Positions 1 to 64,000 of a DNA stretch of 64,000 bases are shown one piece after another (the stretch's first letter is position 1; every line of letters starts with the position of its first letter). The notes under the pieces are model-generated. The model did not search any database. It had not been told where the DNA came from and saw only the letters and a program-made list of their open reading frames with translations. Both the position numbers and the translations under genes were made by a program. Origin of the DNA: Phallusia mammillata (lineage: Eukaryota); assembly GCA_965637545.1 (NCBI GenBank), contig OZ281495.1, positions 11,532,001 through 11,596,000 on the forward strand, written 5' to 3'.

Positions 1-472
1 TAAAAATAAACCTGAATACGGACAAATAGTCAATTATATTCGAAAATTATATCATTTGCAACACACACCTAATTCTGAGCATTATAAAAGAAAATGGCTC
101 ACTGATTTTTGGTGGATGTTTAATAGTGAGCTTACACCCATGGACCCCCAAAATACGGTTTGTGGGACTGTTGCTTCTTTAATCATTTACAGGCAAGTGA
201 AAGTGACACATGCATAGACTGGCAATTTTAAACACAAATGCACAAAACTATAAACTACGCATGTGACATTGGTTAAGAGTTTATAGCCGCAAACAAATTG
301 TATGCATGTCACGATGTGACAGTACACAATATGATGAAGAAAAATTGATTGTCATGTGCAATGATATACATCTTCAGAAGTATTTATAAATTCAGACAGT
401 GTTGCAATTATATGAGGTATATTGTAAATACATTGTTGCTGCAAGTATAACATGGTTCATTTTTATGGCCAC

Positions 473-1395
473 CTATTTAGTCAACTTTATTTTGGGGAAT
501 GAAAATTTTAAAAATTTTTCGAATGATTTAACAGCACTTTTACCAAGTGGTATTGGCCGTTCTGTTTGTTTATCGACAAAAACTCGAGTTGCGTGAACAA
601 CTGCTACAGCAATGTCTTCATAGTTTGCATATATGTTTGTCATGTTTACATCTTCGGAAAATGACCCATTTAAACTTAATCCTGTTGCAAATGTTGGATC
701 CTTGTCTCCAACTTTAGGTCTGAACAAACCAATGTTAAGTTCAATCCTACTTTTTCCTATTTTAGTTGAAGCAGGACCAGCAAGAGGTATTTCAGGATAT
801 CGAAGGGAAGATCTGCAATTATTTGCAATTGAATTCTACATGATACAAGAGGTGAACACAAAAGAACTTTTCACCTGTAAGTGCAGTTTGAATATACACT
901 AAATTGTCCCACACCATTCTCTTCGCAATGCCTTCAAAACAAAAAAGTTAAGCGAAATGCGCTTCCATTTCATCCTTCAGTTGTTGAAAAACACAAAGTA
1001 GAATGAATTTGAGTCTTCAGGATGCGGTCGTTCAATTTCCACGAGACACTTACTGATTAATAAATTTAGTTGTCATTAAACCACCATATGTGTAGTAGAT
1101 AGCATAATTTATGTGAACATAAGCATCATTGTCCTGCCATCGAGTCTGCACAGGAAGCAAAAACCTAGAAAGGTAACATGCGTTTACAATCTTCGTGTAA
1201 ATATCACAAAACTTTTAAACAACAATTGTTCTAAATGTAATTACAATATGGATGATTTAGTGTTGTTGCCTCAAGGTTAGCAATTTTATAATCAACGAAA
1301 AAACCTGATTTTATTCTATATTTTGTTGAATTCTTTGACAAAAAGTGTATGACTTCTAAAAGCAAACCACAGTCTAAATTGGGCCACAACTTTCT
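473..1395 (-). pseudogene. Hotdog-fold (4HBT-like) acyl-CoA thioesterase, 5'-truncated and probably degenerate
   Basis: Spliced minus-strand exons ~1395-1236, 1164-1054, 931-875, 812-473 give FLLPVQTRWQDNDAYVHINYAIYY...NCTYRSSLRYPEIPLAG...KIGKS...IGLF...VFVDKQTERP. This matches the TRWxDNDxYGHVNNxxYY thioesterase pattern with substitutions (HINY). The first exon junction is out of phase and the gene is cut at ~1428. Confidence 0.55.
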
Positions 1396-1428
1396 TTAAA
1401 TTAACATGTGTCAAGGATTGTTGCATAT

Positions 1429-2198
1429 TACTCACTGAATTGCTTTGCTGGATTTCAGCAATTATGCTGGCATCAGTTCCAGTGCTTAACGTCACTTCTG
1501 ACTATTTCACATCTGACGTTTGGTTTCCAAACAACTTTTTTGGTATTGACTTTGTTTCAAGAGAAAACATGTCACTGCTCGCAGAAAGAATATCTCATAC
1601 AAAACCGAAAGGCTGGAGCAATGTAAAACGAACAATAAGTAAAGCATTTCCACGACATTCGATCCAAGGAGAGTTTGGATATTATGGTAAAACAAGTGTC
1701 TGCATGCCACGCTTGTTTGCTACAACCAGTGAGTTTGCTTGGGAATATTCAACATTCCTCATCACAATTGACTTCCTCATGTTCATTTATATGGTGGTTG
1801 CATATGTTGTGATCTACAAGAAATCGAATAAAATGAAAGGGTCTAAAAGCACCGACATCAGTCAGAAAATGCAGAAGAGAATTACAAGGCTTATTTTAAC
1901 CGACTTATGTTGCTGGATTCCAGTTTGTGTTATGGGATATTTAAGCGTTGCAGGAATCAAGATGCCACCGGACGCCTATGTGTTAAGCGCTTGTTTGTTG
2001 CTTCCCATTAACAGCGCCATTAACCCAATAATTTACTCGAAAGTGATCGAAAAACGAATAATTAAAGTCAAAAAGTGGCTGGGTGCACGAACGCGTTCGA
2101 TGCGGTCATCAACAAATCAATCATCGAATTTACCGGTCACGCGGAGAACAGAAGCAAATAGCAACCGAGTGATAGAAACGTCCGCTGCAACAACGTGA
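1429..2198 (+). pseudogene. 5'-truncated duplicate (TM4-TM7 and C-tail) of the LDLa-GPCR
   Basis: Near-identical to 8541-9319, with homology starting abruptly at TACTCACTGAATTG (1429 vs 8541). The frame is open for 252 aa, but there is no N-terminus or TM1-3 upstream. Confidence 0.8.
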
Positions 2199-3148
2199 AG
2201 ATAAAAGTAAAAAATCATGCGAAAACGCCTTTTTTGTTTTTGTTTTTTATACCTATTGAAGCAACTATAATGATTGACGTTTCCTCACAAAACAGGTGCA
2301 AAATGCAAACCTGTCAGATAGATATAATTTATTATTGAAGTGGTTGTCAGACATTGATTGTAGCATCCTTTTGAAATAATAAAAAATGGTTAACGTTGTC
2401 GTGTAAAAATGCCACATATCATATCGTCTTTTCATTTGTCAGCTGTGATTACGCTGACGGGTGTTTTAAATGACACATCGTATTTTGTGTGGTTATGTTG
2501 GTACACATTCTATATATCACATCAGGAAAACGGTCGTTCGTTTTTTGTTTGCTTTAACTTCAAAAGGCGGGATAGCGCCTGCAATTGCGTTGTGGTTACA
2601 AACAGTTGTCGAGCTTAAAATCGTTGTGACACTTAAAATATTATTAAAAATTAGAGTGTAAAATGATTATATTATCAACATGTGTAAATATTTATCAGTT
2701 TTAGTTAAATTACAAATAATATTAAGACGACTAAAACGCGTAATACAGCCCCGCCTTATATACTTAGTTTGGGCGTCGGCTTCGGTGAAAGCTAAAAATT
2801 GTACAAATTTGAAAAGTATCATAGGTCCCGATTGCATAACGATGACCAGGGCAAATAGACCAAGTGGGTTGAATCAGCTGAGTCTTGACTGCACAAAGTT
2901 ACATAGGTGTTTGCGGGATTCGACTTCAAAGCAAAAACAAAAAGAATGAAAGAACTGAACGTCTGTGAAAACTATAGGTTCATTGAACAGATTGCAATTA
3001 GTTGCAGTAGAACTGAAATAAAACTGCGAACTTGATGTTGCTTTCATTTATACACATTCCACAGTGTCATACATGGACAACCAAAAAATAAAATAAAAAC
3101 CAAGAAGAAAGTAAAAAAACACGCTTTTAGAAATCGTGGAACCCACAT
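1429..3148. repeat. Segmental duplicate of ~8541-10825 (lacks the LTR fragment present in the other copy)
   Basis: Colinear similarity, e.g. 2400-3140 vs 9980-10820. It ends at a 20-bp direct repeat TAAAACGGTTGGTTAGCTTT x2 at ~3148-3190. Confidence 0.8.
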
Positions 3149-4712
3149 AAAACGGTTGGTTAGCTTTCCCTAAAACGGTTGGTTAGCTTTTAGGTCCCAA
3201 CCTGACTAGTTCCACCAACGTTAATTCTGACTGAAACATAAATAGGCATCACATTTGGCAGTTATGCTTGTCCAACCTAACTACTGTGAGGCTTAAATGC
3301 ATTTATGTACATGTATCTCTTTTAGATATTGGAATTTTGAGTTTTTAATTTTAGAACTCAAAACATTTCACCAAAATTTAGCGCAATCCAGTGTTTATAG
3401 AGATCAGTGTTTGTAGTTTAGAGGCGGGACATCATTTTAAAGGGGAGGGAAACATATAGGTACTGAAATTCATCTTTGTAATACTGCAAATATTTTTATC
3501 TTTCATATTTTTCAGGTGCGGCAAACCGAAACAAAAGCTTTTTAAATTCCGATGTTCGGACGTACACAAAGCTACCTGACATAAACTTGTCGTTGAACTT
3601 ATTATTAGCATAATGAACTGGTGTAACACGTTAAAATAAGTGCACAACGAAGTAAGTAAACTTGTAGATGTTTAGGCTTCACATAGCCTAAGGCAATCTA
3701 AGCACACATTTTGCGATGCGTATCACTAGGTTATGTTCAAAATATATTCGATCGCATGGCAGTTTTTAGCAACATAACACGTCAAATCGAATGTAGTTAC
3801 TCAGACAATTCGAATTTGCAATAGAGAAAGCAAATACGCAGATAATTTGAAGTTACAATTAAGACATTCGGACCACCAATAGGCTACAAATGTCGAAACA
3901 ATATGGCTAAGTTTATTTTTTGGTCTATGTCTTAAAGGTTGTGAAACTTTTGAATATAGGCAAGTGAAGGCATTGGGCAACACGCAAAAGTTCGCAATCA
4001 CTTTTAAGGAGATATGAAGAGACATGCTACTACATTCGCTTGTGGGGTTAATGTCATGTGAATTGGTAAACTGATCTAATTTACCAGGAGCTACAGATCA
4101 CCTAACTAATAAATGTAAATCCACCAATAAAATTACATGCACGTTATAAATTTGGCGTACCCTACTTTAGGCTGAAATGGACTCAAAATGTCTGGAATAT
4201 GTTGTGCAAGAAAAAATGATCAAATCTGTTTATCGATTTGCTACAAGCTGAGTGAAGTTGGTACTGCTATTAAAAATGCCATACTTATAATCATCGAAAA
4301 TATCGTTACAGTTTGCTATAGCTGAAAGGAAATGGGTAATTAATTGTATGCTGGTTCTCATTCATTCGGGGAAAGGGGAAGGGCGTTTGTGTTTATGAAC
4401 CACGCATGCTGTCTAAATATATATTCCTACTTTCTAATTTACTGACTGATTCTGTTGGCAGTTGAGACAGTCCTCTCAAATTTCGAGTCTAGTAGCTGTG
4501 AGATAGGTTGAATGAGCTGTATTCGTTTTTTTCAAATATTCTTGCATTGATCCCAACAATTTAGCATAACTGCTAAGAATACAGATATTATCAGCTTAAA
4601 TCGATTATTTGGTGTTTTGTTGAGCTTTAGTTAGTTAATAGAGTTTGTTAATCACCTTTTTTCACTAAACTCAATCTTGCTGTATGTTTAGTTTTAACTC
4701 GTATGAATGACA

Positions 4713-7700
4713 ATGTTACAAATATTCTTTCTGCTGTTTGTCTTCGGATCAGTGAAAAGTGTTTGTCCTGCGGAGGAACTTAGTCTCGCTCCTCTTCTTT
4801 TTACAAGTAAGACAAAAGTTTTTACTGTTGTCAAAACATTTCAATTGTAGTTAAATTTTATCCTTTCAAAATATGTAATGAGTTTTCGTTATGAAAGCGT
4901 TAAATAGAACCATGATACCATCTATCCTGGTTATTTATATCGTGGTTTTATCACATAAATAGAAAGGCAAATGAAAAAGAACAGTTTTGGCTGAATGATT
5001 TACAGTCACTATATATCGGTGGTCCACATTTTTTCAATGTAGAACGGTTCTTTCGTAGTTTGCCCGGGTACCTATACACGCGGTTCAATTAGGCTGAAAA
5101 TGGTGTTGAAACTAAAATTTTCCACAAAACAAAAGTTTATAAAACAAAAGAATAACTTCTTATTACCCACTACAACAATCAGGAATTAATTTTACCTAGA
5201 TTCGCTTGTTTACACGTATCAATGATCCAAGAGTATTTCTTGTGACATTAAAAACAAAAATAAGACATTAGATAATACTAATTTTACTAATTTTTATAAC
5301 TAATCAGAAGTATAAAACTAGCGTAACTAATCTTATACTTCTGATGGACTAAAAGACCCTTGTTCGGCAAAATGGACTCCACATAAATTCACAGAAAAGG
5401 ATTGTAATATAAAACTTCGAGCATTAGCAGTTCCGCTGAAATCATTTAGCGGGCTCTAAGTGGAGAACCGTAGTTATGCTATTCCTCCAAAGTTGATTCG
5501 CAACCCCTGCCCCATGGACCTTTTATCGTTACTTTGTTGCGCGCGAAGTAATTTTGATGGAAACCGCACGTTTTTGCCCCCAATTTCTAACACAAACAAT
5601 TGATGTGAAGTTTAGGTTAACTGTCGCTAGTTTTGTTTGCTAGAAGTTCATATTGACCTAGTAACAATTATTTTCGAATTTATCTTTCCCAAATCTATCA
5701 GGAAAATACGTTTGTTTATTTGACAGGGCCAGAAAATATATCGCTGTGCGAGGAACCCTACCTAAACCCCAACTGCCGTTGTCCGTCTTCAATGTTTGAA
5801 TGTGATTGTCACAAGTTAGGTCTATGTAAAAACAGGTCGGGTTGCATACCGATTTCAAAAGTAAACAACAGAGTACTTGATTGCACCGACAAGAGCGACG
5901 AGTTAAGTAATATTTGTCTTCCAGACCGATTTCAGTGCGATTGCTTTAACACAACTTGCAGAGGTTCGTATGGTTGCGTAAATACGTCCTTTCTCTGTGA
6001 CGGAAGACCTGATTGTTTGGATGGAAGCGATGAAGATAATTGTCCTTGCGCAGCAGATCAAGGCACTTGTGCCTGTCACAAAACACGAAACTGCACTACT
6101 AGGATTAACTGTATACCTTATTATTTTCGCTGTAACGGAATAAATGAATGTGGGGATTGGAGCGATGAAGAAAATTGCACTTGCGCGAGTTATATGTTTG
6201 AATGTCCCTGCTACAAAACAAGAAGTTGCGGAAAAAATTATCGAGGCTGTGTTCCCAAAGATATGCAGGTGTGTGACGGGCGAAATAACTGTGGAGATTG
6301 GAGTGATGAAGTGAATTGCAATTGTTCAAAGAGTAAATTTGAATGCGATTGTTTCAAAACGAAAAACTGTACTTTTGATTACGACTGCATTCCAAAGAAA
6401 TGGATGTGTGATGGAATCAATCACTGTGGTGACTGGAGCGATGAACGTAATTGCTCCTGTCCAGCTAACCAGTTCGAATGCCAATGTTATAAAACGGGGA
6501 ACTGCCCTGAAAGATTCGGTTGTGTATCTAAAAAATACCAATGCACTAACACTGCTGGTATTTGTGGAGATAAGAGCGATGGATTCAATTGCACTTGTCC
6601 GACTGGTCAGTTTACATGCGCATGTGTTGGTACGAAACAGTGCATTGGAAGGGAGGGAAGTTGCGTTGATCGATCACTGCTTTGTGACGGTCACGCTGAT
6701 TGTTTCGACGGAAGCGACGAATTCAATTCTACGTGCTACTGCTCAGGAGTGTTCGCAAGATGTCCATGTTATCCCAACAACAAAACTTGTTCTCCTGCTG
6801 GTCAATGTTTACCTTTTGACTGGGTAGGCGATACATTTTTGGATTGCCACGACGGAAGTGACGAGGTTTGTTCGATCAGCACTTTTTCGTGCCAGTCCTG
6901 CACAGTGGTGGCTGTATCTTGTCAAAACAAAATACAAGTTGGACAACTAATACATTCTACAGTCGCAGGGAAATGTAATAAGGCCGTGCACCCATCGTGC
7001 GCTAATAGTGTCCACGACTGTAAAACCGACAAAGTAGTTTGCACTTTTGCAGACTGCAAACAATCACCCAGCTTTTGTGAGGAAGTATTCTTTTGTGAAA
7101 ACAACACCCAGATTATTTCTAGCAGTTTCTTTTGTAATTCTGCAAACGACTGCGGCGACCATAGCGACGAAATCAGGGAAGGGTTTGGCTTTAAATGTTC
7201 TGGGTCATCAAGAGAAGGTGATTGTGTTTTGCCTCAAGCCAACGTTTACGATTCAGTGGCTCAGTGTTCGGATAAATCAGATCTCTGCTTCACCGACAAA
7301 CAGTTCAAATGCTTTCGCTGCTTGGATAAAAAGCTCATCATATCACTAAAGCAAGTTTGTGATGGTGTCATTGACTGTCACGACATGTCAGATGAATGCC
7401 TTTGTTCAAATCAAAGTTTATGTAACAGTGTAAAGGGAAACTGTCCCCCTAATCAGATACTTTGTCAGAACGGCTCCAAATGTGTTAACCAAACCATTGC
7501 GCTGTGTAATAGAAATGTCCAATGTGCTAGTCAAACCAACACAAAGTCATGTATGCTACCAAAACGATTACAACAAACCCAGTGTCCAGCAGAAATCACT
7601 AACGACCTCAAAATAGACGAAATTTTTCGTTGTGCAAAAAATGATAACAGATTGTTGAGAAAAAAATTTCAGTACTATAGAGCAAAAAAATATAATGCCA

Positions 7701-9319
7701 AGGTTTTATTTTCATCAATATGTGACGGGACGTATAAAGATCGAATGGGAGGACTGGGTGAAACTGCATGCCCTAACATGTTCTATTGTGCAGCAAAGGA
7801 CGAAATATCTATTAAGCAAAGTCAAGTGTGCGATGGAAAACTTGACTGTGACGACAAATCAGACGAGTTCTTGAGTCGCTGTCAAGATAAACGCTTTTAT
7901 TGTCAAAATCAAGACAGGATCTCTATTAACAGAAATAGCGTATGTGACGGAATTGTCGATTGCGATAATGGAACGGATGAAATAAAATGCCTTTGCAATC
8001 ACGTGAGGTTTTATTGCACAAACAAACAGCCCTTGTCGGTTGAAATGAAGCTTGTTCAAAACGGAATCCAGGACTGCTCTGACGGAAGTGACGAATGCGT
8101 AAACTTAGCAGGTGACGCGTTTGCAAATGTCAACGAAATGATTGGAAATGTAGTGTATCGGGTCATATTCTGGATTACAGGTGTATTGGCGTTGGGAGGA
8201 AACCTACTTGTATTTATTGCCACTGTCTACAGCTTATACAATGCAAAACGAACTCAGAATGTTTTTATCAACACCAATGTATTTATTTTAAACCTCAGTG
8301 TATCAGATTTTTTAATGGGAGTTTATTTGCTTGCCGTTGTTATACAGGGAACTCGGTTTTCCGGTTCTTACTGTTTGTTTGATAAGGCATGGAGATCGAG
8401 CAGCTTGTGTTCAGGACTTGGAGCACTTGCCGTTTTGTCATCACAGTCTTCAGCCCTAACTATGACGGCCATGACCACTTTTCGCCTCGTATCAATTTAT
8501 AAACCCTTTTTGACTCAAAGTTTGGATGTTGGTCCAATAATACTCACTGAATTGCTTTGTTGGATTTCAGCAATTATGCTGGCAACAGTTCCAGTGCTTA
8601 ACGTCACTTCTGACTATTTCATATCTGACGTTTGGTTTCCGAACAACTTTTTTGGTACTGACTTTGTTTCAAGAGAAAACATGTCACTGCTTGCAAAAAG
8701 AATATTTTATACAAAACCGAAAGGCTGGAGCAATGTAAAACGAACAATAAGTAAAGCATTTCCACGACATTCGATCCAAGGAGAGTTTGGATATTATGGT
8801 AAAACAAGTGTCTGCATGCCACGCTTGTTTGCTACAACCAGTGAGTTTGCTTGGGAATATTCAACATTTCTCATCACAATTGACTTCCTCATGTTCATTT
8901 ATATGGTGGTTGCATATGTTGTGATCTACAAGAAGTCAAATAAAATGAAAGGGTCTAAAAGCACCGACGTCAGTCCGAAAATGCAGAAGAGAATTACTCG
9001 GCTTATTTTGACCGACTTCTGTTGCTGGATTCCAGTTTGTATTATGGGATATTTAAGCGTTGCAGGAATAAGGATGCCACCAGATGCCTATGTGTTGAGC
9101 GCTTGTCTGTTGCTTCCCATTAACAGCGCACTTAACCCAATAATTTACTCGAAAGTGATCGAACAACGATTATTTATAGCCAAAAAGTGGCTGGGTGCAC
9201 GAACTCGGTCAATGCGGTCATCAACAAATCAATCATCTGTTTCAGCAGTCACGCACAGCACGCGGGGAACAGAAGCAAACAGCAACCGAGTAATAGAGAT
9301 GTCCACTGCAACCACATGA
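4713..9319 (+). CDS. Rhodopsin-class GPCR with ~15 LDLa-type repeats and no LRRs (GRL101/LGR type C-related)
   Basis: Signal-peptide exon 4713-4806 (MLQIFFLLFVFGSVKS..., phase-1 GTAAG donor) is phase-compatible with a 3.6-kb exon 5727-9319. That exon has CDG..C.D.SDE repeats and a 7TM region with GN(TM1), NLSVSD(TM2), CWIP(TM6) and NSALNPIIY(TM7). Additional small 5' exons cannot be excluded. Confidence 0.9.
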
Positions 9320-9395
9320 CCACAAAAGTGCAAAATTCGAACGTATCTGATAGATATCATTTATTATTGAATTTGTTGTCAGTCATTGATAGTAG

Positions 9396-9940
9396 TGTGG
9401 CGACCGTTTTGCAAAGTTGCGGAATACTCTGCAACACCTTTTGCCACAACCGACGTCACGTCACAGCAACCCTCGCGTGTCCATCCCTTTTACGTTGAAG
9501 GGCAGTGCTTATGTGTTTGTGCGCCGTGACAGTCACCGACCTGCTCTGACCACGCCATACGATGGCCCGTTTCAGGTTCTTAAGTCGTCGGACAAAACAT
9601 TTACTCTAGACATGGGTGGTCAGCCACAGACAATGTCTATTGACCGATTGAAGCCTGCCCATGTCGACTTGACAGCACCTGTTCCAGTCGCTTTTCCTCC
9701 GGCCAGAGAACAACCGAGACGCAACGTTCAACCCCCACAACGCTACCAAGCGTAATGCATACCCGCTTTTGGAGGGGGGTCCTGTGGCGATCTCTATTGC
9801 ATGTTTACATTTGTGTGTATCGAAGCGTGCGTTTTGCCTTTTTCTTGCTTTTTCCTTGCCGCCTTATAAGCGCAATTTTTCTTGTTGCGCGGTCTTCTAT
9901 TATCACACTGCTGTTAAATAAAGCATCCGCTTTAGTAACA
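9396..9940 (+). mobile_element. Internally deleted Gypsy-type LTR retrotransposon (integrase C-terminus, PPT and 3' LTR)
   Basis: ORF ...VFVRRDSHRPALTTPYDGPFQVLK...SIDRLKPAH is the GPY/F integrase tail. PPT GGAGGGGGG at 9771-9779; 158-bp LTR TG(9783)...CA(9940) containing AATAAA; flanks TAGTAG/TAGTAA. The paralogous site at ~2355 is empty. Confidence 0.85.
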
Positions 9941-11021
9941 TAGTAACACCTTTTAAAATAATAAATATATAGTTAACGTTGTCATGTAAAATGCCACACA
10001 TCATCACGTCGTTTCATTTGTCTGCTGTGAATACGCTGACGGGTGTTTTAAATGACACACCGTGTTTTGTGTGGTTATGTTGGTACGCATTCCATATTCT
10101 ATATCACATCAGAAAAAAGGTCTTTGTGTTGTGTTTGATTTAACTTCGAAAGGCGGGATTGCGTCTGTATTTGCGCTGTGATTATAAACAGTCGTCGAGC
10201 TTAAAATCAATGTGGCGTGATATGCACATTTCCCTATTTACGTTAGTCTTTTAGTTTGATTTAATGCGGTTAGTTTCGGATCTTGTTAACGTATGTCATG
10301 TTTACAAATACACGACAATCGTGACACTTAAAATATTACTAAAAAACAGAAAGTAAAATGATCATTAACATGTCGAAATATTCATCAGTTTTAGTTAAAT
10401 TACGAATAATAGTAAGAAGACTAAAACGCATAATACGACCTCAGCCTTTACGAATATCCTTAGCTCGATTAGAGCTAAAAAAAGTACAAATTTGAAAAGT
10501 ATCATAGGGCCCAACTGCCTAACGATGGCCAGGGCAAATAGGTCAAGTGAGTTGAATCAGCTGAATATTGACTGCATAAAGTTACATAGGTGTTTGTGGG
10601 ATTCGACTTTAAAGCAAAAACAAAAAGAATGAAAGAACTGAACGGCTGTGAAAACTATAGGTTCATTATACAGATTGCAATCAGTTGTAGTAGAACTGGA
10701 ATAAAACTGCGAACGTCATGTTGCTTTAATATGTAGACATTCCACAGCGCCATACATAGACAACTGAAAAATTATAAATTAAAGAAGGAAGTAAAAAACA
10801 CACTTTTAGAAACCTTGGAACCCATATGTACTGTTTGTCACGCTGCTACTGAGTGAACTTGTTTTTCGGCAAATTTGCCGTGTGTTAAGCATTTTGACCA
10901 AAACACACCTTGATTGTTCAGAAGAAAGCGTTGTATCGCAGATCATGTATTGACAAATAAATACTCAAATCAAATAAAAAGTGCATGAAGAAAAAGAGCT
11001 TCGAAAAAACATAAGACAAAT

Positions 11022-11283
11022 TTAGATGCAATCACAGCCAACTGGAAGTGTGAAATACAACCTTTGTTCTGCCCTAGTTTTAACTGGAAATGTGTAAAAC
11101 ATCGGTTTCTTGTTCGGTTGCATGTTCCTAAAAAGGGGAAATTTACATCTTTCTTCGCACAAAGTCACATAAAATCTTTGGGGATAAAGATTTTTGCATT
11201 CCAAAATCCGCACTTGAGTTCCACTTCGGCGACGATGCCAAGATATTCGGGGCCTCAATGCACAGTTATGGTTTTCAGCGATT
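11022..11283 (-). CDS. Terminal exon of a small cystine-knot-like secreted peptide, copy 1 (5 Cys; possibly decaying)
   Basis: HRRRS dibasic site, then C..CEERC..F..CDC. AG acceptor at 11284-11285. Cys4 codon is TTT here versus TGT in copy 2. Confidence 0.5.
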
Positions 11284-13968
11284 CTTAACAAACAAATCAA
11301 TATTTAAAGCGATTGACTACGACAGTAAAAAATCCAGTGTAACTCTTGCTAATTTGTTTTTTTTTCAACGATTCTGAAAATTCACAAGTGAATCGTAAAG
11401 CAAAAAAAGTCTAGTGTAACCAGGATTTATTTTTAAAGACTCTAAAAATCACAAAAAAGTGTTCGCATCTATTGAATTAGACAGTAACTGGACAATCCAG
11501 TGTTTTCAAACTTTGTGTTTTAGAGGATTTTTTATATTTTATGAAACCATGAGCTTTGTTTACTGATTTAAGATTCAATGTTCGCTGTTTTGTGTTGAAT
11601 TAACCTTTTAGCAATCGTAGACAGGCTTCACTACGAACTCGAGTGAAACAACAAGTCACAACTGCAAGCTAAAAACAATGTAGGCTTATTTACACTATAA
11701 ATCTTTGCTGTTTTCTATCTGCCAACTCGTAAAAGTGCCTAAAAATAAGCCGTTAACTAATATCAGCCGTCCTCCACCGGGAGACGGGGTTGGTTTAAAT
11801 ATATCGAAGTATAAACCATTTGGCCACCCGATTGCTTTCATTTTTTTAGTTTGTCGAAGAATTTTTACTTGGTGTTGATCAGAAAACTAAACAGACGAAT
11901 AAGATCAAATCGTTTTCTGAAAAAAGTCAAAGTCACTCAAGCTCTCTACTAGCAAACCACGTATGATTTTGCGTAGACACAGGTAGCATATATATATATA
12001 TATATGTATATAGGGCAAGAAATTTTTGAATTTGAAAAAAAACAATAGTAACATTGATTTCGTATTTTTTAATGACTCGCGGCAAACACCCCAAAGCGAA
12101 ACTCTAACACAGGGTAATATGGACAGAAACAAAGTTATGTATGTTTAGCTTACGTTCTATAGCAATCAAAACAACGGTGCGATTGTCTTTTGTCAAAAAA
12201 TCTTTGTTTTCTTTATTGATTTAAGGGTGAACAAACACAGGAAAACACCTATTCGCAAAACGAAAGACGATCAAGTAAAAAAAGTTTTATCCCCTGTTTT
12301 CTGTTTCGTGGAAAGCACTATTTGCAATGGCTTCTGGTAATAAATTCGAAGTAATCAGGATGATTAAAAAAAGCTTTCGTAATAAAGTTAGTGGCCGAAG
12401 TACTGGACAGAGCGACAGATTTTATAGACTCTTATGTGCAAAAAAAAATTAACTGCTGGTAAAAGCTAACCTAAGGGTTAATTCAAACAAGGTTGATGGG
12501 ATTTTACAGCAAGGTATTTATGTTTTAAAAAATTTGAAGCGCAGTTTTGCTTTCTACACAAACATTTAACGTTATTTTTTTAACTTATTTGCAATTTTTA
12601 ATTCAAAAAGGTAAATCCACCAAGGTGTTGCGCATCGGTGAATTCCCCATAAAACATATTGTTTAACAAAATAAGCAACTCAGGATAATATTATAGACCA
12701 AAGCTAGCCTCGTAGGTCACAGTTTTCTATTGTAAATTTATGAATGACAATAGGATGGAAATTTACATCCCTTGCGTAAACACCGTTCGAAATTAACTAC
12801 CAAAGGGGATTCCCCGCGTTTTATTTACGCAATGATTGCTGTGTGGTGATTTTATTTCATTCTCAGTTTGGGTAACCAAGTTTCATCGGAGAAAAATTGT
12901 TTGCATTTCTCATAACTGGATTTTGCACAGGTGGATACCGGTACCCTAAAATACGAAATGCGTTCACAAAATACGCTCAAAGGAATAGGACTCAACTGTA
13001 CGCAACATTAAAGATGGTTTAATATTCACGGTATATTGGCATAAAAATAGCGTTATTCCACATGGACCGTATAAATAGACGAACGGAAGATGAAAAAATA
13101 AAAGCAAAGTGTTCACAAAGAAAGACTCTGATATACACCGCAGATAGAAGTTTCCTATAGGTATTCCCCGGCCTGGAGAAAATGTTACAAAGCATTTAAG
13201 CTGAAATCTATACGTCCCAGTAACAAACTTCTCGCGGATCGGTGGTTGCCGACCACTGTTCCATACCATGTCAGAAGTGTATGTTTTGTTTGTCTGACTT
13301 AATTTTAAAAGGCGGGACCACACCTGTAATTAAGTTGTAGTTGCAAACAGTTGTCGAGTTTCCCGTTGTAGCGTGATATGCACATTTTTCTATTGATGTA
13401 AGTTTTTTAGTTTGAATCCGGTTTAAAGGTGTCAATCTTAGATATACATATAAACCTTAAAACTAAAAGAAAATCTTATAAAAGGGAGGATGTAAAATAA
13501 TAATTAACCTTTCTAAACATTCAGAGTTAGTTAAATCACCAATAACACCAAGAAGACTGCAACGCATAAGGAGACCTAGGCACATACGAATATACTTAGA
13601 TGGGGCGCCGGCTATTATCACAGCCCGTAATTGAACCCAAGTACACTATTAAAAGTATCATAGGACTCGACTTAATAACGGTTTAATAAGACACTCAGTG
13701 TCCTTACATAGACAACCGAAAAAAATGAAATAAGAAACACACTTTCAAAAACCGTGGAACCTATGTGTACTTTTTGTATTGCTATTACATGGTGAACTTG
13801 TTTATCGACAAATTGACCATGGTTAAGGATTATGACCAAAACACACCTTGATTGTTTAAAAGAAAGCATTGTATTGTATATCATGTATTGACAAAGAGAT
13901 ACTCAATAAAAATAAATCAATAAAATAAGCTGTAAGATAAATAAGCTTCGAAAAAACATGACGCAGCA

Positions 13969-14936
13969 TTAGATACAACCACAGCCGATTGGCAGTCTAA
14001 AATGCAACCTTTTGTTGTTTCTAGTTTTAACGGGAAAGCTGTAAAATATCGGCTTCTTGTTAGGTTGCATGTTCCTACAAAGAGGAAATTTACATCTGGT
14101 TTCGCACAAAGCCACAGGAAATCTCCAAGGAGAAAGATTTCTGCAAACCAATATCCGCTCCTGAATTCCACTTCGACGTCGATGCCGAGATGATTGGGAC
14201 CTCAGAGTACAACTGTGTCCATCCACGATTCTTAACACATAAATAGTTGGTTAAAGTCATTTAGTTCGACAGTAAAAAAATAAACTGTAACTACAAGTTT
14301 ATCTTTTTTTACAAAGATTCTAAAAATTCACAAATATTTTGTTGAAACCTTTAAATAAGACCAGGGGCGTGCAACATACGTCCCGCGACAGCTATACATG
14401 TGGCCCGCGCTGACTTTGTCAAGTAGTCGATTGTTTTGAATCGTAAGAAGTTGTTGTTTTCACTGCATCATTGGCAGTTTCGACATTGTACTACAAGGTA
14501 AAGTTTACGTAAAGCTCTACACAGAAAATTGGTTTACAATTTTGCCTTCGCGGACCCCTGAAACCAGCCCACGGAACCCTGCTGTGGCGCGAACCGTATA
14601 GGTTGCAAACCACTGCAACAAATGTTTGTTTATCAAAATACATGTGTCAGTTTATTGATCGACCCTCAGCATCATAAAAGGTAAATTGTGACCCATTGCG
14701 ATAAACAGTTGCACGCCCCTGAATACGAAAATCATATGTAGTATTAATCTTTTGAATTTGACGACATTTTCTATGCAGTGAGCTCTGTACTGATTTAGCA
14801 TTCAATGTTGACTGTTTTGTGTTTTTTCGATTTGTGTTGAAACCTACTTTTGAGCAAGCGGCGACAGACTCTTCGAGAATTGCTCGTCGTCACGGTCACT
14901 GCGAGCTCGAGTAAAAAAACAAATCACCAAGACGAT
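13969..14936 (-). CDS. Small cystine-knot-like secreted peptide, copy 2 (exons 14936-14848 and 14230-13969; first exon not found)
   Basis: Hydrophobic exon IVLVICFFTRARSD... splices in phase 2 to IVDGHSC...RHRRR/SGIQERILVCRNLSPWRFPVALCETRCKFPLCRNMQP...LPIGCGCI*, giving a C, CxxxC, C, CxC pattern. Confidence 0.55.
14362..14721. mobile_element. hAT-like MITE
   Basis: TIR CAGGGGCGTGCAAC...GTTGCACGCCCCTG; degenerate 8-bp TSD AATAAGAC/AATACGAA; absent from the paralogous unit 1. Confidence 0.75.
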
Positions 14937-17865
14937 CTACAAACAAATAAGGCTGATCTAAATACTCTTACTGTTTAACCTTTCTGCGAAGTGTTTAATA
15001 AGATCGTCAAGCATGATCATTTCACCGGAGGCGCCGCTTGGGTGTCAATTGTAACTTATTTTTAAGGCGTACGTTTATGTACTTAATTGTAATTTATTTG
15101 AAATGGACGCTGATTACTGTCATTTTGCTCTACTTCGTCGAATTACTAAAAGTAACTAACTTACAAGTTCAAAGTCATCAGTCGCTGAAAATTATTCGTA
15201 CAGTCGTCTGAAATTAATATGTCTTTACTTGGTGAATATACGACAAAAGTTGCTAAACAAAAATTAATGTTTTCAAATAAACCGGATCAGTACAAGCCAT
15301 TTGGTCATGAAATTGTCTTACATTTGCAAAGGCATATATAGCACAACGTCCAGACTCGTTTATAAAGCAACACTTACCAGAAGAATCAAACCGGTTGCTT
15401 TCATATTTTTAGTTTGTCGAACAGTTTGGTAGTTGGTCTTCAGAAAACAGAATAAGTTTCTAAAAAAGTCACTCGTTCTCTACTAGCAAACCACGTATAA
15501 TTTTGCGTAGATACAGGTCGCATATATAGGGCAAGATGCAAAAATTTTGAATTTGGAAAACCCGATAGTAACATCGATTTCGTATCTTTTAATGACTCGA
15601 GGCAAACTCCCCAAAGCAAAACTCAAACACAGTGTAATACGGATGGAAACAAGTTCTGTTTGTTGAGCATACGTTCTATAGCAATAAAAATACGGTCATA
15701 AAACTATTTGATTGTCTTTTGTAAAAAAACGTTGTTTTCCTAATAATTGTAAGGGCGACAGAACAAACATGGAAAACACCTATTCCAAAAACGAAAGGCG
15801 ATCAGGTAAAAATAAATCTTCTGGAATAAATTCAACATAATCAGGATGATTAAAAAAAGCTTTTGTAATGAAGTTAGTGTTCAAAGTGACAAACTTTATA
15901 GCTATCTGTGCTGAAAAAATGAAATTAACCTAAGGGTTAAGTCAAAGAAGGTTGATGGGATTTTACACCAAGGTATTTATGTTTTATAATTTCGAAGCGC
16001 AGTTTTGCTTTCTAAATAAACATTTAACGTTTCTTTTTTAAATAAGTATTTTGAATTTTGGATCCAAAAAGGTAAATCCACCAAGGTGTTGCGCTTTCGG
16101 TGAAGTCCCCATAAAACACATTGTTTAAAAAAATAAGCAACTCAGGATAATATTATTGACCAAAGCTAGACTCGTAGGTCACAGATTTCTATTGTAAATT
16201 TATGAATGACAATAGGATGGAAAGTCACATCCCTTGCGTAAACACCGTTCGAAATTGACTACCAAAGGGGATTCCCCGCGTTTTATTTACGCAATGACTG
16301 ATGTGTGGTAATTTTATTTCATTCTCAGTTTGGGGAACCAAATTTCATCGAAGAAAAATTGTCTTCCCTTCTCATAACTGGATTTTGCTCAGGTGGATAC
16401 CGGTACCCTGAAAGACGTATTTCGTTTACAAATAACACTCAAGGGAAAAACTATTCGCAACCTTACAAATGGTTTGATACTCACGGTACATTGACATAAA
16501 AATAGCGTTATATCACATGGACAATATAAATAGACGAACGGAAAAAAATAAGCAGAAAATCAGGTATTTTCAAGCAAGGTGTTCACAAAGAAAGTCTCTG
16601 ATAAGCACCGCAGACAGAAGTTTTCCATAAGTTTTCCCCGGTCTAAAGTATTTTAAATAAAATTCGTACCTCTTACTTTTTGGTATTTCACACTTGGTCA
16701 AGGGGCGATATTTATACGTATCCTACAAATTGAAATGTCTTTTTGATGAATTAGGTTCACTTTTTTACGACTAATTTAAGTGTTTGCGATAAGCTTTTAT
16801 ATAACCAAAGATAATTAACGCCGTGCTTATAAAGTTGAATGAAATCCTACAATTAAAAATTTTATATATTGCTATAATATCTAAATTTTATCTTCTAAAA
16901 AAGGCTTTTTCATACTACCATAGAACTGTAAGCAGTGTTGTATTAAACTGTAATAAACGGTTACAAAGTACAAAAAATATTTAAATGCCGTTTTTGTGTT
17001 CCAGAGCAGAATTTGTTGAGTAAATCTGCATAACAGACAATACGATGAGCTCATGTACTCACATGCTCTCATTTTTAAAACAACTTTAAGCTCTTATGTA
17101 AACTATATCAAGTGGGTGATTTCAGTTCATACAAGTTGCCCTAGGGTACAACAAAGCTAAACAGGAAAGCTTAACATCATCTTGTTAAAGTTTGAAACGG
17201 TTTTTGTTGAAGTATTTATTGCGGCAGTTAAAAGGAAAGTTGCACTACGAAGCTGAGGAAGCGCATTGTTTTCATATCGAAAGTGTGCTGCTTGCCGTAT
17301 GTGTCACAACTGCCGCGCAAACACCCGTACCAGTGCTCAAACAGAGAAATGAATGTAACTTGCTATACAAGTCTTTTTGTTCTGAGACTGGCGTCGCGCA
17401 AAAGTAGAACACGAGGCAGAAGCGGAAACGCAGCTCTTGTCGAATGGTGGTAAACGTCTTTGGAGATTACTATTGGTTTAGTCTTTAAAAGAAAAATATG
17501 CATCTATGTTTGTTGATGTTCTCTCAAAATAATATAATGTATATTTAAAGAAAGTGACAACAGGATAGAATGTGATTTTATGCATTGTTTCGAAAGCTTG
17601 TGAATTTTTGCCGAATGCTTGTGAATTGACACAGTGTGTGAATTTTTAAAAGTGAAAAATGGTTGTTATATACCTAATACTGCTCACATATCCATATATA
17701 CAGCTGATGTAACAGTAAATTACTAAATATAAGTCATGCAAATTTTCCTTCGGAATGCAAAATGATTTTTTGTACTTTTTACGACAAATTTTTTCATTTT
17801 TTTTTCAGTTCAGCAAAATTTGCAGAAAAAAAGCAGTCTAGTCGAAGGAAGCATATATAACTAAC

Positions 17866-19880
17866 ATGAAGATTATTGTTGCTAGTTATCCAAAAACTGG
17901 GACAAAAACCCTAAATGCAGCCTTAACCATCCTTGGCTTCAGAGTTTATGATTATTTGGAGAACACTTATTGCCATAGCCGGGAATGGCTCAAGATTTTA
18001 AACACTGGGGATAGAAAGGAGACCATTGAACTGTTCAGGCAAATGTACAAAGATGTAGATGTTGTATTAGATATGCCAGCCTACTATTTTTGGAAGGAAA
18101 TTCATGAAGCCTTTCCGGAAGCCAAAGTAGGTCTGCATTGTATTCATTGTATTGTGTAATATTACAAACAAACAATTTGTATTCCAATTAGAGTTATAAG
18201 TCGGGACGAGCTTTTCTTGTCGGGTTCACATTGGGGTTTCAATAAAATGGGCTTGATTTGGGCCTGATTCAGGTCATTATTTGTCCCATTTAAATTCGGT
18301 ACATTATTAGTGCCGTTTGTTGTTTGTTTTGTATTTCGGGTTCGGGTCGGGTTTCGGGCCTGTACTTTGAGTTTGGACTAGGTTCCGGCATCAATTTCCA
18401 ACGACCTTTCAGCGTAATGGCGATATGTTTGCTCGTATACACTACTCTGTTGTTCACCATTCTGTTTTGATGATAGATTTTATTGACTCTCCGTGACGAA
18501 GACGCTTATTATCGCAGCGCCCAGAAGCAAGTGGATGAACTCAATAAAGATTGGAAATATAGGCTGGAGAAAACGGTAACACCGACTGGACGAACCATCA
18601 GCTCCGTGATAATAAATACATGTAAGCTAGGAACAACGTATTTTATACAAGACGTAATATAAGATTTAATACCATCCAGGCGTTTAAATCGGACATAAAC
18701 AGTAGATTAAGATAAAGAAAATTTGTCCTTCAGGTCAAAAGGTATTATGATCCCGAGCAAGTTCTCTGTGTAGTACAAGATTCAAAAACCTTAACCGAAA
18801 TTTAGGTAAAATGTTAAGTAGTCCCGAAACCCAAATTTGGCCCGAAAGTTAGACGTATACGTTTCTATAGAAAAGAAAAGTGAAAAAGTACATAGAAAAG
18901 TGAAATTACGATACAAATGAGACCTAGTGAGAAGTCAGATCCGAATAACGCCAATTATATCACCCCGACCCTAAGATCAACTTACAAATCCATTTCGTTG
19001 CAAACTTTGTCTTGATTAAATGGTCTTCATGCTTTTCGTTGTATTTTACCTTATGTCCAGTTTTCAACAATCGTTTTATTATGGTTAAAGTGCATGTTTT
19101 TTAAACAGTGCCTGTTCTCTTTGGATACAAACCAACTTTCAACTGGAGTCGGTACTTTCCAAACGAAACTATGCTAAAGATACGATTCCGACAACACAAT
19201 TCAAGTGTACTTGAAGTAAGCAAAATGGTTTCATTTTTGTTCTAAAACAAATTGTATAATCCAACTGCAAACAATGTTCCTTCAAATTGACTGTTCATAC
19301 TGATATAACTATCTAACGGCACTCCAGTTTGTTGGGACTTACTGGCCACAACTAGGCATAAACTGCAGTGGAACTACTGTATTGTCACTATGTCAGAGTA
19401 AGATGTTAGTTCAAAGCCCCACGAACATCCAACTAAAATTTCAAAAACAGGCAAAAGTTATTCAACGTGCATAATGGTTGACTGGTGCTACATTTTTATT
19501 AGCCAAACATATTTAGAATTCATTGTTTTTTTACTATATTTTAAACAAAGTTTTATATATTTCTAATTATACAAACAAAGTTTTCTAAGTTATAATTAAT
19601 CAAGTCAGGCTCCATTTCGAAATATTACAAATTTTTTCAGCTTGCCCCTCCGGAAAAGCTACTAGTATTTAACCTGAAAGACGGCTGGTCGCCTTTGTGT
19701 GAGTTTTTGGGCTTGGAAGTACCTGACGTAGAATTTCCTCATAAAAATAAAAACGGAAACTTGGTCACAGAACTGAGCAAAGAAAATAAAATTATGATGC
19801 AAATGAATAGAGAATTAAAAGTTGTTACGTTCTGTTTCATAGCAATTTTGTCTGTTTTCACATGTATTATGTCACTATGA
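17866..19880 (+). CDS. Sulfotransferase-like protein (Sulfotransfer_4 / P-loop type) with C-terminal TM helix, copy A
   Basis: Exons 17866-18126, 18477-18621, 19109-19215, 19641-19880 with GT-AG sites in phase. Motifs ASYPKTGTKTL, DMPAYYFWKEI, LLVFNLKDGWSPLCEFLG, FPHKN. Confidence 0.85.
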
Positions 19881-20639
19881 TCAATGATAAATTTCTGTTG
19901 TTTTTATAACAACTCCTTACTAACACGGTCTAACAATGTGTATATCTGTCATGTGAGTATTTTGTTTGTTATAAGAATCTTGTGAAAATGTTTACGGTTG
20001 TAAAATGTTTTCCACAGATTAAGCTTAATAAATCCGGTAAATTACACTGCATAAAATCATCATTTGTTCATCCTGTTGCATCACTATAGTTCAATATGGT
20101 TCCTAACCAGTGGTCCATGATGACGTGGTCCACAAGACGTTCACTGAATGTGGTTATAAACTAAAGAAGATTGTATGTTAATACAGAAAGACGGTCAAAT
20201 AATTCTGTTTCAAGCCAAAAATGCTTGTGGCGTATGCTTACATCAATCTCATTAAAAAAGGAATAGTCTATGATATTAAGTTTACTGGGCCGGTGGTCCA
20301 TGGCCTGAAACGAGTTGAGGACCACTAATTTAGTTAAATGAAAACATTGTAAATACATATACGTGCTGCAAAAATATTCTTTTTTGACTGCCTCCCTTTA
20401 CCTGTACAATGTAGCATAGGCGTAGGCTGATTTCTGCGTAGTGTTTGTTTTGACTTGTAAGCTACGTCAATTCCACTTCACGCGTACTAACTGTCAAAAC
20501 ATTTCTAAAAGAAGTACGACACTTGTGATACTCGTAGATCCTACAAACCCAAGCTTAACCAGTTGCCTAAATGGATGCTGGTCAATGGTCATAGATTCCA
20601 ATATCGGGACCTCGGTTTTGCTAAATGCTGCCAGTGTTG

Positions 20640-21035
20640 CTACTGCTGTAATAAACCCCACTTACACGGCTTTTTCCAATCTTGGCTATAGAGTTTATGG
20701 TTATTTATAAAGCAGTGTGGTCGGCAACCACCGGGCCGCGGACCGTTCGTTACCGGGCCATATACTTTTTTTAGGTGAAATGCTTTAAAATATTTTGCAT
20801 GTGCATCCCGGGAATTATAAAATAATTCATGCTCTTTTATTGCTAAAAAATATTTTGAAGGCCGGTTCGCAAGCAATTTCAATTTCAAAACGGTCAATAG
20901 TGCAAATCTGGTTGCCGACCTTGAGTTAGAACACGCCTATTATCATAACCACGAATTCTTGTGATGCTAAAAAGTGGAGAAAAACAGTCAAGGACATTGT
21001 CCGTGAAATGTTTTAAGATGTTGATGTTGTACTAG
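20640..21035 (+). pseudogene. Relic exon 1 of a third sulfotransferase-like copy, interrupted by a MITE
   Basis: ATCTTGGCTATAGAGTTTATG and GAACACGCCTATTATCATAAC...GATGTTGATGTTGTACTAGA match exon 1 of copy B, but with stops and indels. Confidence 0.7.
20713..20920. mobile_element. MITE inserted in the sulfotransferase relic
   Basis: Inverted ends (CAGTGT)GGTCGGCAACCA...TGGTTGCCGACC. Confidence 0.6.
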
Positions 21036-23088
21036 AACAGTTTGATACGTTTAGGAAAGAATTCACAAAACGTTTTGTAAGACCAAGATAAACACAGCAG
21101 ACTAAGTTTAAAAGCTGTACAATGTAAAAAAATAGCGATGCTAAGAACATGTTGTGCAAAAGTTTCTATACTTTCCAAATAAACAATATTTACAGTTTTC
21201 ACAACACCATCTGAAAAAAAATGATCTGTAGGCTTATCGCAGACCTGTGCAGTGTAAAGAATGCCAAAATGTAATAAAAACAAGATTTTTGTCATAAAAA
21301 GACAGGTAGGCCTATTGTTTTTACCGATTTCAGAGTTTCAACAAGAAAATGCCTCTTACAAACAGCCAAACCCTGCCATACCTTCAGAATCTGCAGAGTA
21401 CCTGCGACAAAGCAGAAACGTACTTTAAACGCATGTTGTAGACGAAAGAGTTAAGGCTATCTAGGAGATTAGTCTAACAAGCTAATGGTGATGAACACTT
21501 TGTTGTCAGTTGAATGAAAGTCAATAATTCAAGTTAAATTAGCAAACCTGCTGTAAGAAAGTGACAGTTTCACCCGCAAAGATAACTAAACAACCAAGCT
21601 ACGTCGACCGCAATGAGGGGTTCTTTGTGCAGCTGAAAACGTATTAAATTCTTGCGTTTGGAAGTTGCGATTGTGTTGATGCTTAAGTCCGCTTGGAGCA
21701 ATTTCAAGGCAAACGAAACGGCGTAGAAAATTAAGGCTCGGGTTCGGACATGGACGTTTTAGGAGAAAACTTTAGCAAAACATGCTTCAGGGACTTTACC
21801 AACAAAATAATGTTCAGATGTTGTTTTGAACATTAATGTTGAAGTTGCATCAGAAGTTGTGTTAAATGGTTCTATTACTTTTTGTGTCCTATATTTCCAT
21901 ATTAAATTGCAATCCCCACAACCAATTCCACCTTCTTAATTACCACAAAGCTGGAAACGTTTTTTCCCAGGTAAATCTGTTTTCAGCTGAGTATAGTGCC
22001 GTACTTATTGGTTCACTGGTCAAGAGCCCTGAATCGTTGGGCTAAGTGGTCAGTTAAACAAAGGACTGTTAAGAGCCGCTATAAAGAAGAGGCAAACGAC
22101 AAAGGGCAAAGATGAATATTGAAGTTAATTTTGAAAAAGTCCAGAATCGAAAGTTAAGCGAATAATATAAGGGCGACTAGAAAAAAAGTATACATCTTCT
22201 GCTAAAATGGAGCTTTTTCATTGTTTTATGCTACCAATACCACATAGCTACGCAAAATTTATCTTTATTACAAATTAGATTATCTTGTTTGAGTAAGATT
22301 ATGTTTTTTATACGGTCATAAACCATTGTGGAAAAACAACGAGGCTGAGATCAAAACTACTTGTTCTGAAGAACAATCATTTATATTTCCTTAAAGTTAG
22401 TATAAAATAATAGAAAATCTTAGAAGAAAACGGACACTAAGACAGTTCCACTGCAAGACAAACAAGCAAAAGCGATGTTAACAGCATCGTTAACACATGT
22501 AGTGGTTCTGTCACTGTGTCAGAAAACATTTTACTTGTGGCAAACACGTAACTTAATGCATACCAACTGTGAGCAGCAGTTAATCCGCATTTTAAGCAAA
22601 TAAACGGTTTATACTCGCCTCGAAAGGCGTATCAGGTTGTAGGGGATTGGTCCTGATGACGTCGTACTTATTGCTACAGAAGTATCTTTCGCTGTAGATG
22701 TTTATACTCTAAGTCCCTGGCTATCTGAGCTACTGCTTGTCTGGGCTTAGTCCGATAAGGAAGACGGCGTTTAACCTTAAACTTAGTTTATTGAGATGAG
22801 AGATTAAACGATATTGAGAGTGAGAGTTACAACACATGTGAATATATAGTGGCAAAGGTGATGATGACGCAACTGCACAATCGTGCTTAAGGTGTTAAAC
22901 AGCGACTGACATTTAAGGTCGAGTACTGAAAAGGTGACGACGACGAAATAAAACGTTCATGCAATCACAGTCACTCGTACGATATTATACGCGCTTATGT
23001 ATAACTTCAATACACGATACTCCACAAGGTTAAAGATAATAAACCAAAAAGAGATTTACAGAAAACTACGAGCTATTGAAAATTAGGT

Positions 23089-24955
23089 ATGAAAATTATT
23101 GTTGCTAGTTTTCCAAAAACCGGAACAAAGTCCCTTAATGCGGCTTTGACCATCCTTGGCTATAGAGTTTATGATTTTTTGGAGCACGCCTATTACCATA
23201 ACAAGGAATGGCTCGAGATTCTGAGTAAAGGATGCAGAGAACAGACTGTAGAAATGTTTAGAAAAATGTATAAAGACATTGATGTTGTACTAGATCTACC
23301 CGCTTGCTATTTTTGGGAAGAAATACTCGAAGCATTTCCGGAAGCGAAGGTAGCCTATAGGGTAGCCTACCTAGAAAGCAGGCTATGAGGTTAATGTAAA
23401 AAAAACGATAAATTTAATGTATACACGCACTTTCTAACGGTTTTATGTTTGAAAAAGATTGGCTACGTTTCACGCAAAATGAATTTTACTAAAGTCGCCA
23501 TACGCTATGTTGCTTATATATCCTAACGTCAGGGACAATCATTTTAGCAAAACTGTACCTTTGTTGATAGATTGTGTTGACTCTTCGTGCGAAAGAAGAT
23601 TATTACCGCAGCGCACAAAAACAAGTGGAAGAAATCAACGCAGATTGGAGATATCGGTTAATGAACACTGTAACGCCTACTGGAAGAAAGATAAGCAGCG
23701 TCGTTACACAAGCATGTAAGCTAAGATTTTCAGGTTATTAGCATGCTTGGGCATTTATCCAAAAGGTGGACATTCCGATTTGTTTAACTTTTTACTGTCC
23801 GACGTAGGTTTTTTCTAACGTTCTGGTCAAAACGAGTGGTTTATAATAATTCAAATTATCATAGGCTTTTATAGTTTAGGTTTGGTGTAAGTTAAGCCTA
23901 CACTGAATCCTTTGACCCAGATTAGGAATGTAACTAATATAGGGCATGTAACAACTGTATCCATGGCAATTATTATCAGATAAAAATGTTAAATGTCAAT
24001 ACAGTAGGTTGTGGCAAGCTATTTTTTTAAGTTTAATTGCGCAGCGGCTTTGGTGATTGTTCAGCACAACTGTGTCGCTACGTGTTCTTTCACCGAGCTT
24101 AAAACTCATCTCAATTCATGATTTTTTATCGATTTCGACAGTACCTGTTGTTTTCGGATTTAAACCCGACTACAGATGGAGCAAGATATTTGTAAACGAA
24201 ACTGTTCAGAAACTGAGGTTCAGACAACACACTTCACATGTTCTGAAGGTAAAGATCGCAACAACAAAAAATCGTTTACGTAAGGGCTTTACTTTGAATC
24301 CAAAACGACAGAATTTTTTTGTAATTTGCTTTTCATTTCTTGTTGCATGAGAAATGTTTCTCGTATCCGTTTTACAACAAAATTTTAGTTGTCTTTAGCG
24401 TCAAAAGCAGAAGTTATGGCATTTTGTAGTTCTGTAATTCTGTCTCATAGCCTAACCCTATTATAAAGTCAGTAAACTTGGGTTTCAGCCATGAGCTTAT
24501 ACTAGGCGGAAACTTTTGTTTTACAACTGATTAAGCATCGGGGTTCCAACCCCGAACGCTCCCGGGGACAAAACACAAACAATCTGGCGCGCCTAACCAT
24601 TCAGCCAAGTTTCTGGCAAGATTTTTGTCAATGCAAGATCGCGCCACACGCGGTTAAGCCTGAATCAACTTGCAACAAACACGGAAACGAATCATAACGT
24701 AGTTTACTTTATTTTCAGCATGCACCGCCCGAAAAACTGTTGGTGTTTCATCTTAAGGATGGCTGGGGTCCGTTGTGCGACTTCCTGGGATTGGAAGAGC
24801 CAAATACAGAGTTTCCACGTAAAAACAGAAACGGTACAGCGATTGCCGAATTCCGAAAGGAGAATAAAATAATGATGCAAATGGTCAAAGAATTTAAAGT
24901 TCTAACGTATATTTCACTAGTGACCGTTCTCCTATTTTTTCTGTTTCTAATGTAG
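23089..24955 (+). CDS. Sulfotransferase-like protein (Sulfotransfer_4 type), copy B
   Basis: Exons 23089-23349, 23571-23715, 24142-24248, 24719-24955. Same intron positions and phases as copy A; ASFPKTGTKSL, DLPACYFWEEI, LKDGWGPLCDFLG. Confidence 0.85.
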
Positions 24956-25183
24956 ATTTTTAATCATTTAGGCTACGATTTTTCTCGACAAAAATCAATT
25001 TTTCCAATCTTATTATTCGAAGGAACTAAGGCCTTTGTGAATTTTTTTGCTATTGGCCTTTCTTATGTGACATAAAAAGTTTGGGTTTGAAATTGTATGA
25101 ATTTCACAGGCAAACTGTTAATCATTCGAGCAGTGCAGCCCACTTCCCTCATAATAAAACGAATAAGAAAAAAAGTCGAAGTG

Positions 25184-28100
25184 CTACAGCTTTATCCTCT
25201 TTTTGTCCGGCTCCATCGAAGCAGTGTGGTCAAAAAGTAGAATGTCTTTGTTCGCAAGAAAAGAAATACAAAACATCCGCTTATAAGGAGCAACACTTCT
25301 TACTTGGTGAACAGAGCAATTTTTCGGCATCGGTTGACCAAAGTGATTCTCAAACCTTGTAGCTATAAGATCTAAAGAGTCAGAAAATATTACTTTTTTA
25401 TAATCGCTTCTACAAATCTTTATTCACACAATAATGCCATTAGGCTTCCGTAATCCATACCTTTGGCGTCTGTCAAGGGGGTGAAAGTGTAGCAGTGAAC
25501 ATGTAAAGCACAATTTTCTAAAGCATCTGTATCTATTATATGGCTGGTGGGATCCGTGTCACTATCACTAGACATAAAAAAACAACTATTTAAAATATGT
25601 TTCACGTGAAGCATAGTAGCTTAAACTAAATAAGTAGCTTCTAATAGACTCAAAGCAAGATAATTTCAAAAGGTTGATGTACAAACTGAAACAGATCTAA
25701 ACAACATTTACAAAAACAACTAACCTGGAAGAGGTAGGTTGAAGAAGGTTGTTAAAAACATCAAGAAACTCGATCGCAATTTCTGGTAAGTTCATCACAA
25801 CATGAACTTCAGTTTCATTGCCAGACCTGATAATAGATATTAGTCACTCATACCAAGAGATATTAGATACTTGCCCTCTCATGTAAGGTCTAATCCCTAG
25901 TTTGTATTTATGGAGGCTATTGCAAGATTTAAAATGAAAAACACTTACAAAAGCAGAAAAAATTTTTTAAGCTCTTGTTTAAGAAAGTCTCGTCCATCCA
26001 TGTTGAAACAATTAAGTTTTGTTTTGTTTAACTTGGCATTGTGCTCCAGCCACTTGAATGACTCTGGATTAAGATCATTGGCATAAACCGTGCATCCTAC
26101 AAAAAAAATCTTATAAAAATATTTGAATAACCCATTCAGTAATGTTCAAATTAAAAATAAACCTTTGTTACAAAACAAAATGGCAAGTTTATACAAAACA
26201 ACATAATACATTCGCAAAACCTTTTTTAGCAAGAGGAATCGCAAAGGGACCGACACCAGCAAAAACATCAAACACAATGCAGTCATTGCTAATCATTTCC
26301 GCCAGCCTTCTGTGTTCTGTGCTTAGTCGACTGTTCCAAAACACCTGTATTACAACATGTCACATGATCATTATTTTTGTACACTGAAATTTTAAGAACC
26401 CAAAAATTGTAAACAACACACAAGTGAGCTAACAGCACATTGTTTATAGCAGTGGTTCTCAAAGTATGGGTCGCGACCCAAGCGTGGGTCGCGCAGGGTC
26501 AAAAAATGGGTTGCGCTATGGTGGTTCAATTCTACCCAAACGAATTTACTTAATGCAGTAGTAGTAAAGTCCACTCACTCGACCACGTTGTACAGTAAAA
26601 TGAACTAATCATTGCAAAATACTGACAATAGCCTTCCAATTGTACTGTTACGCACATGACGATTGTTACGTCACAGCACAGGGAATAAAAGTTAATCATG
26701 CAAAACTGAACGTGGAGATGTAACAGATACCGTTTAAGGATGAGTATTCGTACAAGGAACCTTTTTTGGATTTGGGATTCACTTCTATGGTGCTGCAAAG
26801 CCACAATATGTGTTGTGTTATGTAGTATTGTTGAATCGAACTCATTAAACCTGCAGCCATTTTGACATGGGCTGATCCGGTGCCGCCACGACGTGGCCTC
26901 GAATATGTTACATTTTTTGATATTTGAGGCTTGAGTCGTGAGATGTTCATAATGCTCAGATTTGGGTCGCGGTCAAAAAAGTTTGAGAACCACTGGTTTA
27001 TAGTAAACAAAGGAAGAGGTTTAAGTTTACTTAATTTAATACAACAGATAACAGAAAAATAACATGTAAATTATTGTAACACAACAAATTTATTTTTTAA
27101 CTAGTTTAACATAAATTAAAAAAAATTCACCTTTGAAAAGTCAAATTCATATGCTATTTGATATTCAATGACTTTAGTCACATATTCAGGTACACCACCC
27201 AGTAGTTCAAACTCAAATGTACGGAATTCATTGTCTATTGTGTTGTGTTTATGTATAACTGTCTTGGCAAAAGTCAGTTTATCAAGCAGCACCTGTTAAA
27301 TAATTAAACAAGGTTTTAAATGCATCTTTCAAACAGCAGTACCTGCAAGGTTTGCTGTAAAATAGGAAAACCACTACAGTACTTTGATACAATTCTAAAA
27401 CAAAGCATACAAATTTTATTTTGTGCAACCTCTATGTAACACATCATTTTTCATGTGTATGTATTTTAGAAATAAGGATTGAGGTAAATTTGAGCTAGAC
27501 ACTTTCTAGAATGAGAGATGGAAATCTTTACAAGAATTGCACTAAAATTAAAAAAATGATTTCCACAATGGATTTACTAAATATAGTGCTTATATGTTCA
27601 CCACTTAAATTAAAAATGACCAAACCTGTGCTATGAGAGTTTTGTAGGGAATGTATTGTTCCTTCAGGTTTACATGCACAATATGACCAATTTGTGTGAA
27701 TGCTGACAGATTTGGCAAATCACATGGAAAAACTGCACCAAATACTTCAGATGGTTTGAAGTTTTCATAACTGAATTTATATGCAAACAAAATAAAAATG
27801 TCTTTTAAATATCCATTCCTACCAAGCAGATAGTGCAACAATGTTAAAGCCTTCTGGGCACAATGCAAGTATTCCAGCTGTGTAAAAGAACTCTAATTCA
27901 TACACACAGGCCTAAAGGCTAAAAATGCTAGAATGGATAAAAGCAGCTTTCATTTTGCCTAGAAATATCTGCCTTGTTGAAACAGTTTAAGGTGATGATT
28001 GACACTGAACTCAAAATCTTTTTCTGGCAAATTATTTTTTTCAGAACAGTTTGTCTTTTTGTCACTTCTCAACAGCAAAATACACACCAAACAAATACTC

Positions 28101-28704
28101 TATTTTTCAGAAATAAACTAACACCTTTTATCAGTATTTAAAAGTGCATGTTGGGTTGTATTTGCATTTCAGTGAAATTATTCTGTCAAAAAAAACATTT
28201 CCTGAAGCACAAAAACCTATACACCCTATAATAACCATTCAAAAACACAAAAAATCTGCATACCTTAAATTTATTTTGTGCTCAATAAGGTCACCATGCA
28301 CATTAAACTGATCACGTTCATCTTTACTTAAAGTGGTTCCTGGTTCCAGTAGCACCAACCCATGATCTTTTAAACCCAACTTCTCAGTGACATTTGACTC
28401 GACACCAACAGCAGCTTTTAAGTTAAACCTTTGCAACCGACGCTTTTTGAACTGTTTTAGAAAGGGTTGAAGTTTGTTTTTTGGAACAACAGCAGCTTTT
28501 ACAAAAACTGTCTTTTTGAATGCTTCCCTGTTACAGAAAAAGCATTATTTTGATATTTTAATAAGTTGTGATTACAAAGCCATACCTATCCAATACGGTC
28601 ATTCCTCGCACTGCAAGTGGTGGACGAAGGCTGTAAACTTCCTCATCCATTTTGAAGAAAAACTTCCGCACTTTTGACAAAAACGAATGTCTACGAATTA
28701 ACAT
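25184..28704 (-). CDS. TRMT5: tRNA (guanine37-N1)-methyltransferase
   Basis: Exons encode [79 protein letters not shown] and [13 protein letters not shown], ending KKRIKL*. All are colinear with Trm5. Confidence 0.93.
26450..26995. mobile_element. hAT (Charlie-like) non-autonomous element in a TRMT5 intron
   Basis: TIR CAGTGGTTCTCAAA...TTTGAGAACCACTG; perfect 8-bp TSD GTTTATAG at 26442-26449 and 26996-27003. Confidence 0.9.
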
Positions 28705-29290
28705 CCCTAAATCATTCACCAGAAGGACACATTTACCTTTCCCACAGATCTCTTTCAAATGTGCTAAAAAGGGTCATAGCAATAATTGTTGCTGAACTGG
28801 TAAAAGGTACCACCGTCATTTCGCCGAAATGAGAATTCGAGTTTTTTGGGGGAAATGTATGTGATTTATCCGTTTACCATATACATGTTTCAAAATGTTT
28901 TTTTTTTGTTTTTTTTCGACAATGAGGCGGCATTCCGATAACTGAAAATTTAACGAAATGTTTATTTGGAAAAAAATGCGTTTTATTTGTTGGGGACAAA
29001 TTTATTTAAGTTTAAAACCTTATGGCCATGCTTTTTAGCTGAATTTATTTTATCTTTAACTTTTAAGTGGCTAATCAGGAACACTAAAGTAAAACTTATT
29101 TGTATTACGAATTCTACATTAAAGTTTGCAACTTTAACTAGGACTTTCCAACCACGCCCAGGAGGCAGTCCTTGCGGTGGTCGTTCGGTTTTTTGTTAAC
29201 CCAGGACCTTTGCCAATAGCCGTATTTTACCTGGGCCTAGAGTTTATTAGGTTTTGTATGGAGATGTGCAGTTTTTTATTTCGTAGTTGA

Positions 29291-32200
29291 CTATTGTTTT
29301 TTTTGAAAAGTGTTACAGGATAAGGAGAAATTGGCAGTAGCAACGTCGTACGACGTTTCATCGCGGGTAGCCTGGTAGTAAATTATAGCCTCACGGTTTA
29401 CAACTATATCCAAAAATTCGAGCAAATTGTAATTAGTTTTGTTAACAACGGAATTCAACAAGCTTTGTTTCAAAATTAAATTTGGTTTTAATTCTAATCC
29501 CACTCTTGAAGAACTAACAATTTGGCCGTCTGAAAATTGGCGGTTCCTAATTTTTTCTCGGCACAGGAAATGCTTTACGTATTGCCACAAATTAAAGGTT
29601 TCAATTGTCGAAATATTGCTTTTCTCAAATGAAAAATTTTGATAATACTTTTTTAGGTCGCATTTTGATAAGGTCAAATAAAGGCAGTATCTATACCCAG
29701 CAGTTACACATTGGGCGTTCGTCCAGTTCATACTCATATCACGTAGCAAGTGTTCTGTTATAGTATGATAAGTTTCTCTGTCCTTGTTGTTTAAATCTAG
29801 CTCAGTTATTTTATCAATTACATTATCTGAAGTAGCGTGGTACAACGGATAATTTTCAAAAACATTTTTTTCCGAAATTTGAGCGTTAGCGTGGTGTAAG
29901 TTAAGTTTTCTTTTTTTTCTTTTTATTGTGATAGGGATTTGGCTTTTACTTGGCATATTCTGGGGAATTTGAGATAATTTAGTGTAAAACAAAATGTATG
30001 CACCACTCTGTATTCGATGTTCAACATTGTCCCAATTAACATGTTTGATTTTTTTGTCATTGTATTCTAATATTCCTTGCTCCGCAAAAGAGTAGGCCAT
30101 GTAATGCCCGGAACTGGATTGCGCGCCAACATGAACAATTGCACATTTTAAAACAAACACAGCGTCTCCTAGTGTCAATCGCAAATCCGGTAAAATCGTT
30201 TTAGTGCATTTTCCGCTAATACTAGATCGTGGCAATACGATCGGCAAAACGTCGGAAGTTGAAACAAGTTTTAATTTTTTTTCAAACTGTTTTTCACTGC
30301 CGCAAGTGGAGCAGTTTGCCAAAAAGATTTCATTACAACATTTTTCGAAATACTTGCTTAATTTACTGCCAGCAACTATGTTTTGGTACATCGGAACAAA
30401 CCAAAAGTTTTGCTCCGGTTCCATTTGATTCTTGACGCTTTTGCAGGTTTGGCAAGTGGTGGTTGACCGAAATTGATGCCTAGGATTAAGGCCACAGTTT
30501 TCTAGCAGACTACCATTTTGATATAACATTAAAAACTCGCCGGCATCATGTTGATTACTAAAGTTCCATTTAAGATCTTTACAGATTTTTTTAATCAAAT
30601 TGCGATGGACGTCGACGTCGTACGATTTGTTACTTAAGGAAGTTAAAAAGTTAGCAACGGGGTCAGAAACAGCCGTACGAGGTGAATTGGCAAACTTTTG
30701 CTTCATGAGGAATTTAAGTGATTGAAAAACAGAATTTAACCAGCATGTGTTTCCAAAGTTTTGCAAACCGACGGATTGGTCATTTTGTTCGTCTAAATGT
30801 CGTTTTATTGCAAAATTGCACTGTGGCGAATTTTCTACTAAGGCGTATGCAATCCACTGACGGAAAAACTTAGGGTCAAATTTACATAGGGGTTGTTTTG
30901 ATACGTTTGAAATAATTTGGTCTACTCCATAACAAACGCAAACTCCGCAACTTAACTGGTCTGTTTGTGGTATTAAAGTGTCCTGGAAGAGTTTAATCTT
31001 TGAGCCTGGGCCAGTAATGTCATTTAAAAACGGCACTAGATGGGACTGTATTAACTTAACAAGTTCGTTTTGGGTTTCTTTAGCTGAATCAAATAATTTA
31101 AGTTCCATTTTATCTTTGCAAAACCAAATGAGCATAAAATGATTTTTCCATAGGATAGGAATAAGTAAGTTATTCCTGATTTGACCGTCTGTTGGCCGAC
31201 AGATGGGTTGCATAACTCCTTGCAAGTTTTTAAATGCTTTGTTGTTTAAAATTTGTTCAGTAACGCAGCAGTCCAGCATACCAAACTCGGAATTTAGAAA
31301 AGTGTTACCAATATTAACCGATCGGTGGATATACGAATCTACGACATTACTAGTAAGCCACCCGAACGTGTCCTTAGTGTGAACATGTGACAGAAGTGCG
31401 TCGCGTGTGGAGTTTTTTGGTTCGGTGCACAGTGAACACAAATCTAACCATGTTAGTGGACTGCCGTTGGGCGTTATTAAAGCCTGATTTAAAATCGATG
31501 CGTCAGTAAATTTCACATGATGCCAAATATAATTTGCCAATGTTTTCACCATTTTTACGACAGAGGGAGTTGATGAAACAAAGGAAAAATGCGCCAAAGT
31601 TGGGGTACTGGTTAATTCATTGTTGTCTTTAGTACTATTATTTTGAAACCGAATTCGTTTTGCCAATCGTGGTGACGAATAGAAGCTTTTTGAATTTCGT
31701 TTTCGTTTTTTAAATTGCGCCAAAACCAGAGGGGTGGATTTTTCGTCTGTTCCAGTGTTTTGCGTATTTTTATTTAAGTGCATCAAACTGTCAGCAAATT
31801 GTTTTTCCTGAACCTTTATCGCTTTGTGATATAGATGGACAAAGTCGTCTATTCGTGCTACTCTTTTACCGTCGATATAATTTTGTTTCATGTCCCCGAA
31901 ATGCTGTTCTATAATTCCTTGTGTGTTATTGTTTGTCAAAATGGTCTGAAATTTTACATTACTTAATTTGTCACATTTATTTGAATAATCTAAGTACAGC
32001 TCATGCTGCTCAGGCGACGTGTCGTCGGCAACATGTCGAGATAAATCCCCTAGCAATAGATGTGATGTGCAACAAATTCTGCTCAGTACCCGTTCAAGTA
32101 ATATTTTGAAAAAAGTTGGATTGTGGTACAAATTGTTTTCAAGATTTGCTGACAGTTGTATGTTGTACTCGTCTGAAACAATAATTTTTTTAAACATTCT

Positions 32201-33349
32201 GTCGTAACGATGAAAAAATGGGGATTTTTTTTCTTGTAAAGCATCATCACTTTTTCCAGTAAAAAAATAATCTGCATCATCACCCGGGTCCAATTCAAAG
32301 GTGTCATTGTCAACGTTTACACTTAGAGAGTTGTCGAGTTTGTGTTTCAAATTGTTAAAGTGTTTTTCTACAAGGGGAGAGTTTTTTTCGCAGTGGGTTA
32401 AAATAATTAAACTAGCAACAGCATCAACTAATTCCTTAATAGTTTTGCAAGTAAAAAGCAAATTTACCCAGTATAGTGCCGACTGAGCTAATTTCTTGTC
32501 GGACCAGTGTTTCAGGCACATAATTTTGGCTGCTTTCATGGCATGACTGTAGCAATTATGCACTATTGTTAATTTTAAATCATCTTTAAGTGGCAACCCA
32601 ACTACTATGCGATGACAACGATTGTAATATTCAAGGCGCGATTCTCTACATAAGGCTTTAAGAACCCCATTCCACATGGCCATGGATCCATCAATAATTA
32701 TAAAAGCCGGTTTTCTAGATACTTTACAAATTTTTACAACGTTCATTAGAAACGACTCGAGAAAATGGCTGATGCTATTGCTGTCATGACAAGTGGTAAC
32801 GTTTGTTGCCACCGGAAGTGCCACTTCCCCTTTTGTAGGGTTTCTTACTAAAAGTGTGTACACCTGAAAATCGGAGTATCCGTTTTGACTACGAAGGCAA
32901 CTTCCAGTAGCATCAAAGTAGACGATATCTTTTAAACAAAGGTCGAAATAGAGTTTTACTTGTAAATTTGAATATAATGTTACAGACGGGGGATGAATGC
33001 ATATTAGGCGAACAAAAGTTCGTTGCTTTTTTAACTGGAGAAAGTGCAACAAATTTATATACCATAGTTTGGAATAGTGGAACATAGATTTACCTTCGCT
33101 TTTTATGTTGCGAAGCACGGATTGGGAGGGTAAAAAAGTATGTGCACCTAACCAACGTTCCGCTTCTGTTAAATTGTCAAATAATTTTCTTTGTAATTTA
33201 TTCGCCGACTGAAATTGAAGTTGGCGTTTAAGTTGGTCCCGCCTTTTACCAGATACCCGTCGTCTCCGTTTGCAACCTTTTTGGTGGTTTCGCATGCCTC
33301 TTACCGTTACTTGGCCTTCAACTCGATCCACGAACGAAATCAAATCCAC
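29291..33349 (-). CDS. MULE/NOF-like DDE transposase fused to Ulp1 (C48) SUMO protease and USP (C19) deubiquitinase
   Basis: Numbering is in the 1352-aa ORF. DDE: YFD146ATG, IID220GS, C266YSH269, IIE481QHF. Ulp1: GWLTSNVVDSY, NH737F, FD754S, Q795TDQLSC801G. USP: GLQNFGNTC869WLNSVFQSL, QHDAGEFL, two CxxC, GH1082Y, YN1097D1098, AYILFY. The frame stays open ~55 codons upstream of the annotated GTG start. Confidence 0.9.
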   Translation of the reverse strand: MDLISFVDRVEGQVTVRGMRNHQKGCKRRRRVSGKRRDQLKRQLQFQSANKLQRKLFDNLTEAERWLGAHTFLPSQSVLRNIKSEGKSMFHYSKLWYINLLHFLQLKKQRTFVRLICIHPPSVTLYSNLQVKLYFDLCLKDIVYFDATGSCLRSQNGYSDFQVYTLLVRNPTKGEVALPVATNVTTCHDSNSISHFLESFLMNVVKICKVSRKPAFIIIDGSMAMWNGVLKALCRESRLEYYNRCHRIVVGLPLKDDLKLTIVHNCYSHAMKAAKIMCLKHWSDKKLAQSALYWVNLLFTCKTIKELVDAVASLIILTHCEKNSPLVEKHFNNLKHKLDNSLSVNVDNDTFELDPGDDADYFFTGKSDDALQEKKSPFFHRYDRMFKKIIVSDEYNIQLSANLENNLYHNPTFFKILLERVLSRICCTSHLLLGDLSRHVADDTSPEQHELYLDYSNKCDKLSNVKFQTILTNNNTQGIIEQHFGDMKQNYIDGKRVARIDDFVHLYHKAIKVQEKQFADSLMHLNKNTQNTGTDEKSTPLVLAQFKKRKRNSKSFYSSPRLAKRIRFQNNSTKDNNELTSTPTLAHFSFVSSTPSVVKMVKTLANYIWHHVKFTDASILNQALITPNGSPLTWLDLCSLCTEPKNSTRDALLSHVHTKDTFGWLTSNVVDSYIHRSVNIGNTFLNSEFGMLDCCVTEQILNNKAFKNLQGVMQPICRPTDGQIRNNLLIPILWKNHFMLIWFCKDKMELKLFDSAKETQNELVKLIQSHLVPFLNDITGPGSKIKLFQDTLIPQTDQLSCGVCVCYGVDQIISNVSKQPLCKFDPKFFRQWIAYALVENSPQCNFAIKRHLDEQNDQSVGLQNFGNTCWLNSVFQSLKFLMKQKFANSPRTAVSDPVANFLTSLSNKSYDVDVHRNLIKKICKDLKWNFSNQHDAGEFLMLYQNGSLLENCGLNPRHQFRSTTTCQTCKSVKNQMEPEQNFWFVPMYQNIVAGSKLSKYFEKCCNEIFLANCSTCGSEKQFEKKLKLVSTSDVLPIVLPRSSISGKCTKTILPDLRLTLGDAVFVLKCAIVHVGAQSSSGHYMAYSFAEQGILEYNDKKIKHVNWDNVEHRIQSGAYILFYTKLSQIPQNMPSKSQIPITIKRKKRKLNLHHANAQISEKNVFENYPLYHATSDNVIDKITELDLNNKDRETYHTITEHLLRDMSMNWTNAQCVTAGYRYCLYLTLSKCDLKKYYQNFSFEKSNISTIETFNLWQYVKHFLCREKIRNRQFSDGQIVSSSRVGLELKPNLILKQSLLNSVVNKTNYNLLEFLDIVVNREAIIYYQATRDETSYDVATANFSLSCNTFQKKQ

Positions 33350-33497
33350 ACATATTTTTATTTCACAGTTGCAGCATCTCCCGTGGGCACAATACAGTTT
33401 GATTGCTCCTTCGAGGTAGCTGTCGGAATTGGGCTTGATGGTATTAACAGTTTGGGGGTCCCGTAAATAATGGCTTTCAATGTTAGGGACGCAATTA

Positions 33498-34765
33498 TCA
33501 TATATTTGCCGTATTTTTTTTTAAAATAGTGTCTTTGTACGCATTGCTCCCAAATTTATTCGCAGTGCGTTTTTTTGTAATACTTTTCCAAACGTCAAGA
33601 CCAATGTGAATTTTTTCTTGTAGATTTACGTGGACATTGTGCATCAGAGAAGTTGTTTGTTTTTTAACTTTACCAAGATCGTTTAAAATATTTGTCGAAA
33701 TCCAGTTCTCCTCTGACGAACTGTTTTGAATTGTGCTATCAATTTGTGGATCCAAACTACAATCGCTTAAATTATCAGAAAATGCGCAATCGTTCGCGTG
33801 AGTTGACATGGCGTCCGTGGCAGGTGAGAGGCTTTCGTCAGAAAAGTCGGATAGCGGTTGAGTTTTTGAAATACTAGTTGAAATAACGGGATTTTTTGTG
33901 TTAGGGGATGCTGGCTTGCTGGTACTGATTTCTGTGCCTGTGTCAGTGGAAGCATGGCGGTACACATTTTTTGGATCGGCGTTTACAATTGAATTATTAC
34001 ATACAAAATGAAGCTTATTCCATTGCTCGTTGCTAAATTTTTGGGGGTAACATTTTGAAACACGCATCGTGGATGAAACCATTGTAAACACGATTCGCAT
34101 TCTACCATTTGTTCTCCGCACCATACAGTTTTGCAAACACAATATGTTTTTTGACGTGGCGTCCCTTTATTGTCTGAAACGTCGGAATTTGATCGTACAT
34201 CATCTGGGTTTAATTTTAAATATGACTGTTGGACGGAATTTCTAAATGCCAGGTTATTGAACCATTCATATCGAATCGTTTTTACTGTTTGCTTGGTAAT
34301 TTGCAAATGACATCCTTGTAAATAAGCAGTTATTGCACTTATAGGTAAAGACGAGTGATTGGGGTATCTAGTAAGCTGCTTTGCCAGAGCATCAATACAC
34401 GCTTTTTTATATTCGCCCTGAATGCCATTACTATCCTTTTTTCCATGTAATGTTTTTATATGTTCCCTTTCAAACGCGAAAAGCTTGTTTAAACGGTAAC
34501 ATTGAGTATGATTTTTCCAAAATGAGTTTATTTTTAAAAAGTTTTTAGCGGATGTATCATCAAACCCAATAAGATTGTGTTTTTTGAAGTACAAAGCAAT
34601 TGCTTTTGCCAAACGATTTATCGCGTTTTTACTTGCCCCGCCAATTTTAATTTTAGGGTTGTTGCAAACTACATATATACCATGCAAACCTCTCGCATTA
34701 TGCGCAAATTTGATTGTTTGAACGGTTTTTTTATTGTATTGGGGGAAAACAAATGGTGATTTCAT
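33498..34765 (-). CDS. Frameshifted 5' part of the transposon polyprotein: N-terminal domain, PHD finger and S/T-rich linker
   Basis: ATG at 34765 (MKSPFVFP...). PHD YCVCK...MVECESCLQWFHPRCV continues in the -1 frame as ...LHFVCNNS. The linker frame ends at an A9 run, where the +1 frame continues into the transposase. Confidence 0.65.
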
Positions 34766-35003
34766 CCACGACCATGTTTCGCATGTAAGAAAAAAGTCTG
34801 TGAGAAAAAAATCAAAAAACAAACACATGCACAAACCGTCTGCGACTTCCGGGAAGAGCACACACAAGATGCATAGGTAGGTAGTGAAGACACACATAAA
34901 GAAAGGGAGAAACAGCCGAGTCCTGTGGATTAGTGAAAACCCACGGCCAGTATTCTTTCCTCTTGTCTGTATGCCTTGCACCTGTTGGTTTCGCCTATGC
35001 TCG

Positions 35004-35889
35004 ACCGACGAAGCTTCCACCTTCGCCGGAGCCGTCACCTTTACCGACGAAGTTGTCACCTACGCCGGAGCCGTTACTTTCACCGACGAAGTTGCCAGCT
35101 TCGCCGGAGCCGTCGCCTTCACTGACGAAGTTGCCATCTTCGTCGAAGCCGTCGCCTTCACTGACGAAGTTGCCAGCTTCGCCGGAGCCGTCACCTTTAC
35201 CGACGAAGTTGTCACCTACGCCGGAGCCGTTACTTTCACCGACGAAGTTGCCAGCTTCGCCGGAGCCGTCGCCTTCACTGACGAAGTTGCCATCTTCGTC
35301 GAAGCCGTCGCCTTCACTGACGAAGTTGCCAGCTTCGCCGGAGCCGTCGCCTTCACCGACGAAGTTGCCAGCTTCGCCGGAGCCGTCGCCTTCACCGACG
35401 AAGTTGCCAGCTTCGCCGGAGCCGTCACCTTCACCGACGAAGTCGCCGCCTTCGCCTTCACTGACGAAGTTGCCATCTTCCTCGGAGCCGTCGCCTTCAC
35501 CGACGAAGTTGCCAGCTTCGCCGGAGCCGTCGCCTTCACCGACGAAGTTGCCAGCTTCGCCGGAGCCGTCGCCTTCACCGACGAAGTTGCCATCTTCGTC
35601 GGAGCCGTCGCCTTCACCGACGAAGTTGCCAGCTTCGCCGGAGCCGTCGCCTTCACCGACGAAGTTGCCAGCTTCGCCGGAGCCGTCGCCTTCACCGACG
35701 AAGTTGCCATCTTCGTCGGAGCCGTCACTTTTACCGACGAAGTTGCCAGCTTCGCCGGAGCCGTCGCCTTCACCGACGAAGTTGCCATCTTCGTCGGAGC
35801 CGTCACTTTTACCGACGAAGTTGCCATCTTCGTCGGAGCCGTCGCCTTCACCGACGAAGTTGCCAGCTTCGCCGGAGCCGTCGCCTTCA
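35004..35889. repeat. GC-rich 39-bp tandem array, ~23 units
   Basis: Unit ACCGACGAAGTTGCCAGCTTCGCCGGAGCCGTCGCCTTC; 13-aa periodicity in four open frames; one 27-bp short unit; units 2-5 duplicated as 6-9. Confidence 0.97.
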
Positions 35890-38427
35890 CTTGTCAAACT
35901 TTTTCCTTCATTGCCGGAACATAATTTCGTTGTCCGTTAAACTTTCGAAAAATGTCCACTAAGCTGGGCCCCTTTAAACAAATGAACCACTTTTAACCAC
36001 TGGGGGTAGTATTTTATAGAGTCGTTCGTCCGCTTTTTATTGCAGAAATGGATAGTACTCGGGTATATGTTTCAAAAACACTTGTCAAACTTTTTCCTTC
36101 ATTGCCGGAACATAATTTCATTGTCCGTTAAACTTTCGAAAAATGTCCACTAAGCTGGGCCCCTTTAAACAAATGAACCACTTTTAACCACTGGGGGTAG
36201 TATTTTATAGAGTCGTTCGTCCGCTTTTTATTGCAGAAATGGATAGTACTCGGGTATATGTTTCAAAAACACTTGTCAAACTTTTTCCTTCATTGCCGGA
36301 ATATAACTTCGTTGTTCGTCAAACTTTCGAAAAATGTCCACTAAGCTGGGCCCCTTTAAACAAATGGGCCACTTTTACTCACTGGGGGTAGTATTTTATA
36401 GAGTCGTTCGTCCGCTTTTTATTGCAGAAATGGATAGTACTCGGGTATATGTTTCAAAAACACTTGTCAAACTTTTTCCTTCATTGCCGGAACATAATTT
36501 CGTTGTTCGTCAAACTTTCGAAAAATGTCCACTAAGCTGGGCCCCTTTAAACAAATGGGCCACTTTTACTCACTGGGGGTAGTATTTTATAGAGTCGTTC
36601 GTCCGCTTTTTATTGCAGAAATGGATAGTACTTCAGTATATGTTTCAAAAACACTTGTCAAACTTTTTCCTTCATTGCCGGAACATAATTTCGTTGTCCG
36701 TTAAACTTTCGAAAAATGTCCACTAAGCTGGGACCCTTTAAACAAATGGGCCATTTTTAACCACTCGGGGTAGTAATTTATAGAGTCGTTCGTCCGCTTT
36801 TTATTGCAGAAATGGATAGTACTTCAGTATATGTTTCAAAAACACTTGTCAAACTTTTTCCTTCATTGCCGGAACATAATTTCGTTGTCCGTTAAACTTT
36901 CGAAAAATGTCCACTAAGCTGGGCCCCTTTAAACAAATGAACCACTTTTAACCACTGGGGGTAGTATTTTATAGAGTCGTTCGTCCGCTTTTTATTGCAG
37001 AAATGGATAGTAATCGGGTATATGTTTCAAAAACACTTGTCAAACTTTTTCCTTCATTGCCGGAACATAATTTCATTGTCCGTTAAACTTTCGAAAAATG
37101 TCCACTAAGCTGGGCCCCTTTAAACAAATGAACCACTTTTAACCACTGGGGGTAGTATTTTATAGAGTCGTTCGTCCGCTTTTTATTGCAGAAATGGATA
37201 GTACTCGGGTATATGTTTCAAAAACACTTGTCAAACTTTTTCCTTCATTGCCGGAATATAACTTCGTTGTTCGTCAAACTTTCGAAAAATGTCCACTAAG
37301 CTGGGCCCCTTTAAACAAATGGGCCACTTTTACTCACTGGGGGTAGTATTTTATAGAGTCGTTCGTCCGCTTTTTATTGCAGAAATGGATAGTACTCGGG
37401 TATATGTTTCAAAAACACTTGTCAAACTTTTTCCTTCATTGCCGGAACATAATTTCGTTGTTCGTCAAACTTTCGAAAAATGTCCACTAAGCTGGGCCCC
37501 TTTAAACAAATGGGCCACTTTTACTCACTGGGGGTAGTATTTTATAGAGTCGTTCGTCCGCTTTTTGTTGCAGAAATGGATAGTACTCGGGTATATGTTT
37601 CAAAAACACTTGTCAAACTTTTTCCTTCATTGCCGGAACATAATTTCGTTGTTCGTCAAACTTTCGAAAAATGTCCACTAAGCTGGGCCCCTTTAAACAA
37701 ATGGGCCATTTTTACCCACTGGGGGTAGTATTTTATAGAGTCGTTCGTCCGCTTTTTATTGCAGAAATGGATAGTACTTCAGTATATGTTTCAAAAACAC
37801 TTGTCAAACTTTTTCCTTCATTGCCGGAACATAATTTCGTTGTCCGTTAAACTTTCGAAAAATGTCCACTAAGCTGGGACCCTTTAAACAAATGGGCCAT
37901 TTTTAACCACTCGGGGTAGTATTTTATAGAGTCGTTCGTCCGCTTTTTATTGCAGAAATGGATAGTACTTCAGTATATGTTTCAAAAACACTTGTCAAAC
38001 TTTTTCCTTCATTGCCGGAACATAATTTCGTTGTCCGTTAAACTTTCGAAAAATGTCCACTAAGCTGGGCCCCTTTAAACAAATGAACCACTTTTAACCA
38101 CTGGGGGTAGTATTTTATAGAGTCGTTCGTCCGCTTTTTATTGCAGAAATGGATAGTACTCGGGTATATGTTTCAAAAACACTTGTCAAACTTTTTCCTT
38201 CATTGCCGGAACATAATTTCGTTGATCGTCAAACTTTCGAAAAATGTCCACTAAGCTGGGCCCCTTTAAACAAATGGGCCACTTTTAGCCACTGGGGGTA
38301 GTATTTTATAGAGTCGTTCGTCCGCTTTTTATTGCAGTAATGGATAGTACTCGAGTATATGTTTTAAAAACACTTGTCAAACTTTTTCCTTCATTGCCGG
38401 AATATAATTTAGTTGTTCGTCAAACTT
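35888..38427. repeat. 191-bp satellite-like tandem array, 13 full units plus a partial 14th
   Basis: CACTTGTCAAACTTTTTCC recurs at 35888, 36079, 36270 ... 38371, with exact 191-bp spacing at every position checked. Units are highly similar, and variant patterns recur at 955 bp (5 units). Confidence 0.98.
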
Positions 38428-38699
38428 GTAACTTACGTTAACTTTGACCTTCCTTTTAATTCACCACTGACTTGTAAAAGGATTAAAGCTTTTCTTTTGG
38501 CTTAAAAAAGTGTTTGTTTTTGATAATGAACAATGCTTGCAATGTAATTTTGCATAATGGTTTTTATTTTTTACTATTTTTATGATTGGGTGATCTATTC
38601 CTTAATGTGGTAAACTGCGAAATCAAAAAAATTTCCTCTAAATATTTTTTGACTTCCATTTCGGCGAAATGACATTTGTTAAAAGGTTTACAGTTTACA

Positions 38700-38718
38700 C
38701 ACGTGAGACGTCACGTGA
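38700..38718. promoter_or_regulatory. E-box/CRE-like cluster just outside the transposon end; candidate displaced TRMT5 promoter
   Basis: CACGTG-A-GACGTCA/TCACGTGA packed into 19 bp, 13 bp beyond the right TSD. Function is inferred only. Confidence 0.3.
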
Positions 38719-39145
38719 CGCAAACTTCGAAAGGGAATTTCCCTTTTCTAAGCAAATTATTATCACATTGGTCGGAGCAACATGTTTTCCAAACAAAAAG
38801 ATGTTCGACCAGACGGGTAATCGTGCCATAGGCAAGCCAAATAACTGCATTGAAGTAGTAGAAATATACCAAGTTTTAACAAAATCTCAAAAAGTTCGTC
38901 TTGAAACACAAAAACAAATCGTCTTGAAACACAAAAACGTAGTCACAAAAAAAATGAAATTTTATTAGCGAACAACAGACACAGTATCTTTGTTTAAAAA
39001 TGGTATCTTTATTAATGTTTTTTGTCCGTTATCAAAATCTGTGTTTAAAAATACAAAAATGACATACTTTCCTGCAATATAAACAAATATTTGAAGGACA
39101 AAACAACACACAAGGTATATTATCTAATACAACGTTAAAACTTGA

Positions 39146-42100
39146 TCAATAGGTAACACCAGCGTTTTTTCCCTTCCATCTTTCCTTCAGATCAACTTTA
39201 ACATCGAGGTCACGCAAAGCAGCTTTTGCTTCGTCCTCGAGCACTAAAAAACAAAGAGACCTATCTAGCAATCACTTTGTTTGTTGATGCACGTTGCGCA
39301 TGCCTATTGCATACAATTTACTGCAGAAACTATTCTATGATGAAGATGCTTAGCGGCACGACATGTGATGTGTTGTGCAAAAAAAAAACGACTATCAAAC
39401 GAAATTGCCCACTTATCGAAAAGATAGTGCACAATGCATGATAAGCAAGTTTCATAAACTTACCACTCCAAAGGCGTAACTTTAACCATTTCACTTTACA
39501 TAATTATAAACAGTTTTTTTTTTAGGTTTGGTTTGGGTGACCGCTAAGTAGTTTTAAGAGACCGCAAGTGTTTCATTTAAATACCCAAAAATAGCCATAT
39601 TTGCTTTTTCCCAAATTTTGGGAAACCGCTGGAGAAAAACACCTTAAAAAAACACTGATTATAAATATAGGAACGTGTCTGTTGTATTACATTAACATGT
39701 AGTCGGAATGTCTAAAGAAAGCCGGACACCTAATTGCTTATCCTTATATTTGTACAGTTTAGACTTGAATAAAAAGTTTTCGTTGACGTTACCACTTTTG
39801 TAGTTTTCGCTGGCTTGGCGAATAAGATTTTCTGCACCGTTTTCAATAAACGCAGTTGTGTGATGACGTGTCCTTGCGACTAAATTCCTGATCGCCATGC
39901 AAGCTTGTTTCTGTTTGAAATTAAAATATCCACACTATTTAAAATCACGACACAAAAAAAGTATGATAAATGTAGTGAATTGAAATTTAATTATGTTCTA
40001 TATTTATTCAATTTTACGATATTGTGGTTGTTGAACTTGCGGAGTGTAAAAAATCACCAAACTCCAGATTGTTACACAAATTTAATGTCGCAAAGTTGTG
40101 TTTAAGTGCTCATTTAGTCAACATTTATTTAATAAACCTTAGTAATAAGCGTTAAAAGGAATAGGCCTATGCAGTCTTCCGAGGTTCCACAAGGTCCCAA
40201 CAACTTAATAACATTCGACCTTAAAGTAAGTTGTTGGGAGTTACCTGAACACCAGGTCGATCTTGATGATTACGCATTGCTTGCGTCATCAACGGGGCGG
40301 CGCGCTTCGACATTATGACGTCACAGTGAGATGGGTTACGTAGCGTGAGGGTGGTAAGAGCTGCAAAACATGCTTCACATATCTGTAAAAAAACGTCGTA
40401 ATCTAATAGGTGATTACGCAATCTAAATAGGAGATGGCTTTGCCACTGGTAAATGTTTTGCAAGAAAATTAAGTTACTATTACGTTTAAAAATATGTAAA
40501 AAAACAACATTACACCCAAAAGTTTTTTAACAAACACCACACCAAATGTTAAGTTAAAAATGCGTAAGTTGTTTTCTCAAAATTACCTACCATGACGTGA
40601 AAAACAAAAAATTGGTTACATTTTAAATACAATATTGAAGGCCTGTATGCACAACGCGCTGTGTTGAACAACTACAATATCGTGGTTAAAAGACAAATTA
40701 ACAAACTTTACTACATTCAACACGCAAATGGGTCGTTTCCCAGTAAAACGTATATACACTGGCCGCAAAATATCTTGAAAACATATTACCTGTGCGTTTG
40801 AAGCATGTTCGTCTAATGCTTTCAGCAAATAGTCAACAATGCCTGCTTTTACGACTGCGACCTTAACTTCGTCATTTCCACTGATTGCTTTTAGTAAAGT
40901 GATGCACGATTTAATGACGACCTATAGAAATTGAGAGTGCAAACTGTAAATGAGTGTGTTTGGCGTATATCTTCGGTACAAACTGTTCCATACAAATAGT
41001 ACAACCGATACAATACAAACAAACAAGCAAAAGTAAAATAAAGAGCAAAATGTCTTTGCTGCAACAGGCTCGCACAACAGAAAAGCAACTATTATTTCTT
41101 TACGATCATAAAAATCAATATCTTAGTTGTAACCTTCGCTTTTACTTTTAAATAAAAGTATTTGGTCCAAAACTTGGGTTGGCGGACGCCTTAGGGTTCT
41201 TAGCCTATTCCTAGGGGCCCGTGACTCTGCTAAAATTTTAAAAGGGTTTGCGTGCTACGAAAAGGTTTGGTTTTAAGTTTGCTATAGTTAAAAATGACGA
41301 ACAGAAAGAAAAATACATTTGACACGGAAAACATTAACGTTTTGAAAATGATTGTGTTTAAGAAAGGAATTGTGACATTCTGAAACAAAATGTAAACAAA
41401 CGTACTATTCATCTTCTTAATCAACATTGCTAAAGGTTAAAGCAAATTTAAGATAAAGTGGATGACGCGCTTAAGAGCGCGATACGCCTCAGTGCAGGGT
41501 ACTCTAAATAATGACCTAATTGTGGTTCAGATAACCCCTACCAAGTGAATGTTAACGACAAATTGAGAAAAGAAGCTGAAGGGTAAACGCGACAAGTCAG
41601 GCGTAACGGAGACGCGTTCCACTCCACCGAGCACAAGTCACGCCGAAAGCCTGGTATTTTGTAATGTCAGCTACACGAGTCAGTTTACGACTACCCTCAG
41701 GAATGCAAGACGTGAGTTGTAGGACATGAGATCATTCAGAGAGTTAACACATCTTGTTTTAGTTTTCTGTTTCCTATTCGTTTTAGAACAATTATAGCAG
41801 CATATTACACTATGTAATTAAAAGGATGTGCAGTAGTTTTTAAACAGCGATGATGCTTTGAATGATAAAATAGGAGAAAAAAATCGCCTTTTTTAGCGTG
41901 AGGCTTTTTCAGCAATGTGTAATTTTAGTGCACAGCAACGTATTTGTTGATGTAACATTTGTTTGGTTTGTCAAATTTTTTAGAAATGTTTGTGCACCGA
42001 GATCAAGGTTGAAACCGCGTTGGAAAGACTTTGATTGGAATTTGATGTTTCGATTGAAAGCTAGTTGCAATTCTCGTTTTGTACACTAAATTCTAGTGAA

Positions 42101-45100
42101 GCAAATTCACTGACGGGTTTTATCCAGTAATATTTAAATAAAAAGAAAAAAGCGACAGCATCAGTAAAAAAAAAATTTTCTTTTACATTTTTACGCGGAT
42201 TTTTCTCAACTGGTACAATATCACAACGAGAGTCAGTACAGTAATTGACCATTTGGGGGCCACCCATCGGACATTAACTAAACACACATAAAAGCACAAA
42301 CGGGTAATGTTGTTTCGTGGCGACCGGTGATGCGCTGACCTGTGCAAACAAACTCACACATCAGAGATGACCGCTCAGGCAGAGTGAGTCAATTATCGTT
42401 TGGCTCGTTGAAGTGCTTGGACAGTGAATGTAGACGCACTTTCTTAGACTTGTACCACAGTTTTTAGAGAAAGATTTAAAGAACAAATTGTCTGTGATTC
42501 GTTCGCAGGTCTCGTTCGGTTTACATTGATAAAATGAAAAGTGTAGTGAAGAATTTTTGAAAGTGGTGAAATATTGAAGAAATGCAACAAATAGTTGGAA
42601 CCTAACAAAACAAATTTTTAAGTTAATGTGCTGATTTTTCTTTATTTGACAACGCTTTAACAATTGCTGTGTCACCAGTTCCAAAATATGTTTACAGCGA
42701 TGGTCGGTCAATGCAGTTCGTTAAAAAAACATTTTAAGACTTTTTGTGCACAGAATGATCAAAAAAGCCAAACGTATTTGACAAAAAAGGTTTGTATTGT
42801 ACCTAAACAACACATACAGCACGCTAAAAGACAGTCCTGTAGCGTCTGGTGACATAATCCCACATAGGTAGAAACCGCCAACCACACGGGGAACAACCTT
42901 CTTACCCATAACCCTGTAAAACGCAGTCTAGGCATCGTGGGCGCTACGAATAAAACATGACTCAATGGGAGTGAATGAATCGCTCGTAAAATATGGTGGT
43001 CTCAATTATTCATGTTTTGTATAGTAGTAAAAAAACATAGCTTGGACCGTTTAGATAAGGCTTGTTTCCGTGTTTACAGTTGTGTATTATATTTACCGAC
43101 GAGTTTTTGTTTACAAAAGTCTTTTTCCACCATGAGAAGGCTGGATATACATCTATGTATTTATAATCGTTTATAAGAAACCGTTCTACACCAGGCAGTA
43201 GACGTTTTACGTTGTCCACCTTAAACAATTTATTAAACCCTGTGAAAAAATATTGTCAATGTATCACATGCTAAAGCAGTAACGACATAAAGACAAAACG
43301 TCCAGAAACAACAATAGTACTGGACCCTTGTAACCTAAATGAATTTTATATTACCCTAGGTTCAATTTAGGAACCTATCAATTCGAAAAAATACAATAAC
43401 GTCATAATGTATTGGGACTTTATTTTTTACTTGTCCCATATAACTACATGATCGCGCAATTTCAGTCAAACAAGACCAAACGCTTCGAGGCATGCGAGCA
43501 GCCGACCCCTGACAAAACTGATCGAGCGTTTGTGTACGATGTCATAAACAGATCGTACTCCAGTAGAGGGGCAGCAATTAAAGTTTTTCACTACTGTCGA
43601 GCGATAGCGGAGAGTTTAAATAGTTCGATTGTTTCTGCCTCGTAACAGGAGAAGCGCATTGATGCCGTTCAATTGTTTCAATTTGTCGTAAAACACGCGA
43701 CGATTTACGAGCTCTGCTTGCTAGAAAGACTATTTGGAGAGGTCCATACAAATGCTGGTATATTTTTAACATACAAAACAGGTGTTGTAAGCAGTAACTT
43801 CGTTAAAAAGATACTGCTGGTCTTAACGTTTGTGCCGAGTTATAGATTTAGGTGGTTCAGGAAAAAACGTTTTGATGTTGATTTGCAAAGGGTGTAAATA
43901 CATTGAAAAGGATATTGCTGATAGTTGAAGGTTCATTGAATTTTGAATGTAGTGTATGCTAGAAAGCGTTCAAGTTTATGAATACTGGTAACAATTCGCT
44001 CCTTTGGTTTGGATTTTACTTGGTTGCGATAAACTATCATTTTTCAAAGCTATATCGTAACAGCAAAAAACTAAAATCATTTGAATGTGATGTCTAAATT
44101 TTAAGTTATGTTTAACTTTGACTAAATATTCAGTGAAAGGCAGTTTTTAATTTGTCTTAAACTTGCCTACAGTATGTGCTGCCTAGTCTCATCGAAGTAC
44201 AACTAGTCGAAATTCGACTAATATTGCCTTGGTTTTCTTTCATTTTTTCATAATTTCCGAATGTAATCAAATTGTAACTTAAAATCCCCAAACGTTTTTG
44301 GTTTTGACCTTGAGTGATCACCATAGCTTAGGCAATCACCAAAGTGGCTGTGCAGGATTTATGGAGTTTCATCTCTACAACATGACGGTTTAATGCTATA
44401 AAATCCAGGGATCAATACGTCACAATGCGATTAAATCCGGAAAACGTTCAACGTGGCCACGGAAAAAGTCGATGGAAGTTTTAATTGCGCTGCAGCAACA
44501 TAGTATACCAGCAACACCAGGTCAGCATGAAAGCACAATTTGAAAGCAGAGATATACTATGTGCAATGGAATTTAAAAAACACCATTTTGTGTATGTTCA
44601 GAAACGATTTTGTGCAAAGGCATGCGTGTATATACAGTCTGAAAAGGAATGTATTTTTGTTGAATTAAACGTTTTCGACTGGATTTTTTATATTAGCAGA
44701 CCAACAACGCGTTAAGAGGTACAAAGTGGTAATCTAGAAATGCATTAGCATTTTGCAACAGCGGTTTTTAGCAGCCAAGTAGTAAAATGGACCTTGTAGG
44801 TCCGAACGGTGTGCACTGTCTGCAGCTACTATGGTGGCGCATTTGAATTACTTCCAACAAAAATGTGATTCAATACTTCTGATTAGCACAGTGCAAAACA
44901 CTAATTTGTTCCTCCAAGTCGACAACGGTTTAAAACGCTTCATGTAGTTTTCGACGTTGCGGCAACTCGGTAAAAGTTTTGGCTTGAAAGCGTAAAGTTG
45001 TGTTTGCGGTAAAATAGTTTTTTGTATGAAATGATGAGAAGGCTCGGATACAGTCGACGCAGTGAGTGATTATCAGCGACAAATTGCCGCGGGGCTCAGT

Positions 45101-48100
45101 AAAAAAGGCTTGGCCGATTTGAGTACGGTCTGATTGCTGAAAATGTGAACTTTCATACGTTAATGATGATGCTGCTTACAATAGTTTGACGTGACACTAT
45201 GGCGATGTTTGTTTGGTGAAGGTATTACCTGTTGTGATTAGCGCAGTACAGAACAGTTTCCAAAAATATTAAGAGAGTAAATTTTTAGAAATAGCAATGG
45301 TCTGTATTTGGCCAGGAAATCTTTGCATAGTGTTGGAAGCATGCAAAAAGCTTATTAGGGTTTTGCCTCGAACCAAAAAAAAAACGTTAAACCTCGTGCA
45401 TGCGCGAAACAAATATATTACTTATTGCTTAGGTCCCTTGTGGGATTAATCTACGCATCTTAAAAATGGAAACTAAACGTAATTTCGATATGACAGAAAA
45501 TGGTAGTGATATAATGGCACTGAAACAGTCACTAAGCCAACAGCACGAAATTGCCAAATGTGCAACATAAGCAATGAGAAATAACTAGTTTTGACTGGAT
45601 ATGTCGTTGTAGTTGAACGACATTCGGCAACATTTGTCAAGTACGTCTTTAAACGCCTCTGAATGTAAAGCGAGAGGAAAAGAAGGGTGCTTAAGCAGAA
45701 TAGGATTCATTTGGGGTCAATTACAACGTACAGAAGGTGCAATCAAATGCGTATTGTGAAGTCGAAAGCAAAATTTAAGTTGAGTTAAAAATCACTATTT
45801 AGGTATGTTCTGTTTTTTGTATTGTTTAATACTAGGTAATCAAGTTGTTTGCCGACATTTAAACATAAAATTGTTTGAAATAATGGACGAAGTTTTGGCA
45901 GCTATATATGAGTCGAGTTGAGTACGTTTCGCATTACACTTCTCCAAAAAAATAAACTTGGTTCGAGGTTGATACCTTGATAGACTTAAGACTGAAGTCC
46001 TGGAACACTTATCTTAACTTGAGACTCGAATGATAAGACTTCCCAAAAAGCTGGTACACACGCAATAATAACATTTTATAACTTTATATCGTTTTACATG
46101 TGGCCACTATTTGCAAACGAACCTATACTTTTAACAACGCTCTTTTATAGATCAGCAGTTTATAGGCAAACGTTTCGATGATATTCAGTTAAGTTTTGTA
46201 ATGTTTAAACCGAAAATGAAGGAGACCACAGGATATCGTATCAAGTTGGTTGGAAATGCCGATACAGTGAAGCGTATGATCGCATCATTGTACATCGTTG
46301 ACACCAAAAAGCAAAACCAAATCATAAAGGTCAGTGCCTTTAAGGTGTATTGGTAAATTTTAGTTGGAAAACTTCACAGTTGGCCTTATTAGGAGAAGAT
46401 CTGTTTGGCTATGAGGTAAAAGCTGGGGCGCAATCTTCTACCCAATTGCGGATTCAAGCCCACGAACTTGGGGTTAAGAACATTTGTTGGAAAATTCAAA
46501 AACTCCAGCAGACCCACATTTTTTTCCATTTTGAGATTGTATGTCCAATAGATGCACCCAGTTGTAGGATTCAAATTTTTTGTCAGTTGGTTCTATCACA
46601 AAAGTCATATTTTTCAGTCGAATCTCAAAAATCGGTGTGTCAGATAAGATGAAAAAATCCATTGGCAGTAACCAGTGATGCTAACAGGTTCGCTGATCTC
46701 AAAAAAATCCTGAGACGGTTCTACAGAACCGGTGCGACCCGGCTGAATCCCACCACTGGATGCACAATATTCTAGATTTAAGCCAATCAGGAAAAGATTT
46801 AGTTGCAGTAGCAGTTACTAGTATGTACTTTTTGGTAGGTATGTGTATGCGATGACCTTCCGCATGTTCTTCACGCGGTCGAGGCTCAACAGAGAGCAGC
46901 TCCGTCACACGAGTTACTGGAGACGGGCCTCACACTGCAAGTCGGATACGGAAGAAGTCTCACCATAGCAGCGAAGGAGGCACACGACGACGAAGACTTG
47001 TGTGTTATATCGCCGCAACGCGAGGTTGGTGCCATGACACAGGATTACTTTAAATTAAATTAGGAAGATTTTGGACTTCGGAAAATGGTGTGTTGAAAGT
47101 GCGTGTCTATTTCTATGAACATATGGTTGGTTCGTCCCACCTTACGAAACTTGTCGACATAAAGTGATTAGTACTGTGTATCCCGAGGTTACAAGCAAAA
47201 CTTTCAGTTTAGGCATTTCTTGAAAAAAGCGAAAATTAAAAAAATATTTGCTTTGATTGATACAACTGGAATTTATAACTTAGAAATCGATGGAAAATGA
47301 TGTTTTAGTTCGTCAGCAGTAAACAGTTTTTAAATGCCACTTTTAGCTGCGATTTTCGGAAAAAACCTCTCTTTTTACCTTGTAACACATATTAGACACG
47401 TTTCAAATCCACCAGCCATCACTTAAAACCATAATGACAGAAGTATAATTGAAAGTTTAGAAGTAAAGAATGATGCGTATATTCGTAGCAAAATGTTTTT
47501 GTCTGTCACAATATACTACTTTTTTGACACATTAGGCTCGTTTCAAATCACCAGACATAGGAACCAACCCAGTCGCATCAAAGTTCCACCAAGCCAGCGG
47601 TAAATTTGAAACCTTCTTCGCAGGTGGTAATTCCAAACCATGCAGTATGGGAACCGAACGCAGCCTTCGCAACTGACTTTCACATTCAGCTTCGGCGTCC
47701 ACACGAAGATGCTGCGCTCCAAATCTCAATTACATCCCAGGATGAGCACGGAAGCGACATTCCTCTCAACGTTCCTCCTCGCATTCGGCTTGCGTGGCAT
47801 CCAAAGGATGTTGCGGGAGTACAGAGGATCAGGAAGACTTGGGAGGAAACAGAAGATAGAGTTGCCCAGCAGACTAACACGTTGCCCAGGTAACCGTCTT
47901 TTCAGCTGTCCGAACATTTTATATGTCCAATTAGACCAGCGGTTCCCAAACTGGGGTCCGCGGTCCTTTAGGGGTCCGTGAGGCAATTTTGGGGGGACCG
48001 CGAAGCGGGTAAAGTAATTCTATAATCTTATTTAGCGTCAGTTTGTGCCACTGAATAAGTTTAAATCAAGAGAATTGAGAAATCGATTGTCTCCATTGCT

Positions 48101-51100
48101 AAACAATAGCCTTTATTGAATGACAACTATCAAAAACGCAATTGTTCGCGCACAATCGTGCTACTTTTTATCTTATCTGTAATGTCACAAGCTGTTTTTA
48201 GAGTTTAGATTTAGATCATTATTATGCGCAATTTTGCATTACTAGCGAAAACCCTGCAATCAACTTTCGTTTTTCTGAAATACACATTCCAGCTTAAGGA
48301 CCGCGAGCCCTCGAAATAATGGCAAAGGGACCGTTTTGACAAAATAATGAAAAAGTCTGAAGGCATTACCCATTTTGGAAGACATAAAACTTTACCTTAA
48401 TGGTTGGACAACATCATATCTTGTTCTAGTGGCATCGTTAAAGACTCCTTCGAGGACATGTTTAACATTGCATACTGTCAATGGAAGCATTTTCTATACA
48501 TCAACGTTAACTCCTGTTCCCATTTATACAGTAAAAAGATAACAAGTCACTTTTTTTAGAGGTAAACCTTAGAAAAGAATAGTGAACCGAAACAAAACTT
48601 TTGACTGTTTGCAGACACAACCCTCAAACGCCACCATCGCAACGAAAGAGCAGTTCTCTGCCTCGATATCAACAACCGATGTATCAGGGAATAGAGAAGA
48701 TGTTGCAAGATCGCACGACGTCGCCACGCAACCACGAGAGTACCTCGCCACGACTACAGGACTACAATCACAACGATAGAATCTCGCGGTACGGCGGAAG
48801 ACCAGTAGCGGTACAGGATAAGAATTGGAACGTTGTGACTTCACCCACCTTTAACAATGACCAAAAGAGTAAGGATGTTTCCGACGAGGAATTGCCGCAG
48901 TGGGCTAAAGGCCTTGGGGAACAATTTGACTATGACGATGTGGTTGTGGTTTGAAGGAGTTTTGTATGGAGCGGGGTTGGGTTTAGCTGTCCAAGGTTTT
49001 TGGAGAGGCTGCATAGGCCTGAAGTACTTCTTTTGAAGTTTTTTTTCTCTAGATCTTTTCAGCAGTTCCATTTTGTAATTAAGTTGTGTGATAGATAGAG
49101 CACAGACCGTTGAACAGAGAAAAACCAAAACCAAAGTTATATTGACCAATCAAATCAATGGAAGGTGGTTAGTTGAACAACTTACCCCCTGTCTTTGATT
49201 TACGCAGCTTTTAACTAACACTTGCACAAGTATAACCTTTAGGAAATTTGCACAAGTAAAACCAATAAATAATGCGAATACTGACCTCTTTGCAAACTGA
49301 CAAACTATTTGTGTTGTTTGTTTGTTTGTTTTTACCACATTTGCAGTATTAGTAGACATTTTGTGTACAATTTTTGTTTTAGATAAAACCTATGTCTTGC
49401 CATTTTTTGGAAATGTTGTTCTAACAATTAACATGTGAAACATCTGACATCAGATCGAATTCTAACAGATATTGTTGAAAATACAAAAAAAGATGATGTT
49501 TGGTTTGTACTTTTGTAGGTTTACAATTTGCATCATATTTCATGTGGTTAAGGCAAATGTTTGCTGCCAGTAATTTGATCAAATTATTTGTAAAGCTTCA
49601 CTGCGACATTAATAAATAATTTGTAAGGTACAGTTTTATGGAACATACACAAAATGAAAAACTTCGTACAATATTAGTCTGCAATTACGTTACATAACAA
49701 TAGGTTAACTGCATGTATGTTTAATAATGTAAATGTGTTCACATTTTATTTGGAAGAGAGTAACAACCCAATATGTTAGAAATTATAACAAACTGGTTGA
49801 TAAGATAAGAAAAACAACTGTAAACTAACTTGTTTCTCCAAATGAAAGTTGAATATTCTATTGATGACCTCTAAACCACCAAGGTCAACAAACTGCTGAC
49901 AAAACTCATTTCGTACCATGAGATTACTGAGGGTCAGACAAAGCTCTTTTGCCAATACAGCATCTTCCTCATGCACTGTAAAAAGTTGTGTTTAATTTCA
50001 AAACATGTGGCCAAAGAATTGGCCATATTTTATCAGTAAAATTTATACACATTATATATGCACAAAAACTAAATTTGTTTACTGCAAGATTTGTTCAAAA
50101 TTGTTTTAAAAATACACACACCAAGCTCAAGGGGTTAGTTTATCAATATATAACAAAACAAACTTATTGGCAAAAGACAAAACTCTTTAAATAAAAGTGC
50201 ACAAAACTGTACATTTTTTACTTATCAATCTGACCTTTCAGTAATTCAAACAGCCTCTCTATTCCCTTGTGGTCATTTACAACCTTCTTTATGTGTTCAT
50301 GGGCCTTACCAAACTGCACACGAACATCATCATCAAGTGCAAGGCATCGCAAAACCCCACAAACTTCCTTGATCACATTTTCCACTTCTACATTAAAAAT
50401 CATCAACACATTTAAATACAATAGAAACCCAGATTCATAATTAAACATTCAAATGTAAAAAATAGTATATTTTGAGGGACGTACCCTGATGTTGCTCTGC
50501 AGTTTTTAGTGATTTTTCGATCCCACCCTGTTTAACAAAATGTACCCTGTTTCCTTCATGTTTTGTGCAGCAAAGTTTTAGATTTTTTAAGGCAACAGCC
50601 TGGATTTCCGCAGAGTGTGTCTCTGAAGTAAATGAAACTCAGTCGGTCATGCATTGCTATTGTTACCATTGTAGTCTTACCAACCTGCAAGCAATTCTAA
50701 CAGAAAAACAATTTCCTGGTTTTGAATTAAATCAGGTTGGCCATCCAAAAGGCAGGAAAACGTTTCTAAACATGCTGAATAGAAACAGGGCTGGTTACAT
50801 AAGATAAAAAAAAATGTTGTCCATACATGTGAGAAAATACCAAACACACAATTAAACAAAACTGTTTAATGCACAGTGAGAGAAAATTAAAGATTTTTTG
50901 GGTATCTTAAGTATTATATTCAATCCAACTGCACTTTGTTAAAGTCAATAGCATTTACAACCACAACAATGGCAGTTTATTACTAGTTGTTGGTTGTGTT
51001 GATTATAAGCAAACTTTTGTATTTCAAACAAAAAATCTGGATTACCTTATTTACTATAAACAACCTGTCTAAACCAATAACAAATCTTAAATTATATAAA

Positions 51101-52505
51101 AAAAAACTAAAAACATTTTAACCATCAAAAACTGATATTTTTTGTGCATTAGTTAATGATTTGTTTATTGCAAGATCTGTGTATGATTAATACTTACAAA
51201 GCAAATGTTGAGGATTTTCCTTACATATTTGGCATGTTTTAATTATAATTCTGTCAGCACTAGCCAGTTTGGAAGCTTGGTATCGAAACGACAGGTCTTT
51301 TTGAAAGTGCTTGGACAGAACAGTAAGGAGCTGCTCCAGATAAGCTAAAAAAAGCAAAATTTTCACAACATTATAGTATGCTGAAACGTTTTAACAATAA
51401 ACCAAGTCACTTTTTATTTGGGCTATTGTATTTATCATTTAAAAAAGTATGCATAACAGTGTTTACATAGCAAATATGTTTATACATTTAAATTTTTTTA
51501 TTGATCTTGGCTATGTTTTTTAGTTAAATAAGCCTGGATAAATGATATAGTACATCCCTGTAGAATTGCAGGTTGAGGTATATATTGCCAATATAATAAA
51601 AACACAAAAAAACAAACTGAGGAAAAGACCCTGCTAAGTGCTAATACAGTTTGGTGACTGTTTAGTGCAATTGTATCTCTTTGTGTTGGTGATTGTTTAG
51701 TGTAATTGTTCTTTTACCAAGCGAAATAAACTCAACTTAACTCTAATACTGGCTGCATTCAATGTCCCTAACACACAATTCAATGTCCCCAACACATATG
51801 TAAGTTTAAGTTAAGACAACAGTTATGTGAAATGCTTACCGTCATCAATTTTGTCTGTATTGTTTATTGTGTACTCCTCCAAGTCCTTTACAGCCCTGAC
51901 TACAGCATGTTGACCATTTATTTGAGATTCCTTTATTATCATTGTTAAAGGAATGCCCTGATGATTTTAACAATTAAATATAGATACATAGAGACATACA
52001 AGTAAGCTAGAGACAGTGTACATTGTTTCAGCCCATAAGTACTCCTCAGTGGAGCTATGGATATGACTATACTAGCCTAAATAGTCAATGTCCTGTCAAG
52101 CCTGCTGTACTGACTACTGATGCAACTCTATAGGTCAAAACAGTGTACAGTGTCTGGAATTTACATTTAAACATAAATTTAAACTTATAACAGCACAACT
52201 AACAGTGTTATTTTTAAACTACTTTTTGGCTACTAAAATTGAGTGTTAAAATAGATTTAAATGCACCATTCAAGCAGATTTTTTCTACAGTATTGAAACT
52301 TGAAAGAGATTGCTTTTCAAAGCTTTTCAGTTGTCATTGGCCATCACTGTTTTGTTGCACTTGGAACTATTTTACTAACCTGAGAAGTAAATTGTTCAAT
52401 TGCATCATCTACAGCTTCTTGGTCCTCCATTCCAAAATCGTTGATATTTTCTTGGACCACACAATCAAATGTGTCTTGAGTAATTGCCTTAATGTTCCCC
52501 GCCAT
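39146..52505 (-). CDS. ARMC6: Armadillo repeat-containing protein 6
   Basis: Exons encode MAGNIKAITQDTFDCVVQENINDF..., LDGQPDL, CTKHEGNR, LRCLALDDDVRVQFGKAHEH, LMVRNEFCQ...GGL, LLKAISGNDEVK, QACMAIRNLVAR and EAKAALRDL. These are colinear with ARMC6. AATAAA at ~39010; an ~8.9-kb intron spans ~40930-49830. Confidence 0.92.
46151..48954 (+). CDS. Nested antisense gene with a UPA-like domain (UNC5/ZU5-UPA family); 5' exons unresolved
   Basis: In-phase GT-AG exons 46151-46329, 46839-47024, 47624-47889, 48615-48954. Product ...KRMIASLY...IKVCVCDDLPHVLHAVEAQQR...VIPNHAVW...LQISITSQDEHG resembles UNC5 UPA (KRLxLAVF...IRVYCLxDT...EIPFYHIW...KLxVxQVEG). A possible ZU5 exon lies at ~44408-44520. Confidence 0.55.
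46559..46758. mobile_element. hAT-like MITE, CAGTGGTGGGATTC family, copy 1
   Basis: TIR CAGTTGTAGGATTC...GAATCCCACCACTG; TSD GATGCACC/GATGCACA. Confidence 0.8.
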
Positions 52506-52772
52506 CAAAACCTTTGTTTTGCTTCCCTATCTGAAAGTTTACTGACTCTCCACTTATGACCAATTATCTGTGCTATTTAGGGACAAAACTGCTAGTGCTA
52601 GACTGTAACAACTAACTGCTAGTGCCATAGACTATTCGCTAAGAAACGTTTTAAAACATTTTGAAATTTGGCAGGCGAACGGGAAATACCCCGAACCCCA
52701 AAGGCCTTGTAATTTCAAAACCACTTCTACATTTTATTTAACGTTTGTAATATTACATTTCCTATGTTCTTG

Positions 52773-52927
52773 GCAGGTTCTATAGAACCGTCTCACGAAA
52801 TTTTTTGAGATCAGCGAACCGGTAAGCATTACTGGTTACTGTCGATAGACTTTTTGTAACGGAACCGGATGCAAAATATAACTTTTGTGATAGAACCGGC
52901 TTACAAAAAATTTGAATCCCACCACTG
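52773..52927. mobile_element. Same MITE family, partial copy in reverse orientation
   Basis: Shared internal GAGATCAGCGAACCGG...ACTTTTGTGATAGAACC and one terminus GAATCCCACCACTG. Confidence 0.7.
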
Positions 52928-53258
52928 ATTTTTTTGTCATACCGTATTGCTCTTCTAAAACATTCTTTATAACGTATGGTGTTTGTTTATCGATGCACGT
53001 ATTTCCTCCTGTTTATGCTGTCGTTTCCGGTACAACTTTGAGTAGAACACAACCTGTTGGTACCCGAGAGAAAGCATGGTTGCTCTGCTAGAGGTCGCTA
53101 TGAAAAACAAAGTCCACAAACCTAAAGAAAACGGTTTACTCACGGCTTTCTAAAGAATCTGTCTCACTATAAATTAGTTTCCCACCCAATCTTCCGGCTA
53201 TTTCTTCTAAATTTTGGATGTTAAATTGTTGGAATTTATCCCATGTCTTAACTGATTA

Positions 53259-53574
53259 CAGGTCGATCTAGCCATTTCCTTTTACGAAGCTGACATGTGC
53301 AACATATGAGGCAGGCAACGGTGCTTGTGACTCAACTTTCGGCGGGTTCTCCACAGAGCCTGCGTAGCTCAGTTGGTAGAGCGCCAGTCCCGGAAAGTCT
53401 TCTGTCGTGGGTTCGAATACCATCACAGGCTAGATTTTTCCAGCCTACGCCTTGTCACATGAACAATGCTTGGTGGCCGACTGGTGCGGTACAAACGCTT
53501 TTAATGCAATGGGCCTGAGGAAGACATGAGGAAGATTGCTGGTCTGCTTCAACGCTGAACCCAGCTATTCATTA
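53259..53574. mobile_element. 316-bp SINE-like insertion with an internal tRNA-derived module
   Basis: Flanked by a 16-bp direct repeat ATGTCTTAACTGATTA (53243-53258 and 53575-53590). tRNA-like segment 53357-53431 has A box TAGCTCAGTTGG, B box GGTTCGAATACC and a T5 run at 53435. Confidence 0.7.
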
Positions 53575-54059
53575 ATGTCTTAACTGATTATTCCCGTTTT
53601 ACGTTTTAATGACTTAACAATTTTAATGATAGGCACAAGAAACATCAAATCCGTAAAACTAAATAAGCGACTAGGAAAATCTTTTGCTGTGCGAATATAG
53701 TCATTTTGTAGTTTCGACTCGTTTAGTGTCAGTGTATCTTTGTTGACTGTTTTAAACATTGTATCACAGTCATTGACATGTATGCTTCTTATTGTAGTAG
53801 TTTTGTTTTGAAAAGGCATCATCAACCGTTTTCGAGAATTTCACCGCCCACCAAATGCGTAATCAGAATGCAAGCCTGGAGACGTAGTTTTAAAAGCAAG
53901 CCGACACATCTCTGGTTTACTGACTCAGAGTTTTGTAGGCTAGATGTATCCATCGGTGGTTGTAGACAACTTTTATTCGTTACTTTTTTATTAACAACTA
54001 CGCCTGATCTCCTTGCTGGTACAGAAGATTTAAGCGGACTTGATTAGGAAGACAAGATA

Positions 54060-57000
54060 ATGAAATTATTTGCTCTTGCGGTGTTGGGGACTGCTCTACT
54101 AATATTTGAAGGTGAGTTTTACTACTTTTGTATGGCAGTAAGCAATAACTTTTTTCTGTCTATTCTTTTAACCCCATAGCCGTACTTTAAATGTGGGTAC
54201 GGGTACTCAGTATGAAGGTGCCTAATATGAAAAATAACGAAGCATTAAAACAAAGGGAGGTCTAACTCTGCCATGTCTAAAAACTTAACCAGAAGTTGAA
54301 CCCTATATTTTGTTTAGCTCTGAACTAAGACAAATAAAACGCTGCCTGTACTATTTTTGTAATCGCCACAAAGAAAAAGTAGCGATTTTAGAAGCACGTA
54401 TCCGAAGAATACGTGAGATAACTCTTATAGGGCATAGCAAAATGACAATACGGTCATTTTCAAGCAGTGGTCTTTTTGGTAGTATAGTGATGTACCGAAG
54501 TGACGGTTGGCCGAAATAATTTGGCCATATACGCCGATACCGTGTATAAAATTTATGCCTAAACTTTTTATGTCGCGAAGTTAAAACATCATAAATCAAC
54601 TTTGTGTCTATAGTAAACTCGAGTCACGTTGTCTGCAAAATGTACGATGTTTTGTTTAGTTCAAGTATTGTAAAATTTGTTTTGGTGTGTCAAAAATAGG
54701 CATCAATAACATACGGTTAATTTCAATTAAAAACATCTATCGGAACGGGACATTTAGGTTTAGCCTTGTGACCGAATACTATGTTTCGGCCCGTACCCTC
54801 CAAGGCAGATTCGGTACATCACTGTAGTAAATACCAAAGGTATAAAACTTGGTTTAACTACGAAAACCGGGGCGCCGCAGAATAAACGAGAACGTTTCAA
54901 TGGAATCTTTTACACTCGAGAATGTGCTTAACCTAAATATCCAAATCTAGCCCGCCAGTTACAAATTAAGTAAATGCTTGTGAATCGTTATTTGATGATC
55001 AGCATGTTTTGTTAGAGCATCACTTTTAATACTCGGTCCACAACAAAAAACACTAAAACTATTATTCTTGGTTGGTACAAGGATGTCGGTTATAAACTCG
55101 GTCCACCCCTACCCCATAGTATTGAGATCAACGGTTACAAAAGGCACCACTCATATCCCATATTCGGCCATTGCAAATGGGTTGTTTCTGGTTACAAGGC
55201 ACCATTACCGCTTATAATTTGTACAATTGTTTTTATTTAGGATGTTGTTGGCAAGGTATTAAGGCCCTTGAAGTGTTGTAATCACCTTTCTGTTGATAAC
55301 CCCTAGCTATGACTAACAGTTTATGAATAACAGCCCCAAATCATGCGTTAAACGCTACAAACAACCAGTGACGAAATAGGTGGACACATTCAGCTGCATG
55401 ACGTTTTGAAAGAAAGATTACACCAGTTCATGTAGGCGTGCGCTACATTTCTATTGCTTGGAAAACAATAGGTTAATCACCAGGAAACGTGTAACTGACC
55501 ATTTTAATTTAATGAAACCTGTATAACTCTGTGTGAGTAATTAAGTCCGTTACATGTATCTGTTGGTATAGGAGTTCGATGGGAGGCAAAAACGGTCAAA
55601 ACGAGTTTGAACTAAACCCACTGAAAATATGACTTTTCTTCGATTTTTTGACTCCCAAAAATCGGAAAAAAAAACTGAAAGGCTGTAGCCTTGATTTTTT
55701 CAAAAATCGGGTTAAATTTTTTTGAAATTTAGGTGTTTTTTTCTTTAATTTTAAATTTCTTTTTTATGCTTTTAGATTCTGGTTTAAACCGATTTGGCAA
55801 CAGGGCTTACGGCAAGAATTTGCACAATGTGCGCCAAAATGTACAGGTCAAAATGTGCAGGTGCCAAAATGTGCAGGTCAAATTGTGCGCACATTTTTCG
55901 AAAATGTGTGTACAATTTGAAAAACGCTCGCATGCCCATCTCTGATTTGGAGGTTCGGTAGTAAGCTAAAACTGGCCAGAACAAGTTTGAAACTAGTAAT
56001 ATTTCGGCGAAAACTTACTCATAAAAAGATTTTTATTGACCTTCCAAAATCGAAAAATAAGAATGTAGGCTATATCCTAAATAGCTTTTTTTTTCGAAAA
56101 TCAACCCAAAATTTCATATACCCGATTTCGGTTATATTATTGGTTAAAGTAACTACTTATGTACAATGCACGACTTTGAGCTGATCATTTGAAGTTCAGG
56201 TCTTTTATTTTGTTTGGACCTTTTAAAACATAAAAAACTGATCCAGTTTAAAACCCTTTTAGACCCATAACCTTTTCTTAAGTGTTACAATTCCAAACAT
56301 CTTGATTTGTACGACTTTTTAGAATGCAAGGCAGATATGGGAAAACAAAATGAAAGTTGTACGAACTGCCACCAAAACGCTTCTTGCGTAGGCCCCCAGC
56401 AATGCTCTTGCAATAGTGGACTAACCGGAAACGGCACATATTGTTTTGATCTTGATGAATGTGCTTCTGGAGGATCCTTTTGTGGAATCAACAACACATG
56501 TGTGAACACTTACGGCAGTTACACTTGCATAAAATGTGTAGAACCGTTTTGTGAAGGAAGCAACACTTTTTCTAACAGTGTGACGTATCCTCCTATAAAC
56601 TGCGATGGATATGTCACATGTAACTGTAGTTTAGATAACGTTACTCAAGCCGTTAAAACAGACCTTTGCACTTCTCCGCTTCTTTACATATATCCATGTA
56701 CTATGGTGGAATATTGTAAATCCAGTGAAAGCATCCAATGCAACTGCACATTCCACAATGTCACTAATACATAATTAAGAGATGTCTCTCGAAATCAATC
56801 GATTCCTTGCACTTTTCTGATTATGCAAGCCAACGCTACAGGCAATCCTCAATGCACCTGTAAACCAGGGTTCAACAAATCAGGAGCAGCGTGCATAGAC
56901 ATAAATGAATGCTTAACCAATCCGTGCCATGAAAATGCCAAATGCTTTAATATCGATGGCAGTCACCAATGTACATGTGATTCGGGCTATACTGGAAACG

Positions 57001-60000
57001 GATCATTTTGTACAGATTTTAATGAATGTAACGCAAATCCATGTCACTCAAACGCGTGTTGTAACAATACCGCTGGTGGTTTTCAATGTAAATGCCGGCC
57101 AGGGTTTTCTGGTAACGGAACCCACTGCACAGAGATGGAAACTATAAAAGCTACTAATCAGTGTCATACCAACGCAAGCTGCAGCAATACTATAGGAAGC
57201 TACCAATGCAGTTGTAACCATGGGTTTAGTGGAAATGGATTTGGTTGCGAAGATGTAAACGAATGCGTGTTGGGAACCGATAACTGTCATCCAACCCAAG
57301 GTCTGTGCACTAACCAAGTTGGATCTTTCACTTGTTCATGTAAAGCTGGATATTCTGGCGACGGAGTGACCTGCCAAGGTATGTCTCGTGTTAGGAGTTT
57401 GTCAAATCGGGCAATTTCCCCGACAAATAAAACAAAAAAACATGCTAAGGCCAGTCATCAAAATTGGAAAAAATGCAAAAGCGCTAATGGCAGTGGTGGG
57501 ATTTAAATTTTTTGTTAGCCGGGTCTATCACAAAAGTCATATTTTTGAGTCGGTTCTGTTACAAAAAGTCCATTGACAGTAACCAATAATGCTAACCGGT
57601 TCGCTGATCTCATAAAAAGACGATTCTATAATACCGGTGCGAACCGTCTGAACCCCACCACTGGATAATGGTTATTCACATCCAAAACAACGCTAAACAA
57701 TGGCAAAATGTGTGTAAAATATTTGCGATGCCGGCTGTGTTGCAGTAATTGACCAGTGCGCCGCAACGATCAACGATTGTGACAATAATGCACAATGCAA
57801 CATGACGGGAAATAGTTACAAATGTAAATGCAATGCGGGATTCCACGGAGATGGAAAAACATGTAAAAGTAAGTTTGGTTTGGTAAACATATTTATGACA
57901 AATTACAAAACCAAAGTATATACTACTATCACTTCATATTATGCTTATCAGCACCGATGGCAAGTATACTGTAAATGTTGTTAGGAGTCTACTTTCGGGT
58001 TACCAGACGTCCGGAATTACCCGGACATGTCCGAAATTTTGTCGTATAATCTGTGTCCGGAAATAATTTTCAAAAACATTACGTGTCCGGAATGTTAACG
58101 TCTAGCGGTCTACTTACAGCAGTTTTCAAAATTTTACGTTATTACTGTTGTCGTACATTCGTGCAAAACAATGCGTCTTGAAGGCTTACAATATACCCGT
58201 TAAAAGGACCGGATGTTGTAAAACTTTATGTTTTGTAATTTATTCGAAAACAAAGCTGAGCTTTTTTATATGGTAACCCTAGTCTACTACTAACACACGA
58301 TTGCTATAATCAATATGCTGAAATAAGCAGATCAAATTCACACTACAAGTGCAAGAATTAAAAAGTATCGTCGTAACTGAAATTTGTATTTTATTTGCTC
58401 TGTTTTAAATTTTACAGAACTTTTTCTCCGCGAATTCGGACAAAACATCACTTCGACCTCTTTAAATCAAATGCAATTGAAAATCGAGCTTTCCAAATCT
58501 CTCCTTTCGGCTTTTCAGTACCAGAACGGCAACGTAAAACAAATCCTTATCGTCAACATCAGCGGGTCCTATGTGCAGTAAGTACAACGTTCAAGATTCA
58601 CTATTATGAAGTAAATTCAACCTAACTGCAATAAACACTTCTAGATATTATGTCCAATATGTCAATGGACCACAGGTGGATTCACTTTTTCTCGACAGCT
58701 ACGTGAAGTATGAAAGGACCAAGCCAATATCGCTTCTCAGTGGCTTGCCTCAAACATGTAAGTTTTTTCAACGTTAGTTGTAGACAAAAAGCAGAAATAA
58801 ATACTGTTTATTTTTTTCTAGCTTTTTGTAAACAAATCTCTATCGGTGGTTACACTTTCCCAAAGATTTCCGTAAACAAGTTAAGCTACTCCACGGAAAT
58901 GTGCCCTAGAGGTAAGCGGTTGCCTATTGGCAACAATTTTGTGTCTAAAGCCAAATTAACAATAAAGATATTTTAAAAATGTAAGGTGCACCCATTATGA
59001 CTTTTCTTAGACTGGATGTTGGCACAATTCACGTTGGGAGTGTCTCTTAAGGTTTAAAGAGCTATCAAAAACGAAATAATAAAAACCTTTACGTCCAAAC
59101 AAAAACAGCGAAAAAAATCGCTTATGTTTAAATATGTAAATATTTCGTTATAGTGGTTATGTCTAATTATTTTGTTATTCCGTCATAATATTAGTGATTG
59201 AACTGGTGTTGTATAGGTTATTTCCAGGCATCTCTTCGCTGCATACCACTGGTAATGAATACAGTTAATGGTGTACTGCATACTTCACAATTCGACGCAA
59301 ATGGCGTGGTTTCAGTTTCGTGTGAAGACCAGATTAAAGATATCAAAGTAAGTTCTGATAGTTAACCATACTTGTAAATTTCGCTACTACGGAAATTGTA
59401 CTTCAATTGGGTATTCGCCTATGTGTGTAACATTTGCTTACGTTCAAAACAACATAATCACAAAAGGTTGCCTTACCAGAGTCGGGATTTGGGCCGGGCT
59501 TTCATTGTCAATTTTTATAGGCCTTTTAAGCAAACATTAGGGCCTAAATACAGCAGTAAAAAACTCATGCAGCGCATGAGACAATTGCGGTTATACCTAA
59601 GCCCAAGAACAGCAAATATTTAACAAAAAAATATGTTTGATTCTCTATTGTATTGTTTTACTAATGGTTTGCTAGGAATTATCTTTGTTGGCGCTTGTAA
59701 GACAACAGAATATTTATATAAAATCGTACAGGACTGCCAGCACTTAATAATAAAATCATTTTGTCAGATCAACGTCTCTTCACCTACTCAGGAATCAGTT
59801 GAGCAGGCAGCAAGCAGTCTTCAAATTATTACGTCTGGAGATACGCCGCTATCAAAAGAAGAAGTTGAGCAGTCATTTACAGTCATTACTTCAATAAGTA
59901 CAGCTGTTGAGACCGGTGCTGTAATGATTAGTTTTTGGTTTATTTTAATTCGTTAAATAACGTATAGGCTATAGTTTGTACTAAAGACTAAATATTCGGT

Positions 60001-62731
60001 TTTTCTTTTTTTTCGGCCGAATAGTTTATTTTTAAAAAGTTTCGGTATCGGTCAAATGTTTGTTGCGATTCGGCAAAAAACGATTATTTTTACGAAAGCG
60101 TAAAACTGCTTATAATGCCACACAATATTTTAAACTATTCGTATGCGCCATGACTAAAATCGTGTATAACCATATGCTGTGAGTTAACAGCCAGTGAATA
60201 TGAGATATTTTCTGCCAGTTTTTTAATCTTACATGCATGCAGTGAACATTGTTTCGACCCAGATCTCACCAGTGGTGGGATTCGAAATGTTTGTTAGCCG
60301 TTTCTATCACAAAAGTCATATTCTTCAGCCGGTTCTGTTCCATTGACAGTAACCAGTAATGCTGACCGGTTCGCTGATCTCATAAAATTTAGTGGGACGG
60401 TTCTATAGAACCGGTGCGAACCGGCTGAATCCCACCACTGACCATGTGCACTGTCTGCAGCCTATTTGTCATGTAATAGCTCCATGCTTTTATGTTAATC
60501 TTTGAAGGTATCGGAGTCTCTTTTGGTTAACGTCGTTGTGGCAACGGCGCACGTCGCTCATTCTATTGATGAACAGCAAACGTCAAATCAAACCACCACG
60601 ATTGGCGCGAACCAAACTTCAATGGCTGCAGCAGTTGTCAAATCTCTAAATCTTCTCGCCCACGGAATTGTTTTCGACAATACGTCTATTGCTGTGTTTG
60701 AAATTAAAACTAAATATATTGTTATAAAGGTGAGTGCTTATACTCACATAATGTTTTGTTATTTGTTGTATTTGTCGACAATCTTGCGTAGATCTACACA
60801 GGAACTCAGAGCACACACGGTTTGCTAAATTTCGATGGAGGGCGTAAAGAGCGTAGCTATTAAAAAAACGGTTAAACTGGGATAGGGTTAGGGACTTAAT
60901 TTAATATAGACAACTAGGTTTTTAGGTTAATTTTATTGCTATTATTATTATGAAACCTTAGACTAACCCAAATAGCCCTAACCGTGAGCATTTTTTTACA
61001 CAAGCTGCATTTAAAATATTTGTGTTTGCCACGTCGGAATTTAGCAAACCTGCGTGCAGTGTGTTCCTGTGTTAGTAGTTTTACTAAAGTCTTGTGCTGG
61101 TTTCTAATCACGTATCGGCCACTTGTGTGACCCTGAGTAACTAGTTTAACAAGCGGCACCAGCTAAAATAAATTAAAGCCTACAAATACTTGCTTTAAAT
61201 AGAAAAATCAATAGTAAAAGTGTGTTGGCTTCTTGCGTCACTATTAGCTGTAGAATTCCACAGTATTACAAATGTGGTCAAGAGTATAAGCCCAGCTTAT
61301 GTTGCACAAAAAGTTCAGCATTCTGTCAAATCTATCTTGTATAGGTGGAGGAACACGCCAAAAGCGATAAACCAAAGAATGTTTGGTTTGCACCTGAAGA
61401 GGACGATATAGAAGGAACCGGTGGCAACGTTTTTCCTGTGAATATTTCAATTCCAAGCTCCGTGGTTTCCCAAGCATACAGTGACACAAATAAGTCGAAG
61501 TTGCGAACGGTGTTTTTCTTGTATAAAGGAGACGCACTTTTTCCATCGAGAAGAAAAGTTGACTTTGTGAGTTCCTTTAAAACGCATTGTAGCTTTTTAG
61601 GATCAATGTTGCTTTGTAGGTCAACGAATTTTACGAATTGGCCGAAACAGGCAAATGAAGGCTTATAGACCGGATTTGAACCTTAATAAACTCACACTTT
61701 TTTGCAGTATGATAAAAAAAGTTTTGTGCTTTTTTATTCGTGTTGAACGTGTAATCTTAAACATGTTCTAAACCAAAAACAGCAACAAAAAGTTAGCTTT
61801 TTCCTATTTTGGTGAAGACACAATCACAATATCACACATTTTAAGATAATCTCTGCTGAGGTCGGAAGTAATTCAACACTCACCAACTTAAACCCTCCAG
61901 TATCGATCTTGAACGCCAACGAAAACAGACGATACGGTGAAACGAAAGCGATAAATAGATTAAAGGTAAATTAAAAGGTAAATTGTGTTTAAAAAGCATG
62001 ATCGCTTTGCATGTGTGTTTAGGGTGTTTTTCTTTTTTTCTTTTGTAAACGAAATTTTAGCCTGAATACATCATCATAATAGATTTATATTTGATTATGT
62101 TTGACCAATTTCACCACTTCCAGACAACACGGTCAAACCAGTAAATACGAAGTCAACCACTATACGTTGTTAAGAACCGCCAGCTTTCTTAAAAACTATT
62201 TGATTTATTTGCAAAACCACTATAGGTTTTAATTTATTTTAAAGGTCTCGAGGGTGAGACAGCAGTGTACATTTTGGGACTTTAACACGGCAAGTTGGAA
62301 AACGGATGGATGTGGTCTCGATAGCAGCTCACAGCCACCAGTCTGCAAATGTAACCACCTCACAAATTTTGCTCTGATTGTGGTAAGTGATTAACATCCT
62401 TGCGTTAGTAGACTTATCGTTGCACAAAACGTGAATGATTAAAGGATCTACGCAACTGTTTTAATACTTTATACTGCAAAAAGTACGCCTTATACTGAAG
62501 CTAGTCTACACTTCACAAATTTTGTACATTTCATAAAGTCAAACTAAACGTCTTACAGCGCTACTCAACGGCAACTGACTTTTCATCAGTGGTGGAACTG
62601 ATTAATTTTATGTTTTTGCAGTCGACTGTCGAAGTGCCAGCAGACGTTGCACTATCTTATATCAGTGACATCGGTTGCGGAATTTCACTTGTCGGCTTTT
62701 TTCTAACGATCGTACTTCACATACTTAATCG
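54060..62731 (+). CDS. Adhesion GPCR (signal peptide, EGF/cbEGF repeats, SEA-like, GAIN/GPS, TM1); continues past the window; one in-frame stop at 56772
   Basis: Exon 1 [17 protein letters not shown] (54060-54111). Large EGF exon ~56323-57379 (DLDEC, DINEC, DFNEC, DVNEC). GPS exon [16 protein letters not shown]...[13 protein letters not shown] at ~62245-62382, then TM1 [22 protein letters not shown]. Confidence 0.88.
57491..57663. mobile_element. CAGTGGTGGGATT MITE, copy 3
   Basis: Both TIRs present; TSD GCTAATGG/GATAATGG. Confidence 0.8.
60270..60440. mobile_element. CAGTGGTGGGATT MITE, copy 4
   Basis: Both TIRs are perfect (CAGTGGTGGGATTC/GAATCCCACCACTG); no TSD is recognisable. Confidence 0.75.
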
Positions 62732-63047
62732 GTGAGTAACTAAAATGGTATTAAGAAGCTTCGCAGCCTGCGGTGATATCGATAAACGCTGGATTTAAAA
62801 AAAAAAATTTAAAAAAAACATTTTCTAAAATTTGCCCACCTAAAATTATTGTTTATTTGGCCAATGAAAAAAGTTTGAGTCCAACGTTTTTTATCGTTTA
62901 GTGCAGATCGTTGTTAAGTATAATGTCGTATTTAAATTTTGACTGAAATTTTGGAAGGGCATTGTTTATTAGATTATTACCCCAAAACATGTGTTATATG
63001 TATTATACATGAAATATCACTTGGCGTAAAACTTTGAATTAAACTAA

Positions 63048-64000
63048 GGCTGCGTTCACACATAGGCACCGCCACGTGGTTTCGTACCAGGTGTTCATAC
63101 TCCGCGCGTCCACACTGGGCAAAAAAGGTCGTTCACACTGGACGGTTTTCGCGACTAGGCATCGCGTTTTTGGCTGGTGTGGACGGCAGGTTTTGACGTC
63201 TGGAGACAGGTTTCGCGATGAGAGAAAAGTGTGGTTTCAAACCTGATGTTGTTGAAAAAAAACAAAAAAACTCACTACTATCGCTAGTTTTATTTGATTT
63301 TCGGCAATGGCAGATTAGAGTTTAAATGAACTATGCAGGTCATGTTTGAAAAAGTTACTTTTTCAGTTTGTAGACTTTATTTGCATGCATTTCAGTTTCA
63401 TAAAAAGGATGGATTTAAGTGGAAAGTTTTTAAGTGTAAATATAGTTTGGATTCTTGCTAAACGAAAACGCAGACGTGTACAGCTCAATCAAGATTTCCT
63501 TTTTAACTCATTGAGTTACACATGTCAACCTAATTGGCATTTGTACATCTGCAAAAAACAAACACACACTGTAACATCTAATGCACTTGTAAAAGCCCTT
63601 GTCCAACAACATTGTATATAGGCTACTGTGCCAGACTCCAATACTTGCGGTTGTGTCAGTGGTCTGTCACACAATTGATGGCATCTAACAAGTCAAAGTG
63701 GTTTGCAATGGAGTTTGGCATAGGTATGTCTGAAGATTGACCTGTTTTTCCCAATTTAGCCTATCCTTATATTTTAAATAGTCCCGACGAAGTTGTTGCA
63801 TTTTTTTGACAGGAAAGTGCATTCCTGCTGGGTAGACCCAATGCAATTTTTTGAAACACTTCCTTATGGCTCTTTGCCGTTGAAATCAAGAGCTGAACTT
63901 CCTCCGCACTCCAAAGTTTAATCAATTTTGTGACTTCTTCTTTAGACCATAGTATTCCTCGTTCACTCATTTTAGGCACGCAAACGTACACTATAGTTAA
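63048..64000 (-). mobile_element. PIF/Harbinger-like element with a decayed Myb/SANT (trihelix) ORF; runs off the window
   Basis: TAA followed by terminus GGCTGCGTTCACAC. Minus-strand ORF WSKEEVTKLIKLWS...HKEVFQKIA...RNALSCQK continues after frameshifts as MQQLRRDYLK and HFDLLDAI. Confidence 0.65.

Follow-up and report, generated by a model that had tools for sequence, protein, structure and literature searches.

Features of the locus

Within the window (the whole 64-kb stretch of DNA that was analysed) lies a genuine DNA transposon of Mutator/Rehavkus/NOF type, present in multiple copies and 9.87 kb in size (28809–38679). Its features, with strand and basis, are as follows.

28801–28808, unstranded: left target-site duplication TAAAAGGT, 8 bp, identical to 38680–38687 (direct reading)
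28809–28831, plus strand: left terminal inverted repeat of 23 bp, of which a 17-bp core is perfect (sequence comparison of the ends)
29291–33349, minus strand: main open reading frame (ORF), 1352 codons with the stop counted, encoding transposase, C48, USP and C-terminal domain (ORF list)
29294–29932, minus strand: conserved helical C-terminal tail, aa ~1140–1352, preceded by the basic run KRKKRK
29984–30772, minus strand: USP/UCH deubiquitinase domain, MEROPS C19, aa 860–1122 (Pfam, PDB, Foldseek, motifs)
30800–31432, minus strand: Ulp1/SENP-like cysteine protease, MEROPS C48, clan CE, aa ~640–850 (profiles and fold)
31763–33031, minus strand: DDE/RNase-H-like transposase core, aa 107–529, containing a long helical insertion (alignment, model, fold)
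33498–34142, minus strand: Ser/Thr/Asp-rich linker, 214 codons open, in a frame different from that of the PHD region and the main ORF
33514–33522, minus strand: A9 homopolymer, second frame-shift site (sequence and reads)
33983–35059, minus strand: upstream ORF with conserved N-terminal region and PHD finger, in the frame of the main ORF
34043–34047, minus strand: C5 homopolymer within the PHD finger, first frame-shift site (sequence and reads)
35004–35890, unstranded: 23 copies of a 39-bp (13-codon) tandem unit, reading open in several frames, that of the gene among them
35888–38427, unstranded: satellite-like 191-bp array, 13.3 copies at 96% identity, directly inside the right end
38657–38679, minus strand: right terminal inverted repeat (sequence comparison of the ends)
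38680–38687, unstranded: right target-site duplication TAAAAGGT, 8 bp (direct reading)

The original prediction had described a closed element bounded by inverted repeats at its termini (TIRs) and an exact 8-bp target-site duplication (TSD), and both are present. TAAAAGGT stands flush against both ends as an exact 8-bp TSD, and a 9-bp reading costs one mismatch. The left end begins ACCACCGTCATTTCGCCGAAATG at 28809 and the right end, reverse-complemented, begins ACAAATGTCATTTCGCCGAAATG, with the element stopping at 38679; the two match at 20 of 23 bases, beyond which weaker end-to-end similarity reaches ~75 bp (to ~28883 on the left side). The 17-bp core, GTCATTTCGCCGAAATG, is itself almost palindromic and has two sites in the window, both of them the element ends, against a chance expectation of 0.00 in shuffled sequence.

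Gene layout

The gene order reads peptide repeat (possible), N-terminal region, PHD finger, linker, DDE transposase (CxxH), C48, USP and helical tail. An uninterrupted frame of 1352 codons, as predicted, is present (first codon GTG, earliest methionine at codon 19), but it is not the whole gene, the PHD-finger region lying upstream. The PHD finger (~34037–34153) matches Pfam PF00628 at E 1.8e-5 (25.1 bits, cutoff 24), and the surrounding region matches those of relatives P0001, P0007, P0024 and P0036 by tblastn and blastp; no similarity to relatives was found for the linker. At the C5 site some genomic copies carry one additional C (in reads, an insertion behind the G at 34042), as does the sole contig there from the run labelled RNA, and at the A9 site some genomic copies lack one A (a deletion at 33514). 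By frame arithmetic, +1 at 34042 and −1 at 33514 put PHD finger, linker and transposase in a single frame, and because some copies carry these changes, in-frame copies exist. The copy in the window is either slightly defective, with two frame shifts between PHD finger and transposase, or mis-assembled at two homopolymers.

The 39-bp repeat may encode a repeated peptide at the N terminus; a similar coding repeat, of 30 nt, occurs in relative P0029, and the reads include ~120-nt copy-number variants. At the other end of the protein, the tail is modelled as helical with low confidence and matches the tail of P0020 (BLASTP, E 2e-8). The NLS-like basic stretches, of which two had been counted, are there and number three (KRRRR at 27, KKRKR at 547 and KRKKRK at 1143).

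Transposase and protease domains

The predicted D-D-(CxxH)-E core of Mutator/NOF type has its residues in place, namely D146, D220, C266-x2-H269 and E481 of the main ORF, and across 31 relatives in the family alignment the D, D, CxxH and E columns vary little or not at all. The core is modelled with pLDDT >90, and the top Swiss-Prot structural match is the Drosophila NOF-FB protein (E 6.9e-17, query residues 2–645 aligned); further fold matches include FAR1/FRS6, ISRM3 and ISCth4 (both of the IS256 family) and MULE clusters. The protein of this element falls below the Pfam threshold for MULE, which only relatives or the family profile reach. Judged from model and alignment, the transposase belongs within the Mutator (MULE/IS256) superfamily, on a NOF/Rehavkus-like branch.

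The Ulp1-type H-D-C triad and oxyanion glutamine that had been proposed were all located (H737, D754, C801 and Q795), and profile and fold comparisons agree with the assignment. Against verified C48 domains the region scores 96.3% probability (hhalign, E 2e-9), and its fold matches Ulp1 and SENP1/2/5 at TM 0.67–0.74 (Foldseek), with mpox I7L as a weak match (E ~5e-4). The protein of this element is below the Pfam threshold for C48, and significance is reached only by relatives or via the family profile: PF02902 is reached by 4 of 17 family members, and the best PDB sequence match of the family profile is SENP8, the NEDD8 protease (E 1.9e-4). SUMO, NEDD8, ubiquitin and ISG15 are possible substrates of the two predicted deconjugases.

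The USP is a complete C19 domain, in agreement with the Cys box, His box and Asn/Asp first read from it. PF00443 is matched at E 9.7e-17 over profile positions 1–254 of 254, and N864, C869, H1082 and N1097/D1098 were located within a set of motifs comprising the Cys box, QxDAxEF, a CxxC...CxxC zinc ribbon, the His box and N/D. The closest PDB sequences are USP36 and USP12, and the fold matches are USP18 (ISG15-specific, and the best), USP46 and USP36 (Foldseek).

Relatives, genomic copies and selection

Sequence comparison indicates that the fusion of transposase with proteases is a family trait. Transposase and USP occur together in at least 27 distinct relatives, several of which also have a Pfam-significant C48. 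Relative P0001 has the order of the main ORF (transposase, C48, USP), six others (P0024, P0029, P0036, P0051, P0093 and P0102) have transposase, then USP, then a Pfam-significant C48, 13 further relatives have transposase then USP, and six fragments have C48 then USP. Catalytic residues are preserved throughout both domain orders, and relatives with in-frame protease domains are only 25–33% identical. A PHD finger near the N terminus is likewise conserved across relatives, and the product of intact ones is roughly 1900–2100 aa. Among the 65 members of one ESM Atlas cluster, 100% have PF02902 and 83% have PF00443, and the architecture is also found in marine metagenome eukaryotes.

In each of three DNA runs, 166 to 259 contig pieces match the element at 90–100% identity, and some omit 318–320 nt, with filler bases, as deletion derivatives. 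Among the best-supported inter-copy variants in the ORF, 22 of 35 are synonymous, against 9.3 ± 2.6 under random placement (maximum 19 in 2000 trials), and all four domains contribute to the excess, which is indicative rather than a proper dN/dS because the variants come from the best-supported 40 out of 329, some of them sharing a single contig. The pattern is indicative of purifying selection on both proteases. The erosion of the proteases that had been considered is not what the copies show, as catalytic residues are kept and inter-copy variants are mostly synonymous. Transcription of the element is weakly suggested by one run labelled RNA, possibly containing DNA, which gave eight contigs of low depth.

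Comparison with known systems

The element fits the Rehavkus/NOF group, listed in Repbase since 2006. Rehavkus elements (e.g. Rehavkus-1_TC, 9.5 kb, from Tribolium castaneum) are Mutator-related transposons of animal hosts, as here, and are of similar size (9–18 kb); their cores share seven motif blocks with this one (DATGS; PV..S.H..I; D.S.A..N; C..H.MK; KS.F; N.Y.NP...P.WS; N..E..F..K), as compared by eye and unscored against the published alignment. Both also have a PHD finger and tandem or satellite repeats just inside a terminus. However, the published Rehavkus TSD is 9 bp rather than 8, the TIR is 26 bp in Rehavkus-1_HR and 190–410 bp in most others compared with 23 bp here, and the present element has its tandem array at a single end. 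The papers on Rehavkus covered here do not mention protease domains. FB-NOF (the 120.7-kDa NOF protein, UniProt P16320) gives the best structural match among reviewed proteins for the transposase region, although sequence identity is only ~13%, and a NOF-named ESM Atlas cluster has PHD in 34% and Peptidase_C48 in 45% of members, with USP not reported for it. FB elements differ in their long, repeat-built foldback arms at both ends and their 9-bp TSD; the present copy, with an array at just one end, is not a true foldback.

Joining a transposase to a deconjugase has clear precedents. In plant KI-MULEs, in MuDR of Hydra and lancelet, and in Ginger1, where the Ulp1 or OTU is C-terminal, a DDE transposase encodes or is fused to a cysteine deconjugase from the ubiquitin/SUMO system, as here, and a PHD finger sometimes accompanies the Ulp1 or OTU fusions of Ginger1 and Mutator transposases, reported in 2010 together with a proposed role for the ubiquitin/SUMO pathway in transposition (PMC2836005). 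These have one protease type each, Ginger1 bearing 'Either OTU or Ulp1 ... but not both' (PMC2836005), whereas the present element has two protease clans, CE/C48 and CA/C19, on one polypeptide. The original prediction knew of no transposase fused to a C19 peptidase, and this first-of-kind claim was overstated: Bao, Kapitonov and Jurka (2010) had already reported Trichomonas vaginalis XP_001314237, a transposase_11 with Peptidase C19 (PMC2836005). That protein differs in its IS5/Harbinger-like DDE, and C48 is unreported there. A further precedent is the UCH of Helitron-like elements (HLE2), for which UCH and C48 domains were described in 2024 with HELIANO (PMC11417382); HLE2 has a RepHel rolling-circle protein, and a single-polypeptide C48–UCH fusion is unreported there. 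A literature search found no publication describing C48 and USP both on a Mutator-type transposase.

Zisupton/KDZ elements share the 8-bp TSD and a very large transposase, and Bohne and colleagues are said to have associated Zisupton with a SUMO protease in 2012. This identity was rejected: Pfam scans of the protein and its relatives gave no match to a KDZ transposase or a CxC domain, and all fold matches were to MULE, NOF and IS256.

Possible roles of the tethered proteases

piRNA-guided heterochromatin depends on SUMO, and in flies SUMO ligases take part in piRNA silencing. The original prediction, that the protein strips SUMO and ubiquitin at its own ends and so resists silencing or degradation, is plausible. 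In its anti-silencing form, a distinctly less probable alternative to the reading adopted below, the tethered proteases would erase SUMO and H2A/H2B ubiquitin from element chromatin and thereby keep it transcribed and accessible. The N-terminal PHD finger conserved across relatives is a histone-tail reader, both proteases are conserved on a DNA-binding polypeptide, and Mutator-family VANDAL elements encode an anti-silencing protein, VANC (cited in PMC6446971). However, a transposase that is scarce and bound only at the ends would hardly erase marks over a 10-kb element, and the architecture extends to the marine metagenome eukaryotes. That one or both proteases instead cleave the giant protein itself, releasing transposase and accessory proteins separately in the manner of viral and Maverick clan-CE proteases, is improbable. 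The large product would suit such processing, and the processing enzymes of adenoviruses and poxviruses belong to clan CE, with I7L among the weak fold matches; yet USP and Ulp1 enzymes cut behind the Gly-Gly that ends a ubiquitin-like fold, neither Pfam nor the structure models revealed such a domain, and the top fold matches are cellular SENP/Ulp1 and USPs rather than viral processing enzymes.

Mutator elements capture host fragments (PMC6446971), and it might be supposed that the proteases are functionless captures of this sort, comparable with those of Pack-MULEs and decaying neutrally, the clade-dependent domain order perhaps reflecting separate captures. This appears largely refuted, and very improbable, being already contradicted by the full set of catalytic residues, by the mostly synonymous variants (protease regions included) and by distant relatives that keep the domains in frame with the transposase. 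The long intact ORF and purifying selection would also suit a domesticated host gene, whose cellular protein would descend from a transposase, as with FAR1 or ZSWIM, and which would lie between chance repeats, but the exact TSD, the TIR core unique to the ends, the many diverged and internally deleted copies in three DNA runs and satellite arrays inside the element, as is typical for Rehavkus and foldback elements, leave this the least credible of the readings.

The element is a cut-and-paste transposon of the NOF/Rehavkus-like Mutator branch, and we lean, modestly, towards a reading in which its tethered proteases remove SUMO- and ubiquitin-type conjugates at the sites of the transposase. Because both are carried on the transposase polypeptide, they would act wherever it sits, that is, on the element ends and on target chromatin, where the PHD finger probably aids engagement, and would strip both types of conjugate locally. 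Complexes bound tightly to DNA are extracted or degraded through the SUMO-targeted ubiquitin ligase pathway, which also signals at double-strand breaks. In the version that we prefer, held tentatively and taking the larger share of the weight given to this reading, the proteases would reverse the host sequence from SUMO through SUMO-targeted ubiquitin ligase to ubiquitin, and may in this way shield the transpososome and influence how the excision break is repaired.

Structure of the element and its placement

The uninterrupted frame, terminal inverted repeats (TIRs) and duplication of the target site (TSD) of the original prediction are all present where they had been placed, although the gene proves longer than the 1352-codon frame, with a PHD region lying upstream in the same frame.

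Features of the element (window coordinates)
28801-28808 and 38680-38687: TSD TAAAAGGT, an exact 8-bp direct repeat abutting both ends
28809 onward: left end, beginning ACCACCGTCATTTCGCCGAAATG; 20/23 bases match the right end
38679 backward: right end, beginning ACAAATGTCATTTCGCCGAAATG; 23-bp TIR partner of the left end
29291-33349, minus: main open reading frame (ORF), 1352 codons
33498-34142: Ser/Thr/Asp-rich linker, 214 codons, open in a frame differing from that of the PHD region and main ORF
33983-35059, minus: PHD region, upstream of the main ORF and in its frame
35004-35890: 39-bp tandem repeat, 23 copies, on the right-end side of the gene
35888-38427: 191-bp satellite-like array, 13.3 copies, 96% identity, adjoining the right end

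The 23-bp TIR and exact 8-bp TSD agree with the TIRs and 8-11 bp TSDs of Mutator elements, and reading the duplication as 9 bp requires one mismatch. Patchy likeness between the two ends extends to about 75 bp and then stops. The perfect 17-bp core of the TIR occurs nowhere else in the 64-kb window (shuffled-sequence expectation 0.00). This core, CATTTCGCCGAAATG (28815-28833 and 38657-38673), is nearly palindromic, the left end matching both strands with 2 mismatches, and may constitute a binding site for a dimeric transposase. No convincing TIRs were found around the relatives on three metagenome contigs (L001, L002 and L003).

Several frames of the 39-bp repeat are open on both strands, and in the gene's frame it encodes a 13-residue unit rich in Ala, Ser, Thr and Lys; copy-number variants of about 120 nt are present among reads. 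Given that a comparable 30-nt coding repeat stands at the N-terminus of the relative P0029 (L003 2754-2987), an N-terminal peptide repeat may belong to proteins of this family.

Within the transposase domain D146, D220 and H269 are invariant in 31 relatives, with C266 and E481 nearly so, giving the DDE core characteristic of Mutator, in which a C266-x2-H269 motif separates the second D from the E; the core is modeled at pLDDT >90. The Mutator/NOF-type core that had been predicted is thus upheld by its residues and, at the level of fold, by its resemblance to NOF and IS256 transposases, but not by Pfam, in which the element's own protein has no match to PF10551 (MULE). Only 3/31 relatives match PF10551, weakly (best E 4.5e-4), and the transposase family profile returned only chance-level matches among PDB sequences. 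In Swiss-Prot the best structural match is NOF, the protein of 120.7 kDa from Drosophila FB-NOF (E 6.9e-17, spanning 644 query residues), followed by FRS6 (4e-6), ISRM3 of the IS256 family (9e-6) and FAR1 (1.4e-5), and the sole transposase among fold matches in the PDB is ISCth4, also of the IS256 family (E 3.5e-4). Among the ESM Atlas matches listed, a NOF-named cluster comes first (PHD in 34 per cent and C48 in 45 per cent of members) and 7 of 10 clusters carry the PF10551 MULE domain.

Zisupton/KDZ elements have an 8-bp TSD, and this affiliation was weighed since the present element has a TSD of that length together with a SUMO protease. It was rejected: Pfam scans of the protein and its relatives contain no KDZ or CxC domain, and all fold matches point to MULE, NOF or IS256.

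Rehavkus, which Dupeyron et al. 2019 (PMC6446971) describe as related to Mutator and as occurring in insects and annelids, offers a closer comparison. Seven motif blocks were recognized by eye, unscored, as common to the six cores in the supplement of PMC6446971 and to the ORF and family consensus, namely DATGS; PV..(S/T)S.H....I; D.S.A..N; C..H.MK; KS.F; N.(Y/F).NP...P.WS; and (S/T)N..(V/I)E..F...K. An exact Rehavkus motif is found in none of the 150 database relatives among the matches listed. Rehavkus transposases have a PHD finger, as do the present element and the relatives P0001, P0024 and P0036, and mini- or satellite repeats just inside the terminus, as described in the Tribolium papers for satellite repeats, are paralleled by the 191-bp and 39-bp arrays near the right end. 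The published Rehavkus TSD is 9 bp, however, whereas that of the element is exactly 8 bp, and unlike the foldback element FB-NOF, which has long inverted arms of tandem repeats at both ends, it has an array at the right end only. On the strength of the motif blocks, PHD finger and subterminal arrays the element is therefore placed in a NOF/Rehavkus-like branch of Mutator, with the reservations that its TSD is 8 bp and the Rehavkus comparison was made by eye.

Two protease domains

Both protease assignments of the original prediction hold, the C48 (Ulp1/SENP, clan CE) domain without a Pfam match for the protein alone and the USP (C19) domain with one. The former, at about aa 640-850 of the ORF, has no PF02902 match of its own in Pfam. 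It nonetheless presents H737, D754, Q795 and C801 in the canonical His-Asp-Cys order with the oxyanion Gln, and an alignment of 17 relatives retains the signature GWLS..VVD.Y, P.L...HF.LLW, L.L.DS and Q.D.SSCGVCVC in order. The assignment is supported by a family profile that finds SENP8 (E 1.9e-4), SENP1 and SENP2 in the PDB; by PF02902 matches in 4/17 family members (best E 4.8e-6); by hhalign against the Pfam-verified C48 domains of distant relatives (96.3 per cent probability, E 2e-9), in which the His, Asp, Gln and Cys columns line up; and by a model of aa 100-860 (mean pLDDT 86.6) that matches Ulp1, SENP1, SENP2, SENP5 and NEDP1 at TM 0.67-0.74, with a Foldseek probability of 1.0 for Ulp1 and SENP1/2/5.

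For the USP domain, PF00443 (UCH/USP) matches aa 860-1122 with E 9.7e-17 and covers profile positions 1-254 of 254, and USP36 and USP12 are the sequence matches in the PDB. An AlphaFold model of aa 590-1352 (pLDDT roughly 80-95 through model residue 540) resembles USP18, USP46, USP36 and USP12 with probability 1.0 and target TM 0.65-0.70. All motifs are complete (GNTC869W, QxDAxEF, two CxxC pairs, SGH1082Y and N1097-D1098) and remain intact throughout the aligned family members.

SENP8 acts on NEDD8 and USP18 on ISG15, and both are among the nearest solved relatives of the two proteases. The substrate of the putative C48 protease could be SUMO, NEDD8 or ubiquitin.

In the ESM Atlas, the clusters nearest to aa 600-1135 by language-model features consist of short USP proteins from giant viruses (Nucleocytoviricota), with a score of 0.82, a possible lead to the source of the element's USP, although this score is meaningless alone. 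Two database proteins, P0005 (3205 aa) and P0137 (1763 aa), are made up of USP domains in tandem, 10 and 3 respectively, that are almost identical and of a host USP36/42-like type, with no transposase; these may be tandem gene arrays fused by gene calling, or something odd.

Recurrence of the fusion

No relatives were found when the whole protein was used in a word-indexed homology search; with aa 130-1130 as query, exhaustive searching by HMMER gave 671 at E <= 1e-3. The relative P0001, a single called ORF of 2074 aa on a Tara Oceans scaffold, has PHD, transposase, C48 and USP in the element's order. Six more distant relatives (P0024, P0029, P0036, P0051, P0093 and P0102) have the order (PHD), transposase, USP, C48, with a C48 domain that is significant in Pfam (E 1e-6 to 1e-14).

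Domain architectures among the matches listed (150 representatives, each one 50%-identity cluster, scored with HMMs from in-house alignments)
Transposase, USP: 13
Transposase, C48: 7
Transposase, USP, C48: 6
C48, USP fragments: 6
Transposase, C48, USP: 2 (the element's ORF and P0001)

Two of the seven transposase-C48 proteins (P0070 and P0112) have a C48 of the C-terminal type and no USP, which is the NOF-like arrangement. In a transposase-core tree of 21 rows, restricted to those with at least 330 aa of core and with protease information, the ORF and P0001 form one clade (100/100) apart from the main clade with USP before C48 (86/94), on a backbone that is not resolved. One 65-member ESM Atlas cluster has C48 in 100 per cent and UCH in 83 per cent of members.

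The C-terminal helical tail (29294-29932, minus; aa about 1140-1352) is conserved with the relative P0020 (E 2e-8) and weakly matches an ORF lying a short way downstream of P0001 on L001 (E 0.035). It has no Pfam family and is poorly modeled.

State of this copy, related copies and selection

The PHD finger is significant in Pfam (PF00628, E 1.8e-5, 25.1 bits vs a cutoff of 24), and the linker that separates it from the transposase has no similarity to the relatives compared. The frame switches on either side of the linker coincide with two homopolymers, C5 (34043-34047) and A9 (33514-33522). At 34042 an additional base accounts for ∼23–38 per cent of read depth and appears in the sole contig there from an RNA-labelled run, and one base fewer at 33514 is found in all of host sequencing run X1 and in 18-24 per cent of runs X2 and X9; over 229 nt the X1 contig lacking this A has no other difference from the window. 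Frame arithmetic indicates that the first change shifts the PHD frame into that of the linker and the second shifts it back, such that copies with both changes have one frame from at least 35059 to 29291, or ∼1920 codons. Given these single-nucleotide variants at both homopolymers, either this copy carries slight defects or its assembly is at fault there. An intron between the PHD region and transposase was also considered and rejected: candidate GT/AG pairs break the frame, the reads contain no splice joint and the indels sit exactly at the two homopolymers. No splice joints were present in reads, among which those from RNA give sparse evidence (eight contigs, depth 3-5).

Contigs from three host DNA runs align to 29200-35150 as 166-259 short pieces per run that range across identities of 99+, 95-99 and 90-95 per cent, with hundreds of variant sites. 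Some copies lack 318-320 nt (32855/32857 to 33176) and have 6-16 filler bases at the joint, the pattern that gap repair leaves when it is interrupted after transposon excision. From the pieces, variant sites and deleted forms it follows that the element is a multi-copy family with deletion derivatives.

Forty variants were tabulated as the best supported of 329 between copies. For the 35 with the best support inside the ORF, synonymous changes number 22, and third codon positions account for 24. When the same base changes are placed at random, 9.3 +/- 2.6 synonymous variants result, and none of 2000 trials exceeded 19. The transposase, C48, USP and tail each add to the synonymous excess, which, in a variant sample that is partial and partly linked, points to a coding sequence under selection during diversification of the family.

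Elsewhere in the window, an uninterrupted 1199-codon frame at 5720-9319 (plus) codes for a rhodopsin-type 7TM receptor preceded by 11 LDL-receptor class A repeats. It has the look of a host LDLa-GPCR gene and marks the host as a metazoan; upstream of it, at 1440-2198 (plus), is another 7tm_1 fragment. An open frame of calcium-binding EGF repeats (EGF_3, EGF_CA, cEGF) at 56823-57506 (plus) is probably one exon of a host gene for an extracellular protein.

Possible roles of the proteases

Selection has held a DDE transposase, a PHD zinc finger of the histone-reader type and two intact proteases of different clans together on one polypeptide, and this combination occurs in many lineages with the proteases in either order. 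That both proteases are intact and selected in many divergent lineages and in two orders argues strongly for a required function, and their carriage as passive cargo is accordingly very improbable. It is also unlikely, though less so, that their joint presence on this one chain serves self-processing of a polyprotein. Least probable of all is a domesticated host gene; the frame lies between TIRs and a TSD and belongs to a multi-copy family.

DNA-protein complexes that are tightly bound are cleared by the SUMO/SUMO-targeted ubiquitin ligase pathway, which also signals at double-strand breaks. The pairing of a SUMO-type with a ubiquitin-type protease suggests that a host pathway employing both modifiers is involved, and proteases borne by a transposase would be expected to act at its sites of action. 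The account tentatively favoured here is that they protect the transpososome and control break repair, their target being the sequence that leads from SUMO through SUMO-targeted ubiquitin ligase to ubiquitin. A close rival, possible if rather less probable, is the idea of the original prediction that the proteases counter silencing of chromatin. More doubtful still is the broader proposition that these elements carry a two-enzyme counter-defence in which a transposase-tethered deSUMOylase and deubiquitinase reverse host restriction of transposons; the restriction opposed could be piRNA/SUMO heterochromatin or removal of the transpososome by SUMO-targeted ubiquitin ligase.

Relation to earlier work and significance

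Transposon proteins bearing protease domains from the ubiquitin and SUMO systems have been known for some twenty years, earlier examples being Ulp1 in MULEs and Ginger and OTU in Helitrons. The original prediction that no fusion of a transposase with C19 had been described is contradicted by a Trichomonas protein with transposase_11 and Peptidase C19 domains (Bao, Kapitonov and Jurka 2010, PMC2836005). The same paper reports Ulp1 or OTU on Ginger1 and Mutator transposases and proposes, as a suggestion only, that ubiquitin and SUMO pathways take part in transposition (PMC2836005), and UCH and C48 domains occur in Helitron-like elements (HELIANO, PMC11417382). Literature searches returned no paper with both C48 and C19 on a DDE transposase, and the Rehavkus and MULE papers PMC6446971, PMC13359780 and preprint 10.1101/2021.09.26.461848 make no mention of a protease domain. 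Within the literature searched, as distinct from Repbase, the combination is therefore a new or at least undescribed variant. The architecture is real, conserved and experimentally tractable, and constitutes no new category.

A DDE transposase that shares its polypeptide with two different deconjugases, their catalytic residues intact, provides a clean test case, as each enzyme can be inactivated by point mutation (C801, C869) and the mutants would separate the need for SUMO removal from that for ubiquitin removal in excision, integration, protein stability and escape from silencing. The poorly described Rehavkus/NOF branch is also put on a firmer footing, and extends to marine eukaryotes. If the counter-defence proposition were true, no enzymatic module directed against the host would have been described before this one in an animal DNA transposon, and it would be conserved across a widespread branch of Mutator.
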